In this document: positions 1 through 64,000 of the stretch, piece by piece | How positions within the stretch are numbered: the first letter of the stretch is position 1 | Layout of the letters: each line of letters opens with the position of its first letter | Origin: a virus | Length of the DNA: 64,000 bases | Virus record (IMG/VR): IMGVR_UViG_3300008116_000173 | Coordinates: 8,522-72,521 of that record | Strand: one strand, 5' to 3' | The notes under the pieces: generated by a model | Database searches by the model: none | The model's input: the letters and a program-made list of their open reading frames with translations, nothing else | Told to the model about the DNA's origin: nothing | Made by a program: the position numbers and the translations under genes

Positions 1-1
1 T

Positions 2-3000
2 AATAAATTACCTTTTCTTGAAGAAGCTGCTGCTAAAAATCCTAAATATGCAGCTGATTACATTAATGTTTTAGCTAACATGATGTATTTTGAAACATCT
101 AAACAGATGTTTTATGTAGAACAAATAAGTAAACTAAATGCTCAAATTTTAGATATAGATAACAGTGATAAAAGATTTTTACCACAGAATGAAGCTTTTC
201 GTGAAAAATTTGTTAAACAAATTGAATCATTAGAAAAACTATTATCAGAATCTAAAGAAAATTATAAAATTTTGTTTGATGAAAATGAACAAAGTAAAGC
301 ATATGATGAATATATAAAAGATAGAAAAGAAGAAGAAAATTTAGCACAACAAGCACAAGCTGAAGTTGATGCTGTTAATAATGAATTTGATCCTGTTAAT
401 AATCCTCAAGGTGCAGCTAAAGAACAAGCAGCTGCTGCAAGTAATGTTGCTGAAGATCTTAAAAATGAATTTGGTAATACACAAACTAATCCACCAACAC
501 TTAATGAAATATTAAATCAAAGTCAAGGTGACCGTGCACCTGCACCTACATTAAGTGATGTATTAAATCAAACTGCTCAACAAACTCCTGTTTCTACAGA
601 TGCTAAGAAAGCTGATATAGAAAAAAATTATTTTATAGTTACAATGTCTGGCTCTAGAACTATTGAGCAATTAAAATCAGAAAAAAATCCTGATTTTATA
701 GGAGACTATGAATTTTTAGATTTAGGAGATGGTTTAGTAGCATGGAAAACACCTAAAGATCCAAAATCAACAATTCAACAATATTTAATTGCAGATACTA
801 AATCAAATAGTAAATTAATACATAAAACATCTAAAGATGTAAAAGGTAATTTTGCAAGAATAAATGAACCTAATGTAAAAGCAGATGCTAAGTCTAGTAA
901 TGATAATTATGAATTAAGATTAAATAGATTAAATGAAGCTATTTCAAAAATTAATAATGCAGAACTAGCTGCTTTAGAAGGTAGTAAACCTGCTGAACCA
1001 ATTGCTACTCAAACACCTGTTACATCAACTGTATCTGATGAAGATCAAGATGAAGTATCTAAACAAATAAATAATGTATCAGTTTATTCTCATACTGATG
1101 ATTATGATAATGTTGATAAAATACCTTTAAACTCAATAGAAGGTAAAATAAAACAACTCTGGAATGATTTCAGAATGCTTTTATTTAAAGGTAAAAAAAT
1201 AGGTAAACAATATTTATTTGATCGTAATGAAAATGGTTTGCCTAATTATGAAAATAAATCAGGTATTGATGTTACTGCTTTAAATAATTTAAGAAAAGGT
1301 GATACTGTTAGATTTGAATCACGTCCTTTATCTGTAGATCCAGATGCTATTGCTATATTAGATTTAAATAATAAACTAATAGGTTGGGTTAGGGCTTCAG
1401 CTAAAAAACAATTAGAACAATTAAAAACAAATAATCAGTTAAATACTGAACAAGCTCAAACACTTCAACAATTTGAAGAATGGCGTACAACATTACTTAA
1501 TAAACTTAAATCAGGTGAAGAAGTATATAGTACAGTTCAAGAAAAAGGTACAGGTAACTTATACACTAAAACTATATTATTACCTACAGGTCAACAGATT
1601 GTAGATGCTAATATAGATATATTTAATTCATTTAGAGAAAAAGATACCATACAAAGTAAACCTATATTTGTATATGCAAGTAAAAAAGATGTTACAGGTA
1701 GATCAAAATTAGTATTACCTGAAACAACATTTACACCTGAAGAAAATGCAGCTATTCAAAATAGATTAGAAACATTAAATAAATATGATTTAAAACCAGG
1801 TCGTGTATTTAAATTAATTAAAGATTTAAATGATGAGTGGAGTTTAATGCCATTATATGCTAATAATATTACTGATGATATTTTTAAAGATATAGTTGAA
1901 ATATTAAAAAATACAGATAATGAATCTGATATTCAAATACTTAGTCGTGATTTAAATAAATATATTTATAGTACTACTAATGATAATAAATCAGCACCAT
2001 TATTAATTAAGAAAAATCAAATTAATCAAATTGTTTTTTATTTAGGTACTAAAAGTTTTACATTAGATGATATAAAATCAAAACCTGAAATTTGGAAACA
2101 AGTTAAAGATATACTTAAAAAACAAAAACAAAATATAGAGGTAGCAAACCTTAATCAATCATTTCAACAACAAGAGTATGCTAAAAACAAAACCTTGTTA
2201 ACAAATGTTAATTTATATGAAGGTGAATATTTTATACAACCTTATGTATCTTACGTAACAGATTTTAAAATTAACATAAATCCTAAACCTGTAACTACAA
2301 CACCAGCTGCAGCTAGTGCTCAACCTAGTACTAATCAACAACAAGTTGATAGGGCTGAACGTTTAAAACGTGCAGCAGCTAGGTATAAAAATCCAGATAC
2401 TGAAGGTGCAGCATCAGTTAGACCTGATTATAGTAAATATAATGAAAAGCAATTTAAAGCCTTTTTAAAGAAGAAATTACCTCAGCTTAGTATAGCTAAC
2501 CAAGACCAATTAAATGCTCTTAGAGGGCTTCTAATTGATCCTGTGGGGTATTTTAAAGGTAACCTTATATATTTATTTAAAGGTGCTGGTAATTTAACAG
2601 CTTACCATGAAGCATTTCACGGTGTATTTAGGAATTTATTAACAGTAGCTGAGCGTGAAAATATAATTAATGAAGCTAAAAGTAAGTATAAAGAACCTAC
2701 AAAAGAAGATTTAGATAACTTACAAAAACGTTTAAACAATAATTATACTACTGAACAATTAACTTATTTATATTACGAAGAACAATTAGCTGATGATTTT
2801 GCAATTTATACTAATGATAAAAACAACCGTAGCTTACTTAAAAGAATTACAGATGCTATTAGAGCTATATTTGATAAAATACTGTCCTATTTTGATTTAT
2901 TTGAGAGTGCTAATACCTCAAGTATAAATGATGTATTTGATGCTGTAAATGAAGGTAGATTTAAACAAAGACAATCTATAAGTAATAATGTAGTTAATTT

Positions 3001-6000
3001 ACCTTTGTTTCAAGAAGGTGCTTATTCACCTAAAGCTAAATTAAATATTGGTTTAGCTGATAGAATTAAAGTTGTATCATCATTAGCTGATAACTTTTTA
3101 GCTTTATTGAATCAACGTATAGTTAATGATAAATATGCTGATGTAAGTAAAAAAGATTTATTTAATGGTATATATGATGAATTATACAATCAATTAAATG
3201 AAGCTTTTGATTTAAGCGATTCAGATTTACTTGGTAATGTTATATTAAATTATGCTGATTTAATTAATCAGGATGTTAAAACTAATTTAAAAGAACGTGG
3301 TGTACTTGATAATTTTGATTATGAATTTATTAATAGTGAAGAACGTAATCCTGAATCAAAATCAACATTAACTAATGATGATAAATTAACATTAGCTGTA
3401 TCTGAAACTGAAGAAACTCAAATTAAAGAAGGTAAAGATTCTAAAGGATATAGAGAACAAACTTCTATTTCAGGTTTAACTACTGCATCTGCACGTATTA
3501 AATTATTTTTATCAGCTATACCTGTTTATGAAGAAAATGAAAATGGTGAATTAGTTTATGAAAAAAATGAATTAGGTTTACAAAAATATCATGATTTTAA
3601 ATCATTATATTATTATATAGAAAAGAACTTAATTGATAAATATACTTTTGAAGAACAATTAGCAGTGTTAAAAAATTTAACATCTTCTAATCCTGCTTTA
3701 ATAAGTGTATTAAATAAACTTCAAGTTAATCCGCCCTACATGAGTGCTGAAAGATTTGAAATGTTACAAAATGATTTTAAAACTAATTTTAGTAAACAAC
3801 AACTAGTATACACATTAGTTAAACATTCATATAATCCTGCTAATAATACTATTAGTTTTAAAATAATAGATGCTAATAGAAATAATTTACCTACTAAATT
3901 AAAAGAAAGTTGGAAAAATAGTTATACAGTTAATGTATCTGAAAAAGGTTTATCACAACCAATTAAATTAGAAAACACTCTTAAAAAAGAAATTAAAAAA
4001 CTTGATAATGAAAATGGTGCTTTAGATGTTGATGTTATCAGTTCATTGCTTAAAACTATTCATATTGATTTAAGTAAAAAAACTATAGAAGCTAATGCTG
4101 ATAGTAAAGTATTTGCAAGGGATATAAATGTTGTATTATCATGGTATATTAAAAATAATAATACTAATTATGATGCTGCTACAAGGATAGCTATTGAAAA
4201 TTTAATTAAACTTGAAACAGCTGTAATGATAGAAATGCATTCACAATCATTTATTGATGGTGAAGGTAATAATATCTGGACTATACAATTACCATCTGAA
4301 TTAAGTAAGTTTTTAGCTAAAGTTAAAAATCCTCAAAAACGTGAACGATTTATAAATGATTTCTTTAAAGATGTTTTTTATAAAAATTCTAATTTACTTA
4401 ACGAATTACAACGTAATTCTAAATTTGCTGAAATATTTTCAATATCTTATTTAGATTCATTTAAAGATGAAATAGGTGTTAAAAAAGGTATTGGATTTAC
4501 ATCATTATCACCAAGAGATTATTTAGCTATGAAAATAGCTTTATTTAATAACCTTGAGGTTAATAGTGAAGATCGTTTTACAATGCCTGTAAATAAATAT
4601 TTATATATTGTACCTGCTGATAAGAGTATGCAAGCCATTGTAGACTCTACATCATTTGATGTTTTCTTTGCACCAAACAATATTGAAGTAAGTACCAATA
4701 GTAAAATCATTGAGTCGTTTTATAATATATTTTTACAAGAAGCTAAACGTATAAATAAGTTTAATAAAATAAAAAATAGTTTTTTAACTGAAGGTTCACA
4801 ATCAAAATTTAAACCTACATTGCTTAATGAGTATGGTGTATTTAGTAAAAAAACATATCAAAGTGATTTAGTACAAAATTTATTAAATAAATATAATACT
4901 GAAGGTACATTAACTAATGAAGAATATGCACAATTAGCCAATAAAATGGATGGTCAAGCATTTAAATTTAATTATTTAAATAATGATTATTTTACATTTG
5001 CTAAAAATTTACCACAACAAACTAAAGAGTTAATTAAAAATACATTAGAAAATAGTTTACTTACTGATGATATGCTTGAAAAATCTTTAGCTGCGCAAAA
5101 AAATATAATTAAAAAAGAGTTAGCTTCATTTGTATATAAAACTTATGAAATAACTTTAAAAGAGTGGGAAAGTAAAGGCATAATAACTAAAAATAAAAAT
5201 AATGAATATGTTAATTCATTAGTTCAATTACCTTCTGTAAAAACAACTACTAGTGTAGATCAACGTATTAAAAATTTAGCATTAAAATATAGTGCTAATT
5301 ATTTATTACACAATATTGAACTATCTAATATGTTTAACGGTGATGTATCTCAATATAAACCTAATGATTTACAAAAACGTACTAATCAGTCACAAAGTTT
5401 TATGACTGATGGTAAATTTAATAATCCTGTAATAAGAACTAAAGTAAATAAAGATGTTATACATGATTATTCTTTAGAATCAGATTATACTAACATGGTT
5501 GATGTACTTAAACAATTAGGTGTATCTGATGAACGTATAAATGAAATATTAGATCCATATAAAAAGACTAATGTAACAGATGCTCAAGTAATAATTCATC
5601 CTGAATTTTTTAAACTTATTCATTATTCACAAGGTACTTGGACACCTGAATTAGAAACAGCTTATAACATAGCTGAAGGTATAATACCTGGTGATGCTAA
5701 AAAAAGTGTACAAACATTATTACGTGGTTTTAAACCATTTTATTTTGGTAAACGTTTTGATCCTGTAACTGAAACATGGTATTATGAACAAGTTAAATGT
5801 TCTATGTTTCCATTATTTAAATCTTATACAGATATTAATCCATTATTTGCTTTAAAACGTGAAGAAATGGAAAAAGATAATATAGATATGATAGCTTTTG
5901 AATCATCATTCAAAGGTGCTATAGGTTATAGAAGTGATTTTTTAGATGATAATAAAACTATATTAGAATTAGATGTTAATAATTTTGGTATTCAACAAGC

Positions 6001-9000
6001 TAACCCTGATCATACTACTGAAGGTAATGATTCATTACGTCAGCTTAAAATGATTTTACCAGGTACTATTGACACTAATGTTAGTTATAATGGTAGATCA
6101 GGTGCTGATATATTAGATGAAATATTATCACTTGAAGCTGCTAATTTAAAAACTGATTTAATTAAATTAACTAAATTATTAAATAATCCTTCGTCACAAG
6201 CTGAGTTTAATAGCTTTATTCAAGAAATGATTACTAAGCGTGGTGCTTATGAAGTATTAGTTAATTTTTTAAGTGTTGATGAAAATGGTCAATATATTTA
6301 CCCATTAGATAGTGGTATAACAAGTACTAAAGTACAAGAATTATTATCTAGTGTATTTACTTCTAAAGTATTAAAACAAAAATTTAATCATGGTGGTTCA
6401 TTAGTACAAGCTACTAGTTTAGGTCTTAAGTTTAGTAATTTAAGTGAACAACAAAAAAACCTTACACCTGAATTATTAGCTAAACAACGTAAATTAGAAT
6501 GGTTTAAACCAAACATTCAAACTGGTCAAATAGGTTATGCAGAATGTATTATGCCTGCATCAGCTAAAAAATTCTTTGATGAAAATGGTTTTTTAAAAGA
6601 TATAAATAATATACCTGATGCATTAAAAGAATTTATAGCTTATCGTATACCTACTGAAGGTTTACATTCAACAATGGCTATTAGAGTAATTGAATTTTTA
6701 CCTAAAGAATTAGGTAATTTTATATTATTACCTTATCATGTAACTACACAATTTGGTGCTGACTTTGACTTTGATAAAATTTATTTCTTTGGTAGAGAAT
6801 TTACTACAAGTGTAAATAAGAAAACAGGTAAAGTAACTTACAGAATACCTGAAATGAATTATGATGAAACTGAGTATGCTACTGAACAACGTTATAAAGA
6901 TTATGTATATTCTGTATTACAAGATAAAAATAATGAACTTTATTATGAAGATGTTATTACTGAATATGAAAAATATTATGGTGAACCAATAGCATCATTA
7001 TCTAAAAATGAAAAAATACAAGTTTTAGTAAGTGAAAACATACTAATGACACTAGATAAATTTAGTAAACGACCTATAGAAGAACAAAATACTAAAGCAG
7101 CTAGGAATAATCGTATAGTTGATAATTATCTTAATATTATTACATCTATTGAAAACTTAACTAATATTATTGCACCTTCAAGTTTTAAAGACATTGCTGA
7201 TTTTAAAAATAATTATTTTGGTGAAAATGAAAAAGTTAATTTCTTTGCTGATTTTACACAAAATAATTATAAAAATCGTAACCATACAGGTAGGATATTA
7301 AAAGGTATATGGGCTTTACATTTAACAGGTCATTCATATGCTCGTATATCAGGTTTATCAACTAAACAAAATGTAAATGCTCAAGGTTTTGTAGATTATG
7401 GTAATTCAGTTAATCTTGAAGGTGGTATTACTGAAGGTAATAATCATAGAAATGATTTTTCAAGATTATATAATGATGAAGGTAAATTAATAGCTCGTGA
7501 GTTAGGTAAAGTGATGGCTGCTGTATTAGATGACCTTAAAAATCCATTACTTGAAAGTTTAAATATTAACCAATATACAACACATGCGTTAGCTGCTATT
7601 CTTAGGGCAGGTTATTCTATGGAAACTATGTTATTGTTTTCAAGTCAACCTGCAATAACTAAGTTTTCACAACAGTCTATAGATAATTCAAGTGCTTTAT
7701 CTAAAAAAACTGAACGTTTTGACATTGAAAATTTAAAAGTATCTTATATTAAAATATTAAAAGATATCTATAATAAATATGAATATCAAGATAATCCTGA
7801 TATTAAAAGACTTATGGATACTTTAAATACAAATATACCTATTACAAATGCTGAATTAAAGGATATTTTAACTAATTTTACTAATGACGCTAATGGTAAT
7901 TTAATTAATAAAGTTACTGGTAAAAAACCTAGTGTTGAACAAGCTATGAAATACTATCATGTTCAGGTTAATGTTTTAAAACAAATGGAAAACTTAATTG
8001 CAATAGGTGATCAGTTTAAAAACTTAAATAATTTTTATACTATAAATAAAGAAGTAGGACCTCAAATAGAAGATATTATTGAACAACAAGATTTGTTAGT
8101 TCAAATATCTAAAGATGATATATTACGTGATTATGAAATTGATTCAATGGCTACTTTATATCAAACATGGGATACTCATTTAAATGCTTTAGATTACTTT
8201 TCTAAATACTTTCCTTATAGTAGTGAGCTATACATGGGTATTAAAAGTCAAATAGCTTTAATTCAAAAAAATAAAAGTATTAGCGGTATTAAAACTGATG
8301 ACCGTAAATTAATAAATAACTTTATTAGGACTTATTTAGATTATTCTTTTGAGAAGTTTGTTGATATACCATCTCAATCTGAAGAATTATTAAGATCATT
8401 CCCATCAATGGTTAAACAAATTACTAAAGGTACATCAGGTTTAAAGATAGATGATATATCATATGAAGAATTAAGTAAAAATCCTTTTATAGCTAATATT
8501 GAAGTTAAATTCAATAAAAAAACTGGTTTAAATCAAATTCAATTAAAAAGTGGTCAGTTAATACCTCAAGTAAAAGATAGTATCTCTAATGGGCTTATAT
8601 TGCTTTATAACAATAAAAAAACAAGAGGGTTAGCTGAAAATTTTGTTAAATATGCATTTTTAACTAGTGGTTTTTATACTGGTGTTAATATGTATTCAAA
8701 TCTTATAGATCCAAGTATATTAAAAGCTATGGAGTATACAAATTATAGGATGCAAACAACTAATGATTTAGTTAATGGTACTTTTACATTAGAAGTTGAT
8801 AATAATAGATTAATAGATCAATTAGTTAGAAATTATCCTTATAACTTTACTAATATATTTGATAGTAATTTATTTGATGAATCAACTAAAAATGGTTTAC
8901 CTAATAAATTAACACTTAATGAAGAAGCTTTAAATGAAGCTAATATGAGTGGTTATATGTTTGATACTAAAATTGGTATTTTAACACCACGTTATATAAT

Positions 9001-9952
9001 GGTACGTCAAAAAGATGCTGAATCTACTAAAAAAGAAGGTTTAACATTATATAAATTAGAAAATAATAATGAAGGTTTTAAATATGTTAAAATAAATGAA
9101 TTAGGTAAAAAAGGATTTTTAATAGAAGTAAATCCTTTAGAAGATATTGTTAATAGTGTTGTTAACAGAAATTTAGAAAAAATACCTGATGCTATACTTC
9201 AAGATCCACCTGATGGTGTTGAAAATGATATGATGCCTGAATTAAGTATGTCAAAAGATACTGAATATGATATGGAAGCTAGTATACTTGGTAAATCACA
9301 AGTTGAATTTGATGCTATAGATAAAGCTATTGCTGCTAAATCTATTACTCAACCTATAGTACAACCTACTGAAAGAAAAACTTATTCAGGAAAAGTAACA
9401 AGTTTACAGCCTAATCAAATATTTGTATTTGGAAGTAATCCTCTTGGTATTAATGGAAATCCTTCTAAAGGCACAGGAGGAGCAGCTTTAGTTGCGTATA
9501 ATATTGCAGGTGTTAAACAAGGTGAAAAAATGGATAATAAGTTATCTGATTCAGGAAAAGCTTGGGGAATTACAACAGTAAAAGCTCCAGGACAAAAAAG
9601 AAGTAAAACTCCTGAACAAATAACAGAAGGTATTAAAAAATTATATGAATATGCTAAACAAAATCCAACCAAAGAATTTTTAATTTCTGATTATTCAGGA
9701 ACAAATCTTAATGGTTATACAGGTCAAGAAATGGCAGATATGTTTGTTAATGCAGGATCAATACCTTCTAATATAGTATTTAATAACAACTTTGATAAAT
9801 TAATTACTACTCAACCTACTACTCAACCTACTGCACAAGATAATCAAATATTAAATTCACCACAATTTAAAGAATTTTACAATAAAGAATTAGAAAGTAA
9901 TCCTAATTTAACTGTAGAAGAAGCTTTAGATTATTATAAAAAATGTAAATAA
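2..9952 (+). CDS. Giant virion-packaged RNA polymerase of crAss-like phage (5'-truncated by the window), with zincin-like domain and accessory inserts
   Basis: The frame is open from nt 2, upstream of the ATG at 80. Catalytic-type motif QFGADFDFDKIY (~6749-6784) is preceded by AYRIPTEG, as in crAss-like two-barrel vRNAPs. AYHEAFH...YEEQLADDF zincin motif at ~2600-2800. More than 3290 aa. Confidence 0.9.
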   Translation, partial: NKLPFLEEAAAKNPKYAADYINVLANMMYFETSKQMFYVEQISKLNAQILDIDNSDKRFLPQNEAFREKFVKQIESLEKLLSESKENYKILFDENEQSKAYDEYIKDRKEEENLAQQAQAEVDAVNNEFDPVNNPQGAAKEQAAAASNVAEDLKNEFGNTQTNPPTLNEILNQSQGDRAPAPTLSDVLNQTAQQTPVSTDAKKADIEKNYFIVTMSGSRTIEQLKSEKNPDFIGDYEFLDLGDGLVAWKTPKDPKSTIQQYLIADTKSNSKLIHKTSKDVKGNFARINEPNVKADAKSSNDNYELRLNRLNEAISKINNAELAALEGSKPAEPIATQTPVTSTVSDEDQDEVSKQINNVSVYSHTDDYDNVDKIPLNSIEGKIKQLWNDFRMLLFKGKKIGKQYLFDRNENGLPNYENKSGIDVTALNNLRKGDTVRFESRPLSVDPDAIAILDLNNKLIGWVRASAKKQLEQLKTNNQLNTEQAQTLQQFEEWRTTLLNKLKSGEEVYSTVQEKGTGNLYTKTILLPTGQQIVDANIDIFNSFREKDTIQSKPIFVYASKKDVTGRSKLVLPETTFTPEENAAIQNRLETLNKYDLKPGRVFKLIKDLNDEWSLMPLYANNITDDIFKDIVEILKNTDNESDIQILSRDLNKYIYSTTNDNKSAPLLIKKNQINQIVFYLGTKSFTLDDIKSKPEIWKQVKDILKKQKQNIEVANLNQSFQQQEYAKNKTLLTNVNLYEGEYFIQPYVSYVTDFKININPKPVTTTPAAASAQPSTNQQQVDRAERLKRAAARYKNPDTEGAASVRPDYSKYNEKQFKAFLKKKLPQLSIANQDQLNALRGLLIDPVGYFKGNLIYLFKGAGNLTAYHEAFHGVFRNLLTVAERENIINEAKSKYKEPTKEDLDNLQKRLNNNYTTEQLTYLYYEEQLADDFAIYTNDKNNRSLLKRITDAIRAIFDKILSYFDLFESANTSSINDVFDAVNEGRFKQRQSISNNVVNLPLFQEGAYSPKAKLNIGLADRIKVVSSLADNFLALLNQRIVNDKYADVSKKDLFNGIYDELYNQLNEAFDLSDSDLLGNVILNYADLINQDVKTNLKERGVLDNFDYEFINSEERNPESKSTLTNDDKLTLAVSETEETQIKEGKDSKGYREQTSISGLTTASARIKLFLSAIPVYEENENGELVYEKNELGLQKYHDFKSLYYYIEKNLIDKYTFEEQLAVLKNLTSSNPALISVLNKLQVNPPYMSAERFEMLQNDFKTNFSKQQLVYTLVKHSYNPANNTISFKIIDANRNNLPTKLKESWKNSYTVNVSEKGLSQPIKLENTLKKEIKKLDNENGALDVDVISSLLKTIHIDLSKKTIEANADSKVFARDINVVLSWYIKNNNTNYDAATRIAIENLIKLETAVMIEMHSQSFIDGEGNNIWTIQLPSELSKFLAKVKNPQKRERFINDFFKDVFYKNSNLLNELQRNSKFAEIFSISYLDSFKDEIGVKKGIGFTSLSPRDYLAMKIALFNNLEVNSEDRFTMPVNKYLYIVPADKSMQAIVDSTSFDVFFAPNNIEVSTNSKIIESFYNIFLQEAKRINKFNKIKNSFLTEGSQSKFKPTLLNEYGVFSKKTYQSDLVQNLLNKYNTEGTLTNEEYAQLANKMDGQAFKFNYLNNDYFTFAKNLPQQTKELIKNTLENSLLTDDMLEKSLAAQKNIIKKELASFVYKTYEITLKEWESKGIITKNKNNEYVNSLVQLPSVKTTTSVDQRIKNLALKYSANYLLHNIELSNMFNGDVSQYKPNDLQKRTNQSQSFMTDGKFNNPVIRTKVNKDVIHDYSLESDYTNMVDVLKQLGVSDERINEILDPYKKTNVTDAQVIIHPEFFKLIHYSQGTWTPELETAYNIAEGIIPGDAKKSVQTLLRGFKPFYFGKRFDPVTETWYYEQVKCSMFPLFKSYTDINPLFALKREEMEKDNIDMIAFESSFKGAIGYRSDFLDDNKTILELDVNNFGIQQANPDHTTEGNDSLRQLKMILPGTIDTNVSYNGRSGADILDEILSLEAANLKTDLIKLTKLLNNPSSQAEFNSFIQEMITKRGAYEVLVNFLSVDENGQYIYPLDSGITSTKVQELLSSVFTSKVLKQKFNHGGSLVQATSLGLKFSNLSEQQKNLTPELLAKQRKLEWFKPNIQTGQIGYAECIMPASAKKFFDENGFLKDINNIPDALKEFIAYRIPTEGLHSTMAIRVIEFLPKELGNFILLPYHVTTQFGADFDFDKIYFFGREFTTSVNKKTGKVTYRIPEMNYDETEYATEQRYKDYVYSVLQDKNNELYYEDVITEYEKYYGEPIASLSKNEKIQVLVSENILMTLDKFSKRPIEEQNTKAARNNRIVDNYLNIITSIENLTNIIAPSSFKDIADFKNNYFGENEKVNFFADFTQNNYKNRNHTGRILKGIWALHLTGHSYARISGLSTKQNVNAQGFVDYGNSVNLEGGITEGNNHRNDFSRLYNDEGKLIARELGKVMAAVLDDLKNPLLESLNINQYTTHALAAILRAGYSMETMLLFSSQPAITKFSQQSIDNSSALSKKTERFDIENLKVSYIKILKDIYNKYEYQDNPDIKRLMDTLNTNIPITNAELKDILTNFTNDANGNLINKVTGKKPSVEQAMKYYHVQVNVLKQMENLIAIGDQFKNLNNFYTINKEVGPQIEDIIEQQDLLVQISKDDILRDYEIDSMATLYQTWDTHLNALDYFSKYFPYSSELYMGIKSQIALIQKNKSISGIKTDDRKLINNFIRTYLDYSFEKFVDIPSQSEELLRSFPSMVKQITKGTSGLKIDDISYEELSKNPFIANIEVKFNKKTGLNQIQLKSGQLIPQVKDSISNGLILLYNNKKTRGLAENFVKYAFLTSGFYTGVNMYSNLIDPSILKAMEYTNYRMQTTNDLVNGTFTLEVDNNRLIDQLVRNYPYNFTNIFDSNLFDESTKNGLPNKLTLNEEALNEANMSGYMFDTKIGILTPRYIMVRQKDAESTKKEGLTLYKLENNNEGFKYVKINELGKKGFLIEVNPLEDIVNSVVNRNLEKIPDAILQDPPDGVENDMMPELSMSKDTEYDMEASILGKSQVEFDAIDKAIAAKSITQPIVQPTERKTYSGKVTSLQPNQIFVFGSNPLGINGNPSKGTGGAALVAYNIAGVKQGEKMDNKLSDSGKAWGITTVKAPGQKRSKTPEQITEGIKKLYEYAKQNPTKEFLISDYSGTNLNGYTGQEMADMFVNAGSIPSNIVFNNNFDKLITTQPTTQPTAQDNQILNSPQFKEFYNKELESNPNLTVEEALDYYKKCK

Positions 9953-9968
9953 TAATAACTTATAAATT

Positions 9969-12900
9969 ATGTCACAAAGTTGTTTTAATTTTAGTCTTAA
10001 CGAAAATAAAAGAATAGCTGAAGATTTTGGAGAAATAGAAACTCAAAAATTAATTGAGTTGTATTTTCCAGATAAAAATCCTGCTAGTTATAATGAATTT
10101 ATAAGTAATGATAAAGTAAAAGAAGCTTTAGGTTTAAAAGGTATAACTGAAGCTAACAAACTTTTAAATACTAATTATAAAAAAGAAATTAGTAATCAAC
10201 AATTAATTAATTTAAAAAGTATTATTAGTCAAACTAATAATAAATTAAAAGGTGAAAATAAAAACATAGTATATAAATTATACAATGTTAAACAATTAGG
10301 TGAATCTGATAATTATACTTGGGGTATACGTGAAATAAAAGGTAATTTAGATGTTGATGCTAAAATTGAAAGAGCTTTAACTAGAGGTAAAACTGAACAA
10401 GCTAAAAATTTAAAAAATTTAAATGATAATAATCAATTAACATTATTTCAATTATCTAATAAACAAATTATTAAACCAGGAGTACAAGAACTATTTGATT
10501 CTAATCCTGAATTAGCTAATCAAGTATATGAAGCTTTAGGGTTTAAAAATCAAACACCTAAAAGATTAACTAAATCTGATAGAACTTTATCTAAGTATAT
10601 ATCTATTGGAAAATCTGAATTTGAAAAAGCTCAAAAAGAAGCCAATACCAAAAGTTCTGATTTTAATCATAATGGATTTAGATGGTATGAATCTGAGGAT
10701 GAGTTATTTGGTGGAAAAGATTGGAGAAAAGATGAATTACCACAAAGTAATAGTGGAACTTTTGAGGATGATTACTATAAGTTACAAGTAGAATTTTCTC
10801 AAAAAGCAAGAAGTTTTCATCCAGAAGATTTTGATGAAATGGGTTTTGAGTTATTGTATGATTTACCTCAAGATGAATTATTTCAAGCTATCAGATATTG
10901 GTATAAACCTTTAGAAGGAATTGAATTTACAGAATTAGCTGATATATATGACCCAAATTCTTCTTATAATAAAAAACATCCAGAAGATATTAAATCTAAA
11001 GATGCTTCTGATTTAAGAAAGTTTATTGAAAAAGAAATAGGAATTAAAAATAAACTATACCCTTCCTTAAACAACCAAATAACCCCACAACAAAAACAAA
11101 AAGCTCTACAACTATACTCTCAATACTTAGATACTATATTTCCTGAAAGAACAAATATTGTTTATTCTACATCAACACTAGATGATGGAAGTAATTTTTT
11201 AACAGATGATATAAATTATTCAAAAAAATATAAAGGTATTACAAAACCATATATTGTAAATTTAAAAAATTCTTTAAAAACTAATTATGGTATTAATATT
11301 GCAATTTCTAATATATTATTTGAAGAAAATCCTAATATAGATGTAATTTATGGTAAAGAAGGAGAAAGAATAAGTTATAAAGATATATGGGCTGAAATTC
11401 AACAAGATCCTGATTTAACACAAAATGAAGCTATAAAATTATTATCATCTAGACCAACAAGAAATATTAATGTTTTTGTTGTTAAAAATAAATCAGAAAA
11501 ATATGAATTAAATACTAAACAAGATATTGAAAATTTTAAAAATTTTATTAATAAAGAAAATAAATTAAATAATTTTGATTTAGATATTGATGAAAATCTA
11601 ACAAAAAAAGAAAAATTAACAAAATTTTTTACTCAATTTGGTTTTAAATTTGAAGAAGGAGATTTATCAACAGATTTATTAAAAAAAATAATATATGTTA
11701 ATAAAAATGATATTGAATTATTTATTAATAATTCTGTAAAAGCTTTAAGTCAACTTTTATTAGCTAATACTAATATAGATTTTAATAAACTTAAAAATTT
11801 AATTGAAAATACTGAAGAATTTAAAAGTTTATTAAATAATTCAACAACTGAATTTAAAAATAATTATTATCATATAAACAGTGGTAATAAAATTCCAATT
11901 AATGATTATAGAATTTATCAAAAAGATTATGAAAATATAAAAAAACAAGTAATTGAAAAATATTTAAAAGAATCTTTATTAGATAATAAAAATTTAAAAC
12001 CTTTACACAAATTAATTATTGATTTTATTAATTGGTTAAAAAATTTATTTGAAACTGCTACAAATTTAAAAGATATTACTGATAGTTTAATACAACAAGT
12101 TTTTGAAAATCAAAAAGAAATTATTATTAATTCTAATCTTTTAAAAAATAAAGAAAAAGTTAATTTAAATAAAGCTTTAAAAGAAACTAAACATGGTAAA
12201 AATATAATTAAAATATTTGGTGATTTTGGTTTAATTCTTACTGGTAGTATAAGTGCATCTGAACAAGGTACTATTTGGAGAAAAATTGGTAAACTTTTAC
12301 ACGATATTGATTGGATTGTACCTAAAGATTTTAATAAAGATTATTTACAAAAATTATTTGATGAATTTCCTGGAGCAACATTAATAAGACAATTTGATAG
12401 TCCTGGTTATTACACAAGAACATATGTTGTTCCACCAAAAGGATACACTATTGCTAATTTAGAATATTTTGAAAAAGAAAAATATAATGAAAAATATATT
12501 AAACAATATGATTTGTTAGATCAAAATAATAAAATAGTTAATAATTATAGAAGATATTATGATGTAACACCTGAAGGAAAAGTTTACGAAACAAAAGAAG
12601 TTTATAATGAAAATTTACAAAATGTTGATGTAAATTTAGATCCTGTATTAGTTGATTTTTTTGAAAATAAACAAAATTTAGAATTTAAACCTTATACTGT
12701 AAATGTAGAAGGTGTTAAACTACAATTATCAAATTGGTTATCTTCTTTTTCTGAAAAATTAAGATACGGTAGAGCTAAAGATTTATTAGATTATGCTTTA
12801 TTTATACCTAATGATTTAAATCAATCAAAAGATAATAAATCATTTCAATTAGAACCAACAATACAAAAAGATCCTACTGAAATTATTCAACAAGTTGATA

Positions 12901-15900
12901 CTTTATTAAATGATTATATTAATAACAATAATATAAAAGTTGAATTTAAAGATAGGGTTTTAGATGATAATGGTAATGATGTTGTAGCTTTTTACAATAG
13001 TGTTAAAAAAGTTATTGAGATTAATCAAAATCAACGTGATAGTAAAACATTACCTGAAGAATTAGCTCACCATTTACATTTAGCTTTAGGTAAAGATCAT
13101 ATACTTGTTAAACGTGCTTTTAACCTATTAAATAGGGTTGATTATAAAGCTATGTTAGGTCAAGAATATGTTGACTTATATAAAAATAATACAGATTTAT
13201 TAAAATTTGAAATATTAGGTAAATTAACTGCAGCAGCAGTACGTGGTGAAAAGATACCTTTACAAATGAATACTGTTGAAGGTAATAAGCTTTGGGATAC
13301 TATTAAACGTATGATTGATGCTGTTATAAAGTTATTTAAACCTGATGTAAATGTTCAAAAAGAACTTGATAATTTAAGTAATCAATTTGCTAATATGCTT
13401 AAATCAGGTGTTAAAGTTGATAGTGAAAAATCAATTAATGCTAAATTATATCAAACTAATAAAGATTTAATTAATTTAAGTTCTAAAATTAAACCTGCTT
13501 ACGTTTATTATACAACATTATCAACAGCACTTAAAAAGAAACAAAAACAATTTAGTGCATTATCTGAAGAATATAAAATTATTCAAAATCAAATTAATAC
13601 TATTGATATATCATTAAGAGAATTAATTCAAAATGAAAATGAATTACCTTTAATTAATCTTGTTGAAGAAACTATAACAACTGTAGCTCAAAACATTAAT
13701 GATTTTGAAATTAATTATTCTAAAGGTATAATGCCTTCAGAAAAAAATATTATTGAAGCTGTTGAAATACTTAAAAAGTTTTCAGGATTTCCTGGTACAG
13801 AAAGTAAAATTAATGCTTTAAAAGCTAGATTAATTAATTTTATTAAACCTTATTTAGCAAATAAAGCTTCTGAGGTATTAGGTAAACCTGTTACTGAGGA
13901 AGATATATCTGCTGTAACAAGTGATATTAATGTACTTGAAAAGAATTTTGGTACATTAGCAAGAACTGAATTTACATTATCACGTATGCTTGGTTTATTA
14001 ATTAAACAAAAGCAAAATACTATAGAACGTGAAAATAAGCAAGCTTTTGAACAAGTACAAGCTGCTACTAATAAATTAAAAGATTGGGCAGCTAGCAAAG
14101 GTATGTCTTTAGAGCAAGCTTTTGATGTATTACAACAAGAATACAGAGGTACTAGAATATTAACTAAAGAATATACTAGTGAATTTTATAAGTTAATTAA
14201 TGATACTTATAAATTAGATCCTGAAAAAGCTAAAGAAGCACGTGCTAAAATAGCTATTTGGGATGCTGCTAATAAAAAATGGATACCTAAATCTACTAAG
14301 TATAATAATCCAAATTACCAATTAATACATAAAAAAGGTAATGAAGATTTATTAAACTATTATAATTTCTTTAAAGATCAAATTCAAAAAATATCTGATA
14401 ATACATTACCTATTGAATTAGATGATTATTTTATACCTAATGTGTATGAAGAAACACTTTTAGATATATTAAAAACTGAAGATGCTGTTGGTGATAAATT
14501 AAAAGATAGTGTTATCCATATATTAGAATTTAATCCATTTGAAAAAATGGGTACTGTTGATAAGCAGATGGATGTTATTTATGATGCTGATTTGATTGGT
14601 GATAAAATACCTTTAAAATACATTCAAGCACTACCTGAAGATAAGAAATCTAAAAATTTAAGTGCAGCATTATTAAAATTCATGTATTTTGCTAATAGTT
14701 ATAATCACATGAATGAAATATTACCTATTGCTAACTTAGTTCAGGAAACTATAACAGACCCTGATACTAGTAAAATACTTCAATATGGTAACCCTAACTT
14801 AAACGTTGCTGCTAAATCTAATATAGTTGACATGGTTAAAACTATAAAAGAAATGCAGATTTTAGGTAAGATGCGTAAAGAGAATGAAATGTTTAATGTA
14901 TTAGGTTATAAATTAAACTATGGTAAATTAATTGATTTTGGTTTACAGTACACTTCTAAAATACGTTTAGGTTTAAATCCATTTGCTGCATTAGCTAACG
15001 TTGCTGTAGGTAACTTAGGTAATATTATTGAAGCTGCAGGTGGTAAATACTTTACATTAAGTGAATATTTTAGTGCTTTAGGTACCTTTACAACTGAAGC
15101 TAAAAAAGTAGATGGATTGATTAATCTATTTAACCCTTTGATGGAAATGGATGATTATGAAAATCTTAAAAAATTAGGTGTTGGTTCTAAAGAATACCGT
15201 GAAAAAATAAATGGTTTGTTATATGCACCTACACGTATGGGTGAAAAACAAATGCAAACTACTACTATGATTGCTATATTAAAGCATAAAAAAGTTGACA
15301 TTAAAGATAAAAAAGGTAATGTAACTGGTAGTATATCAATGTTAGATGCTTTTGATAGTAATGGTAAATGGGATACTGCTAAAATGGGTTATGAATTAAA
15401 TGAACAAGAAATTAATAAAATAACCAATAGAGTACATGGTGTTAACCAAATGATTCATGGTAGGTATTCAGCTAAAGATGCTGCTGCAATGCAACAATAT
15501 GCTATGTATAGGGCTTTAATGCAATTTAAAAAATGGATACCAGCTGCTGTTGAACAACGTTTTATGGCTAGACGTTATGACCCACTATTAGATGAAGAAA
15601 CTGAAGGTAGGTATTGGGCTTATGCTAAAGGTCTTAGACTTATGATGGCTAAATTAAAAAATGATGCCAAAAAGATTGAAGAAAATAAGTTTACTGAATT
15701 AGATTGGTATAACATGCGTAGAAATGCTATGGAAGTACTAATGATAGGTTTAATGTTTGGTTTAACTACTTTCCTTAAAGCTGGTGATGATGATGATGAA
15801 TTAAAGCGTAATGCAAGTTATAAGACTTATATGCGCCTTTTAAACAGCGTTAGTGGTGATTTAATGCAATGGTATTTACCAGGTACATTTTTAGATAAAG

Positions 15901-16139
15901 CTATGGTATTACCTGTAACTAAAACATTAAGGTCACTTGAAAGAACTATACAGTATACACCTTATATGTTTGGTGATTATACTAGTGATGCTTCAGGTAC
16001 TTATGAAGCTGGTGAACGTAAAGATGAAAATAAATTCTGGAGTAATTTCTTTAATAATGTACCTTTTGGTAGTACTACTGCTGACATGTACAGAACATGG
16101 TTTAAAGATGATGTAAGTTACATACCTCGTAATAGGTAA
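9969..16139 (+). CDS. Giant virion (ejected/cargo) protein of the RNAP gene block, with inserted domains
   Basis: 2056 aa directly after the vRNAP. LPEELAHH degenerate zincin-like motif, internal NTase motif TGS...HDIDW, and a C-terminal region (MQFKKWIP...RF, EGRY, hydrophobic helix) resembling large phage ejection proteins. Confidence 0.75.
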   Translation: MSQSCFNFSLNENKRIAEDFGEIETQKLIELYFPDKNPASYNEFISNDKVKEALGLKGITEANKLLNTNYKKEISNQQLINLKSIISQTNNKLKGENKNIVYKLYNVKQLGESDNYTWGIREIKGNLDVDAKIERALTRGKTEQAKNLKNLNDNNQLTLFQLSNKQIIKPGVQELFDSNPELANQVYEALGFKNQTPKRLTKSDRTLSKYISIGKSEFEKAQKEANTKSSDFNHNGFRWYESEDELFGGKDWRKDELPQSNSGTFEDDYYKLQVEFSQKARSFHPEDFDEMGFELLYDLPQDELFQAIRYWYKPLEGIEFTELADIYDPNSSYNKKHPEDIKSKDASDLRKFIEKEIGIKNKLYPSLNNQITPQQKQKALQLYSQYLDTIFPERTNIVYSTSTLDDGSNFLTDDINYSKKYKGITKPYIVNLKNSLKTNYGINIAISNILFEENPNIDVIYGKEGERISYKDIWAEIQQDPDLTQNEAIKLLSSRPTRNINVFVVKNKSEKYELNTKQDIENFKNFINKENKLNNFDLDIDENLTKKEKLTKFFTQFGFKFEEGDLSTDLLKKIIYVNKNDIELFINNSVKALSQLLLANTNIDFNKLKNLIENTEEFKSLLNNSTTEFKNNYYHINSGNKIPINDYRIYQKDYENIKKQVIEKYLKESLLDNKNLKPLHKLIIDFINWLKNLFETATNLKDITDSLIQQVFENQKEIIINSNLLKNKEKVNLNKALKETKHGKNIIKIFGDFGLILTGSISASEQGTIWRKIGKLLHDIDWIVPKDFNKDYLQKLFDEFPGATLIRQFDSPGYYTRTYVVPPKGYTIANLEYFEKEKYNEKYIKQYDLLDQNNKIVNNYRRYYDVTPEGKVYETKEVYNENLQNVDVNLDPVLVDFFENKQNLEFKPYTVNVEGVKLQLSNWLSSFSEKLRYGRAKDLLDYALFIPNDLNQSKDNKSFQLEPTIQKDPTEIIQQVDTLLNDYINNNNIKVEFKDRVLDDNGNDVVAFYNSVKKVIEINQNQRDSKTLPEELAHHLHLALGKDHILVKRAFNLLNRVDYKAMLGQEYVDLYKNNTDLLKFEILGKLTAAAVRGEKIPLQMNTVEGNKLWDTIKRMIDAVIKLFKPDVNVQKELDNLSNQFANMLKSGVKVDSEKSINAKLYQTNKDLINLSSKIKPAYVYYTTLSTALKKKQKQFSALSEEYKIIQNQINTIDISLRELIQNENELPLINLVEETITTVAQNINDFEINYSKGIMPSEKNIIEAVEILKKFSGFPGTESKINALKARLINFIKPYLANKASEVLGKPVTEEDISAVTSDINVLEKNFGTLARTEFTLSRMLGLLIKQKQNTIERENKQAFEQVQAATNKLKDWAASKGMSLEQAFDVLQQEYRGTRILTKEYTSEFYKLINDTYKLDPEKAKEARAKIAIWDAANKKWIPKSTKYNNPNYQLIHKKGNEDLLNYYNFFKDQIQKISDNTLPIELDDYFIPNVYEETLLDILKTEDAVGDKLKDSVIHILEFNPFEKMGTVDKQMDVIYDADLIGDKIPLKYIQALPEDKKSKNLSAALLKFMYFANSYNHMNEILPIANLVQETITDPDTSKILQYGNPNLNVAAKSNIVDMVKTIKEMQILGKMRKENEMFNVLGYKLNYGKLIDFGLQYTSKIRLGLNPFAALANVAVGNLGNIIEAAGGKYFTLSEYFSALGTFTTEAKKVDGLINLFNPLMEMDDYENLKKLGVGSKEYREKINGLLYAPTRMGEKQMQTTTMIAILKHKKVDIKDKKGNVTGSISMLDAFDSNGKWDTAKMGYELNEQEINKITNRVHGVNQMIHGRYSAKDAAAMQQYAMYRALMQFKKWIPAAVEQRFMARRYDPLLDEETEGRYWAYAKGLRLMMAKLKNDAKKIEENKFTELDWYNMRRNAMEVLMIGLMFGLTTFLKAGDDDDELKRNASYKTYMRLLNSVSGDLMQWYLPGTFLDKAMVLPVTKTLRSLERTIQYTPYMFGDYTSDASGTYEAGERKDENKFWSNFFNNVPFGSTTADMYRTWFKDDVSYIPRNR

Positions 16140-16157
16140 TTCAATATCAATGCAGGT

Positions 16158-16206
16158 AAAAAAAAGGGTTAGCTCACTTAAGAACTAACCCTTGATTTAT
16201 TTTTTA
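16158..16206. terminator. Probable bidirectional intrinsic terminator between the convergent blocks
   Basis: AAGGGTTAG (16164-72) / CTAACCCTT (16185-93) stem with an A-run on the left and a T-rich tract on the right. Confidence 0.8.
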
Positions 16207-16214
16207 TTAATTAA

Positions 16215-16406
16215 TTAAAACGTACTTAAATAATTTTTAGCAGCTTTAAGTGTATCAAATGTAATACGCTTACTAACACCACTAACACATTTACGCACAG
16301 TATATTTACCACTTATTTGTTTGTAAATATTCTTTGCTATACGTTGATCTTGCTTTAGGTTTGTAACCTTGGTTTTAGATTTACCCTTGTTTGTTTGTTT
16401 TTTCAT
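16215..16406 (-). CDS. Small basic protein, possible AP2/integrase-type DNA-binding domain
   Basis: KNIY...GKYTVR...G...ITFDTLKAAKNY pattern resembles three-stranded beta-sheet DNA-binding domains. Confidence 0.45.
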   Translation of the reverse strand: MKKQTNKGKSKTKVTNLKQDQRIAKNIYKQISGKYTVRKCVSGVSKRITFDTLKAAKNYLSTF

Positions 16407-16415
16407 AGTTTATAT

Positions 16416-16646
16416 TTAATCTTTAAATTTATTGACTATACTGTCCCAACTAACCCAAATCTTATTATTATCATCACACAAGTAAAATAAACCATCATAT
16501 TCAAGAAATACAACAGATTCTTTAGTTGCTTGGGAATGTGCTAAAACTTGGTTGTTTTCATCATGTACTACAAGTACATTATAGTTTTCATTAACACCTT
16601 TATCATTAGGTATTTGAACTACGTCTTTAAATATATTAAATTTCAT
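16416..16646 (-). CDS. Hypothetical protein
   Basis: ORF packed into the operon with typical codon usage. Confidence 0.6.
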   Translation of the reverse strand: MKFNIFKDVVQIPNDKGVNENYNVLVVHDENNQVLAHSQATKESVVFLEYDGLFYLCDDNNKIWVSWDSIVNKFKD

Positions 16647-16647
16647 A

Positions 16648-16974
16648 TTATCTATTATCTCCAGAGCCTTGTATTACACCTCTGTTCATCCTATCTTTTA
16701 ATTTAGCTATATTATTTTCTGCAATAGCATTCATATCAAGTCCTAAATCTCTAGATAAGGCAGCTATATACCAAAGTACATCACCTATTTCTTTACCAAT
16801 CTCTACCACACTAGCAGGTGAATATACGCCATTATTATCCCGTAATACTTTTTTAATCTTACCTAAAACTTCACCAGCTTCATTGCTAAGACCTAAAGCA
16901 GGGTAAATAATTTTGCTATTGTCACTGTAAACAGCTGTCTGTGCAGCTTCATTTTGATATTCGTTAAACGTCAT
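16648..16974 (-). CDS. mazG: MazG-like nucleoside triphosphate pyrophosphohydrolase
   Basis: MTFNEYQ...YPALGLSNEAGEV...KEIGDVLWY...NIAKLKDR...GSGDNR is the classic phage MazG-like signature. Confidence 0.9.
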   Translation of the reverse strand: MTFNEYQNEAAQTAVYSDNSKIIYPALGLSNEAGEVLGKIKKVLRDNNGVYSPASVVEIGKEIGDVLWYIAALSRDLGLDMNAIAENNIAKLKDRMNRGVIQGSGDNR

Positions 16975-17924
16975 TTTGTTTCTTTTATTACTGCAAAGCT
17001 AGCATAAGCTCCACATTTTTTACATTGTTTTTGTATTTTTAACACACCTGTAGCAGTTATACGTTTTTTACAATATGCTAAATCATTATTACCACATTTA
17101 GGGCAAGTATGTTTATCATGACCACGTAATACACCTACATGTGTTTTAGCTGATACATAATTTTCAAGTTTCTTAAATACACGTTCTAATAATAAAACAT
17201 CATTACAACAATATTTAATCATCTTGCTTAAGGCTGTAGGATCATTATTTTCAATAATCTTTTTCCACAATTCAAACCCACCTGTATCTATTTTCTTCCC
17301 TACTTTAAGTATTTGACCTATGTAGTCCAACCTGTTAGAGTTAAATTTAAACTCTTTACGGGCTATTTTAAGTGTATCTATACTGGTTATAGAAGGCATG
17401 TTTCTAATACCATGATATAAACACCTGGTTTTGAACCACTTAATATCAAACTTATCTGAATTATGACCTACAATCTCATCAGCATCCATTATAATTTTAT
17501 AGAACTGATGGATCATTTCATAATCATCACCTTTATTCCAATGTAAAGAATGTACTTTATTTTCATGTTCCCATTTGTAACATATACAAATAATGGCTCT
17601 TTCCTTAATAATATTTTGGTAACCTACATTAAGGTTATAACCAATAGTCCATGAATAAACAACATTAGGGCTTGTTTCAATGTCAAAATATAGGCGTTTT
17701 AAGCTATTTTTAGGCATTTTAAAGACACTTTGTTGTTCAGGTATACTTTTACTTGGTTTAGATTTAGTAAACGATTTAAAGTTATCCTGAGCTGTTTTTT
17801 TAGCTATTACAATATCATTTAGTGACCACCTAGGCCACATTGATTTTATAAACTTTACGTTTTTCTTGAAATAGCCTGGTCTATCCATTAGCCATTTATA
17901 TATAACTAATTGATTTTCAGTCAT
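16971..17924 (-). CDS. DnaQ/DEDD-like 3'-5' exonuclease (RNase H-like) with C-terminal Zn ribbon
   Basis: LYFDIETS, GHNSDKFDIKW, YCCNDV motifs; CPKCG...CKKCG. Confidence 0.85.
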   Translation of the reverse strand: MTENQLVIYKWLMDRPGYFKKNVKFIKSMWPRWSLNDIVIAKKTAQDNFKSFTKSKPSKSIPEQQSVFKMPKNSLKRLYFDIETSPNVVYSWTIGYNLNVGYQNIIKERAIICICYKWEHENKVHSLHWNKGDDYEMIHQFYKIIMDADEIVGHNSDKFDIKWFKTRCLYHGIRNMPSITSIDTLKIARKEFKFNSNRLDYIGQILKVGKKIDTGGFELWKKIIENNDPTALSKMIKYCCNDVLLLERVFKKLENYVSAKTHVGVLRGHDKHTCPKCGNNDLAYCKKRITATGVLKIQKQCKKCGAYASFAVIKETK

Positions 17925-18384
17925 TTGTTTTTGTTTTATATACTACATTACGGTCATCAACACCTTTATTTGTTTTTTGACTATCTAAAATCATCATAAT
18001 ACTGGCTGCTGCATTAGCCAAATGATTAGTACCAATCTCATCAATATCTTCCCCACGTAACCATTGGTTTAAATGACGCATAGCTGCTGCTATATAACGC
18101 CTGTAATTAGTACCATGACTATAATTAAATACCCCATATTTTTGAGCACCTTTTGAAAATACTATTGCTATTTCTAATAATGCTTCTTGTGGTATTAATG
18201 TAAAGTCAGGTTTATCATGATCAAATTTTATAGTTTCTTTAATTTCTACAGTATTTGAATTACTATATGTAGTATTTGATTTATAATTAGGATAATATTC
18301 TCCTATTTTAGGTGCAGAAACCCTATTTTCTAGGGCTTCTGTTCCATTTGCTGGTCTATTTAGTTTATTAAAGTCAAATTCCAT
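17917..18384 (-). CDS. dATP/dGTP diphosphohydrolase-like protein (DUF5664 type)
   Basis: KFDHDKPDFTLIP...VFSKGAQKYG..NY..G...RYIAAAMRHL..W..GED.D...HLANAA. Confidence 0.8.
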   Translation of the reverse strand: MEFDFNKLNRPANGTEALENRVSAPKIGEYYPNYKSNTTYSNSNTVEIKETIKFDHDKPDFTLIPQEALLEIAIVFSKGAQKYGVFNYSHGTNYRRYIAAAMRHLNQWLRGEDIDEIGTNHLANAAASIMMILDSQKTNKGVDDRNVVYKTKTND

Positions 18385-18397
18385 TCGGCAAATATAA

Positions 18398-20248
18398 TTA
18401 TTTTATTTCACATGCACCACCTGCGCAAGCAGCTTGGTCAGTAAAATTTGTACCATCCTCATTTTCAATGACTTTAGTTAAGTCAATCTCTTTTAAACTT
18501 GAGCTAAGTTTATCAAAAACAGCCTTAGTACAGTTTTCAAATGGTGCTTGTATATAGCTACCATTATCATAAGGTAATACACTTATACCGTTATATGTGT
18601 GTTTATTATGCCACATCCAATCTCCTACAATAATCCATTCTTCAGGTTTAATAGACACTGTTGCACTAACGTTATTTGTATTATCACCTTTTCTGTGACC
18701 ATTTCTAACCCACTCTAGATTAAATTTGCTAATACGATCTAATAACTGCATAGCACTTTCAGTTCTTAATATAGAACCTTGTGGTGCTTCTTGAGGTATA
18801 GTTATAATAGCAGTATCTGATCTTAACTGGTCATCTTCTATAAGTTCAGGATGATGTATTGCTAAGTGAAAGTATAAAGGATCATTTTTCATAAGCCTAA
18901 TACGACGTAAATAATAATCATTATGCCATGCATGAATACCACTAGATGTACCTAATACACAACTTGTAGTGCCACTAGGTTTAATAGTTGTTACACGTGC
19001 AGCTTCATTAATATGTAATATAGCAGCATAATGTTTATTAGTTGCTTTAGCAAGTTCAGCAGCTAAGTTTAAATCATAATTTAAAATAGTACCTGAACCA
19101 ATACCAGTCATACCAACACCAATTAATGCATCTTCTTCAGTTGTTTTTTTCCATATGCTGCGCAGATAATGAAAATCTGTAAAGCCAGCCTGTAATGTAC
19201 CAAAGAATGCTGCTGTTGATACCCTTGTATTTAAATCATCTTGTGACGTTATATCACTTACATTTACTTCACATAAATTACAAAATTGGTATGGACGTAA
19301 AGCAATCTCACAACATGGGTTAGTACCCCAATCTAAATTATTAGTCCAATATACACCTGGTTCTCCACTACCTGATAGTTCTATCTTCTTCCAAATATTT
19401 TTAAATTCTTGTTCTGTTGTTGTAGCTCTATCTAAAACTACAGAGTTATTTGCTCTACCACGTTGGGCATTTAATTCCCACCATGCACCAAATTTACATT
19501 CTAGCATTTCCTGGTCATCATGTGAAAATAAGCTAATCATTGCTGAACGCCTAATACCACCTGATAACACAGCATCTGCTATGTGACACATTAAATCATG
19601 ACAATCAATAGGTTTTAGTTTATCACCGTTTTCCTTACGTTCAAATATACTTTCCATATGTGCTAAACATATTTTTAATGGTTCAGGTCCTGGTGCTTTA
19701 CCACCAGCTGTAACCAAACGCACACCTTTATGACGTATATCTGAAAAATTAAATTTAGGTTTATATTGTGTATAACCTAAATATGATTTAACAAGTGCTT
19801 TAATAGCATCAGCCCAACCTTCTAAAGAATCACCAATGATGAATTTCTTTTCCTTAATAGGTTTTTTAATAGCTGGTAATTGGTCAACATGTTGTTTTTG
19901 TACTGAAAAACCAACACCAGTACCACCTAATAATAAGAACATGGCTTCACTGAATGCTTTATAATTATCTACAGGAAAATATGCACAATTATATATCCTG
20001 CTTTCGTTTTTAAATATAGGTAAACCTGCAAATTGCATAGCACGCATACTTGGTAATATTTGTTTATTACGCACTAATAACATTTTGGTTGTGATATCCT
20101 CAGTTAATTGAGGATACCGTTCAACCATCATGTTCTCATACCTATCACAAATTTCCTGCCAAGTTTCTCTACGACTAAACTCAGGTTTAAATTTTGCATA
20201 CTTGTTAAAAATTGTAATTTCTGATAAAATTTGATTACTGATTGTCAT
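18398..20248 (-). CDS. nrdJ: Class II (B12-dependent, monomeric RTPR-type) ribonucleotide reductase
   Basis: YNCAY, GTGVGFSV, RRSAMISL, TNPCCEI, TTIKPSGT and C-terminal CAGGACE. Confidence 0.92.
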   Translation of the reverse strand: MTISNQILSEITIFNKYAKFKPEFSRRETWQEICDRYENMMVERYPQLTEDITTKMLLVRNKQILPSMRAMQFAGLPIFKNESRIYNCAYFPVDNYKAFSEAMFLLLGGTGVGFSVQKQHVDQLPAIKKPIKEKKFIIGDSLEGWADAIKALVKSYLGYTQYKPKFNFSDIRHKGVRLVTAGGKAPGPEPLKICLAHMESIFERKENGDKLKPIDCHDLMCHIADAVLSGGIRRSAMISLFSHDDQEMLECKFGAWWELNAQRGRANNSVVLDRATTTEQEFKNIWKKIELSGSGEPGVYWTNNLDWGTNPCCEIALRPYQFCNLCEVNVSDITSQDDLNTRVSTAAFFGTLQAGFTDFHYLRSIWKKTTEEDALIGVGMTGIGSGTILNYDLNLAAELAKATNKHYAAILHINEAARVTTIKPSGTTSCVLGTSSGIHAWHNDYYLRRIRLMKNDPLYFHLAIHHPELIEDDQLRSDTAIITIPQEAPQGSILRTESAMQLLDRISKFNLEWVRNGHRKGDNTNNVSATVSIKPEEWIIVGDWMWHNKHTYNGISVLPYDNGSYIQAPFENCTKAVFDKLSSSLKEIDLTKVIENEDGTNFTDQAACAGGACEIK

Positions 20249-20801
20249 AATGTAAGTTTTGTTTTGTTAGTTCATGTAATGGTTTGTAAATTTCGTAGTT
20301 TAAGTCAGGAGAATCCAATACCTCACTGATAAGTTTAGTTTCAACACCAAGCCTATCAGCTATTTGTTTTCTTTTGAATTCTTGAGGATATAACGTATTA
20401 TAAGCTGTTACTTTATACGTATCTTTTATAGATGTTCTACCATATGCTTTTACAATTAAGCTTTTATAATTAGTAGATGTTTTACTGTATTCTCCTTTTA
20501 TGATTTTGTTAAAATCAGATTTGAAGTTATCAGGAATTGTAAAATACAATAGAATTTCTTCACTTGTATCTTCATATTTACTGTAATCTCCATTTTCGTT
20601 AATAGTTGCTAAAAACCTATCAAACCCACTTATCTCTTTTTCTTCAGGTTTAGAACAAACTAATACAACACTATTGCTATCATAAATATATGTATTTATA
20701 TAATTATTTGGTAATAATGTTGATTTCAAACCAAACATTGGTAGTATAAATGTATGGCACTTTGTTGCTTTATTTCCTATAAGTTCTATTCTTTTATTCA
20801 C
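20235..20801 (-). CDS. Hypothetical protein of the replication module
   Basis: 188-aa ORF overlapping its neighbours. Confidence 0.65.
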   Translation of the reverse strand: MNKRIELIGNKATKCHTFILPMFGLKSTLLPNNYINTYIYDSNSVVLVCSKPEEKEISGFDRFLATINENGDYSKYEDTSEEILLYFTIPDNFKSDFNKIIKGEYSKTSTNYKSLIVKAYGRTSIKDTYKVTAYNTLYPQEFKRKQIADRLGVETKLISEVLDSPDLNYEIYKPLHELTKQNLHYDNQ

Positions 20802-21543
20802 ACACTTCTATTTTTAGTACATTATTTAGTTTTATATTCTTAACATCCACATTCTCAATTAGTTTTAAACTTAAATAATTTGTATAGAATTGTTTTATCC
20901 CTTCATATTCACCAAAATGCATAACATATTCATTAAAAATACAATCCCTCCAACTTAAAGTTTCAGGTTTATTATTTTTAATATTTTTAACATATGCTAA
21001 ACCTTTACCAGGTAAACCTTTAATATTGTCTACACGGTCACCTATAATCATACTTGACCAGAAATATTCTTCAATATCTTGTATGCTATTATTGACATAT
21101 ACACTAGATTTAGGGTTAAAACCTATTTCTAGCGAATATAAGACATCTTTATCAGGTGATACAACAATGTGTTCATATTCAGGATAAGTAGCTTTAAATG
21201 ACATTACAAGGTCATCTGCTTCATATCCTTCAATGAACATAAATTGATGTTTATTAATTAAATAATCTTTGACTTCAGCTAAATACTTAGGCATGTCAGT
21301 ATATTTTCTATTAGCCTTATAGTCAGGATTAACTGTATATCTAAAACATTTACCCACAGTCATAAAACCACAATATAAATCACCAAATAAATAGTTATTT
21401 ATATTAGTTATAAGACTGTCACACTGAATTATACAATCTTCCAGTGTTTTTTCAGGTTCATCTTTTTTATTGTGGCATACGTAAAAAGGTATAAAATCAG
21501 CGTCATAGCTGATTACTTTTAGTTTATTGCTTGATTCTTCCAT
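20794..21543 (-). CDS. 5'-3' exonuclease (T7 gp6/FEN-like)
   Basis: DAD, YKANR, EADD, SPDKD and GDRVDNIKGLPGKG helix-hairpin-helix motifs. Confidence 0.88.
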   Translation of the reverse strand: MEESSNKLKVISYDADFIPFYVCHNKKDEPEKTLEDCIIQCDSLITNINNYLFGDLYCGFMTVGKCFRYTVNPDYKANRKYTDMPKYLAEVKDYLINKHQFMFIEGYEADDLVMSFKATYPEYEHIVVSPDKDVLYSLEIGFNPKSSVYVNNSIQDIEEYFWSSMIIGDRVDNIKGLPGKGLAYVKNIKNNKPETLSWRDCIFNEYVMHFGEYEGIKQFYTNYLSLKLIENVDVKNIKLNNVLKIEVCE

Positions 21544-21725
21544 TCATCAAACCCTTCTAAGCCATACCTGTTTATTAACTGACGTTTAAGCTCAAATAGC
21601 TCCTCCTTAGTTTCAAGGAATACAGCTCTGTTTTGACCTAAACGTTCAAGTGTATTTATTGCAAATAAAGATTTGTCTAAAGTTTTGACAATCTTTATAA
21701 GTTCATATGATGATACTTTAAACAT
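21519..21725 (-). CDS. Hypothetical protein
   Basis: Short ORF with coupled overlaps. Confidence 0.55.
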   Translation of the reverse strand: MFKVSSYELIKIVKTLDKSLFAINTLERLGQNRAVFLETKEELFELKRQLINRYGLEGFDEWKNQAIN

Positions 21726-22179
21726 AGTACATGTTTTTTATTTTATCTATTGTTTTTAACACGTTGGTTTGATTGTTAGGCTTAAACAATGTAACTTTAA
21801 AACCATTTTGTAACAAATGTAATTTAAACCATTTCCATTTTAAAGGAAATGCATCATTTGGATAACCCTTACATTCAACAATCCAACCTTCTTTCTGCTC
21901 ATTAATGCAGGCAAAATCAGGTAAATAAGTTATTGCCCTGATATTACCACTAGCTATGTCATATAATTTATCTTTTTTTACCTCAAAGGAAGGATATGTA
22001 AATTCAAATGCAGGTAATAATGTAAACTTTAAAGTTTCATACTGAAAGTTAGTTATACCTGATTCTATTAACTTATTATAAGTAAACAATTCAAGTTTAG
22101 ATTTAAATACTAAACCATTTGCTTCTAGCTTTGTGGCATTTTTAATTTTGCCTTCACTACTCTTTTTATATTTCACCAT
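21718..22179 (-). CDS. PD-(D/E)xK endonuclease (DUF1064 / T7 endonuclease I-like)
   Basis: FKSKLE...YE...TYLPDF...IVECKG motif. Confidence 0.8.
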   Translation of the reverse strand: MVKYKKSSEGKIKNATKLEANGLVFKSKLELFTYNKLIESGITNFQYETLKFTLLPAFEFTYPSFEVKKDKLYDIASGNIRAITYLPDFACINEQKEGWIVECKGYPNDAFPLKWKWFKLHLLQNGFKVTLFKPNNQTNVLKTIDKIKNMYYV

Positions 22180-22576
22180 CTTTAATTTCCATCATCAACC
22201 TATCAAAAACTAACACATAGTCAGGTTTAAGGTAATATTTATTTAAGTTCTTAGTTACCAAAACACCATGACTACTAGGTGTTAATTCATCAATTTTTAT
22301 AACAAAACTTTGTAGATTGTCAAGATGAATATCAATATTTAGACTTTCAATGAGTTGCAGTTTGTCACTTTCAAAGTTACAAATCTTAACATGATCAGCA
22401 TCCATACTTAGGTTTTGGCCTGTTTTTAAAATATATGATGAATTATCATCATTAGATATAATATAAACATCAAAAGTATTTTCATCAGATAATAATACTT
22501 TTATAAAATTCCTAAAACCTTGTATAGTCCAGTTATCTGTTACTTCAAAAGATACTCTAAATTTACCATTTGTCAT
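22166..22576 (-). CDS. Degenerate HAD-fold-like protein
   Basis: VSFE..., VYIIS, K...I..LNIDIHLDN resemble phage HAD proteins, but the motif I DxD is missing. Confidence 0.4.
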   Translation of the reverse strand: MTNGKFRVSFEVTDNWTIQGFRNFIKVLLSDENTFDVYIISNDDNSSYILKTGQNLSMDADHVKICNFESDKLQLIESLNIDIHLDNLQSFVIKIDELTPSSHGVLVTKNLNKYYLKPDYVLVFDRLMMEIKDGEI

Positions 22577-23568
22577 TTTAATTGATTTAGTTTGTTAGTT
22601 ATTTGTTTTTTAGCTTTATTAAAACCATATAAATTTAAATAATCGCTAATGTCCTTAGCATCGTCAATAAAGAAATACTTAAATCCATAAGTGTCAGATA
22701 TAAGTTTTGTATTTTTCCTACCTTCTGAGTCATTGTCATAATTTATTATTATTTCTTTAAAACGTTTAAGCAATTTATTTACAACTTCAGGTTTTAATTT
22801 GTTGGTTTCACCTTGTAAAGATATAGCATTATAATTAAATAACCTATAAACCATACAATCTTTTAAACTTTTTGTCAAAATTAGTTTATCACCAACCCAA
22901 TCTAATTGGTCAAATCCTTCAATATAATCTGCTTTACCATCAAATAGCCATTTAAACCGTTTATTTTTTTCATAAGGTTTATATATCTTATAACGATATT
23001 CATCGTTAGAATTAAACCTATATGCGTATATAGGGTTATTTAAGGTTTCAGCAAACTTGTATAAATTATCATCTTTATGTAAAATGTATGATGAACATGC
23101 ACTTACATTATAATAATCTAACATAGTTAAAGGTATTTTATATTTATCCCAATATTCAAAGTCAATTAAACTAAAAGGTCTTTTTTCAATCTCAATTTTT
23201 ATTTTAGGTTTTTCATATGCGATGTGTTCCATAACAACGCTTTTATATTCTTTTAAATCTAACGACCTGATTTTAAAGTCATTAGCTATAATATTAAGAC
23301 ATTCTTTATATGTACACCCATATTTTAACATAATATAATCATAAACAGACATCTTTGCAGAGCTATTACCAAAATCCTTATAATATAATTTACCTCTATA
23401 AGGCCCTATTACACAACTTGGATTTTTATCATTATATAATTCAGATTTGAATTTTTTATTTATTTCCTTAAAGTTATGACAATAATACCTCCATAAATCA
23501 TACCCTGAGATTTTAGATTCTATTTCCTGTGAAGAAATAGGTTTATAATTATCTTTTAGACTAAACAT
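22573..23568 (-). CDS. dnaG: DNA primase (TOPRIM, crAss-type)
   Basis: DKNPSC..., YKDFG, YKIYKP, LILTKSLKDCM, LQGE, YDND.EG, AKDISD. Confidence 0.85.
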   Translation of the reverse strand: MFSLKDNYKPISSQEIESKISGYDLWRYYCHNFKEINKKFKSELYNDKNPSCVIGPYRGKLYYKDFGNSSAKMSVYDYIMLKYGCTYKECLNIIANDFKIRSLDLKEYKSVVMEHIAYEKPKIKIEIEKRPFSLIDFEYWDKYKIPLTMLDYYNVSACSSYILHKDDNLYKFAETLNNPIYAYRFNSNDEYRYKIYKPYEKNKRFKWLFDGKADYIEGFDQLDWVGDKLILTKSLKDCMVYRLFNYNAISLQGETNKLKPEVVNKLLKRFKEIIINYDNDSEGRKNTKLISDTYGFKYFFIDDAKDISDYLNLYGFNKAKKQITNKLNQLK

Positions 23569-23573
23569 AAAAT

Positions 23574-23619
23574 AAAAAAGTAGTGTAAAATACTATTAAC
23601 TAATACTTTACACTACTTT
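23574..23619 (-). terminator. Intrinsic terminator downstream of the SSB-like gene
   Basis: 13-bp inverted repeat AAAGTAGTGTAAA (23577-89) / TTTACACTACTTT (23607-19) with a T-tract on the minus strand. Confidence 0.7.
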
Positions 23620-23629
23620 AAAATTAAAA

Positions 23630-24214
23630 TTAGAATGGCATATCTTCAGCTGTAGTAGCTGTTGTTGCAAACAATTTAACATCTTTACTCTCATCAAACT
23701 TGAGATAAGATTGAGATGCTGGTATGCTCATAGACTCAGAACGATCTAAACTAGCATAAACAATACCATTTTCTTTAGTTTGCTCACCAATAAATTTAGC
23801 ACGGAATGGTTTACCAATCAATAAGCTTGATAATTTATTAACCAATTGTGCATACATTTTATCAGGATTAGTTTCACTTGGAGATACTAATTCAATATTT
23901 TCAGCTTCTTGTTTAGAAATGTTATTTGTAGAAATAATCAAATTAATCAAGTTCTTAGCTGTAATAGTCCAAGCAGTAGTCTGCTTGCCTTCAGCACGTG
24001 TATTTGATAAATACATACGTGAAGAGTTACCAACTTCATCAAGATTGTTAACAGTCTTAAGTTGTATATACGGTGTTTGTTTTACACTTGATTTACCAAA
24101 TAAAATTTCAGTAATCTTAACATTGTCATAAATACCAGGACGCTGATATCTAACTTTGTTTGGTTGTGTTGATTGTTGACTGTTTGAATTTTCTTGTTTT
24201 AAGTTAAAGTTCAT
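23630..24214 (-). CDS. Putative single-stranded DNA-binding protein
   Basis: Acidic-aromatic C-terminus (AEDMPF) typical of SSBs; lies between the AAA ATPase and primase. Confidence 0.6.
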   Translation of the reverse strand: MNFNLKQENSNSQQSTQPNKVRYQRPGIYDNVKITEILFGKSSVKQTPYIQLKTVNNLDEVGNSSRMYLSNTRAEGKQTTAWTITAKNLINLIISTNNISKQEAENIELVSPSETNPDKMYAQLVNKLSSLLIGKPFRAKFIGEQTKENGIVYASLDRSESMSIPASQSYLKFDESKDVKLFATTATTAEDMPF

Positions 24215-24235
24215 ATATTTTTATATTTTAAGTTA

Positions 24236-24964
24236 TTATTTATAGATTTTATCCCAATGAGTTACAATTTGACCATTTACTTCTTCAGCCAGTACAATCT
24301 CTTGATTTTTTAAATGGTCAGGTCTGGCACCACAAGTTACTTCCTCATTAGTTTTAAAGCTGATTACAGTTTGATTATCACGTCTAAACACATAACCAAT
24401 GGCATCAGCACCAGCGCATATTAATGATTTAATTTTACCAGTCAAATCAATATTTGCAGCCATTACTAATTCACCACTATCATCTACTTGTTTGTCTTTT
24501 ATATGACCTACAAGGATAATGTGTTCAGCTAATGAATCAATATAATCTAGCACTTGAAAGAATGCTTCACGCAGATATAAATAACCAGCGCCATTAGGTA
24601 ATTTAAGTACATCATCACCTGTAAATCTACTACCCATAGCTGTGTCTTTATATAATTTTAAAGCAAGCGGTTTAACCATATCTTCTAAAGCTGTGACAGT
24701 GTCAATAGCTACATATTTATATGGTCTATTATTAAGCTTAATTTGCTCACCAACAGCTTTTAATTCAGTAAGGGTATTAACCTTTACTTTTAAAGCTTCA
24801 ACGTAATCTGAGCCATCTTCCAAGTCAATAATTAAATTGTTATCTAAACCTGCAAGAGCTGTAGTCTTGCCAGTTTTAGGTTTTGAGTAAATAACCAAGC
24901 GTTTTGGGTTTACTCGTTCTGCCTTAAGTTTTTTAGTAGGCAATTTTATAGTTGTTTCTGTCAT
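24236..24964 (-). CDS. AAA_24/Sak4-like ATPase (recombination/annealing)
   Basis: Walker A YSKPKTGKTT, IIDLEDGS, AIDTVT, GAGY, ADAIGY. The likely start is MTETT at 24964 (ATGA overlap with the helicase stop) rather than 24985. Confidence 0.85.
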   Translation of the reverse strand: MTETTIKLPTKKLKAERVNPKRLVIYSKPKTGKTTALAGLDNNLIIDLEDGSDYVEALKVKVNTLTELKAVGEQIKLNNRPYKYVAIDTVTALEDMVKPLALKLYKDTAMGSRFTGDDVLKLPNGAGYLYLREAFFQVLDYIDSLAEHIILVGHIKDKQVDDSGELVMAANIDLTGKIKSLICAGADAIGYVFRRDNQTVISFKTNEEVTCGARPDHLKNQEIVLAEEVNGQIVTHWDKIYK

Positions 24965-26037
24965 ATCATATTTCTTTCTAACCAACCTTGTGACATTTCA
25001 TCAGCAGGTGGTAGTTCTTTAAATGCCCCTGCTTTTGGCAAAAATAATAAACCAATAGCTATGTTGTCCCTACTTAGCCTATTTTTTATTATTTTTAATA
25101 ATCTGAATGAATCTTTTAGATTATATGGTGCTGCAAACTTATTAATATTATAATTAAGTGAGCTTTCCATATCCATTTTATAGGCATTCATTAGACCTAA
25201 TACTACATCAGCATCTGTATAAGGGTTAGTTGTATCTTTAAAGTCTGACTGTTGTGGAGATATGTCAATACCTTTAAATTTCTGTCGTTCTATAGAACTT
25301 AGACCCTGATTGAATTGCTGTAGCCATATAAAGGTCATTTTAAACATATTTCTAGCAATTACAGAATACTCAGATATCTTGTCAATATTTTGTTTTAATG
25401 TAAATCCTATATTATTTCTTGATTCTAGTTTAGCTATAGCTAAGTGATCACCAACAACAATGTTGTATTCTTTAGGATTATGTAAATCAAATCTAACAAT
25501 ACGTTCTTTTGTATTCCCAAATTCATCTGTATAGGGTTCCTTAATAAATGTCCCACGATCTTTCATAAAATCCCACCAGTATTTATACATACCTGTAGGA
25601 TTCTCCGCTTCCCATATAAAATGAATTCTGCTAAAAAGTTTTTCAACTGTTTCAACTTCACTAAAAACTAATAGTTGTTCTTCCTGACTTAACCTATATT
25701 TACCATAACCTTTTATACGTTCAGGTGGTATTACAATATTGTATTTTTTGTATATCAGTATGGACAGCCAATTAGCTTTCTTTGACATCTCATCAATTTC
25801 CCATGAATAATAAATGATGTTTATAGGTATACCTTTAGTATCTGCATCCTCAATAGCATTGAGTATCCAAAAGTCTAAGAATGTAGTCTTGGCACTACCT
25901 GATAAACCACCAATTAAATAATAACAGGCTCTTTGTGTTTTAAATATATAATCATTTATTCTGTCTAAGCCGTTACTTAAACCTTCGTAATCACCAGTTA
26001 AACCAGCGTATATTCTTTCTTTTAGATTAGATTGCAT
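24961..26037 (-). CDS. dnaB: DnaB-like replicative helicase
   Basis: GLSGSAKTT Walker A variant, YSWEI, VGDHL, LQQFNQ, DADVVLGL, IIKNR. Confidence 0.8.
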   Translation of the reverse strand: MQSNLKERIYAGLTGDYEGLSNGLDRINDYIFKTQRACYYLIGGLSGSAKTTFLDFWILNAIEDADTKGIPINIIYYSWEIDEMSKKANWLSILIYKKYNIVIPPERIKGYGKYRLSQEEQLLVFSEVETVEKLFSRIHFIWEAENPTGMYKYWWDFMKDRGTFIKEPYTDEFGNTKERIVRFDLHNPKEYNIVVGDHLAIAKLESRNNIGFTLKQNIDKISEYSVIARNMFKMTFIWLQQFNQGLSSIERQKFKGIDISPQQSDFKDTTNPYTDADVVLGLMNAYKMDMESSLNYNINKFAAPYNLKDSFRLLKIIKNRLSRDNIAIGLLFLPKAGAFKELPPADEMSQGWLERNMI

Positions 26038-26617
26038 CTACATTAGTTATTTTACTTATATTATAATCATTACTATCATTATTTGTTATATCGTCAACAT
26101 ATAACAAATAGTTTTTCTGATTTAACCAAACAGATAGGTCTTGCATATACATCTCAGAATTAGCCCTTATTTTCTCTTGGTGATATAATTTAGCAGCTTT
26201 ACATAATATGTCATGAGTTGTTTCCAAAAGTAATTTGTTGTATAGTTCTTTAGCCCGTTTTAAATTACCGTGTAACCTCCTTGGTACACCATTGTGCGTA
26301 TGCACTATTTTAGGATAAAAAGATCTAAATTCATCAAAATTACTCAACCCAGTTTTATCTTCTTTCATAAGCTCTGTAGCTTTCTGGGTAAGTGATAAGG
26401 ACTCAAAAAATATTAAATTGTTTTTAGCACGCTTTATATTTAGAAAACCTTTATTTTCTAATATATTAAATATATCACTAGGAAATGTTACATTATTCCT
26501 ATAGCTATGCAATAAATTCTCATCATTTTTATAAACACAATATATTATAAAATATTCTTCAAAACTTAATCTCTGCTCTAATATTGTCTTTACATCTATG
26601 ATAAGTTTTTCATCCAT
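26027..26617 (-). CDS. Putative replication initiator / helicase-loader-like protein
   Basis: N-terminal winged-helix-like part plus FDEFRSFYPK...YMQ.L.VWLNQ C-terminal domain typical of phage replisome organisers; adjacent to the helicase. Confidence 0.55.
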   Translation of the reverse strand: MDEKLIIDVKTILEQRLSFEEYFIIYCVYKNDENLLHSYRNNVTFPSDIFNILENKGFLNIKRAKNNLIFFESLSLTQKATELMKEDKTGLSNFDEFRSFYPKIVHTHNGVPRRLHGNLKRAKELYNKLLLETTHDILCKAAKLYHQEKIRANSEMYMQDLSVWLNQKNYLLYVDDITNNDSNDYNISKITNVDAI

Positions 26618-26852
26618 AATTTACTCCTACGTGTTTTAAAGTTAAATGTAAATCTTCCATTTCAAGCTCTATTAAAGATTTATAATAATCTTGTAAATCC
26701 CTTGTATTTGCTTGAAAATTGAATTCAAATTTAAGTTTTTCTACGGCAATTTCCAAATTTATATTGCCATATTTAGAAAATATTAGGGGCATGTAAACCC
26801 CTAATATAATTTGTTTTTGTGCTTGATTAAGCAACAATTTGTTTTCCAGCAT
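26610..26852 (-). CDS. Hypothetical protein
   Basis: ORF in the operon. Confidence 0.55.
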   Translation of the reverse strand: MLENKLLLNQAQKQIILGVYMPLIFSKYGNINLEIAVEKLKFEFNFQANTRDLQDYYKSLIELEMEDLHLTLKHVGVNYG

Positions 26853-26862
26853 GTTACATGTT

Positions 26863-27540
26863 TTACATACTAATTTCTCTTAACGCTTTGTCAAAAGATT
26901 TGTTAATTTCATGACCTCCACGGTCCCATACATGTTGTCTAAAGCCATTATTTGAATGATAACATCCATCAACTTTAATATAACTACCAATTAAAAGTAT
27001 TCCCTTTTCAGGATGTAAGATACATATCTTATCAGAACCTATTATATTTTTGGTTAATTTATCAAATAATTTACTGTTATCATAAGCCATATCCAACATG
27101 CCATTTACAGCCAACACATATCTTGTGAAGGCATAAGTGTCAGAAAACTTAGGATTTAATTTAACATACTCACTTATATCATAAAATATACCATTATGAA
27201 CCATACACGGTTTATCTGTAACAACATCTGTTGCTATTATTTCTAAATGGTTATCTGATATAACAAAAGGATGTGTATTTTCATCACTATTATCACCTTG
27301 AGTACCAAACCTATGATGTAATATTAAATGATCATTACTTGTTAAGTTCAAATCAGAAATATCACGTATCATGCGTTCAGCATTAAAGTAACCTTTCTTA
27401 ACACCTATTGTATTAGCATTGCCTTTTTTATACATAAAACCACTACCATCAGTATTAGTTTTCATGCCTTGTATAATATAACGGCTAATATTTCTAATAT
27501 TCTTTTCAACCCCTTGAGGTATTACACTAATTAAACACAT
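26863..27540 (-). CDS. Class II (Ntn) glutamine amidotransferase
   Basis: N-terminal Cys (MCLI), NTDGSG, HHRFGTQG, NTHPF, HNG, SDT. Confidence 0.88.
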   Translation of the reverse strand: MCLISVIPQGVEKNIRNISRYIIQGMKTNTDGSGFMYKKGNANTIGVKKGYFNAERMIRDISDLNLTSNDHLILHHRFGTQGDNSDENTHPFVISDNHLEIIATDVVTDKPCMVHNGIFYDISEYVKLNPKFSDTYAFTRYVLAVNGMLDMAYDNSKLFDKLTKNIIGSDKICILHPEKGILLIGSYIKVDGCYHSNNGFRQHVWDRGGHEINKSFDKALREISM

Positions 27541-27541
27541 T

Positions 27542-29095
27542 TTATAAGTTTTTTAAGGATATATTATTATCTAATTCATTATCAACATACTCATCATTTT
27601 CAGTAAATTCAGCATCATTAAACTTAGCTATACGTTTATCAACCCAAGCTATAAGTTTATTTGCTTTCTGTCCATATACTTCAGTAAGTATTTTTGCTAA
27701 TGATAGATTACTATTTTCATAAATAAAACGTTTATGATTTTCAACAATATCTACTAAAGCCATACAGATTAACAACCAGTTTTTAATCTTAATATAAGAT
27801 GTAGAACCAGGTGCTGGTCTGAATTCAATAGTATAAATCTTGTTTTTCCTAGTATTAAATAATGCAGGTACAAAATTTACCCAGCAATAACGTGCTGAAT
27901 CATGATCATAACCACATTTATAACCTTTAGGATGGTCATTCTTTTTATTTACTTTTTTACTAGGATTATTATTTGCGCTAACATATCTAACAATAGCTTC
28001 ATAAGTAACATCTATAGCATAATTCCTATTAAAGCTTTGTAAGTCTTTAATATTAAAATTTATCATAGGACGACTATCTAAGAATCTACAATATGTATTA
28101 TTACGACGAGATTTAGGTAACATTGTAAATATCTCACGTTGTAATTTATGATACAAATAATACATTAAAACAATATTTTCTTTGTTAAAGTTAATATTGG
28201 ATAAATGCACATGCACACCACATTGATGATTTACTAAACAACGTTTAGTTAACTCATTACAAAGCTTTTTTAGTTTAAGTAAACCACGGTCACCCATTAA
28301 TACATCAGTAACATATTCCTTACCATAAGGATGATTGTTTTCAGCATCACGTAATGAACCATCATGAACACTAGAACAATTTAATGGTGCTAGTACATGT
28401 GCAGGTACTAAACCACTAATAGTTTCTATTTCTAAACCAAAACTATAACGTTTACCATAAGTATTATGATATGTTGTAGGTAGATTGTTATTATCACTTG
28501 GTGCATTAAATTTAATACCATCAACACGCATTTGTTTTACAAATGGTTCAATTTCAGATTTAAGTTTAAATATACCTGTATAATAATCTTCAGCGTAAAA
28601 TTTATTAAAAGTTGCATTAGCAAGTAAACTTGGTTTACCTAGATATGGTTTATTAGATTGTATACGTATATAACCTAATCTAAAAGCTTGATCATGATCA
28701 CAAGTATACTTTATTTCAGAATCAATTATAGGATAATTCTCAATAACAGCTGTTGCATTAAATTTAATAATATAACGATCTGATTCAAAATAATCTGTTA
28801 CAATATTAGGATCATCAGGCCTAGCATAAGAATCATGAAGTTGTATTAAATCATTTGAATATTCTACAACTTCACCTGTATATAACATTACCTCATTTTC
28901 ATCTAAATCAGGTTCATAAGGATTATTGTCATCATCATGTACTTCTGTATACTCATCTTCTGAAGGGTTAAACCAAAGATCATCAAGAGTTGTAGATATT
29001 ATATCAGTAGATGTGGGTACTACATCTGGTTCAGGAGCATCTGGTTCAGGTGGTGTTAAATTTTCAGGTATTGAATGATTTGGAATTATTGGCAT
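27542..29095 (-). CDS. Putative amidoligase (Amidoligase_2 / glutamine synthetase-like COOH-NH2 ligase)
   Basis: FGLEIET, HDGSL, KEYVT, CGVHVH, RYCWVN, TIEFR; acidic/Pro-rich N-terminal extension. Confidence 0.85.
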   Translation of the reverse strand: MPIIPNHSIPENLTPPEPDAPEPDVVPTSTDIISTTLDDLWFNPSEDEYTEVHDDDNNPYEPDLDENEVMLYTGEVVEYSNDLIQLHDSYARPDDPNIVTDYFESDRYIIKFNATAVIENYPIIDSEIKYTCDHDQAFRLGYIRIQSNKPYLGKPSLLANATFNKFYAEDYYTGIFKLKSEIEPFVKQMRVDGIKFNAPSDNNNLPTTYHNTYGKRYSFGLEIETISGLVPAHVLAPLNCSSVHDGSLRDAENNHPYGKEYVTDVLMGDRGLLKLKKLCNELTKRCLVNHQCGVHVHLSNINFNKENIVLMYYLYHKLQREIFTMLPKSRRNNTYCRFLDSRPMINFNIKDLQSFNRNYAIDVTYEAIVRYVSANNNPSKKVNKKNDHPKGYKCGYDHDSARYCWVNFVPALFNTRKNKIYTIEFRPAPGSTSYIKIKNWLLICMALVDIVENHKRFIYENSNLSLAKILTEVYGQKANKLIAWVDKRIAKFNDAEFTENDEYVDNELDNNISLKNL

Positions 29096-29097
29096 AA

Positions 29098-30621
29098 TTA
29101 AAGTTTTTGATCCATTGTTAATAATTGATAATGCATTGTTTCAGCATTTGTTTTTAATTGTTTAAGTGTTTCACAAACATCAAAAGTATCATCACATTCA
29201 CCTTTACTGAGTATGGTAATTAACATTTGTAATTCAACATCAAGATTTGTAAAAAATGAATCTGTTTTTGTTAGTACTTCTTCAATGTCAAGTTCAGTAT
29301 CAGCATCATTAAAATCATCATGATTAACCATTGGTGTAGTATTATGTTTGGTTATATCTTTTACTACAGGATGCACAGTTGTAGGTGTATTATAAATATC
29401 ATAAGCATCATAATAACCTTCATAATAACCATCTGTTGAAGTATAATCATTAACAGCTGTATTATTATTTTTATATGTTCTTATTTCTAAGTCTGTAGCA
29501 GCTCTGAAATAACGACGGTCTGCATTACAAATATCTTTTTTAGTATTGTAATTTTCAAGACTTAAGATGTTATTATTGACTTTAGTAATTGTTACAAGTT
29601 CATCAACATCAATAACAACTTCTTTCTTATCATCAACAATATCATATAAAGATACTGCAGTGTCCCATATTTCAAGATAATCATTTGTATTAAAATAAGA
29701 TTTGTGATATATTTCTACTGGTGAATTATCTTCATCTTTTTGTTTAACCTCTAACATACCAAATTCTGTTGCACCACATATAAAATAAAATTTATCTTGT
29801 ATGAGTTTGAATTTACGTGTAGTAGAAGTATCATTAAAGTTTGCCCTTAACCAAGAATTAACTAATTCATTAGGTTGTACAAAACTATTATAATAACCAC
29901 TGTTTGTATTATAGTTACCATATGTAGTATTATTATAACCAGTATTAATAAAAGGACGTTTGTAAGGTGTATTATTAATTTTAACAGTTTTTTCAACAAT
30001 ACCATCACATATTGTGTATACTGTATCTACTTTAAATTCTTTAACACTTTCACAACCAATATAAATTAATGATTCTTTAATAGATGATATATACATACAA
30101 CCATCAATCATACCTCTAAATAAAGGACGTTCTGTATTCCTAAAAACAAATAATTTATTAGGCATAGTAGTTTTATGCATAATAATTGCTGCAGGACCAT
30201 CAATTTCCTTTAACACACTAATGTTATCTTGTTTACTTATTGCACCACATATAACGTCACTATCTACAGAATATTCCATAGTTGACAATTCATACTTATG
30301 TGCTAAATCTAAGTGATTTTTAAGTGTACCATTGTGTTGAAGATACCAATCCCCTCGTTTGAAGGGATGAGTATTTTCAAGTGTATTTAAACCAATGGTT
30401 TTAGCTCTAACGTGAGCCATTAGAATTGTGTCAGGTATTAATTTAAAGTTATTATGAATAACTACATCAGAACCCTTGTTTAAGGTCCTATTATGCCCAT
30501 TTAAGGGACTATAAAAACCAGTAGCATCTTCACCACGTTCTAAAGAATTCCATAATGTTAATAATTTTATTTTCTCAATATCAAATGGTTTGGTACCACT
30601 GTAACCTAATTGTCCACACAT
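29098..30621 (-). CDS. Class II (Ntn) glutamine amidotransferase with long C-terminal extension
   Basis: MCGQLG, RGEDATG, AHVRAKT, NTHPF, HNGTL, VDSD, RPL. Confidence 0.88.
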   Translation of the reverse strand: MCGQLGYSGTKPFDIEKIKLLTLWNSLERGEDATGFYSPLNGHNRTLNKGSDVVIHNNFKLIPDTILMAHVRAKTIGLNTLENTHPFKRGDWYLQHNGTLKNHLDLAHKYELSTMEYSVDSDVICGAISKQDNISVLKEIDGPAAIIMHKTTMPNKLFVFRNTERPLFRGMIDGCMYISSIKESLIYIGCESVKEFKVDTVYTICDGIVEKTVKINNTPYKRPFINTGYNNTTYGNYNTNSGYYNSFVQPNELVNSWLRANFNDTSTTRKFKLIQDKFYFICGATEFGMLEVKQKDEDNSPVEIYHKSYFNTNDYLEIWDTAVSLYDIVDDKKEVVIDVDELVTITKVNNNILSLENYNTKKDICNADRRYFRAATDLEIRTYKNNNTAVNDYTSTDGYYEGYYDAYDIYNTPTTVHPVVKDITKHNTTPMVNHDDFNDADTELDIEEVLTKTDSFFTNLDVELQMLITILSKGECDDTFDVCETLKQLKTNAETMHYQLLTMDQKL

Positions 30622-30622
30622 A

Positions 30623-31432
30623 TTAAATTAATTGTTTAATGTTAGTAATATTTAAATTATAATCTTCAATAATATCGGTAGCTATCCGTTGATTGCATGA
30701 ATTAACAGCATCAATTATATCACCAGGGTTAGTAATAATACCACCTTGATTAACAAAATTAATAGCTGCTTGTGTTTGGTCATAAACCCAGCTTATAAGT
30801 TGGTCATTTTGTATAAAATAACTACTTAATACACGGTATTCTACACCATATTTCTTCATCCTAAAATCACCAGCTTTACCATACATTTTCCTACGTTCAT
30901 TATCTGGGTCAATAAGTACACTAGGTACACCTAGGAATAAATCCATAGCCCTGATAATATCAATAGAAGTTTGATCATTAGGATTATCATAACCCACATG
31001 AATATGCATACCAGTAGTACGTAATGTATAATCACTACGATCTACCTGATGTTCTTCAAATGACCATGCATCATATGATTTACTACAACCCATATGCTGA
31101 GCTGCAGGATTGCTTAAATCATCTTCATTAAAACGTGCTGAAGCTACATAATGAGGTATTAATTCTAAAGGCTTTAATACTGTTTCAGTAATATAATTCT
31201 TTACAAAATTAATACTATTAATAAATTCAGTTTTAGTTGTAGCTGGCGGTATTGTAAATTCTAATGCCACGTTATCTTCTTGTAAAGAATAGCCTATATT
31301 TTCTTCATTAATAGGGATAGGTTTTTCTTTTGTACCACCAACTAAACCACATACAGGTACATATTTACCATAAAGTGGTGAGTATAAAAATAATTCAGGA
31401 TCTGTACCAATTTTTGCGTTATTAATTTTCAT
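30623..31432 (-). CDS. phiEco32-like COOH-NH2 ligase type 2
   Basis: IGTDPELF, GGTKEKP, QEDNVALEF, LRTTGMHIHVG, RRKMYGKAG.FR.K.YGVEYRVLS. Confidence 0.9.
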   Translation of the reverse strand: MKINNAKIGTDPELFLYSPLYGKYVPVCGLVGGTKEKPIPINEENIGYSLQEDNVALEFTIPPATTKTEFINSINFVKNYITETVLKPLELIPHYVASARFNEDDLSNPAAQHMGCSKSYDAWSFEEHQVDRSDYTLRTTGMHIHVGYDNPNDQTSIDIIRAMDLFLGVPSVLIDPDNERRKMYGKAGDFRMKKYGVEYRVLSSYFIQNDQLISWVYDQTQAAINFVNQGGIITNPGDIIDAVNSCNQRIATDIIEDYNLNITNIKQLI

Positions 31433-31437
31433 AGTTT

Positions 31438-32004
31438 TTAAATTAGTTTGTTAAAAATTTTAATTAAGCCACCACGTTTATTTACATATTGATCTACAAT
31501 AGCATATGATTGAGCTAAATAAGGTTCTAAAAGTAAATTAGCAGTATTATCAGCACTAACACTATATGTTACACATGTATAACCAAATAAATCAGCTAAA
31601 TCTTCAGCAATAGTTAATCCTAATTCAAAATATTCAGGATGTTTATTGCTGCCATACATACCATTTAATTCCATATTGTTAATAACTGCAGTTGAACAAT
31701 TACCAAATAATTCATTTACATTAAATCTTATATTTGATAATGGTCTATATTGTTCATATTCACTTTTAGTTTCATAAAAATAAATACGAAACTCATTATC
31801 AATAAAATGTGCATGAATAGTATTATTAGCTTTACTTATAACTCTTATATGTTTAGGCTTTATAATTTTACTATATTTTTCCTGAATTAATTTTGTAGCT
31901 AAAGATTCAATATAAAGATCTAATGCTTTTAAAAACATAGGTGCTTTGTGAGCATCCATACCACCATAATTTGATTTGATGTTTTTTATTTCATTTCTTT
32001 CCAT
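31438..32004 (-). CDS. Hypothetical protein, possibly GNAT-like fold
   Basis: GNCS...AEDLADLFGYTCVTYSV...YVNKRGG resembles phage GNAT-like proteins; located inside the ligase cluster. Confidence 0.45.
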   Translation of the reverse strand: MERNEIKNIKSNYGGMDAHKAPMFLKALDLYIESLATKLIQEKYSKIIKPKHIRVISKANNTIHAHFIDNEFRIYFYETKSEYEQYRPLSNIRFNVNELFGNCSTAVINNMELNGMYGSNKHPEYFELGLTIAEDLADLFGYTCVTYSVSADNTANLLLEPYLAQSYAIVDQYVNKRGGLIKIFNKLI

Positions 32005-32846
32005 TTTAAAATAATTAAATTTGTTAATTGTTGTAAATAATGTTTATGTGTTAATGTACCAAATGATGGTGCGCTACAACTTTCAATAATAATATATTCA
32101 CAAGATTTTCTTCTTTGACCTTTACTATTAGTTGCAGATTGTACTTTTACATCAAAAGCGCCTATATCTAAACCTAATTGTTTTAAAGCTTTAACACAAT
32201 CCTGTATAATATCATTAAAATTAATAGGTTCATCAAATTTTTCATTGTCTTGTAAAATCCATACACAGTTATCATCATGTCTTTGAAAACGTTTATTTTC
32301 AGGTGTATCATTTTTTAACATTTTACGACAGGTATAAAAACAACCATTTTCAGTAACATGTAAACGATATTCACGAGAATATGTATAGAATTTCTCAAAT
32401 ATATAATTACTTAAGTCCTTATCAGCCATCCATGCTTTTAGTTCTTCTGGTGTATTATGTTTTACATTACCAGTACCACGTGAACCATGTATATGTTTAG
32501 ATAACATAGGATATGGTAAATCATTAATAGATACTGAAATATTAAGTTTTTTATCTAAAAACATAATTTCTGAATTAGCACTATTAAAAGTATACCAATC
32601 TGCTGTTTTTATATTGGCTTGGTTAAAACATTGTTTCATTAGAAACTTATTAGCACTATTAATTATACCTTGTATAGAATTTATTTCTACTTGAGGTTTA
32701 AATATAGCACCACTTGTTGTAGAACCTAAGCGTATAACAGATCTGAATCTAAATAAAGGTAATTCACTACGTAAATTACTATGACTAGGATGTCTACTAA
32801 ATACTTTTGGTCTAAAAGCTGTTAATTTTTTCTTTTTAGTAATCAT
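31986..32846 (-). CDS. ATP-grasp ligase (RimK/phiEco32-like)
   Basis: NSANK, GSRGTG loop, REYRLHV, LGLDIGAFDV, IIESCSAPS. Confidence 0.85.
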   Translation of the reverse strand: MITKKKKLTAFRPKVFSRHPSHSNLRSELPLFRFRSVIRLGSTTSGAIFKPQVEINSIQGIINSANKFLMKQCFNQANIKTADWYTFNSANSEIMFLDKKLNISVSINDLPYPMLSKHIHGSRGTGNVKHNTPEELKAWMADKDLSNYIFEKFYTYSREYRLHVTENGCFYTCRKMLKNDTPENKRFQRHDDNCVWILQDNEKFDEPINFNDIIQDCVKALKQLGLDIGAFDVKVQSATNSKGQRRKSCEYIIIESCSAPSFGTLTHKHYLQQLTNLIILKWKEMK

Positions 32847-33613
32847 AAAAGTTTAAGGTTTTTTTGGTCTATCATAAAAAGATAATTTTTAGATTTAATC
32901 TGACAATATGTTGTAGAAGATACTTTACGTATATCACTTACAACATAATCAGTTTTTACATTTAAAGGAAGACGACCAGGATTAATTATATTAACTTTAC
33001 TACCTACAACTATTTTAGTAATTTTAGGTAAAGAATAACCTTTAAATAATTGTATAAAATTAGGTTCAACTAATTCTAAATCAGAAGCTACAAATTTTAA
33101 ACTTTTATTAATTTCAGGGTTATATACTTCAGCAATAGTTTGTGTTTCACCTGTTTCTTTACAAACATAATTGGTTAAAACTTTTGTAATTACAAATTGT
33201 TTACCAACCATACTTTGTTTGACATTTGTATATTTAAAAAGCTCACTAGATTTTTTAAAATCTACAACTTTAAATATTAAATTATCAAGTAAATTTTTAT
33301 AACCTGAAAGTTCAAGATGTGCAAATTGTATAGTATTATTAAAATTTATTAATGAATCAGTTCTAAATCTATGTATAAAATCTTTTAACTCAAATAATCT
33401 ATAATTTTTAGTAGAATTATCTAAAATTATTATAAAATTTTTCTCTTGATATTCAGGTTTAAATCTTATAATAAAAGCATTATAACCTTGTATTAAACTA
33501 TTATGTATATGACGATAAGCACCTGTTGCATATCTGACATATTCTACACGTGTATCTGTTAAAATTAATCGTTTTATATGTTCTGTTAAGTTATTAAAAT
33601 TGTTCATAATCAA
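32843..33613 (-). CDS. Hypothetical protein (possible SH3/KOW-like repeats)
   Basis: 256-aa ORF coupled to polB and the ATP-grasp gene. Confidence 0.6.
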   Translation of the reverse strand: MIMNNFNNLTEHIKRLILTDTRVEYVRYATGAYRHIHNSLIQGYNAFIIRFKPEYQEKNFIIILDNSTKNYRLFELKDFIHRFRTDSLINFNNTIQFAHLELSGYKNLLDNLIFKVVDFKKSSELFKYTNVKQSMVGKQFVITKVLTNYVCKETGETQTIAEVYNPEINKSLKFVASDLELVEPNFIQLFKGYSLPKITKIVVGSKVNIINPGRLPLNVKTDYVVSDIRKVSSTTYCQIKSKNYLFMIDQKNLKLL

Positions 33614-35513
33614 ATAATGTTAATTGTTTATCAATAATTAAATTTATTTCTTTATAACATTCTGTTACATAAAAATTATAATCAATATTATATTGAGCAA
33701 TTGGTTTTGCTACATATGTATTAAATATAGTTACTGTGTAACCTTTGTTAATTAATTCTGTAGTACCTTTTTTATAATGTTTTATAAATACAGCACCTTT
33801 GTTAGATATATAATATCTGACATTTTTTTGTTGTTTTTCTCTAATGATTTGTTCACCATTTAAATAATGAATTTCACTATGGTCACCTTCCCTGAATTTC
33901 TGTCTACCACAAAAATCATAAATATTGGTATGGTTTAATATTGTAGTTTCTACAGGTGTATTATTTACAAAATACTCTTGTAATGCTAAAGGTATAATCC
34001 TAAATGAATTATCCTTATGATAAGCTGGTTCACTACCAACTACTTTATCTACTTCAAACCTACCTTTATTTTTAATTTTACCTTTAGTAGATACAGCAAT
34101 ATAATTATTAACATCAGCAATAATCATTTTACTGTAATTCACATATTCAAGATTTAATTTAGTTTTAACTTCCCAATCTTTACACAATTGATAATATAAA
34201 GCTTCATCTGACTTTTTAAGTTTTACAGTAATACCATCAGTATTAACTTGTAAAACAGTCAGGTTACTTATAGTATCAACTAATGTTTCAGCAAGCAAGC
34301 TTAATAACAATTGACCATTTAATGTTATACTCATTGTAAACTTTGGGTCATATAAAAAGCTGTTAACATCATTAGATTTACCATATACACTATTAGCAGC
34401 AAGCTTAAATCCATCAGATAACACCATATTACCTGCTTTTTTAGCCTGCATACGTAAATCAATAATACCTTTATATACTTCAACAAAGTCCTGACCTAAA
34501 TGCTCAGGGTAAAATCCATTAGTAATAGCTAAATTAGGGTATAGTGAACCCACATCAGCATCAATAATAATAGTTTCATTATCAGCTTCATACACACCAG
34601 GTTTAATACAACCATGAATACCACCAGTACCATAATCATACTTAAAACCTTTATAAACAACAGATTCTGCAAAAGCACCTTTAGTATTATTTATGGTAGT
34701 TTGTTTAAAAGTATGTAGTAATGTGTTAAATTCTACAGAGTTAAACGTAATGTAAGGTAAAATAACGTCATTTAAGGCTATTTTTAGCCTATCTGAGCGT
34801 AGTTTTTTAACTTCATGTGTGTCAGTATCAGTTTTATCACAATAAAGCTTTAAAATCAATTGTTCGCCTATTTTACTATCAGACCAGTTTAAGCATGGTA
34901 TGTTATAGGTGTTCATTAAAGATTTGCGTAATTCAATTTTAGGTAATGATTTCTTATAAAATTCATAAGTAGCCATAACATCATTAAGGTTATAGGCTAA
35001 TATACCTGCAATTTCTTCAGCTGTAATATTAGTTCTGGTATGTTCTATTGGCATTTCCATAACATTAGGGTAGTTCATGCTAATCTCTAAGGATTTTAAG
35101 CTTGTACTCCTGGCTTTGTTATTATAATGCCATAGTTTAAATAGATCTAATTGAGGTATTAATACTTCAGAGTGTTTAACTGCTACAACATTGTGGAATT
35201 TATCTTGTATTTGTTCCTGTATAATTTGTTGAGCTTTAAGGTAAAGGCCATCAACGATTTCATAAGGGTTATTTTTAACTCTATAACTCCTTGTTGTTAT
35301 CAATTTATGAATAACAGGATAGTCAAAATTAACATTATTAAAACCTATGTGGCCTTTACATATTTTCAAATGCTTTAACAGTTCTTTACAATCATTCCTA
35401 TCCTTATGTATAACATATTGCACAGTTTCATGTGTATCAATGTTATACGCTGTATAGGTAAAACAACTAGCTAATGTTTCAATATCATATACCCATACAT
35501 TTCTGTTATCCAT
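33594..35513 (-). CDS. polB: Family B DNA polymerase with 3'-5' exonuclease
   Basis: YDIET, FNNVNFD, YNLNDV (exonuclease); DADVGSLYPN, KLAANSVYGKS, VNTDG (polymerase). Confidence 0.92.
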   Translation of the reverse strand: MDNRNVWVYDIETLASCFTYTAYNIDTHETVQYVIHKDRNDCKELLKHLKICKGHIGFNNVNFDYPVIHKLITTRSYRVKNNPYEIVDGLYLKAQQIIQEQIQDKFHNVVAVKHSEVLIPQLDLFKLWHYNNKARSTSLKSLEISMNYPNVMEMPIEHTRTNITAEEIAGILAYNLNDVMATYEFYKKSLPKIELRKSLMNTYNIPCLNWSDSKIGEQLILKLYCDKTDTDTHEVKKLRSDRLKIALNDVILPYITFNSVEFNTLLHTFKQTTINNTKGAFAESVVYKGFKYDYGTGGIHGCIKPGVYEADNETIIIDADVGSLYPNLAITNGFYPEHLGQDFVEVYKGIIDLRMQAKKAGNMVLSDGFKLAANSVYGKSNDVNSFLYDPKFTMSITLNGQLLLSLLAETLVDTISNLTVLQVNTDGITVKLKKSDEALYYQLCKDWEVKTKLNLEYVNYSKMIIADVNNYIAVSTKGKIKNKGRFEVDKVVGSEPAYHKDNSFRIIPLALQEYFVNNTPVETTILNHTNIYDFCGRQKFREGDHSEIHYLNGEQIIREKQQKNVRYYISNKGAVFIKHYKKGTTELINKGYTVTIFNTYVAKPIAQYNIDYNFYVTECYKEINLIIDKQLTLFDYEQF

Positions 35514-35515
35514 AT

Positions 35516-35695
35516 TTAGTTTTTATTTATATTTTTAGTTTCTTTAATAAGTTCATTAGCATCTCTAAGTGCTAATTCATAACCTTTTAAAAAACCTATA
35601 ACATATGCACTTCTTTCAACTTCAGTATTATCTTCCATACCATAAGTTTGTACAGCTGCATATTTAGCTGCTGATTTTAATTCTTCTAAATTCAT
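35516..35695 (-). CDS. Small hypothetical protein (59 aa, not in the ORF track)
   Basis: ATG at 35695 to TAA at 35516, MNLEELKSAAKYAAVQTYG...; fills the gap with an overlap to the upstream gene. Confidence 0.6.
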   Translation of the reverse strand: MNLEELKSAAKYAAVQTYGMEDNTEVERSAYVIGFLKGYELALRDANELIKETKNINKN

Positions 35696-35997
35696 AATTT
35701 ATCTATTAAACATGTTGATTTGTTGTGTGAATTAGCATAACCACCACAATAAGGGCATTTAACTTCTAAAGGACCTGTAATAGAAGCATATACTTTACCT
35801 TGATATAATGGTACATTATGATAATATTCAGGATGTGTAAATTCATCTATATAATTGTAATCTACTCTTACATTATCTAAATGTGTTTGTGCTTCATTAA
35901 GTGCTGGTATTTCAGTAAAATGTACTTCAAACCTTTGTTTGTTGTATTCATCTTCAATAAACCAGTTATCTTTAATTTTATGTAATCTACCTTTCAT
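35692..35997 (-). CDS. Hypothetical protein with CPYC motif
   Basis: ORF with ATGA-type overlaps. Confidence 0.6.
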   Translation of the reverse strand: MKGRLHKIKDNWFIEDEYNKQRFEVHFTEIPALNEAQTHLDNVRVDYNYIDEFTHPEYYHNVPLYQGKVYASITGPLEVKCPYCGGYANSHNKSTCLIDKL

Positions 35998-36200
35998 AGT
36001 TTTTCTATTTCTTGTTTGACTTTAGTCCAAAATTCATATCCTCTATCAGCACCCATGTAACCTAATACTTCATTACAAGTTATTAAAGCACATTCTTTAG
36101 CATTTTCTAGCGAAAGAGTGGTGTATTGAGCTTGCTCCCATTTAATTCCGAGATATCCAAACTTTTGACATAGTTGGAGTGCTTTTTCTCTTGGTGTCAT
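35994..36200 (-). CDS. Small hypothetical phage protein (MTPREKA...WTKVKQEIEKL family)
   Basis: Recurrent small protein pattern of Bacteroidota phages; overlap-coupled. Confidence 0.65.
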   Translation of the reverse strand: MTPREKALQLCQKFGYLGIKWEQAQYTTLSLENAKECALITCNEVLGYMGADRGYEFWTKVKQEIEKL

Positions 36201-36877
36201 ATTTCAAATATATTTCCGTTATATGTTAAACCTAAATCAAATCTTCTATCAGTTACTCCTGCTGCATTACTAAATGTAATACCATAGTCAGGTAAATATC
36301 TGAATCCAGTATTGATTATATCTTCAAAGTTGTGAATGTGTCCTGATAAAAAGTATTTTGGTTTAATTCTATCCAAAACATGTTTGCGCAAAGCACCATC
36401 ACCACAAAACTCTAATACATTTTGTCTATTTCGAGATAAATCCAATATACCTTTGCATGGACCATGCACTGCAACTATATCCATTCCTTCAGGTATTTGT
36501 TCCCAAACACGGTTTATAGTTTCTCTTGATTTCATAAAAGCCCAATTACCAAATGTTGGTGTGAATGGACTACCAAATATCTTTATACCATTTACATCCA
36601 TCCAATCGTGATTGAGTAAATGAATGCCACGAGATATAAAATCAGATACTTTAACCAAACCACGTTCAATTGAAGTATCATGATTACCTGGAATGAAGAT
36701 TTTGTTTGGTATAGGTACTTGTTCATACCAATCTATAAACTTACGAACTTCATTTTCATTAGGAAATGGGTCTTTGTGATTACTACAATCGCCTGTATGA
36801 ATAACCAAGTCAATATCTTCAGGTATAACAAGTCGGAGGTGAAATCCGTGTGTATCTGATATGTGCCAAATTTTCAT
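36197..36877 (-). CDS. Calcineurin-like metallophosphoesterase
   Basis: ISDTHG, HTGD, PGNHD, VHGP, SGHIH. Confidence 0.9.
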   Translation of the reverse strand: MKIWHISDTHGFHLRLVIPEDIDLVIHTGDCSNHKDPFPNENEVRKFIDWYEQVPIPNKIFIPGNHDTSIERGLVKVSDFISRGIHLLNHDWMDVNGIKIFGSPFTPTFGNWAFMKSRETINRVWEQIPEGMDIVAVHGPCKGILDLSRNRQNVLEFCGDGALRKHVLDRIKPKYFLSGHIHNFEDIINTGFRYLPDYGITFSNAAGVTDRRFDLGLTYNGNIFEI

Positions 36878-36879
36878 AA

Positions 36880-37140
36880 TTACATATAGTTTTGATTATA
36901 GTATTCTTCAAATGTTAAAGATTCAGTATTACCTTTAACCATATTAAATGCTGATTGACCACCTGCAATAAAAGATTTATGCATTTGTTGTTTACTTTTA
37001 GTAAGTGCTTTATTAGCAAGTAAACGCCAATTACTATTTAATTCAAAACTTGACATTTTATTAAGTTCATCAATAAACCATTGTACAGCTAATTGTTCAC
37101 AATCAGTTTCTGTATCATGTGCTTGGCAAGGTGTTTTCAT
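36880..37140 (-). CDS. Small hypothetical protein
   Basis: QLAVQWF...FEEYYNQNY pattern. Confidence 0.6.
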   Translation of the reverse strand: MKTPCQAHDTETDCEQLAVQWFIDELNKMSSFELNSNWRLLANKALTKSKQQMHKSFIAGGQSAFNMVKGNTESLTFEEYYNQNYM

Positions 37141-37336
37141 TTGATTCTTGTGTTTTAAGTGATTCTTCTCTAAGTTTATGACTAGCTACATCTAAAAATG
37201 CATTTAAATATGTACCACGTATACGTTTACTTTCATATAGTTGTTTTAATTCATCTAATGATAAAGCCATGTATTCATGGTATTTTTTAACATATGCATT
37301 ATATTTTGCTATTTTATCTTTTTTAGTGAGTTTCAT
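37115..37336 (-). CDS. Small hypothetical protein
   Basis: ORF in the early-gene array. Confidence 0.55.
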   Translation of the reverse strand: MKLTKKDKIAKYNAYVKKYHEYMALSLDELKQLYESKRIRGTYLNAFLDVASHKLREESLKTQESNENTLPST

Positions 37337-37586
37337 AGATTTTCCATTTTATTTTTAAGTTTTTATTTTGTGTTAGCATATTACCTATTATATTTTTAGT
37401 TTCATTTTTAGATAATGAGCCTATAAACTTTTTAAAATATAACACATTAAATAATATATAATACCTATAAACATCACAATCACTGTAGCGTAAATCTAAG
37501 TATATAAATTCTTTAACTAAAATGGTATCAGACTTTTTTAATAAATTTTGTTTTAATTTATTTAATATTTTAATCATTTGTTTCAT
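37323..37586 (-). CDS. Small hypothetical protein
   Basis: ORF in the early-gene array. Confidence 0.5.
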   Translation of the reverse strand: MKQMIKILNKLKQNLLKKSDTILVKEFIYLDLRYSDCDVYRYYILFNVLYFKKFIGSLSKNETKNIIGNMLTQNKNLKIKWKIYETH

Positions 37587-37779
37587 TTTGATTTAGTTTA
37601 GGTAGTTTAAATCTATTATTATTTCTATCAATATGCCCATTGTTATAATCATCTATACGTTGAGCAAGTTCCATTTTTTTGGCTTGTAAAATTGTTTTGT
37701 ATGCATCTTCAATAGGCATACTTAAAAATGGCTTAATTTCTTCAATTAGAAATTCTACTGCTGTTTGTTTATTTTTCAT
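37570..37779 (-). CDS. Small hypothetical protein (QTAVE...QAK.ME family)
   Basis: KQTAVEFL...QAKKME...I.D.Y pattern, loosely related to 36880..37140. Confidence 0.6.
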   Translation of the reverse strand: MKNKQTAVEFLIEEIKPFLSMPIEDAYKTILQAKKMELAQRIDDYNNGHIDRNNNRFKLPKLNQNETND

Positions 37780-37966
37780 TGCGTATATTTTTTAAAGTAT
37801 TTCGAATAAATTGTGTATTTTCACCCCAATACATTTCGCATTTACCATCATTGATTGGTGGTTCTACAAAATATGATTGGTAATATTCATTTGCTTTAAC
37901 TGTGAATCTATAGCAAGAGTCTTTAATAGAACATCCTTCACCATTACATTTAGTTATATCTGCCAT
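37769..37966 (-). CDS. Small Cys-rich protein (MADITKC...C...CYRF family)
   Basis: Four Cys and a YQSYF motif. Confidence 0.65.
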   Translation of the reverse strand: MADITKCNGEGCSIKDSCYRFTVKANEYYQSYFVEPPINDGKCEMYWGENTQFIRNTLKNIRNEK

Positions 37967-37996
37967 TGTTTTGTTGTTTTACAATTTATTTTAGTT

Positions 37997-38854
37997 TTAA
38001 AATATGTATCTAATTGTATTCCAAGGTATTATACTATCATGTAATTCTTTAAACTGTTCAATAAACTCAGTTTTTAAATAATGTTTATACCTTATATTTT
38101 TACCACCATATTGTGATATTTTATCTTCTTGAATATCTGGTTGCCATAATAATTCTTCACCAGGTATATTATTAATGATATTATATTGATGTTTATTAAC
38201 ATTATGTGTAAGGAATATAACTTCACATTTAACCATGTCTTTATAATCAACATAATCATTAACCATTTGAAATAAATATTCATAATCTTCAAGCCAATTA
38301 TGATATACTACGACAGGACTAAAATTAATATGTACATCATAACCAGCATCAATAAATGCATCAATAGCTTTAATTCTATCTATTATTTCAGATGTATTAG
38401 GTTCTAATATATCAGATATATTTTGTGGCATAAGACTAAATCTAATCCTTACTTTAAATTCAGGATCAAATGTTGTTAATGTAGGATTAACATATTTAGT
38501 AGCAAATGAACCAAAAGCTTTGGGATGTTCTTTAAAGAATTTAAATATATATTCCCATTTGTGGTATTTAGCATGTAATGCAAAATCTTCATTACATGAT
38601 ATGTCATAAGTAATGTATTCTGAATGTGTTTGATTAGGTTTTGATACGTCAGCTAAAAACCAGACGTGATTATTTATAGCATCAAGTATTTGACTTGCAT
38701 TATTAGCTATATCTAACCCATCTGGTTTATGCCTTTTCATATAACAATAACCACAATTGTACAGACATCCATAACCAAAACTAGGACTAATATAATCAGT
38801 TGACCTACCACTAGGTCTGATTATCATTGATTTTCTTGTTAATTGTTTTAACAT
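37997..38854 (-). CDS. Spore photoproduct lyase-like radical SAM protein
   Basis: GCLYNCGYCY (CxxxCxxC), DISCNED (Cys at an SPL C141-like position), FATK.VN, RIRFSLMP, EP.TS.I.DRI.AI, GY.VHINFSPV. Confidence 0.8.
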   Translation of the reverse strand: MLKQLTRKSMIIRPSGRSTDYISPSFGYGCLYNCGYCYMKRHKPDGLDIANNASQILDAINNHVWFLADVSKPNQTHSEYITYDISCNEDFALHAKYHKWEYIFKFFKEHPKAFGSFATKYVNPTLTTFDPEFKVRIRFSLMPQNISDILEPNTSEIIDRIKAIDAFIDAGYDVHINFSPVVVYHNWLEDYEYLFQMVNDYVDYKDMVKCEVIFLTHNVNKHQYNIINNIPGEELLWQPDIQEDKISQYGGKNIRYKHYLKTEFIEQFKELHDSIIPWNTIRYIF

Positions 38855-38868
38855 AATTTATTTTTTAG

Positions 38869-38936
38869 TAGTCAGGGCAGGTCCGAGCTGCATCTCTCAT
38901 CTACTATGATGAGGCGTTACCTTACGCCACCTGACT
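38869..38936 (-). ncRNA. Degenerate tRNA-like cloverleaf element (pseudo-tRNA)
   Basis: Minus strand AGTCAGG-TG-GCGT AAGGTA ACGC-CTCATC ATAGTA GATGAG-AGAT-GCAG CTCGGAC CTGC-CCTGACT-A. Four perfect stems, but the anticodon loop and T-loop are non-canonical. Confidence 0.6.
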
Positions 38937-38947
38937 AACATTATTGA

Positions 38948-39136
38948 TTACTCAATAATTTCTTGTTTATTAATTACTTTAACTAACATTTTACCTATCC
39001 CCATCCATGATGAAGGTGCAAATTCATTTTTATCTGGATTTGTGGTATTAGTAGGTATAAATAATACCCAACCTACTACTGATAATGCAGCTAAAAATGT
39101 TAATAATAGCCATATAATAAAACACCATTGTTTCAT
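38948..39136 (-). CDS. Small membrane protein
   Basis: Hydrophobic N-terminal helix. Confidence 0.55.
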   Translation of the reverse strand: MKQWCFIIWLLLTFLAALSVVGWVLFIPTNTTNPDKNEFAPSSWMGIGKMLVKVINKQEIIE

Positions 39137-39137
39137 A

Positions 39138-39413
39138 TTAGTATGTTATTATAACTTGGTTATTATTAATAGTTAAAGATTTAATATTAAAACGTAATTC
39201 ACGTGTTGTTGTATTTGATACAACAGGTGTAATACGGCTTATAGTACGTTTAGATGATACATTATTCATCTTATGTAGTTTTGATGCTATACTGCTATAA
39301 GTACGTTTATATGTAAGCATATGCATTTTAATAGCATTTAAACGTGATTTACCTTTAAGTGTATTGATAATGTTTAATTGTTTTATTTCTGAATTTGTGA
39401 ATTGTTGACGCAT
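39138..39413 (-). CDS. Small basic hypothetical protein (possible HTH)
   Basis: FTNSEIKQL...RTYSSIASKL pattern. Confidence 0.55.
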   Translation of the reverse strand: MRQQFTNSEIKQLNIINTLKGKSRLNAIKMHMLTYKRTYSSIASKLHKMNNVSSKRTISRITPVVSNTTTRELRFNIKSLTINNNQVIITY

Positions 39414-39436
39414 GATTATGTATAATTAATAATTAA

Positions 39437-39471
39437 TAAAAAATAGGGTAGTATATTTCAACTACCCTATT
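39437..39471 (-). terminator. Intrinsic terminator
   Basis: AATAGGGTAGT (39442-52) / ACTACCCTATT (39461-71) with a T-run on the minus strand. Confidence 0.8.
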
Positions 39472-39480
39472 ACGTGATTA

Positions 39481-39939
39481 TTATGCATTTAAAGCAACTG
39501 TCCTAGTTGCAGCTTGAAATGCTTTAATTTCAGCGGTATTATTATGCTGAATTAATGTATCAACTACACTTAAATCATCAACATATTCAGTACGACGATA
39601 AATAGGTTGACCATTAAATGTACAAGTTGGTGCATTTTCAGCATTACCAGCACGTTTAAGTTGTGAACCTAATTCTTTAGTTAGTGTTTCAACCACAATG
39701 ATATTACCACTCATTTCCATACCTGGTACAAGAAATGTTTTAGCTTTTTCATAAGCTTCTAAAGATATAGATTTTAAAGCTGTACGTACTTTAACGCTAG
39801 CAACGCTAGATGACATATCTACAACTTGTTGTTCTAGACGTAAATAGCCATAAACTTTACCATCTTTACCTAAAGATTCATTAGCTGTGAATACTGTGCC
39901 TGTTGAAGGATTTACTGTTAATTTTACATTTGATTTCAT
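39481..39939 (-). CDS. Early protein, possibly OB-fold/SSB-like
   Basis: Beta-rich 152 aa with a GQPIYRRT motif and its own terminator. The fold call is tentative. Confidence 0.5.
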   Translation of the reverse strand: MKSNVKLTVNPSTGTVFTANESLGKDGKVYGYLRLEQQVVDMSSSVASVKVRTALKSISLEAYEKAKTFLVPGMEMSGNIIVVETLTKELGSQLKRAGNAENAPTCTFNGQPIYRRTEYVDDLSVVDTLIQHNNTAEIKAFQAATRTVALNA

Positions 39940-39985
39940 AATTTTTGTTTTTTAATTGTTTTTGATTGGTTAGTTAATTAATTGA

Positions 39986-40393
39986 TTAGTTTTTTTGATA
40001 ACGATATATATTTTTGTGAGGTACTGGTTTTAACTCACCTAATATGATATCTGGTTTATTTCTTTCAAGAAATATGTTTATTACATTAGGTACACTATCA
40101 GGATTAATCAGTAATGATACTGTATTATAACCTGGATGTGTAAATTCCATATGACAAAACATATTAGGGTCAACCCAAGTACTAAATTGATTACTAATTT
40201 TAATACCTGCTTGTTTACTATTGAATATGCCATCTATTGTGTATAGTTTAACATACACAGAATCAGTTTCAATTAAATTATAATCTAGATATACTTTAAA
40301 TGATAAAGTTTTATCAGTTAATTTAGGTGAACTGTCCTGTGCATGTAAAACTGACCCTAAAACAATAACCATGGCAGTTATTATGTTTTTCAT
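39986..40393 (-). CDS. Secreted/signal-peptide protein
   Basis: MKNIITAMVIVLGSVLHAQ is a Bacteroidota-type Sec signal ending A-Q. Confidence 0.6.
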   Translation of the reverse strand: MKNIITAMVIVLGSVLHAQDSSPKLTDKTLSFKVYLDYNLIETDSVYVKLYTIDGIFNSKQAGIKISNQFSTWVDPNMFCHMEFTHPGYNTVSLLINPDSVPNVINIFLERNKPDIILGELKPVPHKNIYRYQKN

Positions 40394-40515
40394 ATTTGCA
40401 CAAATATTCTAATTGCTTGGAATACAAGATATGCAAATGTAAATGTCAATATTGCTACTGTTACACCAAATGTTGCATCTTCATGTTTAGTGTAGATTTG
40501 TTTGATTTTTTTCAT
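40390..40515 (-). CDS. Small membrane peptide (41 aa, not in the ORF track)
   Basis: MKKIKQIYTKHEDATFGVTVAILTFTFAYLVFQAIRIFVQI; its stop overlaps the next ATG. Confidence 0.5.
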   Translation of the reverse strand: MKKIKQIYTKHEDATFGVTVAILTFTFAYLVFQAIRIFVQI

Positions 40516-40615
40516 AGTTTATTATATTATTTTGGTTATAATTATTATCAGTGATGATGATAATATAAAAATGACAGCAGTAAGACCTATTACTGCTATC
40601 ATTTTAAGTTGTTGC

Positions 40616-40876
40616 TTAGACATAAGTTTCTATGTACCAAGATTGTACTTGTGGAAATACAGGATGATCTGTATATGCTTCACTGTTATTAGGGTGAACC
40701 ATATCAAACCAATAATCACTGTAACCACCCTCCCAAATGTATTGTTGTAACCTATAGGCTGCATTAGGATCTTTATCTAATTGTTCTTGCATATCATCAA
40801 GAAAATCCATAATAGGTGATTTTAAATTGTTTGATGATTGTACATCAATAGCTGTGTTAATTTGTTGTGTTGTCAT
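40616..40876 (-). CDS. Hypothetical early protein
   Basis: ORF with an A-rich leader. Confidence 0.55.
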   Translation of the reverse strand: MTTQQINTAIDVQSSNNLKSPIMDFLDDMQEQLDKDPNAAYRLQQYIWEGGYSDYWFDMVHPNNSEAYTDHPVFPQVQSWYIETYV

Positions 40877-40977
40877 GGTTATTGTTTTTTAGTTTATGTT
40901 AATGAAATATAACATTACGCTATGTAATATTATAATGTGTATGATTATGTATAATTAATGAAAAGTGAAACAGTGGG

Positions 40978-41208
40978 TTAGAAGACCCACTGCAACACAT
41001 TAGTACCGTCTGTGTGTAACACAAACTCACCATTCTCATTAACTACAGGTGTAGTACTCTTAGGTTCAAAGTCTGTTAGTATGTCACCAACAGCATTTCC
41101 TGGGTTAGCACACCAAGCAAATGTATAGCCAACGCTATATTTAGATGTTTTAGCACCTACTAACATTGTTTTACCTGTTTGTGATAATTTAAATACTTTA
41201 GCTTCCAT
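40978..41208 (-). CDS. Hypothetical early protein (first gene of the leftward block)
   Basis: ORF with an A-rich leader, next to the strand switch. Confidence 0.6.
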   Translation of the reverse strand: MEAKVFKLSQTGKTMLVGAKTSKYSVGYTFAWCANPGNAVGDILTDFEPKSTTPVVNENGEFVLHTDGTNVLQWVF

Positions 41209-41319
41209 GATTTTTGTTTTTTAAGGTTTAGGTGGCAGTACTACCCTTCCTGCCAAAGTTTAGTGGGGGTATGTAGTTGGGGGAGGTCACTAACAACATG
41301 CATATAATTTTTCAAAAAA

Positions 41320-41490
41320 ACTAAAGGTAAAGGTCAATGTATTTTAGTAATTGATTATAGTGAGGAGCATGATTTAAAATGGGTAGTTATACAGGATGAT
41401 ACAGGTGAGGTATGGGCTTGGCCTAATGATAAGGTTAGGGGTTTTAAGAATGTAACTATGGGTAGAAACAGTGTTAGTAAAATAAGTTAA
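41320..41490 (+). pseudogene. Start-less or frameshifted small phage gene
   Basis: Frame reads TKGKGQCILVIDYSEEHDLKWVVIQDDTGEVWAWPNDKVRGFKNVTMGR... It has no in-frame start; the nearest ATG (41298) is out of frame across an A7 run. Confidence 0.5.
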
Positions 41491-41497
41491 TTTATAT

Positions 41498-41770
41498 ATG
41501 AGCAATGATGAATTTCAAATGAAAGGTTTTTGGGATAAGAAACCTACACAAAGTAAGGTTTTTAAACCTAATGAGATTATTGGTTTTTTAATGGTTAATG
41601 GCTCTTGGGCTGTTTATTTAAAGGAAGGTGTTAGGCGTAAAAGGTATGTCCAAAACCCTGAGTTTGAAAACTTTACACAGATTAATCAGGAATTAATTAA
41701 TTATGAATTATGGCAAAAGTATTATAAGGTTATATTAGGGGTTGATGACTTTAGTCATAACATTGAATAA
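41498..41770 (+). CDS. Hypothetical protein
   Basis: 90-aa ORF on the late strand. Confidence 0.55.
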   Translation: MSNDEFQMKGFWDKKPTQSKVFKPNEIIGFLMVNGSWAVYLKEGVRRKRYVQNPEFENFTQINQELINYELWQKYYKVILGVDDFSHNIE

Positions 41771-41820
41771 TTTTTTAATAATTTATAGCTCATATATCAA
41801 AATTTATTGTATATTAATAG

Positions 41821-42120
41821 TATGGTAAGGGTTAACATTGTTAACATCACCTCTGAGGGCCAAAAGGTAGTTAAGAGGTCAGACATTGGGTTAGTAGGTA
41901 TAAATAATACTGAGGTTGTCCCCAATACCTTACAAAAAGGACCTTATAAGGAAAAAGGTAGATAGCTGGAGCACAAGGTAAAGGTACCCTCCTGAATTAA
42001 CAGGGTTAAAGCTTCCAGATAGGTTTAAATGACCTAGGGCTAAATACTGATCTACTATAATCCTAAAGGTTAAAATCGCTTAGTGGTAACATTAAGTCAA
42101 AAAAGGCAGTTTCTGCAGGG
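41821..42120 (+). ncRNA. Candidate structured non-coding RNA
   Basis: GC-enriched intergenic segment with at least nine nested helices and a GNRA-capped hairpin (see findings). Confidence 0.55.
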
Positions 42121-42181
42121 GTATGTTTTATCTTAAAAAATATAAGGGATAGTTATATAACATGTGTTATTATATATTAAA

Positions 42182-42219
42182 TTTGTAAGATATAATAATA
42201 TATGTTATATTTAACATTA
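42182..42219 (+). promoter_or_regulatory. Putative late promoter (TTTG-N20-TATATTTA)
   Basis: Resembles the Bacteroidota -33 TTTG / -7 TAnnTTTG architecture. The 15-mer TTATATTTAACATTA (42205-19) recurs at 49948-62. Confidence 0.55.
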
Positions 42220-42235
42220 AAAGGGTAAAAGTAAT

Positions 42236-42598
42236 ATGGAATATAAAATACCAGTTAATAGCCAGAATTATTTTAAGGCTATGCTGACCGTTTTAAATTT
42301 TAATTTGAATCTGTCAGAATTGGAAATGGATATACTCTGTGCCATGATGAATAATGGTTTGATAGAGGTAAACATTGACACTAGGGAAATTATTAGGAAG
42401 GTGCTTAATAAGGATAAGTTCATGACTAATAATTATATTAAACGATTAAGGAATAAAAATGTACTTTTAGATAAGCCTAATGCCAATAGGGTGTATTATA
42501 TTAATCCAGCTATATTGAACATTATGAATGATATGAAAGTGAGTTTTGAATTTATTATAGCAGATGAAAATAACACAATTCAGGATCAGCAAGATTAA
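42236..42598 (+). CDS. Winged-HTH protein (RepL-like) of the late module
   Basis: LSELEMDIL...NNYIKRLRNKNVL...YYINP. Confidence 0.55.
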   Translation: MEYKIPVNSQNYFKAMLTVLNFNLNLSELEMDILCAMMNNGLIEVNIDTREIIRKVLNKDKFMTNNYIKRLRNKNVLLDKPNANRVYYINPAILNIMNDMKVSFEFIIADENNTIQDQQD

Positions 42599-42746
42599 TG
42601 AAGAAGACTTTGAAGAAGTACTTAATGAGCTTACAATGGGTTTTAGGAAGTATCGTAATAAAAATGTAGGTTTTAATTATACATTGGAGCATGACGATAA
42701 GACTATAACTATTAAGTTTGTAGAGTTAGATGAGTCCGTTAATTGA
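42564..42746 (+). CDS. Hypothetical protein
   Basis: Overlap-coupled ORF. Confidence 0.5.
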   Translation: MKITQFRISKINEEDFEEVLNELTMGFRKYRNKNVGFNYTLEHDDKTITIKFVELDESVN

Positions 42747-42984
42747 TGATATATTAAATGAAATGAAAGCTGAATTTGGGATAACTAAATTTGAGCTTGA
42801 AAAAATAATTGACTCCCAGTTTAAGATGCTTGCACAAACTATTGAAAGCAGGGAAGTTAAAGAAGTACATATTAAGAATGTAGGTAAATTTAAACCAACA
42901 ACGTATTTAATAGCTTATAAGGATGGCAGAGTTAAAAGCAAAAATAAAGGAAATAATACAGGGGTGGAAGAATCACCTCAGTAA
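42730..42984 (+). CDS. HU/IHF-like DNA-binding protein
   Basis: Two helices followed by EVHIKNVGKFK (HU V.I.GFG.F-like motif). HU/IHF homologues are usual in crAss-like late modules. Confidence 0.65.
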   Translation: MSPLIDDILNEMKAEFGITKFELEKIIDSQFKMLAQTIESREVKEVHIKNVGKFKPTTYLIAYKDGRVKSKNKGNNTGVEESPQ

Positions 42985-43213
42985 TCCTTCTGTTGATATA
43001 ACTAGGTTAGCTGATACAAGGATGCAGTTGTGTGGACGTTGTTCTTTAAACATAGGTAACTTTTGTTCTAAGAATAAGGAAGGGTATGCTTTAACTAAGT
43101 TCATGTATAATGGGGAACAAAGATCCCCAGGTTATAAATACAAAGGGTGTGGTTGTTATTTACCTGCTAAAACCAAATCACCAACCTCTTCTTGTCCTTT
43201 AGGTAAATGGTGA
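42923..43213 (+). CDS. Cys-rich Zn-binding protein (DUF6171-like)
   Basis: R..LC..C...GCGC.L.AK.....CPLGKW. Confidence 0.65.
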   Translation: MAELKAKIKEIIQGWKNHLSNPSVDITRLADTRMQLCGRCSLNIGNFCSKNKEGYALTKFMYNGEQRSPGYKYKGCGCYLPAKTKSPTSSCPLGKW

Positions 43214-43229
43214 TATAAAAGTAAATACT

Positions 43230-43520
43230 ATGAGGTTGCATGAATTTGAAATAATAAGCGATGTTCAGTCAACAACTTCTAAACCAAAGATATTGACCAA
43301 GAACGATAAAATTAAAAAGTTATTTAACCTTGATGAAATAACTGCTGAGGAGTTTATAGATGGTAAGACAGGTAAACATGTTAAGAAGTACTGTGTTATA
43401 CATGATTTAAACAATACAGCATATAAGGTTAATACACCATATGAAACTGTTAAAAATATAATACTTAATAAAACTTTTATGGTGCAAGGTTTTGCATCTA
43501 AAAGTAAAAATAAAAAATAG
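43230..43520 (+). CDS. Hypothetical protein
   Basis: ORF in the operon. Confidence 0.6.
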   Translation: MRLHEFEIISDVQSTTSKPKILTKNDKIKKLFNLDEITAEEFIDGKTGKHVKKYCVIHDLNNTAYKVNTPYETVKNIILNKTFMVQGFASKSKNKK

Positions 43521-43522
43521 TT

Positions 43523-43801
43523 GTGAAGATACCTAAGAAATTACAAATACTAGGCAAGACTGTGGTTATACAACAACCATGGAGAATTAGTAAGCAAGAT
43601 CATAGGGGTGAGTTTGATTATATTAAGGGTATTATTAAGGTTAAACGTAGTTTACCTAAAGAAGAAAAAGAAACTATATTTTTACATGAATTGACACATG
43701 CTGTTTTAGATTATTTAGAATATGATGAGTTGTCAAAAGATGAAAAGTTTGTAGAGCGTTTTTCAAAAGGTTTACATCAAGCATTAACAACAATGGAATA
43801 A
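43523..43801 (+). CDS. Small zinc metallopeptidase-like protein (HExxH)
   Basis: IFLHELTHAVL...DEKFVE. Confidence 0.7.
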   Translation: MKIPKKLQILGKTVVIQQPWRISKQDHRGEFDYIKGIIKVKRSLPKEEKETIFLHELTHAVLDYLEYDELSKDEKFVERFSKGLHQALTTME

Positions 43802-43802
43802 T

Positions 43803-44033
43803 ATGGAAGAAAATAAAACACTTGAAGAAAAAAACATAATTGAAAAGCATACCTTCGATAAGCAATTTAAACTAAGCGTAGCTTTAATTGACCTTGAAAA
43901 TAGGATTAAAGATTTAGACGTTAGAACCAGGGCATTAGAAGAAGCTATGCATTTTTTTGTTCAATGGTATAATGAAAAAGAAAGAGTAGACATATTGGTG
44001 CCAGAGCACTTAAAAGAGTATACGAAAAAATAA
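43803..44033 (+). CDS. Small coiled-coil protein
   Basis: Heptad pattern. Confidence 0.55.
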   Translation: MEENKTLEEKNIIEKHTFDKQFKLSVALIDLENRIKDLDVRTRALEEAMHFFVQWYNEKERVDILVPEHLKEYTKK

Positions 44034-44036
44034 TTT

Positions 44037-44357
44037 ATGAGTAAAAAACAGGGCGTAAAAGTAGAAGAAAGTCAAAAAGGTGTTGTACCCAACCCTAACA
44101 AAACCATATCTATGAGTTTATTAGAATCTTATAGAAGGGTATTGTATGAAATAAAGATATTTTTTGACTCTATAGAGTTTGATAAGATTGAAGAATTAGA
44201 ACTCAAGATTAAAACCGCTAAGTCTATACTTGATGCTGGCAAAGTATTAGGTGACAATATTAGTTCTTTGGATGTGCTTGAAGAAAAAGTAAAGCGTGAA
44301 GAAAAAGAAAATTCAGTACGCAGAGGTGGTGCTGAAACAAGTATGTTTGAATTGTAA
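44037..44357 (+). CDS. Putative terminase small subunit
   Basis: Helical protein ending VRRGG...FE, immediately before terL. Confidence 0.45.
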   Translation: MSKKQGVKVEESQKGVVPNPNKTISMSLLESYRRVLYEIKIFFDSIEFDKIEELELKIKTAKSILDAGKVLGDNISSLDVLEEKVKREEKENSVRRGGAETSMFEL

Positions 44358-44359
44358 AT

Positions 44360-46375
44360 ATGTCATCTAATACACAATATGTACCACAGGTAGATAAGTT
44401 TGAGAATACCGATGAGTTTAGACAGTTAGCAATACTGTTTGAACAAAAAGGGTATTATACAGATTTACCTAAAGGTACTCCTCAGTATAAAGAGTTTTGG
44501 GTAGAAGAAGATAGGAAATGTAGGTTTGGTGTAACTAATTCAAAAGGGATTAGTATAACAGGTATACATTATTTTTACTTGAATTATATTCAGATTAAAG
44601 CTGAAGATGAATCTACAGGTAGGAAGAAGATGAAGTTCCCAAGATTTTTGGATATTGATTATGATTATTTTCATTTAGTTGAAGCGTGCAGAAGATTAAA
44701 AAAAGGTCTTATATTTTCTAAACCACGACGTACTGGGTTTAGTTATAAGAATGCTGCATTAATGACACATGAATATAATTTTTATAGAGATTCTAAATGT
44801 GTTATAGGTGCTTATTTAGAACGTTTGTCTACAAACACAATGAACATGGTTTTAGACAATATGAACTTTTTAAATGCCAACACAGAATGGCGTAAACAAC
44901 GTAATCCTGATACAAAGGATTTTGTTAAGTCCAGGTTTGAAGCATCTGTAGATGGTGTTAAAGTGTGGCGTGGTTACATGTCTGAAGTAACCAAGTTAAC
45001 ATTTAAAGATAACCCATTTGCATCTGTTGGTTTGAGTGCTAGTGTATTTATATTTGAAGAAGCTGGTACTTTGGTAAACCTAAAAGAATCTTATAATATG
45101 TCAGAGCCGTGCTGGAAAGATGGTGAGAATATGATAGGTGTACCTATTGTATTTGGTACTGGTGGTGATATGGAAGGTGGTACAGCAGACTTTGCATACA
45201 TGTTTAATAACCCAAAACAATATAACTTGTTAGAGTTTACAAATGTGTGGGAAGATGGTAAATCACATACTAGTTGTGGTTGGTTTATACCAGCTACACG
45301 TGGTAGGTTAGGTTTATACAAAAATAAACGCATGGTAGATGTGGATGGTAATTCTGATCAGGAATTAGCATTAGAATCAATTATGAGTTTACGTGAAGCT
45401 AAAAGATCAGGGCATGATAATAAGGCTTTACAAGATGCTATAACACAGTATCCATTAACACCTAGTGAATCTTTTTTAAGGAACGCAGGCACAGTATTTT
45501 CAAGTATGGAGATGAATGAATGGTTAGCTAAACTTGAAACTACACCTTCTTTAAGGGATGATAAAAAGAAAGTTGAATTATACTTTGATACAAATAACAA
45601 GCTTAAAGCTAAAATAAACCCAGATCTGCAGGATATTATAAATTATCCTTTGCAGAAGTCAGATAACAAAGAGGGTTGTGTTGTATTGTATGAGGATCCT
45701 GTAGATAACCCACCATTTGGGTTGTATATTGCAGGGTGTGACCCATATGATCAAGATAAAGCACAACACAGTGAATCATTAGGTTCATTCTTTGTGTACA
45801 AAAGGTTTATGACTAATGCTCATACCTACGATCATATTGTAGCTGAGTATACAGGTAGACCTGAAAGAGCTGATGATTTTTATGAAACATGCAGACGTTT
45901 ATGCATATATTACAATGCTAAGTGTTTGTATGAAAACCAGCTTAAAGGTTTAAAAGGTTATTTTGAAATGAAGAACAGCCTGCATTATTTGTGTGAACAA
46001 CCACAGATAATTAAGGATATTGTTACTAATTCAAAAGTGAGCAGGGGATATGGTATTCATATGGCTATACAAATTAAAGATCAATGTGAATTGTATTTAA
46101 AACAATGGTTATATGAAGAACGTGAGGATATAGATGGAAAAAAAATATTAAATTTACATACTATAAAATCTATACCACTGCTTAAAGAATTAATTACATA
46201 TGACAGACAAGCTAACACGGATAGAGTTATAGCTTTTATGTTATGTATATTACAATCCAAAGAATTACATAAAATTCATTTGGAAGAAACACAACCTAAA
46301 ACTATTTTAGAAATGGACCCTTTCTTTTCAAAGCGTTTGTTTCAAAAAAATACATACAATAAAATTAAATACTAA
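44360..46375 (+). CDS. terL: Terminase large subunit
   Basis: ITGIHYFYLNY, KPRRTGFSYK Walker A, FEEAG, FGTGG, GCDPYD, YENQ and DRVIA nuclease motifs. Confidence 0.93.
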   Translation: MSSNTQYVPQVDKFENTDEFRQLAILFEQKGYYTDLPKGTPQYKEFWVEEDRKCRFGVTNSKGISITGIHYFYLNYIQIKAEDESTGRKKMKFPRFLDIDYDYFHLVEACRRLKKGLIFSKPRRTGFSYKNAALMTHEYNFYRDSKCVIGAYLERLSTNTMNMVLDNMNFLNANTEWRKQRNPDTKDFVKSRFEASVDGVKVWRGYMSEVTKLTFKDNPFASVGLSASVFIFEEAGTLVNLKESYNMSEPCWKDGENMIGVPIVFGTGGDMEGGTADFAYMFNNPKQYNLLEFTNVWEDGKSHTSCGWFIPATRGRLGLYKNKRMVDVDGNSDQELALESIMSLREAKRSGHDNKALQDAITQYPLTPSESFLRNAGTVFSSMEMNEWLAKLETTPSLRDDKKKVELYFDTNNKLKAKINPDLQDIINYPLQKSDNKEGCVVLYEDPVDNPPFGLYIAGCDPYDQDKAQHSESLGSFFVYKRFMTNAHTYDHIVAEYTGRPERADDFYETCRRLCIYYNAKCLYENQLKGLKGYFEMKNSLHYLCEQPQIIKDIVTNSKVSRGYGIHMAIQIKDQCELYLKQWLYEEREDIDGKKILNLHTIKSIPLLKELITYDRQANTDRVIAFMLCILQSKELHKIHLEETQPKTILEMDPFFSKRLFQKNTYNKIKY

Positions 46376-46392
46376 CTTAATAATAAAGAAAA

Positions 46393-48921
46393 GTGGCTTT
46401 ACCTATACAAAAGTTACCTTTTAAGAAAAAGGATGATGATTGGAAAAAAGATACTATGGACTACTTTGAACGTATGTCATACAGTTCTGTAGCATCTAAC
46501 CGTACAACCAATTATAATAAAAAAATTAACTATGACCTGTTTAATGGTCGTTTTAACAAAGCTGACTTAGAATATGTTTGTAATCCTTTAGGGCTTACAG
46601 AAAATGAATTCCCAGCTACACTGCAGCATTATGATATTGCATCTCCTTCTCTTAACCTTCTTATAGGTGAAGAAACTAAAAGGGGTGATAATTTTATAGT
46701 AGTTTCAGAAAGTTTAAGCGATATTAATCGTAAACAAGAACAGTTAAAAAATACTATAGTAGCTGCATTACAGCAGAAACTAATGGGTGAGATTGATCCA
46801 AGTACTATTGATCCTAACAATCCTCCACCCACCCCAGAACAAATTGTTAAATACCAAAAGCATAACATTACAGATCTTATAGAGTCACAAGCTAATAAGA
46901 TACTTAAGTTTTTACGTAAGAATTTAAATACCAAAGAGATATTTAAAAAGGGATGGAAAGATGCTTTAATAGCTGGTGAAGAAATTTACTGGACAGGTAT
47001 ATCTAATGATGATGTTACACTAAGACGTTGTAACCCATTAAACGTTACTGTAATACTTGATGGTGATACAGATTATGTAGATGATGCTTTAGCTGTAGTA
47101 GAAGTACGTATGTTAGCTCCTGCTAGTATTATTGATGAGTTTGGTAGTGATTTAACACCTGAACAAGTTGAGAAGATTGAAGCATTATCTAAACGTTTTA
47201 CATCAGGTTATAACTTAGTTAATAACAGTCCTACATTTACATTAGATAAAACAGCTGGTGTAGTTGATACAGGTTTATCAAACTTCTCAACAATTAACAC
47301 TACTGCAGGTGCATTTAATTCTGAATTACTACGTGTAGTACGTGTAGAATGGAAATCATTTAAAAAGCTTTACCATTTGACATATTTAGATATGGAAACA
47401 GGGTTACCTGTTGAACAAATTGTAGATGAATCTTTTGATATTAAAGTATTTAAAGGTTTTAATGATACTGCTAAGGTTGAAGAGTTTTGGATTAATGAAG
47501 CATGGGAGGGTATTAAGATTGGTGATAGTATTTATGTAAATGTACAACCTAAACCTAATCAACGTAGACGTATGGATAACCCATACTATTGTAAATTAGG
47601 TTATACAGGTTTAATTTATAATGCTACTAACAGTGTATCAGTATCTCTGTTAGATCGTATTAAACCATATCAATATTTATACAACATTATATCTTACAGG
47701 TTAGAATTAGCATTTGCTAGTGATCAAGGTAGGATATTCCTTATGGACTTAGCTCAAGTACCTAGGTCTGAAGGTATGGATATTGAACGCTGGATGTATT
47801 ATTTGAAAGCTATGAAGATAGCTTTTATTAACAGCTTTGAAGAAGGTAAAAAAGGTGTAGCTACTGGTAAGTTATCAAACTTTAATCAGTTTCAATCTAT
47901 TGATTTAAGTTTAGCTAATCAAATTAATCAGTATATACAAACTTTAGATTACATTAAATCTCAAGTAGCATTTATCAGTGGTGTATCACCACAACGTTTA
48001 GGTTCTATTAACACAAGTGAACTTGTAGGTAATGTAGAACGTTCAGTAAATCAATCTGCGTTGATTACAGAGTATTTATTTGACTCTCATGATGAAGTTA
48101 AACGTAGGGTATATATGGCACTTGTAGAATGTGCTAAAATGGCTTATAGGGATGGTAAAAAAGTACAATTTGTACTTGATGATATGGGTATAGAATTATT
48201 AGATGTACCTGAATTACAACTTGAAAATTCTGAATTTGGTGTTTATATTTCCAATGCTACAAAAGATCAAACAGTTGTTCAAACGCTTAAACAATTGGCT
48301 CAAGCAGCTATTCAGTCTGATAAAGCTGATTTGTCTACTATTATTGACACCATTGTTAATGACAATCCTAGGGACATCATTAGGTTGTTACAGAATAATG
48401 AGCAGGCTAAACAACAGCGTGATGCACAATCTGCACAGCAACAACAACAAATGCAACAGCAACAGTTAGAAATGCAAATGCAGATGAAGCAACAAGAGAT
48501 GAATCTTAAACAATATGAAGTTGATAGTAATAATCAAACTAAGATTCAGGTTGCTGAGATAAATGCTATGCGTAGTATGACAGGTCCTAGTGATGTTAAT
48601 GAAAACAAAATACCTGATCCTATGGAAGTAGCTAATGCATCATTAAAAGAACGTGAGATAGCATCTAAATCATTTAGTGAGCAAGCTAAACTAATGCAGG
48701 ATTCAAATAAACACAATAAACAAATGCAACTTAAAGAAAAAGAGATGCAGATGAAAAAAGATATTGAAGATAAAAAACTTGAAGCTATTAAAATACAAAA
48801 TCAAAATCAAATTGAATTAGCTAATAAAAAAGCACAACTTGATAAAGAAATGGCTAATAAAAAACTTGAACTTGAAAAATTAAAAATAAAAGCATCAAAT
48901 AATAATAAAACTAAAAAATAA
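46393..48921 (+). CDS. Portal protein
   Basis: Follows terL; P.QKL, LIGEE.KR, WINEAWEG, SGVSPQRLG and a Gln-rich coiled-coil C-terminus. Confidence 0.9.
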   Translation: MALPIQKLPFKKKDDDWKKDTMDYFERMSYSSVASNRTTNYNKKINYDLFNGRFNKADLEYVCNPLGLTENEFPATLQHYDIASPSLNLLIGEETKRGDNFIVVSESLSDINRKQEQLKNTIVAALQQKLMGEIDPSTIDPNNPPPTPEQIVKYQKHNITDLIESQANKILKFLRKNLNTKEIFKKGWKDALIAGEEIYWTGISNDDVTLRRCNPLNVTVILDGDTDYVDDALAVVEVRMLAPASIIDEFGSDLTPEQVEKIEALSKRFTSGYNLVNNSPTFTLDKTAGVVDTGLSNFSTINTTAGAFNSELLRVVRVEWKSFKKLYHLTYLDMETGLPVEQIVDESFDIKVFKGFNDTAKVEEFWINEAWEGIKIGDSIYVNVQPKPNQRRRMDNPYYCKLGYTGLIYNATNSVSVSLLDRIKPYQYLYNIISYRLELAFASDQGRIFLMDLAQVPRSEGMDIERWMYYLKAMKIAFINSFEEGKKGVATGKLSNFNQFQSIDLSLANQINQYIQTLDYIKSQVAFISGVSPQRLGSINTSELVGNVERSVNQSALITEYLFDSHDEVKRRVYMALVECAKMAYRDGKKVQFVLDDMGIELLDVPELQLENSEFGVYISNATKDQTVVQTLKQLAQAAIQSDKADLSTIIDTIVNDNPRDIIRLLQNNEQAKQQRDAQSAQQQQQMQQQQLEMQMQMKQQEMNLKQYEVDSNNQTKIQVAEINAMRSMTGPSDVNENKIPDPMEVANASLKEREIASKSFSEQAKLMQDSNKHNKQMQLKEKEMQMKKDIEDKKLEAIKIQNQNQIELANKKAQLDKEMANKKLELEKLKIKASNNNKTKK

Positions 48922-48926
48922 AAACA

Positions 48927-49460
48927 ATGGCTTTAGATATAAACAGTTTTAAAAAACAAAATACAGGTAAAAATCCTATGATATCTGATGAGGTAATCAG
49001 TTATTTAAACATGCGTATTGAACAAGAAGAGTTATCTTCAAGGATGTATTTATCCATGAGTATGTGGTTAAATAACAAAGGTTATACTGGCGCAGCATCT
49101 TTATGGAAAAAATATTCACAAGAAGAATTAGCACATTCTGATTGGTCACGTGAATATTTATTAGCTATGGGTGTTCAACCTGATACTCCTGCTTTAAAAT
49201 CACCTTCACAAAATTATCAAGGTTTACCTCAAATTATTAAACTTTCATATGAACATGAAATAACTATTACTAAGCAATGTAAAGAATTAGCTAGTAACGC
49301 TATGAAAAAAGGTGATTTTATGTTATTTGAATTAGCTGGTAAATTTTTAAAAGAGCAAATTGAAGAACATGATAAGATGCAAAACTGGATGGATAAGTTA
49401 GATGCTTTTGGTACAGATCAAATTGCTCTGCGTCTTTTAGATAATGAAATGGCTGGATAA
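48927..49460 (+). CDS. ftn: Non-heme ferritin
   Basis: LN.RIEQEELSSRMYLSMSMW, QEELAH, EHEITIT and EQIEEH ferroxidase-centre residues of the FtnA family. Confidence 0.88.
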   Translation: MALDINSFKKQNTGKNPMISDEVISYLNMRIEQEELSSRMYLSMSMWLNNKGYTGAASLWKKYSQEELAHSDWSREYLLAMGVQPDTPALKSPSQNYQGLPQIIKLSYEHEITITKQCKELASNAMKKGDFMLFELAGKFLKEQIEEHDKMQNWMDKLDAFGTDQIALRLLDNEMAG

Positions 49461-49474
49461 TAATAAATAAAACA

Positions 49475-49885
49475 ATGATTGATATAAACAAACCAATAGG
49501 ACAACCAAAAGGTAAATCCTCAAGTAAAGCTGAAGAGTTTTTTGGTAAACTTTTCCAATTAAGAGATCAAATTCATCTCACCCATCTCAAAGTATCAGGA
49601 CCAGGATCATATGCTGCCCATAAGGCTTTAAATGAGTTTTATGATGGGTTATTGGATCATATTGATACTTTAATTGAAAGTTATCAAGGTAAATATGGTA
49701 TTATTACTGTAAATATACCTGCTTCATCTGCAGTAGAACCTGAAATGGCACTTGAAATGTTAGCTAAATTAACTGATGATGGTAATGCATACATTATGTT
49801 CAAAGAAACATGGATACAAAACCAAATTGATGAAATTAGTACGTTAACATACCAAACTTTATACAAACTGAAAAACCTGGCATAA
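49475..49885 (+). CDS. Dps/ferritin-like protein (DUF5856-like)
   Basis: IHLTHL...SYAAHKALNEFYD...DTLIESYQGKYG...QNQIDEI...YKL. Confidence 0.7.
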   Translation: MIDINKPIGQPKGKSSSKAEEFFGKLFQLRDQIHLTHLKVSGPGSYAAHKALNEFYDGLLDHIDTLIESYQGKYGIITVNIPASSAVEPEMALEMLAKLTDDGNAYIMFKETWIQNQIDEISTLTYQTLYKLKNLA

Positions 49886-49922
49886 TAAAACGCCATATGT
49901 TTTATTACGTATTTTAGAAAGT

Positions 49923-49962
49923 TTTGTAAATTATATAACAAGAAGTATTATATTTAACATTA
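49923..49962 (+). promoter_or_regulatory. Putative late promoter for the capsid genes
   Basis: TTTG-N22-TATATTTA, sharing the 15-mer TTATATTTAACATTA with 42205-19. Confidence 0.55.
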
Positions 49963-49969
49963 TAACAAC

Positions 49970-51175
49970 ATGGCAAAAAGTAAAAGTACAGAAGAAACAG
50001 CAGGAACAAGTCCTTTTGGAGGGTTTAAAATTCTACAAGGTGAATTTCCACCCCCACCTGCAACTGATGATATTCAGGATGGTGATGATGTAGCATTAGT
50101 TGATAAAACTGATGATGCAGAAGAAGAACAAACTGATGATCAAAAGCAAAGGATGCTTGAAGCTGACAAGAAGCTAGAAAAAGTAGCTGAAAAAGCAGCT
50201 AAAAATTCTAAAAAAACTGAAGATGTTGCTCAAGATGAAACAGATGAAGAAGCTGAAGATGAAGTTGAAGATGATACTGATACTGATAATCTGGCAGATG
50301 AGTCTGATGATGACAACACTGAGTCACCGCTCAAAGAATTTGCTAAATCTCTTTACAACAAAGGGGTTTTGGATTTTGATGATAGTGATGAAGAGTTTGA
50401 AGACAGTGAAGAAGGTCTTGAAAAACTGGTTAACAAGACTGTAGAAAACAGGATTAATGATTGGGTATCCAATTTACCTGATGAATACAGTAAATTTTTA
50501 GAGTTTGTTCAAAATGGTGGTCAACCTAAAGATTTCCTTAATGTATATTACGGTAATCACTCTTGGGAAAACTACAAAGTAGAAAATGAAAGTCAACAAA
50601 TAGTAGCTGTTGAAGAGTCCCTAAGACTTACAGGTGAAACTGAAGAAGATATTAGGGATATGGTTGAAGAATGGCGTGATAATGGTACTTTAGAAAAACG
50701 TGCTAAATCAGCTTTAACTAAACTTCAACGTATAGAAGCAAGTCAAAAACAAGAACTTGTAGAAATACAAAAACAACAAGCTGCAAAACAAAAAGCTGCA
50801 CAAAAACAATACTGGGATAATTTTAAAAACAGTTTGTTTGAACGTGAAGACATTAAAGGGTTTAAATTAACTCCTAAAATGAAAGAACAGCTTTGGCATC
50901 ATATGACTGCTATAGATAAGTCCACTGGTAAAACAGGTTATCAGATGGCAGTAGAGCAGGATAATGAAGCTTCACTGTTGTTTGCTTTACAATCAATGTT
51001 AGGTTTTGACATTAAGAAACTTGAAAAACAAGTTGAAAGTAAAGTAAGTAACAAATTCAGCAAAATGCTGAAAAATTACAATAAATCATCTAAAGAGAAA
51101 ATTTCTTCAGGTGGTACACAAGATTTTGGTGGTGGGAATAATCCATTCTCAGGCTTTAAATCTGTTAAACTTTGA
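49970..51175 (+). CDS. Acidic scaffold-like structural protein preceding the MCP
   Basis: Highly acidic N-terminal half, coiled-coil C-terminal half, position before the MCP. Confidence 0.7.
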   Translation: MAKSKSTEETAGTSPFGGFKILQGEFPPPPATDDIQDGDDVALVDKTDDAEEEQTDDQKQRMLEADKKLEKVAEKAAKNSKKTEDVAQDETDEEAEDEVEDDTDTDNLADESDDDNTESPLKEFAKSLYNKGVLDFDDSDEEFEDSEEGLEKLVNKTVENRINDWVSNLPDEYSKFLEFVQNGGQPKDFLNVYYGNHSWENYKVENESQQIVAVEESLRLTGETEEDIRDMVEEWRDNGTLEKRAKSALTKLQRIEASQKQELVEIQKQQAAKQKAAQKQYWDNFKNSLFEREDIKGFKLTPKMKEQLWHHMTAIDKSTGKTGYQMAVEQDNEASLLFALQSMLGFDIKKLEKQVESKVSNKFSKMLKNYNKSSKEKISSGGTQDFGGGNNPFSGFKSVKL

Positions 51176-51205
51176 TATCTATAAACAATATAAAAATAAA
51201 ACAAA

Positions 51206-52666
51206 ATGCAATTATCTGATTTACAGATAAGTACTGGTAACTGGCACACTGGCCTAACCCAGGCAACTCACTTATCTAACTTCTTTTTAACTGAGCCAGC
51301 ATTGGCTTCTGAAGTAATCACTCGTGTATATAACAAGATGAATGGTTACAAAAATGCATTGTCATTCCTTACTTCTGGTACTGGTCGTACTAAAGGTTTG
51401 GATAACATTGTATATCGTTGGCCTTTAATGGGAGATAGCCAAAAAGCTGTTCCTATTTCTGTTGCTCAATCTACCTATGGTGATGGTGGTTCTACACCTG
51501 GTATTGCTAACTCTACATTCCGTGTAGGTTTACCTGAAAAATGGTTTACTATTGGTGATGTATTGGTAGCTGATGACAACCAATATTTATTCCGTGTAAT
51601 GGAAGAGCCTTATCAAGATGGTGTTGATTATGTTTACACTTTGCAATTGATCACTAAAGATCCAGCTGCTTATGTACCTCAATCACTTCTTGGAATTGGT
51701 AAAGAATTATCTAAAGACTACAACGTAGTTGAACATGATCATTCTCGTACTTCTGGTGACACTACTTATGCAACTCCTTTCATGATGGAGAACTACATGA
51801 CTACTTTCCGTAAAATGTATGCTGTATCTGGAGCTGCTCAAGCTAAAGTTCTTAAAATAGGATTAATGAACCCACAAGGTAAAGAAGTATCTTATACTTG
51901 GGTTAAATATGCTGAATGGGAATTTTGGGCACAATGGATGGATGAAATGGAAATTGCTTACATCTATGGTAAAGGTAACGTGAATAAAAATGGTACTACT
52001 GCTATGAAAGGTGCTTCTGGTAACCCAGTTTATACTGGTGCTGGTTTAGAAGAGCAAATTGCTCCTGCTAACAAGCGTAAGTATACTACTCTTACTGAGC
52101 AAGTTCTTCGTGATTTCATGGATGATCTTTCTTATAACGGTACTGAAGATGGTCCACGTGAGTATGTTGCTCTTTGTGGTCGTCAGTTCATGAACCTTTT
52201 TGATCAAGCTATGAAAAAATCTGCTTCTAACTTTACTTTAGTTGACAGCAAATTCATCACTGGTTCTGGTCAAGAACTTATCTTAGGTGGTCAGTTCAAA
52301 ACTTATATCGGTTTGAATGGTGATAAAATTACTTTAAAAGAGTGTCCTCTTTATAATTCAGTTGTACGTAACCGTCAGCTTCACCCACAAACTGGTAAAC
52401 CAGCTGAATCTTACAAAGCTACTTTCCTTAACTTCAAGATTAACTCTAACGGAGAATCTAACGTTATGAAAGTTTACCATAATGGACGTGAAATGGCTTC
52501 TACTTACATTGAAGGATTATGTTCACCTTATGGTATGAAGAAAAATGGTACTTCTAGTTCACCTGTAGATGGATATGAATTCCATGTATTAAGTGAGTGT
52601 GGTATCATGTTGAAAGATCCTACCGATGCAGGACAATTCATCCTGGATGTTGAATCTATCTCTTAA
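51206..52666 (+). CDS. Major capsid protein (crAss-like)
   Basis: 486 aa; GLT...HL..F, G.GL.EQI; strongly biased codons; followed by a terminator. Confidence 0.88.
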   Translation: MQLSDLQISTGNWHTGLTQATHLSNFFLTEPALASEVITRVYNKMNGYKNALSFLTSGTGRTKGLDNIVYRWPLMGDSQKAVPISVAQSTYGDGGSTPGIANSTFRVGLPEKWFTIGDVLVADDNQYLFRVMEEPYQDGVDYVYTLQLITKDPAAYVPQSLLGIGKELSKDYNVVEHDHSRTSGDTTYATPFMMENYMTTFRKMYAVSGAAQAKVLKIGLMNPQGKEVSYTWVKYAEWEFWAQWMDEMEIAYIYGKGNVNKNGTTAMKGASGNPVYTGAGLEEQIAPANKRKYTTLTEQVLRDFMDDLSYNGTEDGPREYVALCGRQFMNLFDQAMKKSASNFTLVDSKFITGSGQELILGGQFKTYIGLNGDKITLKECPLYNSVVRNRQLHPQTGKPAESYKATFLNFKINSNGESNVMKVYHNGREMASTYIEGLCSPYGMKKNGTSSSPVDGYEFHVLSECGIMLKDPTDAGQFILDVESIS

Positions 52667-52683
52667 TTGTTATATAGGCTTTG

Positions 52684-52713
52684 AAGGGTGTGCCTTAAAC
52701 ACCCTTTATTTTT
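52684..52713 (+). terminator. Intrinsic terminator after the MCP
   Basis: AAGGGTGT / ACACCCTT stem followed by TATTTTT. Confidence 0.75.
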
Positions 52714-52748
52714 AAAACAACAACAACAAAAACAACAAAAGTAAAAGT

Positions 52749-53549
52749 ATGAAATTTGAAGGACCTAAGTCTGTAAAGATTAAAAAATGCCCAAAAGTAG
52801 GATATTTTGGTTTAGTATCTTACCCAAAATCAGTAACAACAATAGGTTGTCAACTTGGTTCAAAAGGTGGTTATAACACTGGTTTAACTGAGGATGAAGA
52901 ACGCTATTTTGAAAAAGCACTTGATTTACAACCCAACCAATTAAATAAACATAGCAAATGGTGGGGTGATGTTTTTAATGTTGAATATGCTATACGCTTA
53001 AACAACACAAAAACCACTGAATTAATTATGGATAATCCAGTTAATCAGTTAAAATATAAAGTACTTTTATCCCACACAGATGTTGCTAACTCTGAGTTGG
53101 AAAAAAATAAACCAGGTGTTCAGTTTTACATTGATGATGAAGAACTGAAAGCAAAAGAAGAACTTAAGACTCTTAACTTTGAACTTGAAGGTATGAAACT
53201 AATTATTGGTTTCACACCAGATGAAAAGAAAGGTGCTCTACGCTTATTTGGTAAGATTGGTTTAGATACCATGAGTGAAGATGTAGCTAGCAGTTACCTA
53301 ATGCAAGAAATGAAAAGAGATCCTAAGAAATTCTTTGACATAGTCACTGATAAAGAAATGAAAACTAAAATGTTTATTTCTGAATTAAGTGAACGTAAGA
53401 TTTTAACACGTACAGGTAATATGTTTAAATATGGTGATGATATCATAGCTAATAGTACATCTGAATGTGTTGAATACCTTAATGATCCTAAAAATCAATC
53501 TGTTAGATTGGCTTTAGAAACTAAATTAAAGAAACATAAAAAAGCGTAA
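52749..53549 (+). CDS. Conserved crAss-like protein following the MCP
   Basis: TGLTEDEE..FEK.L...L.NP...LKYKVL...DPKKF...YLNDPKNQ pattern and synteny. Confidence 0.7.
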   Translation: MKFEGPKSVKIKKCPKVGYFGLVSYPKSVTTIGCQLGSKGGYNTGLTEDEERYFEKALDLQPNQLNKHSKWWGDVFNVEYAIRLNNTKTTELIMDNPVNQLKYKVLLSHTDVANSELEKNKPGVQFYIDDEELKAKEELKTLNFELEGMKLIIGFTPDEKKGALRLFGKIGLDTMSEDVASSYLMQEMKRDPKKFFDIVTDKEMKTKMFISELSERKILTRTGNMFKYGDDIIANSTSECVEYLNDPKNQSVRLALETKLKKHKKA

Positions 53550-53554
53550 TAACC

Positions 53555-53932
53555 TTGACAATAGCTGAAGCACATAGAGCATTTAGGTTTGGTCTTGATA
53601 AGATGGATGGTTTAAATTATCCAAACTTCTTACCTGAAGAAATTGATTTACTTTTAAATCAGGCACAAGAACGGATAATTAAACAACGTTATGGTAAAAA
53701 TAATATCAAACGTGCATCATTTGAAGAAGAACAAAAACGGACTGAAGATTTAAAAGAAATCATTCAAACCAGGATTGCTTTACCTCAAACTCCAGGTATT
53801 TATGGTAATTCAGCTAGTAATGCTACGTTTTTTGATTTAACTGATGATCATTGGTTTATTATTTGGGAAAAAGCAATTATTAACTGTCCAAGTTGTAATG
53901 TAAATAACCAATTACCACCAAGAAATCCTTAA
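53555..53932 (+). CDS. Tail ring/adaptor protein, N-terminal half
   Basis: TTG start; F...LDK......F.PEEID..LNQAQ...FEE.QKR.EDL. Confidence 0.65.
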   Translation: MTIAEAHRAFRFGLDKMDGLNYPNFLPEEIDLLLNQAQERIIKQRYGKNNIKRASFEEEQKRTEDLKEIIQTRIALPQTPGIYGNSASNATFFDLTDDHWFIIWEKAIINCPSCNVNNQLPPRNP

Positions 53933-53943
53933 ATTAAAATCAT

Positions 53944-54327
53944 ATGGCAATAGGACCTCCTCCTCCTCCAGTAGACCCAAATCCTCCTGTAAGTGGGATT
54001 GAGGTTGAAGTAAGACCAGTAACACATCTGGAACTTGAAAAGATTAAGAATGATCCTTTTAAAGGTCCTGATCAAACTAAGGTTTTACGTTTGATGTACA
54101 AGAATAATGTTGAAATTATTCCTGCAACAGGTTGTACAGCAGTTAGGTATATGTACAGATATATAGCTAAACCAACACCTGTGTCACTGCAAAATAATGT
54201 CACATTTGTATTATCTGAACATATGCATCAAGAAATAGTTGATGAAGCTATTAAGATAGCATTAGAAGGTATAGAAGCTAAGCGTAATCAAACATTTACA
54301 CCAATTGTAGATAACCAAAAAGAATAA
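53944..54327 (+). CDS. Tail ring/adaptor protein, C-terminal half
   Basis: DPFKGP...Y.YRYI.KP..V...LSEHMHQEIVDEAI.IALE.IE..R; different frame from the upstream half. Confidence 0.65.
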   Translation: MAIGPPPPPVDPNPPVSGIEVEVRPVTHLELEKIKNDPFKGPDQTKVLRLMYKNNVEIIPATGCTAVRYMYRYIAKPTPVSLQNNVTFVLSEHMHQEIVDEAIKIALEGIEAKRNQTFTPIVDNQKE

Positions 54328-54339
54328 AAAAATTAAAAA

Positions 54340-54750
54340 ATGGCTAACATAAAAAATATCAAACCTGCATACTTCTTAGGAAGTTTGCTAACAAATCCTA
54401 AAGTTTTAGGTGGTAAAGTAGCTGAGATGATCACTGCTTTAACTGAAAAAAGCACTGTTACACAGGCTACAAGTATATCAACAGGAGTTACTATCAATGC
54501 TCAATCAGGTGTTATTACAACTGTAGCATTATCAACTGCTGCTGATACTGATTGTGGTTCATTTACTGTTACTAACAATAAATGTTACTCAAACTCAGTA
54601 GTACTTTTAACTGTAGTTAATAGTGGTGCTGGTGCACCTATAGCAACTGTTACATCTGTAAGCAATGGTTCATTCATTGTTAAATTACGTAATGTACACA
54701 GCGCTACTGCACTTAACAGCGTATTAAAATTAAACTATCAAATAATCTAA
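54340..54750 (+). CDS. Small structural protein (Thr/Ser-rich beta domain)
   Basis: VTQATSISTGVTINAQSGVITT motif; late-module position. Confidence 0.6.
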   Translation: MANIKNIKPAYFLGSLLTNPKVLGGKVAEMITALTEKSTVTQATSISTGVTINAQSGVITTVALSTAADTDCGSFTVTNNKCYSNSVVLLTVVNSGAGAPIATVTSVSNGSFIVKLRNVHSATALNSVLKLNYQII

Positions 54751-54775
54751 ATTATTAATATTAAAACACAAAAAA

Positions 54776-56047
54776 ATGAATAACTTACAAAGAGTTCAAA
54801 ACATCTTCATCAGTAACGGTAGTGCTACTCCTGCTGGTGGTTCTGCTATTACCTCTGTTACACCTGGTGTAATTGGAGTATATGGCACTGGTATGGCTGC
54901 TTTAACTGCAGGTAATACCGTATCAACTAGCACTAATACTGGTGCAATCTACATGGTAGAAGGTAAAACTGACGCTAGCGGTGTTAGTTATGTTAAACGT
55001 TCATCTAAAATAGATGGAATGTCTATACTTAGCTATCAAGCTGAATCTTATGCTCCTGCTCAACGTCAAGTATGGTCTATTGGTTTTAACCGTGCTACTT
55101 CAGCTGGTCTTATTGAAGTGAATAATGATGTTAACTATAACTTCAGCATTCGTTTTAAGAATGACAAATGGTTATATTCAGAACGTCCTGAACTTCTTAA
55201 TATCAACTTCCAATCTTCAAGTACTGCTACTCAATTAAGCATTGCTACTCAAGTTGCTAACTCTATCAATAACAGTGCTTACAAAAAGCAAGTTGTTGCT
55301 ATTGTAGTTGGTGATGGTACTGGTGTTTATGGTGTAACTGGTGCTAGCAACTTTGGTGTTGAAATTACTGCTAAAGATGTTGATCAGTTCTTTAACAGCA
55401 CTTATACTCCTAATAAAGTATATTTCTCTGTTCAAGTAAATGATGCTACTGGTTTTGGTACTTCTACAACTTGTACTGAAATACAAGCTTTTGATCCAGG
55501 TGTTGGTACTTACGATCAAGTTTATATGCTTGAAAACAAATGTTTTGGTTATGAAGGTGTTGCTAATCGTCGTCAGTGGCCTATCCCTGTATTAGACTAT
55601 TCAGCAAGTTCATCTTATGTTCTTAGTGCTGCTATTGCACCTACTGTAACAGGTACTATTGGTGAAGATAAAGTTACTTTCAGTGCTACTGTTGCTGCTA
55701 TCCTACGTGCTGGTGAAAAAGTAGAATTAGGTGGAGTTAACTATGAAATTAAATATTTCATTAGTTCAACTGTTGCTGTTCTTACTTCAGTTCTAGTTGC
55801 TGGTTTAGCTGCTGCTGCTGCTAAAGTACGTTATCAATATGATGTTATTACTGTAGAATATAACGACGCTATTAATACTCCTACTGGTGTTGTTGCTGTA
55901 GCTAATAAGTCAGCAGTTATTGCAATGCCTGCTATTGATGCAGGTGGTGCTTATAGCTCTACTTCAGCTATTGGAACAGCTATTTTAGCTATATTGAATC
56001 CTTGGATGGCTTCTACAGCTAAAGCTCCAGCTAACGTTTCTTTATAA
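54776..56047 (+). CDS. Abundant structural protein, probably auxiliary capsid/decoration protein
   Basis: MCP-like codon bias, PG.GTY..V..LE....GY.G motif, own terminator, crAss-like synteny. Confidence 0.6.
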   Translation: MNNLQRVQNIFISNGSATPAGGSAITSVTPGVIGVYGTGMAALTAGNTVSTSTNTGAIYMVEGKTDASGVSYVKRSSKIDGMSILSYQAESYAPAQRQVWSIGFNRATSAGLIEVNNDVNYNFSIRFKNDKWLYSERPELLNINFQSSSTATQLSIATQVANSINNSAYKKQVVAIVVGDGTGVYGVTGASNFGVEITAKDVDQFFNSTYTPNKVYFSVQVNDATGFGTSTTCTEIQAFDPGVGTYDQVYMLENKCFGYEGVANRRQWPIPVLDYSASSSYVLSAAIAPTVTGTIGEDKVTFSATVAAILRAGEKVELGGVNYEIKYFISSTVAVLTSVLVAGLAAAAAKVRYQYDVITVEYNDAINTPTGVVAVANKSAVIAMPAIDAGGAYSSTSAIGTAILAILNPWMASTAKAPANVSL

Positions 56048-56071
56048 TACTTTTACCCCCTTGTTGTTTGT

Positions 56072-56112
56072 CCCAGGCTGTTTGGTGTCCTACCGCAGCT
56101 TGGGGCTTTTTT
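56072..56112 (+). terminator. Intrinsic terminator
   Basis: CCCAGGCTG / CAGCTTGGG stem followed by TTTTTT. Confidence 0.65.
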
Positions 56113-56164
56113 AATTTTATTGTTCATGGTTCATGAACATTTAACAAATGAACATTGATATAAA

Positions 56165-56743
56165 ATGGCATTAGAACCAAAAATAAAACTTTGCCTTGCA
56201 GCTAATTGCACAGGCTTAACTTTCTATGAGGAAACTGGGGTATATAATGCAGCCACTAACCCTGGTGGTTATGGTGCACCTAACCCTACTTTAGCTAGCG
56301 TAGATCATGCTGAATTATTAATTTGGCCTTTATACAGTCTTACAAACTACGTAGCTCCTACTTACAACCTCACAATCACTCCTTCTGACAATCCTGATCT
56401 TGGTACATCCATTCTTCCTGATTTAAATATCCAGGATGGATTTTGGTATTTTGTATACAACCTATATGATGCTGCTGATCAATTAATAGCCACTGTTGAA
56501 CAGGGTTATTATTACTATTGCAACACTGAATGTTGTGTTAGTAAATTATTATCAGCTATTGATTTAGATAGTTGTATGTGTACAAAAGAACACTTAAAAG
56601 ATATAGAGAAATATACTAGAGCTAAGGTTTTACTTGAGTCTTTAAAAAATGCTGCTAGCTGTTATAATGATTCACTGTTTACAAAAATAAAAACAGCATT
56701 AAACAGTTTGTGTGCAAGTGTTGACTGTAAATCTTGCGGTTAA
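56165..56743 (+). CDS. Tail hub/fibre-attachment-like protein (Cys-rich)
   Basis: TG.Y....NPGGYG.PN; CC...CMC...C..C..CG. Confidence 0.55.
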   Translation: MALEPKIKLCLAANCTGLTFYEETGVYNAATNPGGYGAPNPTLASVDHAELLIWPLYSLTNYVAPTYNLTITPSDNPDLGTSILPDLNIQDGFWYFVYNLYDAADQLIATVEQGYYYYCNTECCVSKLLSAIDLDSCMCTKEHLKDIEKYTRAKVLLESLKNAASCYNDSLFTKIKTALNSLCASVDCKSCG

Positions 56744-56768
56744 TTAAAAACAAATAAATAATATACAC

Positions 56769-58295
56769 ATGTGTAATTGTAATGATAATATAAATTCAGT
56801 AACTGTTTATACTGGTCCTGCTGGACCTACAGGTCCTCAAGGTCCTGCTGGCAATGATTCAATATTAACAGGTACTTCTACAAGTAACTTAGCTGCCACT
56901 ACTGGTACTAAGACTATAGTAACTCAAGCTAATATATCTTGGGCACCTGGTATGCGTTTAAGGGTATCTGATGGTGCTCCAGCTACACCAAGAATTATGG
57001 AAGGTGAAGTATCAACTTATACAGGTACTACATTAGTACTTAATGTTGATTACACTGAAGGTCCTGCAAGTTTATGGAATAACTGGGTAATAGGTGTTAG
57101 TGGTGCAGTAGGTCCTACTGGTCCAACAGGTGCTACTGGTGCAACTGGTGCAGCAGGCGCTGATTCTTTTGATTTATTACAGAATGCTATATTCTTTTCA
57201 GGTTCAACATATACACTAACTGTACAAAATAGTACTACTTGGATGTCATATGGTATGATATTGTATATTGCTAACCCAGCTACTGCTGTAGTAGCAGGTT
57301 ATTATCAAGTAACTAATATATTAAGTATAAATCAGGTTATTGTATCTGATTTAGGTTACCCTGGTAATAGTACTGCTAATTTAACAGGTGCATTGCCTTT
57401 AGCAATGACTATTAGTGCTGCAGGTATTAGAGGTGCTGTAGGTACTACTGGAGCTGCTGGTCCTGCTAATAGCTTAAGTATTGGTTCTGTAGGTGCAGGT
57501 ACTGCAGCTGCTAGTATAACTGGTACAGCCCCATCACAAATACTTAACTTAACATTACCTTATGGTCCTGCAGGTGCATCTGCATATACTACATTTACAA
57601 CATCAACATATCCTACAGGATCTGTTTATTTTCCATTATTAACTAATGCTTATGATGTAGATGTTATGAGCACTGCCTGGATGGCACAATCTAACCCACC
57701 TTATTCTGGACCACCTTATGATGGCCAAATGATATTTATACAAGGTGCTGGTTATTTTCAAGTTATTAGTGTAAATAATGCTACTAGTGTTACTGTTTAT
57801 GACCCAGGTTATTCAGGTAATAACTTAGGTTTAGCAACTCCTGCTGGAGCAGTTACTAGTGCTGGTGTACAAGGTGCATCAGGAGCCACAACAGGTAGTG
57901 TAGTATCAGGTATTAGTGATGGTGCTGGTAATACAGCTTCAGGTACTTCATATTACACATTGATTGGTAATTTAGTACATGTAGAAATAGAAATTGATTT
58001 AACTACATTAACTAGTACTAGTAGTGGTCAATTTTATGTAACATTACCTTATACACCTGTTGCAGCTAAAGTTTCAAATGGTTTATTAATGTATGGTGGT
58101 TTTGTTTCATATGCTAGTAGTGGTGTTCAATACCCTATACAAGTTAAAATAAACAATACTAATACTCAAGGTTTATTATATTTTACATTTGTCACTGGTA
58201 GTAATATTAGGTTAAGGAACTTTACAGACAGTCAACCTGAATCATTAACTACTAATGATGTTTTAAACTTTAGCTTTACTTACGAAAAAGCATAA
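56769..58295 (+). CDS. Collagen-repeat tail fibre-like protein
   Basis: Several Gly-X-Y runs (GPAGPTGPQGPAG; GPTGPTGATGATGAAG). Confidence 0.75.
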   Translation: MCNCNDNINSVTVYTGPAGPTGPQGPAGNDSILTGTSTSNLAATTGTKTIVTQANISWAPGMRLRVSDGAPATPRIMEGEVSTYTGTTLVLNVDYTEGPASLWNNWVIGVSGAVGPTGPTGATGATGAAGADSFDLLQNAIFFSGSTYTLTVQNSTTWMSYGMILYIANPATAVVAGYYQVTNILSINQVIVSDLGYPGNSTANLTGALPLAMTISAAGIRGAVGTTGAAGPANSLSIGSVGAGTAAASITGTAPSQILNLTLPYGPAGASAYTTFTTSTYPTGSVYFPLLTNAYDVDVMSTAWMAQSNPPYSGPPYDGQMIFIQGAGYFQVISVNNATSVTVYDPGYSGNNLGLATPAGAVTSAGVQGASGATTGSVVSGISDGAGNTASGTSYYTLIGNLVHVEIEIDLTTLTSTSSGQFYVTLPYTPVAAKVSNGLLMYGGFVSYASSGVQYPIQVKINNTNTQGLLYFTFVTGSNIRLRNFTDSQPESLTTNDVLNFSFTYEKA

Positions 58296-58297
58296 TA

Positions 58298-59293
58298 ATG
58301 ACACAAGAACAAATAATAAACGTAATATACAGGTTACAATGTTGTTCATCAACTATTGCTGCTGAACTATCAACATTGTTATTAACTGGTGATAAATCTT
58401 GTAAATCAAGGTTTAGTAATTTATTATTGTTAAATGATTACATTACACAATTTAAAAAATACAATACTGTTGCTGGCTCTATAAACTGTATCACAGAAGA
58501 ACAATTTACAGCAATGTATAATAATGCTTCTGAATTGTGTAAACTTTGTGATTGTGGTACACCATTTCAATCTTATAATAGTCCTTATACTGCACCACTT
58601 GCTAATATAACTTTAAGTCCATCACCTGCTTTAGTTGATGATAAGTTAATACGTAGCATACCTTTTACATTTGCAAATACAATTGATGCAACTATAACAA
58701 GGACTAGCAGTAAGAATATGATTACTTATGCTTTACAAAGGAGTTATGATAATTCATCATGGACTACTTTGTCAAGTAACGATGCTACAAACCCTGTTAC
58801 AACAATACTAGGTTTAACTGATTTGGCTCAACCAGCTAATCAAAATAATTATTATGTGAGGGCTTTTGTTTCAGATGAACAAGTGCCTGCTGGTCAAGCA
58901 ATATCTGCAGTAGCATCATTTGGTATTTATCAACCTGTATTGTATGGTTATACTACTCAATCTAACCCTACACTTGTAGATTTAACTACATTAGTACCTG
59001 TACCACAAGGTGCTGGTTCTGGTCAATTAGATTATGCAAACAGTTCTGCAGATAAAACCATAAACGGTTTATTTTTTAATTTTAATGCTAACCCTAACTT
59101 TAGGTTTTGTATAGCTTATGATAATTCTTATGGTACTTTAACTTCATTTAGCGATGGGTTTTTTAATTACATAAGTAACTTTACAAGTAATACACAAACA
59201 TTAACATTTGGGGATGGCACAGTAAAAACATACAAAGTGTATGTATATAACTTAACTATTAGTTCAGGTACATATACTATAAACACCTACTAA
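58298..59293 (+). CDS. Structural protein (Cys-rich N-terminal hub-like domain plus beta domain)
   Basis: CC...C...NCITEEQ...LCKLCDC N-terminus. Confidence 0.55.
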   Translation: MTQEQIINVIYRLQCCSSTIAAELSTLLLTGDKSCKSRFSNLLLLNDYITQFKKYNTVAGSINCITEEQFTAMYNNASELCKLCDCGTPFQSYNSPYTAPLANITLSPSPALVDDKLIRSIPFTFANTIDATITRTSSKNMITYALQRSYDNSSWTTLSSNDATNPVTTILGLTDLAQPANQNNYYVRAFVSDEQVPAGQAISAVASFGIYQPVLYGYTTQSNPTLVDLTTLVPVPQGAGSGQLDYANSSADKTINGLFFNFNANPNFRFCIAYDNSYGTLTSFSDGFFNYISNFTSNTQTLTFGDGTVKTYKVYVYNLTISSGTYTINTY

Positions 59294-59294
59294 A

Positions 59295-62200
59295 ATGGCA
59301 ATTAATTTACCTACAGGATTTTTTAGGACAACTAATGAACCTTTAGATGTTCGTTATTTGGCTAGTGGGTTAACACCCTATAGTTCTGTTGCTGCAGCTA
59401 ATGCAGCTATAGAATCTTCTGTTAGGTATATAGGTCAATTTGTAAATATAAACAATCAGTTATACTGGTATCAAAATGGTATTGCTGATGGTAATTTAGT
59501 AGCTTTTGCAGGTGGTGGGGGCGGTGGTAGTGGTACTGTAACAAGTGTATCTGTAACAACAGCTAATGGTGTTTCAGGTACTGTTTCAAACCCTACAACA
59601 ACACCAGCTATTTCATTAAGCTTAGGTGCTATTACACCAAGTTCTGTTGCTGCTACAGGTACTGTTACAGGTAGTAATTTAAGTGGTACTAATACTGGTG
59701 ATCAGGATTTATCAAACTTAGTTGTTAAAAATCCTACTATTACTGGTGCCACAAAAACTAAAATAACATATGACAGTAAAGGTTTAGTAACTAGTGGTTC
59801 AGATGCTACAACTGCTGATATAGCAGATACTACTGATAAACGTTACCAAACTGACAACCAAAAGTTATATAATGATGCTACAAGTTCTATTCAAACACAA
59901 TTGAATAGTAAAGTTACAGGTGTTACTGCAAGTTCACCTATAACATCATCTGGTGGTACATCACCTGTTATATCAACATCTATGTCTACCAATAAATTAA
60001 TTGGTAGGTCTAGTGCTGGTACAGGTAGTATGGAAGAAATTACTGTAGGTACAGGTTTATCATTATCAGGTGGTACATTAAGTAGCACAAGTACTGGTAG
60101 TGGTATATTAAGTGGTACAGCATCAGGTACAGATACTTATACAGTAACTATATCTGGTGTAACAGCTTATAACAATCAGGATGCTTACTTAATTAGGTTT
60201 ACTAATGGTAATACAACTGGTTGTACATTAAATATTAACTCTATAGGTGCTGTAACATTATACAGAAATAATGATGGTGCTTTAATAGGTGGTGATATTA
60301 TTGATGGTGCTGAAATGTTGTGTATTTATAATTCAACATTAAGTGGTTTTCAAGTTATTGGTACTGCACCTAATACATTATTAGCTTATGTTACTAATGC
60401 TGAAACTAGTACTATAACTAAAGGTCAAGCAGTATATGCTTTTGGTGGTACTGGTGACCGTTTAAAAGTTAAATTAGCTTATAACACAAGTGATGCAACA
60501 TCAGCTAGCACATTAGGTATTGTATTATCAACATCTATTGCAGCTAACCAAAAAGGTTTAATTATAATGCAAGGTCAGCTAGATGGATTAAGTTTATTTC
60601 CTACAGCTACATGGGCAGATGGTGATCCTGTTTTTCTTAGTGCGACACCTGGTGGTGTAACTAAAACAAAACAATATGCACCTAATCATTTGGTGTATTT
60701 AGGTGTTGTAACTACAGCAAGTAATGGTAGTGCTGGTAGAATGTATGTTAAAGTACAAAATGGTTATGAATTAGATGAACTACATAATGTTCAAGCACAG
60801 AGTCCTAATAATAATGATACACTTTATTATGACAACTCTGTAAGTCAGTGGAAAACTAATTCAATAGCTGGTATATTAGGTTATACACCTGCTAATGCTA
60901 GTACAGCTGTAACTTCTGTAACAGGTACAAGTCCTATTTCAAGTTCAGGTGGTACTACACCAGCTATAAGTATATCACAAGCTACTGCAAGTACTAGTGG
61001 TTATTTAAGCAGTACAGACTGGAATACATTTAACAACAAACAACCTGCAGGTGCTTATTTGACTTCTGTAACTGCAGATTCACCATTATCAGGTTTAGGT
61101 ACATCAGGTAGTCATTTAACAATACCTGCTGCAACTTCAAGTGTAAATGGGTATTTGAGTAGTACAGATTGGAGTACTTTTAATAGTAAACAACCTGCTT
61201 TAAGTGGTACTGGTTTTGTAAAAATTAATGGTACTACAATAAGCTACGATAATTCAACTTATTATTTAGCTTCTAATCCTAATGGTTATACTAGTAACTT
61301 AGGGACTGTTACAAGTGTTGGGTTATCTTCTTCTACAACAGGAGTAACTATTGGTTCAACACCTGTAACTACAAGTGGAACAATTTCTTTAGCTATTGCT
61401 ACTGCAAGTGGTTCACAACAAGGTTTATTATCAAGTACTGACTGGAATACTTTTAATAATAAACAAAATGCTTTTGGTAGTCAAACAGGTAATACTTTTT
61501 TTGCAGCTCCTGATGGTGCACCAGGTGTACCTAGCTTCAGACAAATTGTTGCTGCTGATATACCAACGTTAAACCAAAATACTACTGGCAGTGCTGGTAG
61601 TGTTGTAAACAATTTAACATTTGATAATACTGGTTCAGGTAGTTCAAGTGGTGTAACATTTAATGGTTCATCTGCTAAAACTATCTCATACAATACAATA
61701 GGTGCACAAGCATCTTCAACAAATTTAACAAGTCTTGCTGCTTTAAGTTATGCAAGTACTTCATTTGTTAAAATGACTGCTTCTGGCACATTTAGTTTAG
61801 ATACTAATACATATGTTACATCAGGTGCTTTAAGCTCTTATGTACCATATACAGGTGCTGTAAGTAATGTTGCTTTAGGTACTTTTAGTCTTACATCGGA
61901 TAATGGTGCTTATGATACTGAAATATCACCTACCTTTGTTAAGGCAAAAAACTTAACAGCTACTGAATTTTCTAGTATGTATTATGATCATTTTGAAGTA
62001 AGTAATACTATTTCAATGTCTACAATGCAGATGAATTCTTCAGGATTAGTTTTCCCTAATGGTAGTACACAAACTACAGCAGGTTTAACTGGTTCAGGTT
62101 CATCAGGTCAAGTATCTTACTGGAATGGTTCAACTTCACAAGCAGGCACAAGTAATTTGTTTTGGGATAGTGGTAATAATAGATTAGGTATAAATAATGC

Positions 62201-62771
62201 ATCACCATTGTATGATTTAGATGTATCTGGTACTGCAAAATCTAATACAGTACGTGTAGATAATATAGGTGCTGATACATTTCAAATATTTGATGGTGGT
62301 GGTACTAAACAATTATATATTGATAGTACAAACCAGTTTGCATTTAATGCTGCATCAGGTCCTATATATTTTGGGGCATTTGGTGCACCTACATTTGGTA
62401 GGGCAGGTTTTAGTATACCAGGTAATGTAGTATTTGTTGTTGACGCTGTAACAGCTAGGACAGGTTTTGGTGGTGGTATTAACTTAATATTTAATTCACC
62501 AGATGCTTTAGTTGAAATTCAAGGTAAAGCTGATGAAAAACAATTATCTGTAAAAGGTAATGCTGGTCAAACTAGTGATATTGCAGAATTTAAATCTAAT
62601 GGTACTAAAACAGTTTATGTTGACAGTACAGGTAGATTAGTATCAACAACTATGGCAATACCTACTGCTGCTCCTGCAAGCGCAATAGCAGGTAGTATGT
62701 ATATTGATACTACAACTAATTTTTTATGGGTACATAACGGTACAAGTTGGGTATCAACATTATTAACTTAA
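59295..62771 (+). CDS. Long tail fibre / receptor-binding protein
   Basis: Ser/Thr/Gly-rich with repeats GTVTSV, SPISSSGGT and LSSTDW.TFN.KQ; TKITYDSKGLVT; NNRLGIN. Confidence 0.8.
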   Translation: MAINLPTGFFRTTNEPLDVRYLASGLTPYSSVAAANAAIESSVRYIGQFVNINNQLYWYQNGIADGNLVAFAGGGGGGSGTVTSVSVTTANGVSGTVSNPTTTPAISLSLGAITPSSVAATGTVTGSNLSGTNTGDQDLSNLVVKNPTITGATKTKITYDSKGLVTSGSDATTADIADTTDKRYQTDNQKLYNDATSSIQTQLNSKVTGVTASSPITSSGGTSPVISTSMSTNKLIGRSSAGTGSMEEITVGTGLSLSGGTLSSTSTGSGILSGTASGTDTYTVTISGVTAYNNQDAYLIRFTNGNTTGCTLNINSIGAVTLYRNNDGALIGGDIIDGAEMLCIYNSTLSGFQVIGTAPNTLLAYVTNAETSTITKGQAVYAFGGTGDRLKVKLAYNTSDATSASTLGIVLSTSIAANQKGLIIMQGQLDGLSLFPTATWADGDPVFLSATPGGVTKTKQYAPNHLVYLGVVTTASNGSAGRMYVKVQNGYELDELHNVQAQSPNNNDTLYYDNSVSQWKTNSIAGILGYTPANASTAVTSVTGTSPISSSGGTTPAISISQATASTSGYLSSTDWNTFNNKQPAGAYLTSVTADSPLSGLGTSGSHLTIPAATSSVNGYLSSTDWSTFNSKQPALSGTGFVKINGTTISYDNSTYYLASNPNGYTSNLGTVTSVGLSSSTTGVTIGSTPVTTSGTISLAIATASGSQQGLLSSTDWNTFNNKQNAFGSQTGNTFFAAPDGAPGVPSFRQIVAADIPTLNQNTTGSAGSVVNNLTFDNTGSGSSSGVTFNGSSAKTISYNTIGAQASSTNLTSLAALSYASTSFVKMTASGTFSLDTNTYVTSGALSSYVPYTGAVSNVALGTFSLTSDNGAYDTEISPTFVKAKNLTATEFSSMYYDHFEVSNTISMSTMQMNSSGLVFPNGSTQTTAGLTGSGSSGQVSYWNGSTSQAGTSNLFWDSGNNRLGINNASPLYDLDVSGTAKSNTVRVDNIGADTFQIFDGGGTKQLYIDSTNQFAFNAASGPIYFGAFGAPTFGRAGFSIPGNVVFVVDAVTARTGFGGGINLIFNSPDALVEIQGKADEKQLSVKGNAGQTSDIAEFKSNGTKTVYVDSTGRLVSTTMAIPTAAPASAIAGSMYIDTTTNFLWVHNGTSWVSTLLT

Positions 62772-62775
62772 AATT

Positions 62776-63024
62776 ATGGAAATACAAGATATAACAATAT
62801 GGTCTAAAGGTGAAACAAAAACAGCTACACAAATTAAAGTAGCACTAACAGGTGATGACTTGAGTAGTAAAGCTGTATTTTATTATGAACTTTTAACTGC
62901 AGATAATATTCAATTAATAGGTGGTACTGTTGAAATGAAAGGTTCTGATTATACAAATTGGAATGGATCAAATCAAGCTGCTTATCAATTTGTAGCACAA
63001 AAATTAAATATTAATTTAAAATAA
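62776..63024 (+). CDS. Small protein, possible fibre assembly chaperone
   Basis: Y..W.GSN..AY..VA.KLN pattern, directly after the fibre gene. Confidence 0.5.
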   Translation: MEIQDITIWSKGETKTATQIKVALTGDDLSSKAVFYYELLTADNIQLIGGTVEMKGSDYTNWNGSNQAAYQFVAQKLNINLK

Positions 63025-63026
63025 CA

Positions 63027-63200
63027 ATGGAAAAAAAGATAGAACAAAACGCACAGGATTTACTTAATTTAATCCACAACACACCTTTAACAACATCACA
63101 ACGTGAAAGTTTATTAAAAGGTTTAGAAACAATTTATAAATTAGCATCTGATTATTTAAAATTAGAAGCTGCAAAAGAAGAAGAAAAAACAAAAGTTTAA
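63027..63200 (+). CDS. Small hypothetical protein (57 aa, not in the ORF track)
   Basis: ATG 63027 to TAA 63200, MEKKIEQNAQDLLNLIHNTP... Confidence 0.55.
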   Translation: MEKKIEQNAQDLLNLIHNTPLTTSQRESLLKGLETIYKLASDYLKLEAAKEEEKTKV

Positions 63201-63219
63201 ACTATAAAAACATATTAAA

Positions 63220-63576
63220 ATGATTAGAGCAGACCAAAGTAAACAGTATCTAAGTGAATTATTACAAATTACTAAAGCTAATTTAGTAGCTTGTGGTTTT
63301 CAAAAATTAACTGTAGATGGTACAGTTGGTGGTGTATCCCTAACTGTTCCTTCAAATGCACGCTATGCACTTTGTGTAGTAGAATCTACTATAACATCTG
63401 GTCCAGCAATACGTTATTTAGAATTAGGTGGGGTAACACCTCCTACAGCTAGTAACGGTATTCCTAGAGCTAACTATGAAATATTTGACCTTCAAGGTTA
63501 TCAAAACATGGTTAATTTTAGAGCAATACAGTTTGGAGCAGGTACACATAGCATTCAAGTTCAATATTATAAATAA
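63220..63576 (+). CDS. Small structural beta-sandwich protein
   Basis: LTVP..A.YA...VE....IRY...G..PTASNG pattern. Confidence 0.55.
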   Translation: MIRADQSKQYLSELLQITKANLVACGFQKLTVDGTVGGVSLTVPSNARYALCVVESTITSGPAIRYLELGGVTPPTASNGIPRANYEIFDLQGYQNMVNFRAIQFGAGTHSIQVQYYK

Positions 63577-64000
63577 TGGCTAACATAAGACATAATCTTA
63601 AAAATCTACTGTTAAAAGGCAAGTCTTTTGTGTCAGTCATTAACAGTAGTAAAGAAAATATTTTAAACGGTAATCTTGATAAAAGAGGGTGGCAAAGTGT
63701 GTCTGCTGGTGGCGGTGATGATTTTGCAGGAATATTTTTATCAGCTGCTGGTATTACTGATCCTACCATAACAAGTGCTGTTTATACATTAGTTAATGAT
63801 TTAAATGGTTACGGGTTATGGTCTAAGATGTTAGGCATATATCCATTAGTGGGTGGTACTGCAAGTTCACATGCATGGAATTTAAGAGATACTACTAAAC
63901 TAAAAATGCGTTGGGTTGGTGGTATGACTCATGACTCTAATGGTGTTACAGGTAATGGTACTAACTCTTACGGTCAGCCTGATATAACAGGAACAACAGG
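63576..64000 (+). CDS. Structural protein (truncated at the window end)
   Basis: ATG overlaps the previous stop; FLSAAGITD.T...AV..LV.DL...GLWSKM..IYPLVGGTASSH.WNL; open to nt 64000. Confidence 0.6.
   Translation, partial: MANIRHNLKNLLLKGKSFVSVINSSKENILNGNLDKRGWQSVSAGGGDDFAGIFLSAAGITDPTITSAVYTLVNDLNGYGLWSKMLGIYPLVGGTASSHAWNLRDTTKLKMRWVGGMTHDSNGVTGNGTNSYGQPDITGTT

Follow-up and report, generated by a model that had tools for sequence, protein, structure and literature searches.

The window, the whole 64,000-nucleotide stretch of viral DNA analysed here, opens inside a giant open reading frame (ORF). The full-length product of this ORF, P0003, has 3,883 amino acids and, judged from its sequence, is the virion RNA polymerase (RNAP) polyprotein of a crAss-like phage from freshwater. 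The following features were mapped.

2..9952, + strand: giant ORF, 5' end cut by the window; putative crAss-like virion RNA polymerase polyprotein
371..592, + strand: upstream Q/T/P/A-rich linker, "type A", from ortholog comparison
593..625, + strand: N arm of the proposed socket, STDAKKADIEK, from an alignment of 61 N arms
626..949, + strand: payload interior, about 108 amino acids, predicted alpha/beta domain
950..982, + strand: C arm of the proposed socket, INNAELAALEG; consensus INAKYDAELAALE(G), from the alignment
983..1021, + strand: downstream linker, "type X", SKPAEPIATQTPV; backbone, not cassette
2606..2620, + strand: HEAFH motif, by motif reading, downstream of the slot in a presumed region of zincin-like metallopeptidase type
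6761..6775, + strand: DFDFD, read as the catalytic DFDxD of a crAss-like virion RNA polymerase
9356..9805, + strand: second variable slot, close to the C-terminus, flanked by ...AAKSITQP and TTQPTTQPTAQ
about 9419-9793, + strand: A1S_2505-type domain within the second slot (NCBIfam NF049995, phrog_2072)

Results

The host protein

Residues 1700-2563 of P0003 were 23-24.5% identical to the "putative RNA polymerase" of crAss-like phages in a tblastn search (107 phage records), and the match in crAss001 was Gp50 (24.5% identity, E 7e-34). The orthologs P0004 (E 4.5e-22) and P0005 (E 4.1e-18) matched PDB entry 6vr4, to which P0003 itself gave no match at E <= 1. The accessible text of the phi14:2 study describes the DFDxD motif for crAss-like virion RNA polymerases and a zincin-like domain in orthologs of phi14:2 gp65 (10.1101/2020.03.07.982082). 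The polypeptide of P0003 holds an RNAP region, an A1S_2505-type domain, a payload without a family and an HExxH region. A Pfam search of the window protein returned no family, and no peptidase family among them. Whole-protein hmmscan of P0003 to P0007 also gave nothing relevant, yet it missed an ART-PolyVal domain found in the excised cassette of P0007, so that whole-protein negatives on such giant proteins are weak.

The domain in the second slot scored 60 bits against NCBIfam NF049995 (cut-off 45) and E 3e-18 against phrog_2072. Orthologs carry different modules at this place, P0006 having the empty junction SITQPSTQPTAQ, and residues 3631-3883 of P0003 were 11-36% identical to the orthologs. 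A Macro assignment for the C-terminal module of P0005 was rejected (a weak row of 14.3 bits against a cut-off of 22), and a family search of the C-terminal module of P0004 found nothing. The next ORF (9969-16139, 2,056 aa) showed no family in Pfam and PHROG searches, and megablast of window positions 1-6000 against phages gave no match. The stretch was detected in 20 run records from 16 studies, mainly freshwater, and one metagenome contig of X5 covers window positions 1-2500.

Layout of the slot

The original prediction had placed a cassette at 578-1021, and the segment is indeed found there, running from QQTPV-STDAKKADIEK to INNAELAALEG-SKPAEPIATQTPV in the frame of ORF 2..9952(+). Its position is internal (residues 768-897 of 3,883), with an arm at either end, and each arm motif occurs once in the six frames of the 72,521-bp contig. 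The N arm of the window is a shortened form of the consensus (D)IEAKKADIERRRQEEL; measured against the N-arm test motif of the socket family, ...KADIERRRQEEL, it carries STDAKKADIEK only and lacks RRRQEEL. P0004 and P0006 have N arms with the same shortening, and P0007 has the full arm. The type A linker, in which 17 aa are duplicated in tandem (491-520 and 542-571), is inherited together with the cassette in P0005. The type X linker is shared with P0004, which has another cassette; P0005, with the same cassette as P0003, has ATSVPT... in its place.

The peptide QTPV had been proposed to bound the cassette on both sides. It does occur at 581-592 (caaactcctgtt) and at 1010-1021 (caaacacctgtt), with 11 of 12 bases alike, but not as a boundary of the cassette: P0005 and P0006 have the left copy only, P0004 the right copy only and P0007 neither, and L131, with the same cassette, reads QIPV in the right-hand linker. 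Each copy thus travels with its own backbone linker. A 4-mer common to both 20-aa linkers arose in 1.9% of shuffles, and 36 four-residue words, including QTPV, have two copies within 450 aa of the protein.

The codon counts behind the description of the cassette as foreign-looking were reproduced. Glycine is encoded by three GGT, two GGA and one GGC in the cassette, against GGT at 112 of 132 positions in the backbone, and all four arginines are AGA, against 35 of 88 in the backbone (40 CGT, 11 AGG, 2 CGA); the Fisher p values, 0.058 and 0.029, are uncorrected and concern codons picked post hoc. Overall codon usage was not distinct. The synonymous log-likelihood of the cassette lay at the 32nd percentile of 130-codon windows, its GC was 0.259 versus 0.258, and its GC3 fell at the 16th percentile.

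Exchange among orthologs

P0003 and P0004 have backbones of 94-100% identity, but residues 691-885 are only 23-43% identical. The reverse was seen with P0005, whose backbone is 47-85% identical to that of P0003 and whose match to residues 691-897 is 99-100% identical. Residues 691-767 of P0003 are 99% identical in P0005 and P0006, compared with 43% in P0004 and 39% in P0007. The block exchanged in the P0004 and P0005 comparisons extends from about 371 to 991, and so reaches further left than 578-1021 and stops short of its right end. On the right-hand side, every breakpoint among the orthologs lies inside the C arm (950..982).

Four interiors, unrelated to one another and each in a BLASTP cluster of its own, lie between the same ends in the five close orthologs, and these are combined as a mosaic with two upstream and two downstream types of backbone. 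In P0007, the slot contains an ART-PolyVal ADP-ribosyltransferase (PF18760, 42.2 bits with a cut-off of 31.2, E 1.7e-10); the family search of excised cassettes found no ART-PolyVal in the window's own allele. One colinear segment common to all orthologs is contradicted by these data, given the unrelated interior of P0004 and the ADP-ribosyltransferase of P0007.

Arms in other giant ORFs

Two pattern scans of IMG/VR gave 130 loci with 120 C-arm sites, in giant ORFs of uncultured phages. The C-arm peptide was set by the search pattern, of which the synonymous sites of the C arm and the whole N arm were free. An N-arm motif lay at most 400 aa upstream of 98 of the 120 C-arm sites, and 8 of the other 22 sites are truncated by the end of the ORF or locus. 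The motif was present in 83 of 97 upstream windows and in 0 of 39 control windows of the same ORFs. The 103 interiors, 29-320 aa long, fell into 65 BLASTP clusters, which confirmed the earlier claim that such ends bracket unrelated inserts. A colinear match to the P0003 backbone was found in 41 of the 116 arm-bearing ORFs (the zincin region, residues ~1300-1600, in 24 by BLASTP, the RNAP in 21 and the N-terminal domain in 10). A query with window positions 2-571 found no related loci in viral contigs.

A solid Pfam family was assigned to one of the 65 cassette representatives, and ten long representatives had no Pfam family. By eye only, two of these ten appear ART-like. A literature search for the arm peptides gave no published mention, and the searched text on crAss-like phages, polyvalent proteins, zincin and RNA polymerase describes no such socket.

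Arm DNA and breakpoints

In a set of 65 C arms whose interior tails are distinct, the codon ATC was used at I1 in 43 (background 0.10), GCA at A7 in 53 (background 0.33) and CTA at L9 in 34 (background 0.11); the binomial codon tests on the arms ignore their shared ancestry. The AELAALE codons of the window, GCA GAA CTA GCT GCT TTA GAA, agree with the family majority at 7/7 positions, and CTA is rare in ORF 2..9952 (10 of 321 leucine codons). In the N arm of the window, the codons of AAAGCTGATATAGAA are likewise those of the family majority. Judged by this synonymous-codon signature, the arms seem to be one of the rare protein junctions that are conserved at the DNA level.

Breakpoints were also seen at the DNA level. 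Loci L026 and L053 share 80-95% identity on either side, and the identity collapses exactly between the arms. Metagenome contigs join window positions 606-626 to 954-960, loose ends on the N-arm side fall at 606-626 as well, and the sequence before position 957 differs in each of three runs. As these joints were matched over short sides of 18-34 nt with 80% likeness and may stem from other organisms, they show that arm DNA is re-used, rather than alleles of this phage. The cassette ends have only short, chance-level inverted or direct DNA repeats and no long repeat. Taken together, the unrelated payloads between the same arms, the conserved arm DNA and the breaks of identity at the arms suggest that payloads are swapped by recombination in the arm DNA.

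Predicted hairpin

The ends had been expected to pair as an antiparallel helical stalk. For a 59-aa minimal module, AF2 with 15 sequences (pLDDT 84.5, pTM 0.63, helices 2-20 and 39-55) predicted a helix-loop-helix hairpin with antiparallel helices. Solved hairpins of this kind could be superposed on the model (46-53 residues, 2.1-3.0 A), a likeness of geometry only and not of homology, and Foldseek of the module against the PDB gave two rows at E 9.4. As separate 32-residue chains in a complex prediction, the arms scored 0.11 (mark 0.32), which speaks neither for nor against their pairing. In the AF2 model of the window allele, the shortened N arm (ADIEK without RRRQEEL) has a pLDDT below 50, so the predicted stalk applies to the minimal module. 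If the stalk displays a payload, this should not be taken as exposure on the virion surface, because relatives of the protein are capsid cargo.

The payload

The AF2 model of a 148-aa segment (two sequences only, mean pLDDT 67.7) reaches pLDDT 72-88 over residues 41-135 and predicts an alpha/beta fold of four strands and two helices, a short one and a long C-terminal one. Among 1.84 billion representatives, the payload has a single relative, P0015 (46% identity, E 1.1e-22), an unrelated 1,433-aa protein that shares long invariant stretches with it. The best-conserved stretch, DLGDGLVAWK, is the likeliest candidate for a functional site. A homologous-protein search with region 771-890 found P0003 and P0005 only; one with the segment at "longer" lengths found none. 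Within 626-949, few single-base differences were seen among the rows listed, which come from four environmental runs.

Family searches of the payload in Pfam, PHROG and NCBIfam gave no family, and the search for a catalytic signature gave none. With a mean pLDDT of 67.7, the cassette model had no PDB match at E <= 0.001 in Foldseek, and its VIA scores as part of a GNAT (best Z 6.1) or as AcrIIC2 (Z 4.6) were within noise, so both candidates were rejected. A tblastn search of a 181-aa segment against phages gave two rows only, at E = 7, and the ESM Atlas returned a recognition value of 1798, below the useful mark, with unnamed clusters only.

Discussion

We propose that window positions 593-982 are one allele of an exchangeable payload cassette that a polyvalent protein, a fusion of N-domain, presumed zincin-like and RNA polymerase parts, carries in a conserved socket, and put the probability of this reading at roughly 70%. 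The idea with which we began, that an exchangeable domain is borne by constant helical ends which also provide the homology for swapping it, is supported by the orthologs, the IMG/VR loci, the arm DNA and the predicted hairpin. The socket would consist of two short amphipathic helices, with (D)IEAKKADIERRRQEEL as N arm and INAKYDAELAALEG as C arm, which in the minimal form are predicted to make up an antiparallel hairpin that bears the payload at its tip. Payloads would be swapped by recombination within the arm DNA, at times together with the upstream linker. If packed in the virion as its relatives are, the polyprotein would enter the cell with the DNA, and the payload would probably act on a host target in the first minutes of infection, either in takeover or in counter-defence.

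Injection of the polyprotein with the phage DNA is most likely, given distant homology (23-24.5% identity) and the papers on phi14:2 and crAss001. In the accessible text of these papers, the phi14:2 RNAP is translocated with the DNA and gp65, gp66 and gp67 are fused into one polyprotein "in some phages" (10.1101/2020.03.07.982082), and crAss001 virions contain the RNAP-related gp47, gp49 and gp50 (PMC10172136); the same text describes no variable cassette or socket. P0003 has in common with these proteins the homologous RNAP region and the DFDxD motif. Virion presence and translocation have been shown for phi14:2 and crAss001. The slot lies in the N-terminal, gp65-like part of P0003, which gave no alignment with cultured phages; the alignment covers residues 1700-2563 only. 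An ADP-ribosyltransferase in the slot of P0007 fits a host-directed effector; with a solid Pfam family in one of 65 representatives, the word effector generalises from one case.

More tentatively, and at somewhat less than even odds, the arms may be a general plug-in socket, a small helical hairpin with DNA kept near-constant for trading payloads between any phages that carry it, in the manner of an integron site but in frame. Crass-like and related water and soil phages would then share a large pool of mostly uncharacterised first-minute effectors injected with the polymerase polyprotein, and the payload of the window would be a new host-takeover or anti-defence domain.

The arms could instead be mainly processing junctions, at or beside which the zincin-like peptidase or a prohead protease cuts (for example after ...ALEG), freeing the payload as a small protein and leaving recombination as a by-product. 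The HEAFH motif downstream of the slot is in line with this, as is an HExxH at most 700 aa after the last C arm in 29 of the 77 ORFs with at least 300 aa downstream. Zincin-like metallopeptidases have been proposed to process polyvalent proteins (Iyer et al. 2017, PMC5512222), and the phi14:2 paper calls the fused polyproteins "likely cleaved" (10.1101/2020.03.07.982082). Conservation of the arm peptides across phages with barely alignable backbones would also fit. A cleavage site, however, needs neither two different helices of 17-20 residues nor a compact predicted hairpin, and it leaves the position-specific synonymous codons unexplained; nor does Pfam find a peptidase family on the window protein. 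We regard processing as an unlikely main role of the arms, and one compatible with the cassette in a socket.

It is still less probable that the slot is a tolerant spacer in a packaged structural protein, with payloads as neutral passengers that do nothing to the host. Such passengers might be expected to look as many cassettes do, with no solid Pfam family in 64 of 65 representatives, interiors down to 29 aa and, for the window payload, one relative in 1.84 billion representatives. They would hardly stay 100% identical between P0003 and P0005 while the backbones differ by 15-53%, or retain 46% identity and long invariant stretches with a domain of an unrelated 1,433-aa protein. The recognisable enzyme in P0007 and the scarcity of single-base differences in 626-949, among the rows listed from four environmental runs, also argue against a spacer.

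A recent insertion of a foreign mobile element, with QTPV as target duplication and alien codon usage, is highly improbable: QTPV on both sides and the nominal glycine and arginine differences (p 0.058 and 0.029) speak for it, but the QTPV copies segregate with backbone linkers independently of the cassette, P0005 and L131 lack the right QTPV while having the same cassette, overall codon usage as well as GC and GC3 are within the ORF's own range, no long direct or inverted repeat lies at the cassette ends, and family searches came back empty of nuclease- or integrase-like content.

The proposed cassette has counterparts in several known systems. In polymorphic toxins (CdiA with its VENN motif, Rhs with a DPxGL-type motif) and MuF-fused phage toxins, a short conserved peptide and its DNA border an exchangeable domain, and the border motif is thought to guide recombination. 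These toxins have one border, a C-terminal toxin and an adjacent immunity gene. In contrast, the cassette described here lies inside the protein, between two unlike borders with a predicted pairing; an immunity gene would not be expected for a host-directed protein of a lytic phage.

Other counterparts are the polyvalent proteins of phages and conjugative elements (Iyer, Burroughs, Anand, de Souza, Aravind 2017, PMC5512222), giant multidomain proteins delivered with invading DNA, as P0003 most likely is. P0003 resembles them in joining a virion RNA polymerase module with variable accessory domains and a presumed zincin-like region. The ART-PolyVal family, a member of which sits in the slot of P0007, was defined in that work. 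The accessible text of that work deals with N4-like RNAP fusions and domain networks, whereas P0003 has a crAss-type RNAP (two-barrel, DFDxD), and that text describes no two-helix socket, arm motifs or DNA-level conservation of a junction. The same source gives T4 Alt as a packaged, injected ADP-ribosyltransferase (PMC5512222). Alt and the internal proteins of T4 are capsid-borne effectors that act before any phage gene expression, as proposed for the payload; they differ in being separate small proteins with capsid-targeting signals, the payload being a module inside a polymerase polyprotein.

Crass-like phages are among the most abundant viruses known, and their giant "transcription block" proteins are their least understood part. 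A recognisable socket gives a simple rule for splitting these proteins into backbone and payload, and would offer a route to harvest candidate injected effectors from metagenomes, with 65 clusters from two pattern scans as a start. It also provides a ready-made scheme for exchanging payloads in a cultured relative, by which the action of a payload may be probed.

Host protein and arrangement of the slot

The cassette under study (window 578-1021) lies in frame within an ORF that is cut by the window's 5' edge and has its stop at 9952. The complete protein, P0003 (3,883 aa), was found in the protein collection; the window begins at its residue 568, and the contig is 72,521 bp. Within the part of the protein that the window encodes, residues 1700-2563 resemble 'putative RNA polymerase' genes in 107 crAss-like phage records (23-24.5% identity), with the crAss001 match lying within Gp50. 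The orthologs P0004 and P0005 matched the phi14:2 polymerase structure 6vr4. P0003 gave no 6vr4 row against PDB at E <= 1, whereas P0004, 94-100% identical to it, matched at E 4.5e-22; the missing row probably reflects filtering by phmmer when queries are very long. The phi14:2 paper (10.1101/2020.03.07.982082) mentions that a fused polyprotein form exists in 'some phages'. Because RNAP homology, DFDFD and HEAFH occur in one protein, P0003 is this form. Its features are as follows.

593-625, N arm of the slot (STDAKKADIEK)
950-982, C arm of the slot (INNAELAALEG)
2606-2620, HEAFH motif of the zincin-like region, a presumed metallopeptidase
6761-6775, DFDFD motif
9320-9838, second slot with variable content, close to the C-terminus and flanked by ...DKAIAAKSITQP and TTQPTTQPTAQ

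The stretch after the slot (P0003 residues about 900-1300; window 992-3900), roughly 450 residues up to the zincin-like region, was matched in only 1 of 116 arm-bearing ORFs and may be another lineage-specific insert; in most relatives an HExxH lies 85-200 residues past the C arm. For the 2,056-aa product of the next ORF (window 9969-16139, + strand), neither Pfam nor PHROG gave a family; it probably belongs, as a further giant protein, to the transcription or cargo block.

A conserved two-arm slot holds unrelated payloads

Rereading the sequence bore out the segment as originally described, and each arm motif occurs once in the six frames of the contig. Two degenerate patterns, written at the DNA level for the arm peptides, retrieved 130 IMG/VR loci; the search pattern sets the C-arm peptide but leaves free every synonymous site, the IN.K extension and the N arm. 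An N-arm motif was present no more than 400 aa upstream of 98 of 120 C-arm sites (8 of the 22 C arms without one are truncated by the ORF or locus end), and in 83/97 upstream windows versus 0/39 control windows placed 600-1000 aa downstream within those ORFs. The interiors from these 98 sites and the five orthologs P0003-P0007, 29-320 aa long, fell into 65 BLASTP clusters (103 interiors). The two-arm slot is conserved and holds unrelated payloads, as the original prediction had stated for the boundary peptides. The arms are not a listed family, because no Pfam or PHROG family was common to more than one of the 65 cassette representatives. Of 116 arm-bearing ORF segments, 41 are colinear with the P0003 backbone, with the N-terminal domain preceding the slot and both RNAP and the zincin-like region following it. 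Some ORFs (L055, L117, L129, L062) carry tandem cassette pairs in which about 9-10 residues separate the C arm from the next N arm; the same junction was seen in contigs of metagenome runs X5 and X7.

Exchange with breakpoints at the arms

Comparison of the close orthologs revealed lateral exchange, and its breakpoints lie at the arms. P0003 and P0004 are 94-100% identical over residues 1-3630, residues 691-897 excepted; P0003 and P0005 have backbones only 47-85% identical, yet are 99-100% identical over residues 691-897. P0006 tracks P0003 through residue 767 and diverges at the N arm. Two upstream linker types, four interiors with no mutual BLASTP match and two downstream types occur in various combinations among the five orthologs. 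On the right, every breakpoint lies at the C arm; on the left, they lie at the N arm or some 77 residues before it. L026 and L053 are 80-95% identical in both flanks, and this identity breaks down precisely between the two arms.

The upstream linker of the window carries a tandemly duplicated 17-aa unit (491-520, PPTLNEILNQ..., and 542-571, APTLSDVLNQ...; DNA copies 80% alike), present singly in linker type B (P0004, P0007). A 3-base deletion at 605-607, which shortens KK in the N arm to a single K, was found in contigs of all four metagenome runs compared and in P0005, P0006 and L131; the minority form is the KK seen in the window.

The second slot holds an A1S_2505-type domain in the window (NCBIfam NF049995, 60 bits; phrog_2072), other modules in P0004 and P0005 (the latter with only a weak Macro row, 14.3 bits) and an empty junction, SITQPSTQPTAQ, in P0006; the P0007 C-terminal end also differs here.

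Conservation of arm DNA

The arms are conserved as DNA. The 79 exact INAKYDAELAALE arms comprised 39 DNA versions with a mean pairwise identity of 0.89. In the 65 arms whose interior tails are distinct, tests that ignore shared ancestry gave a position-specific codon choice in the C arm: ATC at the first Ile in 43/65 (background 0.10), GCA at one Ala in 53/65 (background 0.33) with GCT favoured at the other three, and CTA at the first Leu in 34/65 (background 0.11) with TTA favoured at the second. The window's AELAALE has the majority codon at 7/7 positions, including CTA, which accounts for 10 of 321 Leu codons in its ORF.

Contigs from four freshwater or plankton runs contain the window's cassette, one covering 1-2500. 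Some short contigs in those runs match 606-626 and then pick up again at 954-960, others pass from a C arm through 14 or 29 letters to an N arm, and three runs show three different sequences ahead of position 957. Such short joints, which may derive from other organisms, are taken to reflect re-used arm DNA rather than alleles of the window's phage.

QTPV repeats had been proposed to bound the cassette, and codon usage to make it look foreign. Of the two QTPV copies in P0003, the left one alone is retained in P0005 and P0006 and the right one alone in P0004; P0007 lacks both, and in contig L131 the same cassette is followed by QIPV. It follows that each QTPV is part of its own backbone linker, and the proposed boundary repeat is not supported; no meaningful DNA repeats were found at the cassette ends. 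The Gly and Arg codon counts were correct (uncorrected p = 0.058 and 0.029 for the two picked features), but usage over all amino acids lies at the 32nd percentile of 130-codon windows in the same ORF, and GC is 0.259 versus 0.258.

Payloads and predicted structure

A search of 1.84 billion representatives found a single relative of the window interior, at residues 1249-1358 in the unrelated 1,433-aa protein P0015 (46% identity), and family searches with the interior found no family. In the same slot, the P0007 cassette scores above the Pfam cut-off for ART-PolyVal, an ADP-ribosyltransferase family defined for polyvalent proteins and likened in function to injected T4 Alt by Iyer et al. (PMC5512222). 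The excised 176-aa cassette (residues about 770-945) gave 42.2 bits (E 1.7e-10), whereas hmmscan on the entire 3,772-aa P0007 gave no ART-PolyVal at E <= 0.1; domain searches of such giants are therefore best run piecewise. A 150-aa interior in six loci (L053, L099 and L019 among them) looks ADP-ribosyltransferase-like by eye (FHGG ... SFSATP); a Pfam scan of its representative, L099, found no family.

The arms had been expected to form a helical stalk. A 59-aa minimal module, modelled from 15 sequences (pLDDT 84.5, pTM 0.63), is indeed predicted as a hairpin, with helices at 2-20 and 39-55, and can be superposed on 46-53 residues of solved helix-loop-helix hairpins (2.1-3.0 A); this likeness reflects hairpin geometry, not kinship. 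The window's 148-aa segment, modelled from two sequences (pLDDT 67.7, pTM 0.60), shows a sheet of four strands and two helices, one short and one of 25 residues that runs from the payload into the C arm, but its N arm is below pLDDT 50, so that the stalk is predicted for the minimal module and only proposed for this allele. A fold search with the segment model gave no match above noise.

The general class, polyvalent proteins, is already in print; in the published accounts of these proteins and of crAss-like RNAP that were consulted, no description of a two-arm socket was found. In crAss001 virions the RNAP-related gp47, gp49 and gp50 are reported as capsid cargo that needs partial unfolding to exit (PMC10172136). 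We propose that the arms may form a hairpin socket in the window's allele as well and that the polyprotein would be injected into the host, where the payload would act early in infection, the zincin-like region possibly cleaving at the arms.

Follow-up and report, generated by a model that had tools for sequence, protein, structure and literature searches.

Two giant genes at the start of the window, a 64,000-nt stretch of DNA from an aquatic crAss-like phage, contain three regions (R1, R2 and R3) that an initial annotation had read as swappable effector cassettes, and the question is whether these are foreign domains exchanged at fixed sites and carried into the host by the proteins that hold them. 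All features described lie on the + strand, with coordinates given in the window. Gene 1 is represented by the 3' 3,316 codons of its ORF (1..9952); the start lies outside the window, 1,699 nt upstream, and the full product (P0076) has 3,883 aa. Judged from its sequence, this product is a zincin-like and two-barrel virion-type RNA polymerase carrier, with a HEAFH zincin motif (2606..2620) and a predicted catalytic DFDFD motif (6761..6775) of the DFDxD class described for two-barrel RNA polymerases in part of bioRxiv 10.1101/2020.03.07.982082. Gene 1 had 98 homologs, and HE[AS]FH and DFD[FIVL]D were each present in 50/52 homologs. Gene 2 (P0002, 9969..16139, 2,056 aa, 73 homologs) is the ORF of a second transcription-block carrier, with a conserved core (aa 962-2056, 12852..16136) defined by homology to its relatives. 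Annotated crAss-like RNA polymerase genes matched gene 1 by tblastn (E 1e-38 to 6e-27) and the gene 2 core matched crAss-like phage genes annotated 'putative RNA-polymerase subunit' (E 7e-18); the motifs and the tblastn matches thus bear out the assignment of the carriers to the crAss-like RNA polymerase block. A phmmer search of the core against PDB sequences gave no match, so motifs and annotated homologs are what links the core to gp66, whose structure has been solved. Pfam gave no significant match anywhere in the two proteins, while Pfam ART-PolyVal domains occur in relatives of both.

The three regions differ from the rest of both genes in composition. GGA accounted for 2/6, 10/17 and 13/30 of the Gly codons in R1, R2 and R3, respectively, vs 7/175 in the remainder (Fisher p 0.03, 2e-8 and 4e-8), and AGA for 4/4, 2/2 and 19/19 of the Arg codons vs 47/126 (p 0.02, 0.15 and 6e-8), all p values referring to regions picked post hoc. 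The GGA/AGA strings formed clean runs, with GGT used in the remaining contig, and these runs agree with the Fisher counts on the codon switch that had been claimed. CpG was nearly missing (0 in 444 nt of R1, 1 in 489 of R2 and 3 in 2407 of R3), as compared with 53 in 8322 and 22 in 3288 nt of the flanks. The surrounding linkers were P/T/Q/A-rich or N/Q/K-rich, which matches the low-complexity setting described initially. Since the codon shift and the CpG loss are both confined to the cassettes, they argue for a foreign origin, as do matches to R2 inside otherwise unrelated giant proteins and to part of R3 (module B) inside other giant proteins.

In gene 1, R1 separates the N-terminal part from the zincin/RNA-polymerase body. 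Within its left border (QTPVSTDAKKADIEK, 581..625), DAK(K)ADIEK is common to relatives (5 close relatives aligned), with a 3-nt indel at 605 in 8 contigs of public run X2, and its right border (AELAALEGSKP, 959..991) is kept in 5/5 close relatives. The cassette of about 120 aa (607..956) has different content in relatives, its identity to four of them being 30%, 100%, 26% and 26%, with flanks at 98-100% or 48-67%. In terms of the polymerase body, the relatives were 97% (P0077), 67% (P0078-P0080) and then about 39% or less identical, yet R1 of P0078 was 100% identical. The slot holds an ART-PolyVal domain in P0080 (PF18760, E 2.2e-10), and in run X10 a contig of 27.7 kb replaces 607-956 by about 737 other nt. 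For R1 of the window, searches including Pfam, PADLOC and NCBIfam gave no recognisable fold or family.

R2 is located at the C-terminal tail of the gene 1 polymerase. A left linker common to relatives (AKSITQPIVQPTE, 9335..9373) and a right linker (TTQPTTQPTAQ, 9806..9838), which share an 11-nt direct repeat, enclose a complete domain (9374..9805) which is, in its predicted model (pLDDT 88), a macro-fold domain, resembling TARG1 (VIA; Z 11.5, rmsd 2.9 over 128-133 residues) and DarG (VIA; Z 10.3). It belongs to the A1S_2505 family (NF049995, E 6.8e-17, 61.7 bits with a cut-off of 45) and matched phrog_2072 (E 3e-18). Stand-alone homologs of about 145 aa (n=203) have ends that coincide exactly with the cassette ends, and R2 was 75-93% identical to cassettes of otherwise unrelated giant proteins, where the macro cassette is followed by a junction motif considered below. 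The slot is empty in P0079 and P0080 (AKSITQ-PSTQPTAQ), and contigs of runs X14 and X10 swap 9313-9806 for 1,107 other nt. The cassette of P0077 is NADAR-like by hhalign (probability 94%, E 1e-7) while missing the Pfam threshold for NADAR (E 0.075), the cassette of P0078 falls below the Pfam threshold for Macro (E 0.031), and P0097 and P0122 carry a Pfam-significant NADAR downstream of the polymerase core. The C-terminal tail of gene 1 (9866..9949) is kept in relatives with or without R2 and, judged by eye, resembles a possible diverged copy of the junction motif.

In gene 2, R3 separates the N-terminal domain from the conserved core. Its left border is LTLFQL (10437..10454), and in relatives the word QL.LFQL recurs at one border or the other. 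Part X of the cassette (10545..11078) has a 216-nt indel site at 10817/10818, where P0003, P0005 and P0009 have 72 additional aa and the X10 and X14 contigs 215 additional nt. Between ITPQQKQKALQLYSQYL and KQDIENFKNFINKE lies a degenerate ART-PolyVal remnant (11079..11558; aa 415-538), matched by a local profile seeded on Pfam-verified ART-PolyVal (E 1.4e-8) and lacking a Pfam match; it has YSTS instead of YHGT, with loss of the catalytic His, and the GxYF part is missing. The remaining part, module B (11610..12818), comprises a helical part and a Pol-beta-type nucleotidyltransferase identified from homologs, from its motifs (LTGS...HDIDW, with the third acidic residue in VDFF) and from a predicted model (pLDDT 80), in which residues 188-405 resemble ANT(2'')-Ia, LnuA and MenT3 (VIA; Z 10.1, 9.7 and 8.9). 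Its 153 homologs are either free-standing or embedded anywhere in giant proteins; 10 other giant proteins contain it at 58-66% identity, in places ranging from residue 30 to residue 2955. Of the enzyme-like domains that had been proposed, the macro fold of R2 and the nucleotidyltransferase of R3 therefore stand, while the ART-like part survives without its catalytic His, which may leave at least one payload inactive.

The right border of R3 (KSFQLEPT, 12837..12860) marks the point at which core homology starts in relatives. In 34/38 core-bearing relatives, which range in length from 1,154 to 2,388 aa, the start of the core falls at aa 947-980, preceded by a front part that varies. One locus (L007) is without module B and 99.2% identical from 12839 onward, another (L006) keeps module B and is missing window 10416-11602 upstream of it (breakpoints 10415/11603), and an X14 contig begins to match at 12833.

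The same mosaic pattern was observed along P0077 and P0076, which were 98% identical over residues 51-700, 30% over 775-895 (R1), 97% over 921-3650 and 17% over 3693-3835 (R2). The relatives are mostly predicted proteins from metagenome assemblies, with DNA from two close relatives only, and the evidence from independent public runs consists of contigs, not raw reads. A check of colinearity in this material revealed other inserts, or none, at all three sites in close relatives and independent contigs. Mosaics of this kind could arise as assembly chimeras, with different phages joined at short conserved motifs; many genomes of one sample carry these motifs as 33-75 nt of near-identical DNA, bins with motifs had about 10-fold depth in run X2, and contig ends frequently lie close to cassettes. 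We consider this very improbable, since X2 contigs, which come from another study, match the window junctions (pieces 6752-9412 and 9725-10507 span both R2 borders, and piece 1-3893 spans R1 with zero differences), the 1,107-nt replacement of R2 was seen in two studies, P0003 represents 5 sequences from 4 contigs, and the R1 and R2 borders have no long repeats. Precise in-frame insertions at fixed sites with presence/absence polymorphism would also be expected of elements that move by themselves, for example inteins or inserts driven by homing endonucleases. That origin is hardly credible, given that no part matched a Hint, intein or endonuclease family and that the cassettes are ordinary enzyme domains also found as free-standing genes. 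The description of R1, R2 and R3 as foreign in-frame domain cassettes in fixed inter-domain slots of two transcription-block proteins is thus largely right.

The initial annotation had also placed short direct repeats at the borders, and QTPV (581 and 1010), TQP (9347, 9809 and 9821) and FQL (10446 and 12843) were all found. Such short repeats alone are at chance level: gene 1 contains 713 repeated 3-mers, and its 120 repeated 4-mers compare with 98 in shuffles. When the longest DNA word shared by two borders was compared with 2,000 random window pairs of the same spacing, the 6-nt word of R1 was equalled by 1785/2000 pairs, the 11-nt direct repeat of R2 by 48/2000 and the 10-nt word of R3 by 53/2000; the R1 borders thus share no DNA repeat beyond chance. 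TQP and FQL recur in relatives, where they flank the variable part on both sides and are present at the empty site too. QTPV was rejected as a border of R1 because it is not conserved in relatives, the common borders there being DAK(K)ADIEK and AELAALEG.

A longer element is the 75-nt junction motif (IKPGVQELFDSNPELANQVYEALGF, 10470..10544), which encodes KPGVxELFxSNPELANxVYEALGF and recurs across giant proteins (46/173, and 82 IMG/VR stretches), often within their first 100 residues, and adjoins module B in 8/10 proteins. Third-codon-position identity was 0.74 in the motif vs 0.39 in the flanks, and single codons were nearly fixed as compared with their share of the synonymous codons in the flanks (CCT 73/74 vs 0.63, GCT 74/74 vs 0.63, TCT 70/74 vs 0.41 and CTA 54/74 vs 0.11). 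Among 2,415 pairs of motif loci none had both flanks in common, 3 shared only the left flank and 7 only the right, so that similarity stopped at the motif in 10/10 informative pairs; in P0007, 99% identity ends where the motif ends. The junction motif thus marks the end of homology between loci. Its synonymous conservation could also stem from a different function at the nucleotide level or from very recent spread instead of from selection for recombination.

Taking these results together, we judge it probable that foreign in-frame cassettes sit in fixed slots, are exchanged by recombination, are delivered by their carriers and are aimed at host ADP-ribosylation defences or targets. The pattern of gain, loss and replacement is observed directly, and the process behind it would be recombination of co-infecting phages, with crossovers either within conserved parts of the carriers or within short linkers used repeatedly, such as the TQP repeats, QL.LFQL and, above all, the 75-nt element, whose DNA is nearly identical across many unrelated giant genes. 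Alternatively, the border motifs may act in the protein, either as sites at which the gene 1 zincin or a head protease releases the payloads or as a packaging/ejection tag required by each payload, in which case cassettes would be exchanged by ordinary recombination, illegitimate or flank-driven. We regard this as possible but doubtful. Gene 1 keeps its HEAFH motif, cleavage of fused transcription-block polyproteins is suggested in part of bioRxiv 10.1101/2020.03.07.982082, autoproteolytic release via metallopeptidase domains is proposed in part of PMC5512222, and the junction motif has very highly conserved amino acids and a tag-like position near the N-terminus. A protein-level role alone, however, explains neither why synonymous codons are nearly fixed, even the rare CTA, nor why the similarity of flanks breaks off at the motif. 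The two roles are not exclusive.

As regards delivery under the cassette reading, proteins of the same block are found in virions of phi14:2 (gp65-67; part of bioRxiv 10.1101/2020.03.07.982082) and, by mass spectrometry, of PhiCrAss001 (gp47/49/50; part of PMC10172136). Both giant carriers are probably injected, and since orthologous carriers are packaged and ejected in the crAss-like phages studied, the payloads would enter the cell with the DNA, presumably before any phage gene is expressed. In the window phage these payloads would be the macro-fold domain of R2, the ART-PolyVal remnant and nucleotidyltransferase of R3 and the 120-aa domain of R1. The ADP-ribose-related ones (macro here, NADAR or ART in relatives) may act on host ADP-ribosylation defences or on host targets; we infer both the presence of cassettes in virions and the anti-defence role from relatives and domain types. 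The variable regions could instead be permissive linkers in which domains accrete and decay, with payloads that serve transcription, virion assembly or nothing and have no part in counter-defence. The degenerate ART remnant, the lack of a recognisable family for R1, the viability of phages with empty sites (P0079 and P0080) and zero PADLOC matches for any part are consistent with this explanation. We nevertheless think it unlikely, because the slots contain conflict-system types (ART, macro, NADAR and Pol-beta nucleotidyltransferase), of which ARTs and Pol-beta nucleotidyltransferases are listed for polyvalent proteins in part of PMC5512222, and because R2 has 20 invariant residues over 35 family members and because its 75-93% identity across otherwise unrelated carriers speaks for selection.

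The cassette-bearing proteins resemble several known systems. Constant carriers with variable payloads are familiar from polymorphic toxins (CdiA, Rhs), in which a conserved motif demarcates swappable C-terminal toxins. The short conserved border and the use of homology for payload replacement are further likenesses; here, in contrast, payloads are internal as well as terminal, with several in tandem, no immunity gene comes after them, and the carrier is a phage virion protein rather than a secreted bacterial toxin. Part of the account of multi-domain injected 'polyvalent' proteins of phages and conjugative elements (Iyer, Burroughs, Anand, de Souza, Aravind 2017, PMC5512222) alludes to polymorphic-toxin cassettes and raises cassette-like recombination as a mere possibility for a Verrucomicrobium kinase locus. 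Those giant polypeptides likewise string together conflict-type domains (ARTs, Pol-beta nucleotidyltransferases and metallopeptidases) and, as described there, are predicted to enter the cell together with DNA. Here, by contrast, the carriers are the virion RNA polymerase of a crAss-like phage and the protein encoded next to it (PMC5512222 has 0 occurrences of 'crAss'), the slots are fixed, with near-isogenic relatives differing in slot content only, and the short borders are conserved in nucleotides ('linker' occurs 0 times). With the transcription-block cargo of phi14:2 and PhiCrAss001, as partly described, the carriers share the DFDxD two-barrel RNA polymerase, a zincin-bearing partner, giant size and the order of genes after the tail genes, the difference being that the relevant parts of those studies describe the cores. 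Part of Yutin et al. 2021 (PMC7886860) describes multidomain proteins with an occasional PDDEXK domain, with no exchangeable cassettes or border motifs in that part.

A functional parallel may be AdfN, described in part of PMC11825919 as an orphan NADAR enzyme of T-even phages and an anti-DarT factor. Such factors are phage-borne enzymes that remove ADP-ribose and so undo a host defence based on ADP-ribosylation; in the gene 1 family the R2 slot is filled by domains of candidate eraser type, NADAR and macro (with a DarG-like fold). AdfN, as described there, is a free-standing expressed gene, whereas the candidate eraser here is part of a larger protein, attached to the tail of a polymerase found packaged in related phages. 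The same distinction applies to the A1S_2505 (NF049995)/PHROG 2072 family, whose cut-off R2 passes: its name denotes a free-standing non-structural protein of phages, whereas R2 is one module within a protein of 3,883 aa.

The terminase (TerL), portal and MCP of this phage match PHROGs families, and the MCP is 39–42 % identical to those of crAss-like phages of Bacteroides, Flavobacterium and Cellulophaga. Public sequencing runs containing this DNA are labelled as plankton, freshwater, marine, crustacean and fungus metagenomes, and these labels together with the capsid match identify an aquatic crAss-like phage; megablast of window 1–16200 gave no match among GenBank phages. Gene 1 (protein P0076), which starts 1699 nt upstream of the left window end on the 72,521-bp contig and runs to 9952 (+), encodes 3883 aa with a zincin HEAFH motif at 2606–2620 and DFDFD at 6761–6775; HEAFH and the form DFD[FIVL]D were each kept in 50 of 52 homologues. 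By tblastn it matched 108 phage records, at E 1e-38 for the best of them, and features annotated as 'putative RNA polymerase' of crAss-like phages were among the matches. On the basis of its DFDxD motif, this homology and the crAss-like genome, gene 1 is a putative virion RNA polymerase of the phi14:2 gp66 type. Structural likeness to the solved gp66, with its two DPBB domains, was sought by sequence, and phmmer with residues 1001–3633 gave 0 matches among PDB sequences. Zincin-type and polymerase motifs are fused in one 3883-aa protein, while in phi14:2 they belong to separate neighbouring gene products (bioRxiv 10.1101/2020.03.07.982082).

The adjacent gene 2 (protein P0002; 9969–16139, +; 2056 aa) has a C-terminal core matching 'putative RNA-polymerase subunit' genes of crAss-like phages (E 7e-18). 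Searched whole against IMG/VR, it returned six pattern matches, of which 0 were relatives, and a metagenome search with the core found only two loci. Neither the two whole proteins nor seven parts of them exceeded any Pfam gathering score at E up to 10, and the seven parts had no match in PADLOC (best E 0.54). The phi14:2 proteins gp65–67 are virion components (bioRxiv 10.1101/2020.03.07.982082) and PhiCrAss001 gp47, gp49 and gp50 were found in the virion by mass spectrometry (PMC10172136), and by analogy with these orthologues both carriers would be packaged in the virion of the present phage.

The initial annotation had proposed that effector cassettes are exchanged at fixed sites within these genes, and insert polymorphism with conserved borders was indeed found among relatives of both. 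A whole-protein search with gene 1 gave 98 homologues, the four closest of which (P0077, P0078, P0079 and P0080) were aligned to P0076. Residues 51–700 were 98, 86, 98 and 98 % identical, respectively, and residues 921–3650, comprising the zincin and RNA polymerase, were 97, 67, 67 and 67 % identical. Identity in the intervening R1 cassette (residues 775–895; slot at window ~607–956) was 30, 100, 26 and 26 %, while the R2 cassette near the C-terminus (residues 3693–3835; window 9374–9805) was 17 % identical in both P0077 and P0078 and absent from P0079 and P0080. More distant homologues (37–47 % identity) align to residues 46–686 and again from about residues 880–980 on, not across R1, and most of them end near residue 3624, before R2. 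A further insertion hot spot of gene 1 lies at about window 2320–2400 (residues 1340–1366), where several 39 %-identical homologues, P0084 and P0093 for example, carry 100–440 extra residues and the present phage carries none.

R2 matched free-standing proteins of about 145 aa from its first to its last residue (203 matches, 35 aligned). An AlphaFold2 model built from the 35-sequence alignment (pLDDT 88) had macro domains as its best Foldseek rows (E 2e-4 to 1e-2), and VIA-align gave Z scores of 11.5 to TARG1 (rmsd 2.9 Å over 128–133 residues) and 10.3 to the DarG macrodomain; all 50 matches listed were macro-fold chains, either natural macro-domain and related proteins or hydrolases designed on that scaffold. 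R2 is therefore predicted to have a macro fold, and the macro-like domain suggested in the initial annotation is borne out by this model. No match to Pfam Macro (PF01661) was obtained even at E up to 10, and all matches among PDB sequences were insignificant and unrelated. R2 does pass the NCBIfam A1S_2505 family NF049995 (61.7 bits, cut-off 45), for which the papers found gave no functional data, and it also matches phrog_2072. The one pointer to possible binding or hydrolysis of ADP-ribose derivatives lies in its Gly-rich loops, where all 35 sequences share G30, N32, G38 and G46. Cassettes 75–93 % identical to R2 occur in giant proteins otherwise little like gene 1, which fits recent transfer.

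Different domains occupy the same sites in relatives. The P0077 cassette at the R2 site reached only a sub-threshold E of 0.075 against Pfam NADAR and had 0 matches among PDB sequences, and hhalign against Pfam-verified NADAR segments gave a probability of 94 % (E 1e-7, 91 columns); that of P0078 matched Pfam Macro below threshold (E 0.031). Two distant polymerase homologues, P0097 and P0122, have Pfam-significant NADAR domains directly after the polymerase core. At R1, P0080 holds an ART-PolyVal domain (PF18760, E 2.2e-10), and for the R1 cassette of the present phage no family, fold lead or look-alike was found in Pfam, PADLOC, NCBIfam or the ESM Atlas.

Gene 2 varies in the same manner within R3 (~10445–12851). 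A protein search gave 73 homologues, 38 of them with the core, and in 34 of these 38 the homology starts at residues 947–980, the other four sharing more of the cassette region. Core-bearing relatives range from 1154 to 2388 aa; in the shortest, some 100 residues and an MFSL/LFQL-like word precede the core. The match of P0007 is 99 % identical as far as residue 192, gives way to 206 unrelated residues and resumes at residue 956; in P0006 the core is 98 % and the N-domain 61 % identical, with a different sequence between them; and P0003 is 100 % identical with 72 extra residues between residues 283 and 284. The corresponding 216-nt (72-aa) in-frame indel at 10817/10818 is present in P0003, P0005 and P0009 and in contigs of two public sequencing runs (X10 and X14), and absent from the window. 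At the DNA level, two close relatives bear out the breakpoints: one locus (L006) is without window 10416–11602, and another (L007) is 99.2 % identical from 12839 on and different upstream.

Within R3, the junction motif described below (residues 168–192) is followed by a part without assigned identity that holds the 72-aa indel site (residues 193–370), by the motif ITPQQKQKALQLYSQYL (residues 371–392) and by residues 415–538, which are homologous to ART-PolyVal over its C-terminal two thirds; a KQDIENFKNF motif begins at residue 517. An ART-like domain had been suggested in the initial annotation: residues 415–538 matched a local profile whose seed was the P0009 domain confirmed by Pfam (E 1.4e-8), but YSTS replaces YHGT, the GxYF part is missing and the catalytic His is absent. 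PF18760 is passed by the relatives P0009 and P0080, the former being the only whole close relative with a Pfam match, and the window's two proteins have none.

Module B (residues 548–950; window 11610–12818) had 153 homologues in a search of 1.84 billion representatives, either free-standing or placed anywhere along proteins as long as 6332 aa. It carries the motifs LTGS and HDIDW and a third acidic residue in VDFF, with H231, D232, D234, D349 and K390 conserved in at least 90 % of 26 sequences. Residues 188–405 of its model (pLDDT 80) gave VIA Z scores of 10.1 to ANT(2'')-Ia, 9.7 to LnuA and 8.9 to MenT3, TM1012 also being aligned, and all 50 matches listed were nucleotidyltransferase-fold proteins. 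Foldseek found no structure at E ≤0.001 (best E 0.018), the ESM Atlas gave no usable match and none of 15 short module-B homologues matched Pfam. The Z scores and motifs point to a Pol-beta-type nucleotidyltransferase, in agreement with the nucleotidyltransferase named in the initial annotation.

Contigs of four runs from four studies, aligned to window 1–16200 at 90 % likeness, gave independent evidence for the junctions; these being contigs, their depth and gaps are weak evidence. One contig each of X14 (side 255) and X10 (side 30) joins 9312 to 9807 with 1107 other nucleotides between. A 27.7-kb contig of X10 matches 1–606 and 957–9312, with about 737 nucleotides in place of 350, contigs of both X10 and X14 have 215 extra nucleotides at 10817, and the match of an X14 contig starts at 12833. 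A third run, X2, reproduces the window's own junctions, with one piece covering 1–3893 with 0 differences and pieces 6752–9412 and 9725–10507 spanning both R2 borders. The summed X2 depth was 5- to 10-fold higher in the bins holding the motifs (541–1080 and 10261–11340), which fits many genomes having the same short sequences. Depth drops over module B in X7 and X10, also contig-based, were not counted as absence.

The cassettes also differ from their carriers in composition. The switch to GGA and AGA codons that had been noted is strong in R2 and R3 and weaker in R1: GGA made up 10/17 of the Gly codons in R2 and 13/30 in R3 vs 7/175 elsewhere in both genes, AGA made up 19/19 of the Arg codons in R3 vs 47/126 elsewhere, and the R1 values were 2/6 for GGA and 4/4 for AGA. 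These codon strings form clean runs, and the remainder of the contig favours GGT. CpG occurred 0 times in 444 nt of R1, once in 489 nt of R2 and three times in 2407 nt of R3, compared with 6.4–6.7 per kb in the flanking gene bodies.

The border repeats QTPV (R1), TQP (R2) and FQL (R3) named in the initial annotation were found at their positions, but such short peptide repeats are by themselves at chance level, gene 1 having 120 repeated tetrapeptides vs 98 in shuffled sequence. When borders were compared at the DNA level with 2000 random window pairs of the same spacing, R2 shared an 11-nt word (a length reached by 48 pairs), R3 a 10-nt word (reached by 53 pairs), and R1 no unusual word. QTPV was dropped as the R1 border, since in the five-protein alignment relatives have other linker sequences there; in all five proteins R1 is preceded by DAK(K)ADIEK and followed by AELAALEG. 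At the R2 site, P0079 reads AKSITQ-PSTQPTAQ, the same TQP linker without an insert. FQL is counted as a true recurrent border because the word QL.LFQL recurs at the left border in some relatives and at the right in others; in the window's gene 2 it stands at both. Taken together, there are three fixed slots whose contents are of foreign composition and are replaced or absent in close relatives, and their border sequences recur in unrelated carriers; the feature is real and the proposed architecture largely right. An intein or homing element was rejected as an explanation, none of the parts having matched a Hint or homing-endonuclease family in Pfam or NCBIfam.

A further border is a 75-nt junction motif (window 10470–10544) encoding KPGVxELFxSNPELANxVYEALGF, which occurred, at any position, in 46 of the 173 giant proteins collected up to then. 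It lies at most 25 residues from one end of module B in eight of ten proteins carrying that module at 58–66 % identity, the two without it being P0038 and P0040. In other giant proteins a macro cassette is followed directly by the motif, and the last 28 residues of gene 1 itself (…ELESNPNLTVEEALDYY…; window 9866–9949) resemble, by eye, a diverged ELFxSNPELAN. A degenerate pattern of 11 motif residues with free third codon positions found 82 IMG/VR stretches, several contigs holding two to four copies, and of 69 unique copies 55 lie in a reading frame that stays open for 100 codons in each direction. On single viral contigs (L039/L040/L045, L051/L052 and L059/L060) three to four copies lie within a few kb, suggesting that tagged cassettes are arrayed in tandem within a single giant gene. 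A literature search for the peptide (NPELAN) gave only unrelated papers, supplementary tables being outside its scope.

The motif is conserved as DNA as well as peptide. Per-site identity at third codon positions was 0.74 in the motif vs 0.39 in the flanks, the flanks being unrelated and the motif near invariant. Codon choice is near fixed: CCT was used in 73/74 copies and GCT in 74/74 (share among synonymous codons in the flanks 0.63 each), TCT in 70/74 (0.41) and CTA for the first Leu, rare in the flanks (0.11), in 54/74. A serious rival to a DNA-level role is that the border motifs act in the protein, where they would be cut by the zincin of the carrier or serve as a tag for packaging, which would account for the conserved peptides but alone leaves the synonymous conservation unexplained. 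Among 2415 pairs of 70 unique loci, in which the motif had a median identity of 0.81, the 400-nt flanks were shared on both sides in 0 pairs, on the left only in three, on the right only in seven and on neither in 2362, with 43 intermediate; the sample was chosen by peptide, and the absence of both-flank pairs may stem from dereplication of the collection. Wherever two loci are related, their likeness ends at the motif.

These observations most likely reflect exchange by homologous recombination between co-infecting phages, in which crossovers would fall in the conserved carrier or in short nucleotide-conserved linkers. To judge from their orthologues, carriers and payloads would travel inside the capsid and be ejected together with the DNA or before it, and the domain types suggest that the enzymes in the R2 slot remove ADP-ribose. 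Some NADAR enzymes of phages reverse DarT1 modification of phage DNA (PMC11825919) and, since such anti-DarT1 enzymes are known and the macro-fold matches of R2 include DarG, an eraser mounted on the tail of a polymerase that reads freshly injected DNA is a reasonable conjecture. A more specific proposal, which we put forward tentatively and regard as rather unlikely, is that ELFxSNPELAN with LFQL/TQP forms a dedicated in-frame joint for tagged effectors and that the polymerase-tail slot holds allelic ADP-ribosylation erasers acting in cis. Selection would then keep the DNA sequence of the 75-nt element, common to a wide network of Bacteroidota phages, and any tagged effector domain could move between injected giant proteins of unrelated phages. 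The tail-slot alleles, macro, NADAR-like or none, would erase nucleic-acid ADP-ribosylation, clearing the incoming template in cis before transcription starts, and slot content would track the DarT-type defences of local hosts.

Among described kinds, the polyvalent proteins (Iyer et al. 2017) come closest; their domains include ARTs, Pol-beta nucleotidyltransferases and metallopeptidases, and delivery with DNA was predicted for them (PMC5512222). They unite at least two unlike effector-type domains in a single large polypeptide encoded by a phage or conjugative element, and the present carriers show such a combination: gene 1 joins a zincin motif, the RNA polymerase and a predicted macro fold, and gene 2 an ART remnant and a putative Pol-beta nucleotidyltransferase; their delivery with DNA is suggested only by proteomics of the phi14:2 and PhiCrAss001 orthologues. 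In that article 'crAss' and 'linker' have 0 occurrences each and cassette-like recombination is raised only as a possibility, for one other system. Large multidomain transcription-block proteins with an occasional PDDEXK domain were described by Yutin et al. 2021 (PMC7886860), and among the matches listed in a literature search, with supplementary domain tables outside its scope, nothing was found on macro cassettes in Crassvirales; papers retrieved for polyvalent proteins together with crAss were unrelated. As in polymorphic-toxin cassettes, a short conserved motif marks the border of carrier and payload and homology between loci ends there (ELFxSNPELAN, LFQL, TQP), and under the rather unlikely proposal above the joint motif would be the phage counterpart of those border motifs. 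Unlike polymorphic toxins, the cassettes are internal or precede a conserved tail, with no C-terminal toxin tip followed by an immunity gene and orphan cassettes; the genes downstream of gene 2 lie on the other strand, in the replication block. What the window adds is a near-isogenic allelic series for each slot, alternation of macro and NADAR-like domains at the polymerase tail and a nucleotide-conserved element with one-sided homology.

Few phages are as abundant as the crAss-like ones and, to our knowledge, little is known of how they cope with host defences. Should the slots deliver ready-made enzymes with the DNA, their content would be a fast-exchangeable host-range determinant acting before phage gene expression. 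The near-isogenic variants, in which one site holds a macro, a NADAR-like or some other domain or is empty and a second site holds ART-PolyVal or unassigned domains, are natural experiments for orphan-domain function, and the findings account for the large length variation of crAss-like transcription-block proteins. The junction element offers a search handle for payloads in metagenomes and a testable case of recombination signals within reading frames.

Some further features were observed on the contig. Upstream of the window, before the transcription block (L004 1161–4715), lies a gene for a 1185-aa protein in which GG-rich and 'MGG'/'GGM' stretches recur and for which PHROGs gave no match; this and a 682-aa protein may be smaller cargo or tail proteins of crAss-like phages. 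A tRNA-like gene with a two-base anticodon call (ARAGORN) lies at window 38868–38936 (−). A pair of neighbouring genes at 27542–30621 (−) matches PHROGs for an amidoligase and a glutamine amidotransferase, and may point to chemistry in the replication block that modifies nucleotides or DNA.

Follow-up and report, generated by a model that had tools for sequence, protein, structure and literature searches.

No phages are more abundant in the human gut than the Crassvirales, and little has been described of the role that their packaged cargo plays during the first minutes of an infection. Several described systems bear on this role. The RNA polymerase gp66 of phage phi14:2 is reported to be packaged in the virion and translocated, to transcribe the early genes and to prefer single-stranded templates (bioRxiv 10.1101/2020.03.07.982082). 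Similarly, gp47 of crAss001 has been found in virions by mass spectrometry; such cargo must unfold for passage through the tail, and the polyprotein may be cleaved (PMC10172136). Polyvalent proteins of phages and conjugative elements have been described (Iyer, Burroughs, Anand, de Souza, Aravind 2017, PMC5512222), as have virion-packaged Macro, NADAR and Nudix domains with a predicted early deployment (Iyer et al. 2022, PMC9503650). PhiKZ AdfM (gp104), a DarG2-like phage macrodomain, is reported to strip DarT2-derived ADP-ribose from DNA (PMC13309987), and T4 AdfN, a NADAR protein, to neutralise DarTG1 (PMC11825919). Polyvalent virion proteins and phage anti-DarT enzymes of the macro and NADAR types are already published, and the cassette described here is a variation on these.

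The window, by which we mean the whole 64,000-nucleotide stretch of viral DNA that was analysed, begins within a giant gene. ORF 2..9952 (plus strand) is a single frame whose 5′ end is open at the window start. Its product, P0001, is 100% identical to the corresponding suffix, offset by 593 residues, of a full-length polymerase of 3,883 aa (P0122). On the basis of its translation, it is a giant crAss-type virion RNA polymerase polyprotein with a zincin-like region, an RNAP catalytic module and a C-terminal accessory slot. Residues 2100-2499 of P0001 (a 400-aa query) matched phi14:2 g066, a 'Catalytic RNA polymerase subunit', in tblastn searches (23% identity, 99% of the query, E 7e-10), and also matched the crAss001 'putative RNA polymerase'. 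The pentapeptide DFDFD (6761..6775, plus strand; P0122 residue 2821) corresponds to the DFDxD catalytic metal-binding motif reported for crAss-type RNAPs (bioRxiv 10.1101/2020.03.07.982082), and together this motif and the gp66 homology place the protein in the phi14:2 gp66 family of virion RNA polymerases. The region containing DFDFD was aligned in 106 of the 115 giant proteins that bear the domain. A zincin-type HExxH metalloprotease motif, HEAFH (2606..2620, plus strand; P0122 residue 1436, given the 593-residue offset), was aligned at its position in 23 of 115 related giant proteins. A zincin-like protein lying beside the RNAP or fused with it is likewise reported (bioRxiv 10.1101/2020.03.07.982082). 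With zincin, RNAP and macro-fold modules in one polypeptide, and a domain content that varies among relatives, the protein also belongs with the polyvalent proteins.

The gene ends in a conserved C-terminal tail, AQDNQILNSPQFKEFY...DYYKKCK followed by the stop (9833..9952, plus strand), in which the penultimate residue is a cysteine. The tail was delimited by aligning P0122 with three orthologous giant proteins (P0123-P0125). It is retained in all cassette variants, and it also ends the separate cassette ORF of L005, one of the DNA loci that we compared (labels beginning with L). The next gene (9969..16139, plus strand) is also giant, encoding 2,056 aa with a sole cysteine at residue 5. Its product had no match in PDB or PHROG searches. 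In gene order, it occupies the position of the cr112_1 'putative RNA-polymerase subunit' gene.

Ahead of the tail lies a domain of 145 residues (9377..9811, plus strand), located at P0001 residues 3100-3244 by the profile of its own family (A1; 49 sequences, 48-71% identity). The translation of 2..9952 contains NQIFVFGSNPLG...GGAALVA...LYEYAKQNPTKEFL...NGY...MADMF...PSNIVF, and thus all the motifs from which a sequence-only reading had recognised an FVFGSN-type domain. The domain matches phrog_2072 (E 3e-18) and NCBIfam NF049995, 'A1S_2505 family phage non-structural protein', along the whole profile (positions 1-109 of 109), with 61.6 bits where the cut-off is 45 (E 7.5e-17). Its nearest named clusters in the ESM Atlas are 'A1S_2505 family' (0.93 and 0.91). 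It is therefore a member of A1S_2505 / phrog_2072, which is an uncharacterised family. No second domain lies between it and the tail, leaving a module of 145 aa.

The same reading had described the family as normally standalone. This is true of cultured-phage records and of 203 small proteins (81-259 aa, E <= 0.001), but not of crAss-like phages, where the domain is mostly fused. The cultured-phage records that matched numbered 106, most of them Vibrio or Aeromonas phage genes with no named function. Among the 40 of these that were listed, the only named crAss-like records are cr50_1, cr112_1, cr116_1 and a Kolpuevirus, and the list contains neither crAss001 nor phi14:2. The domain is present in 116 of the 120 giant proteins among the matches listed in the homologue search, and sits inside a giant ORF at 28 of 30 viral-contig loci.

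The slot that holds the domain is variable. The window and two near-identical phage loci (L004 and L005) are 99.5% identical over 6180-9312 in blastn comparisons, and L005 matches again from 9803, with 98.4% identity as far as 10479. This delimits a replaced block at 9313..9802 (plus strand). Both of these loci lack the domain, as do all four of the closest protein orthologues (53-77% identity), so that it is not a universal part of the orthologous RNAP. Instead, the slot in these relatives holds a NADAR-fold module or a DarG-like macrodomain, or is empty. In P0123 (77% identical), the cassette profile had only two matches in the PDB, YbiA (2b3w, E 0.005) and a NADAR protein (8bau, E 0.2), and fell under the cut-off for Pfam NADAR (E 0.068). 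Its modelled fold is predicted to be NADAR (8bau, Z 8.5, rmsd 2.8 Å over 109 residues; 2b3w, Z 7.6; best non-NADAR chain 4.7). The cassette shared by P0124 and L005 belongs to a DarG-like sister family (A3), with profile matches to DarG macrodomains (E 5e-9 to 1e-7) and to Pfam Macro PF01661 (E 0.03). In P0125 the slot is empty, and the linker reads ...AKSITQPSTQPTAQDNQ...

The window cassette has close relatives elsewhere. Its DNA is 83-90% identical to cassettes of five loci (L006-L010) whose backbones are unrelated to that of the window polymerase, alignment being otherwise limited to a few hundred residues. Glycine codons within 9344-9832 comprise 10 GGA, 6 GGT and 1 GGC, exactly the count in the sequence-only reading. 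Those in the remainder of the ORF comprise 109 GGT, 6 GGA, 2 GGC and 4 GGG (121 in total), so that its 'near-exclusive GGT' amounts to 90%. The difference is pronounced (Fisher p = 2.3e-7), and the unrelated backbones that bear the cassette themselves use GGT and GGA in a mixture. Recent acquisition, as proposed from the codons, is supported because this skew coincides with near-identical backbones that lack the domain and with closely similar cassettes in unrelated backbones. The converse history, in which an old, vertically inherited block was lost in relatives and the codon skew reflects chance or local selection, draws on the fact that glycine is the only deviating codon family; all others look native, with no visible difference between cassette and ORF. 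That history was already disfavoured, and we regard it as extremely unlikely given the Fisher test, the 99.5% identical backbones without the block, the 83-90% identity across otherwise barely alignable backbones, and the DarG-like cassette of L005, which has native codons (14 GGT, 2 GGA).

The boundaries of the exchanged segment fall in two linkers that encode TQP repeats. The upstream linker, ITQPIVQPT (9344..9370, plus strand), contains ACTCAACCTA at 9347 and CAACCTACT at 9362. The downstream linker, TTQPTTQPT (9806..9832, plus strand), is a tandem 12-base unit with ACTCAACCTA at 9809 and 9821. In the 64 kb, ACTCAACCTA occurs exactly three times, at these positions, and CAACCTACT occurs at 9362, 9812 and 9824, with one distant copy at 39069. 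The flanking direct repeats that had been reported are thus present at every position claimed. Allowing at most one mismatch, the repeat has 12 matches against 5.0 +/- 2.1 expected, and 12 were reached in 0 of 100 shuffles. Homology to the foreign cassettes starts within the upstream linker, at 9347 (L010), 9350 (L006) or 9363 (L009), and stops within the downstream linker, at 9819-9824. Overall, the window module is an in-frame, horizontally exchanged cassette lying between two TQP-coding linkers and before the cysteine-bearing tail. The repeats may serve as short homologies that keep such exchanges in frame.

The earlier suggestion of a macro-like fold is borne out by prediction. A confident AlphaFold2 model (pLDDT 91.5, pTM 0.87) gives the domain a predicted three-layer alpha/beta/alpha macro fold. 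In a comparison of this model with the PDB, all 50 matches listed are macrodomain-fold chains, including designed proteins (Z 9.7-11.6, rmsd 2.7-3.4 Å, 125-136 residues aligned). The best is TARG1 (Z 11.5-11.6, rmsd 2.7-2.9 Å, 127-129 of 148 residues), with DarG at Z 10.3-10.4 and alphavirus nsP3 at Z 10.1-10.4. A wider comparison against 48,161 chains returned 27 with Z of at least 8, headed by nsP3, DarG and TARG1 at Z 10.4; each of the 26 highest rows (Z above 8.2) is a macrodomain, a fusion that contains one or a design based on one. Foldseek likewise retrieved YmdB and TARG1 (E 2.5e-4 to 7.6e-4). Proteins of the same fold that do not handle ADP-ribose (for example, aminopeptidase N-domains) reach Z 7-8, and function is not shown by a common fold alone. 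At the sequence level, Pfam Macro PF01661 had no match to the window domain, and none to any of the 49 family members at E <= 1. PADLOC DarG had no match among the 49 members at E <= 1, and NCBIfam antitoxin_DarG had none to the window domain at E <= 0.1. The only sequence link to Pfam Macro is an indirect one via A3, which hhalign aligns with A1 at a probability of 82% (E 1e-5).

The A1 alignment has 18 invariant columns, many of them polar, including N22, E51, N55, S58, T68, Y91, Y107, N113 and N133. In the hhalign comparison, the invariant Asn22 and a Gly-rich loop (G35-G36-A-A-L) fall opposite the Asn/Gly loop of A3. The catalytic lysine of DarG and TARG1, which we take to be the lysine of the DarG PTK motif after the central strand, is aligned with an invariant lysine in A3. 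It has no strictly conserved counterpart among the 49 sequences of A1; in the sequence alignment, the residue that follows the strand varies, and the closest basic position, residue 75, holds either Lys or Arg.

Many macrodomains are readers only, and no canonical catalytic residue set can be assigned to this one. The domain might accordingly be non-catalytic: it could bind or sense ADP-ribose or nucleic acid, or act simply as a spacer with a role in structure or packaging. The existence of an empty-slot orthologue (P0125) fits this idea, in that the polymerase must therefore work without the module. However, the family keeps its 18 invariant columns, many of them polar, at 48-71% identity, and the loop Asn is conserved. 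Further, the same-slot replacements are known enzyme families, and many phages retain the A1S_2505 domain as a separate gene of about 145 aa. We therefore judge a non-catalytic role improbable. Mutation of the matching loop Asn in PhiKZ AdfM is reported to lower activity (PMC13309987).

The companions of the module are also informative. Domains found in related polymerases comprise NADAR, AlkB-like, PIF1-helicase, ART-PolyVal, HD and DUF7831. Among 144 sequences chosen for containing the A1S_2505 domain, a small NADAR type lies beside the module in 16, AlkB-like domains in 5 and PIF1-type helicase domains in 5. Pfam NADAR directly follows the module in P0128, L007, L020 and L026. The module and a DarG-like macrodomain almost never occur in one polymerase: 0 of these 144 sequences have both, as does 1 of the 40 giant proteins that make up the A3 set. 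ART-PolyVal accompanies the module in L024, several giant proteins (PF18760) and cr116_1. This could indicate self-immunity, with an antitoxin-like module reversing or preventing modification by the phage's own ADP-ribosyltransferase during virion assembly. Such a role is very unlikely here: Pfam detects no transferase domain in the window polymerase, PHROGs name none among the 45 other window ORFs, and most module-bearing polymerases are without ART-PolyVal.

On balance, and with moderate confidence, we favour the module as an ADP-ribose eraser that would enter along with the DNA and probably counter DNA ADP-ribosylation of the DarT type. Homologues of the polymerase travel inside the virion and are translocated together with the DNA, and by analogy the window polymerase would be too; the module would therefore reach the cytoplasm ahead of all phage gene expression. 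Once inside, it would bind ADP-ribose and remove ADP-ribose adducts. The sequence-only reading had proposed such a counter-defence role, which the other modules found at the slot make more plausible. The likeliest target would be phage DNA modified by DarT-type toxins, because the alternative cassettes belong to families that reverse DarT1 marks (NADAR) and DarT2 marks (DarG macrodomain). Given that the slot holds different eraser modules, or no module, in near-identical phages, the cassette is probably a ready-made counter-defence tool.

An ADP-ribose enzyme need not act on DNA. Its substrate could be protein-linked ADP-ribose, on the polymerase itself or on phage or host proteins, or a small molecule, for instance O-acetyl-ADP-ribose, ADP-ribose-1''-phosphate or an immune signal derived from NAD. 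Structural neighbours within one Z unit include protein and small-molecule enzymes (TARG1, YmdB, Poa1p and viral nsP3 macrodomains), the family does not conserve the DarG/TARG1 lysine, and packaged Macro, NADAR and Nudix domains have also been proposed to act against NAD-derived signals (Iyer et al. 2022, PMC9503650). Nevertheless, we consider a non-DNA substrate rather unlikely, as the same-slot cassettes belong to the two families whose known substrates are ADP-ribosylated DNA bases and the frequent neighbours (NADAR, AlkB-like and PIF1-type helicase domains) are nucleic-acid enzymes.

We speculate further, and only tentatively, that the TQP repeat is a dedicated in-frame joint that shuffles a pool of erasers (A1S_2505, DarG-like and NADAR), that these erasers work in cis on the template, and that A1S_2505 represents a new class of DNA ADP-ribosyl glycohydrolase. 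The polymerase would read single-stranded DNA, the form modified by DarT, and tethered erasers could therefore act in cis, removing ADP-ribosyl-thymine or ADP-ribosyl-guanine lesions before early transcription reaches them on the template. A1S_2505 would then be a functional alternative to the DarG macrodomain. If true, tethering a DNA ADP-ribose eraser to a polymerase with a single-stranded template would be a new way of protecting early transcription.

The locus offers a lead to the function of a widespread, unnamed phage family with hundreds of standalone and fused members. It may also provide a concrete example of how defence and counter-defence evolve when cassettes are exchanged in frame at a linker with conserved codons, and an indication that DarT-type DNA ADP-ribosylation is a major pressure on crAss-like phages.

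Comparison with known systems clarifies what is shared. The cassette-bearing polymerase is homologous to phi14:2 gp66 and crAss001 gp47 and has the DFDxD motif in common with them; packaging and ejection are known for these distant homologues (23-25% identity) and would be shared by the window polymerase. Among the macrodomains, DarG and TARG1 (PDB 5m3i, 5m31, 7omu, 4j5q-4j5s) are the best structural matches and have the same Asn/Gly-rich first loop. However, the window domain is only 13-16% identical to them, its first loop is 6 residues longer, and it has a family-specific insert with invariant E51, N55 and S58. Unlike them, it has neither a strictly conserved catalytic lysine nor a DarT-binding C-terminal domain of the DarG type. 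As reported, AdfM is likewise a phage-encoded macrodomain with a conserved loop Asn (Asn22 of the window domain) and acts in counter-defence against DNA ADP-ribosylation, a role that the window domain would share (PMC13309987). AdfM is standalone, imported into the phage nucleus and alignable with DarG by sequence, whereas the window domain, without a Pfam Macro or NCBIfam DarG match, is fused to a polymerase whose packaging is suggested by homology. AdfN is also an orphan antitoxin-like ADP-ribose eraser in a phage, and a NADAR-fold module fills the same slot in P0123. Yet AdfN is a separately expressed gene with a fold other than that of the window domain, and the words 'packaged' and 'virion' have no occurrences in the available text of PMC11825919.

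Like the polyvalent proteins described in PMC5512222, the window polymerase is a giant, multidomain, putatively virion-delivered protein that joins a zincin-like module to variable enzymatic domains, for which a role as infection begins is predicted. In common with the systems of PMC9503650, the module is an ADP-ribose-processing domain predicted to be packaged and used early. The word 'crass' has no occurrences in the available texts of either paper. The phage Macro, NADAR, SLOG and Nudix exemplars in PMC9503650 are described as 'typically standalone', whereas the window module is fused to a crAss-type two-barrel RNAP. In contrast to the systems of both papers, it belongs to the unnamed A1S_2505 family and is exchanged at a defined, in-frame, TQP-coding joint.

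A macro-fold module from a conserved protein family, swapped in frame at TQP-coding repeats, forms part of a polymerase with homologues known as injected cargo. The module (145 residues, 9377-9811) lies near the C-terminus of a giant plus-strand ORF (2..9952) at the left end of the window, where its frame runs off the start. The window has a G+C content of 21-37% and is part of a crAss-like phage, with the replication module on the minus strand and the terminase, portal and major head genes on the plus strand. The protein collection supplied the full-length polymerase (P0122, 3,883 aa), of which the window ORF is a 100% identical suffix. It bears both a HEAFH motif of the zincin type and a DFDFD motif. 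Residues 2100-2499 of the window product (P0001) match g066, the catalytic virion RNA polymerase of Cellulophaga phage phi14:2 (tblastn, E 7e-10, 23% identical residues across 99% of the query), and also a crAss001 protein annotated 'putative RNA polymerase'. Because a phmmer search of PDB sequences with the whole polymerase gave no match, the phi14:2 phage record served to establish homology to gp66, whose structure is solved. The motifs and these two matches therefore bear out the vRNAP label that the sequence-only reading had given the ORF. In the preprint describing it, gp66 is packaged in the virion, translocated with the DNA and transcribes early genes, with a strong preference in vitro for single-stranded or denatured DNA (bioRxiv 10.1101/2020.03.07.982082). 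The crAss001 protein gp47 is reported among the virion cargo proteins detected by mass spectrometry (PMC10172136).

Several features of the surrounding genes are recorded here as separate observations. Cysteines recur at the ends of proteins: three are present in the 3,883-aa polymerase (residues 2500, 2749 and 3882, the tail codon falling at 9944-9946), and ORF2, the giant gene immediately downstream (9969-16139, 2,056 aa), has a single one at residue 5 (codon 9981-9983). In a separate 380-aa cassette protein from the metagenome locus L005 (L005 4247-5389), cysteine occurs just twice, at residues 3 and 378. The cysteine content of other window proteins averages about 1%. ORF2 occupies the place of the second 'RNA polymerase subunit' gene of crAss001-like phages; it had no PHROG match at E <= 1e-5, and phmmer found nothing for it among PDB sequences. 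Further along, at 27542-32843 on the minus strand, genes for an amidoligase, a glutamine amidotransferase-like protein, a COOH-NH2 ligase (E 2e-67) and a RimK/ATP-grasp-like protein are clustered inside the replication module, adjoining the DNA polymerase gene. This cluster may represent a DNA hypermodification or peptide-ligase system.

Profile searches place the module in phrog_2072 (E 3e-18) and in NCBIfam NF049995, 'A1S_2505 family phage non-structural protein', where it scores 61.6 bits and the cut-off is 45. Both are named families without a known function. Pfam returned nothing meaningful for the module or the whole polymerase, and neither Pfam Macro nor PADLOC DarG matched any of 49 family members. 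Against PDB sequences, the family profile (A1) gave chance-level matches alone, the best being an agglutinin receptor at E 0.14. A search of near-length proteins recovered 203 relatives (81-259 aa), many of them 55-70% identical, and an alignment of 49 relatives has 18 invariant columns.

The AlphaFold2 model built from this 49-sequence alignment (pLDDT 91.5, pTM 0.87) retrieved macrodomains from the PDB with Foldseek, namely YmdB (E 2.5e-4), TARG1, macroH2A and alphavirus nsP3. An independent all-against-representatives structural search found 27 chains at Z >= 8, led by alphavirus nsP3, the Mycobacterium tuberculosis DarG macrodomain and TARG1, all at Z 10.4. When the 1,000 best Foldseek chains were re-scored, TARG1 came top (Z 11.5-11.6, rmsd 2.7-2.9 A over 127-129 of 148 residues), with DarG at Z 10.3-10.4. 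The macro-like fold proposed from the sequence is thus predicted with confidence. Rows less than one Z unit apart are ties, and consequently the modelled macrodomain fold is certain while its subclass is not settled by Z scores. Profile alignment (hhalign) makes the family distantly alignable with a DarG-like macrodomain family, A3 (probability 82%, E 1e-5), pairing the invariant Asn22 and the next Gly-rich loop with the equivalent loop of that family. The catalytic lysine of DarG and TARG1 has no strictly conserved counterpart in the module family, and the module may be a reader only.

One homologue carries a different annotation. Gp22 of Pseudomonas phage Zuri (127 aa, L002 2582-2965) is labelled 'DarT ssDNA thymidine ADP-ribosyltransferase family protein'. 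We rejected a transferase identity for the family, and the label is probably wrong, because the fold is macro. Its probable source is the macro portion of a structure in which DarT and DarG are fused, 7omu being one example; the module model also matches residues 208-383 of a 7omu chain. Separately, DUF7831 (PF25176) recurs in C-terminal arrays, including downstream of the module in loci L026 and L031, and is the third-nearest named cluster to the module by language-model features (0.90, ESM Atlas). It may be a further relative of the macro-fold module.

Among close relatives, the module is one of several occupants of a single slot. The four closest polymerase orthologues share 77% (P0123), 61% (P0125 and P0126) and 53% (P0124) identity with the window polymerase, and all four lack the domain, which is therefore not a universal part of this RNAP. 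Their aligned C-termini reveal four states of the slot. It is empty in P0125 (...AKSITQPSTQPTAQDNQ...), holds another module, roughly 170 aa long and flanked by the same linkers, in P0124 and a third kind of module in P0123, and contains the A1S_2505 module in the window; the tail ...NSPQFKEFY...DYYKKCK is common to all. Scanning with the C-terminal body of the polymerase found no relative among viral contigs and two in metagenomes (L004 and L005). Their DNA is 99.5% identical to the window over 6180-9312 and 94-98% identical from 9803 onward, so the replaced block is 9313-9802. In both (4134-5389), the polymerase ORF terminates early at ...DISDDEANELNQKCK and the accessory module has its own gene. 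This 380-aa ORF comprises an N-terminal domain (155 aa, no known family), a TQP linker, the P0124-type module, a second TQP linker and the same tail.

The junctions and codons of the cassette were as the sequence-only reading had described them. Within the 64 kb, ACTCAACCTA has just three sites (9347, 9809 and 9821), whereas CAACCTACT has four, one of them unrelated and the others at 9362, 9812 and 9824. Allowing up to one mismatch gives 12 sites against 5.0 +/- 2.1 expected, a count reached in none of 100 shuffles. The repeats translate as ITQPIVQPT upstream of the domain and TTQPTTQPT downstream. The glycine codons of 9344-9832 are exactly 10 GGA, 6 GGT and 1 GGC, against 109 GGT, 6 GGA, 2 GGC and 4 GGG in the remainder of the ORF (Fisher p 2.3e-7); other codon families do not differ between the two.

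The domain was found in 30 viral-contig loci, in 28 of them inside giant ORFs. Five loci (L006-L010) share 83-90% nucleotide identity with the window cassette over about 445-530 bases. In three of these (L006, L009 and L010), the homologous stretch begins at 9347-9363 and stops at 9819-9824, within both linkers. Their backbones mix GGT and GGA (for example, 56/44 and 33/52), resembling the window cassette, unlike the window backbone. The DarG-like cassette of L005 has native codons (14 GGT, 2 GGA). Many backbones have TQP-like linkers on either side of the module.

Across the wider sample, the domain occurs in 116 of 120 listed giant proteins, its relative position ranging from 0.17 to 0.96. 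As 106 of 115 domain-bearing giant proteins align over the P0122 DFDFD region, they are crAss-type polymerases. The domain is present in giant genes of cultured or named crAss-like phages (cr50_1, cr116_1 and a Kolpuevirus), and lies at the polymerase N-terminus in cr112_1. Neighbours were counted in 23 non-duplicate fused loci, after dropping near-duplicates (L013, L015, L017, L018, L030) and standalone copies (L034, L035). Pfam NADAR lies immediately 3′ of the module in L007, L020 and L026 (also in protein P0128). AlkB-like domains accompany it in L010, L011, L022 and L027 (also P0127), a PIF1-type helicase in L008, L025, L028 and L032 (also P0133), ART-PolyVal in L024 and an HD domain in L009. 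Our own profiles detected the small NADAR type in 16 of 144 sequences that bear the module and the DarG-like type in none of them, and gave an A1-like match in one of 40 giant proteins that contain the DarG-like type; these frequencies are indicative only, because the samples were collected via the domains themselves. In these collections (P0127-P0241, P0255-P0347), A1S_2505 and DarG-like modules almost never share a polymerase, and A1S_2505 often adjoins NADAR.

By family, the alternative cassettes of the slot are predicted ADP-ribose erasers. In the PDB, the P0123-type profile matches only YbiA of Escherichia coli (E 0.005) and one NADAR protein (E 0.2), and its model (pLDDT 82.9) aligns with NADAR 8bau (Z 8.5) and YbiA (Z 7.6), the first non-NADAR chain scoring 4.7. 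The P0124/L005-type profile retrieves DarG macrodomains (5m3i, 7omu and 5m31, E 5e-9 to 1e-7) and TARG1 (5e-4), and an invariant Lys of this family aligns with the PTK-motif lysine of DarG.

We infer that the module would enter the cell together with the DNA, like the packaged homologues of its polymerase, and would there remove ADP-ribose. Protein or small-molecule substrates may be its targets. We favour DNA adducts from DarT-type toxins as the putative substrate, because the modules that otherwise fill the slot come from the two families whose enzymes undo the marks left by DarT1 and DarT2.

The cassette is real and the first reading of its locus correct; its function is predicted. The general ideas are known. 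In a literature search that covered few subscription journals, no paper turned up that treats accessory cassettes on crAss polymerases, that joins crAss-like phages, macrodomains and RNA polymerase, or that deals with A1S_2505 function (the name appears only in two unrelated Acinetobacter papers). Polyvalent virion proteins and packaged Macro and NADAR domains have been published (PMC5512222; PMC9503650), in accounts whose text leaves crAss phages unmentioned. As free proteins, the phage NADAR AdfN of T4 (PMC11825919) and the phage macrodomain AdfM of PhiKZ (PMC13309987) have been shown to reverse DarT1 and DarT2 marks, respectively.
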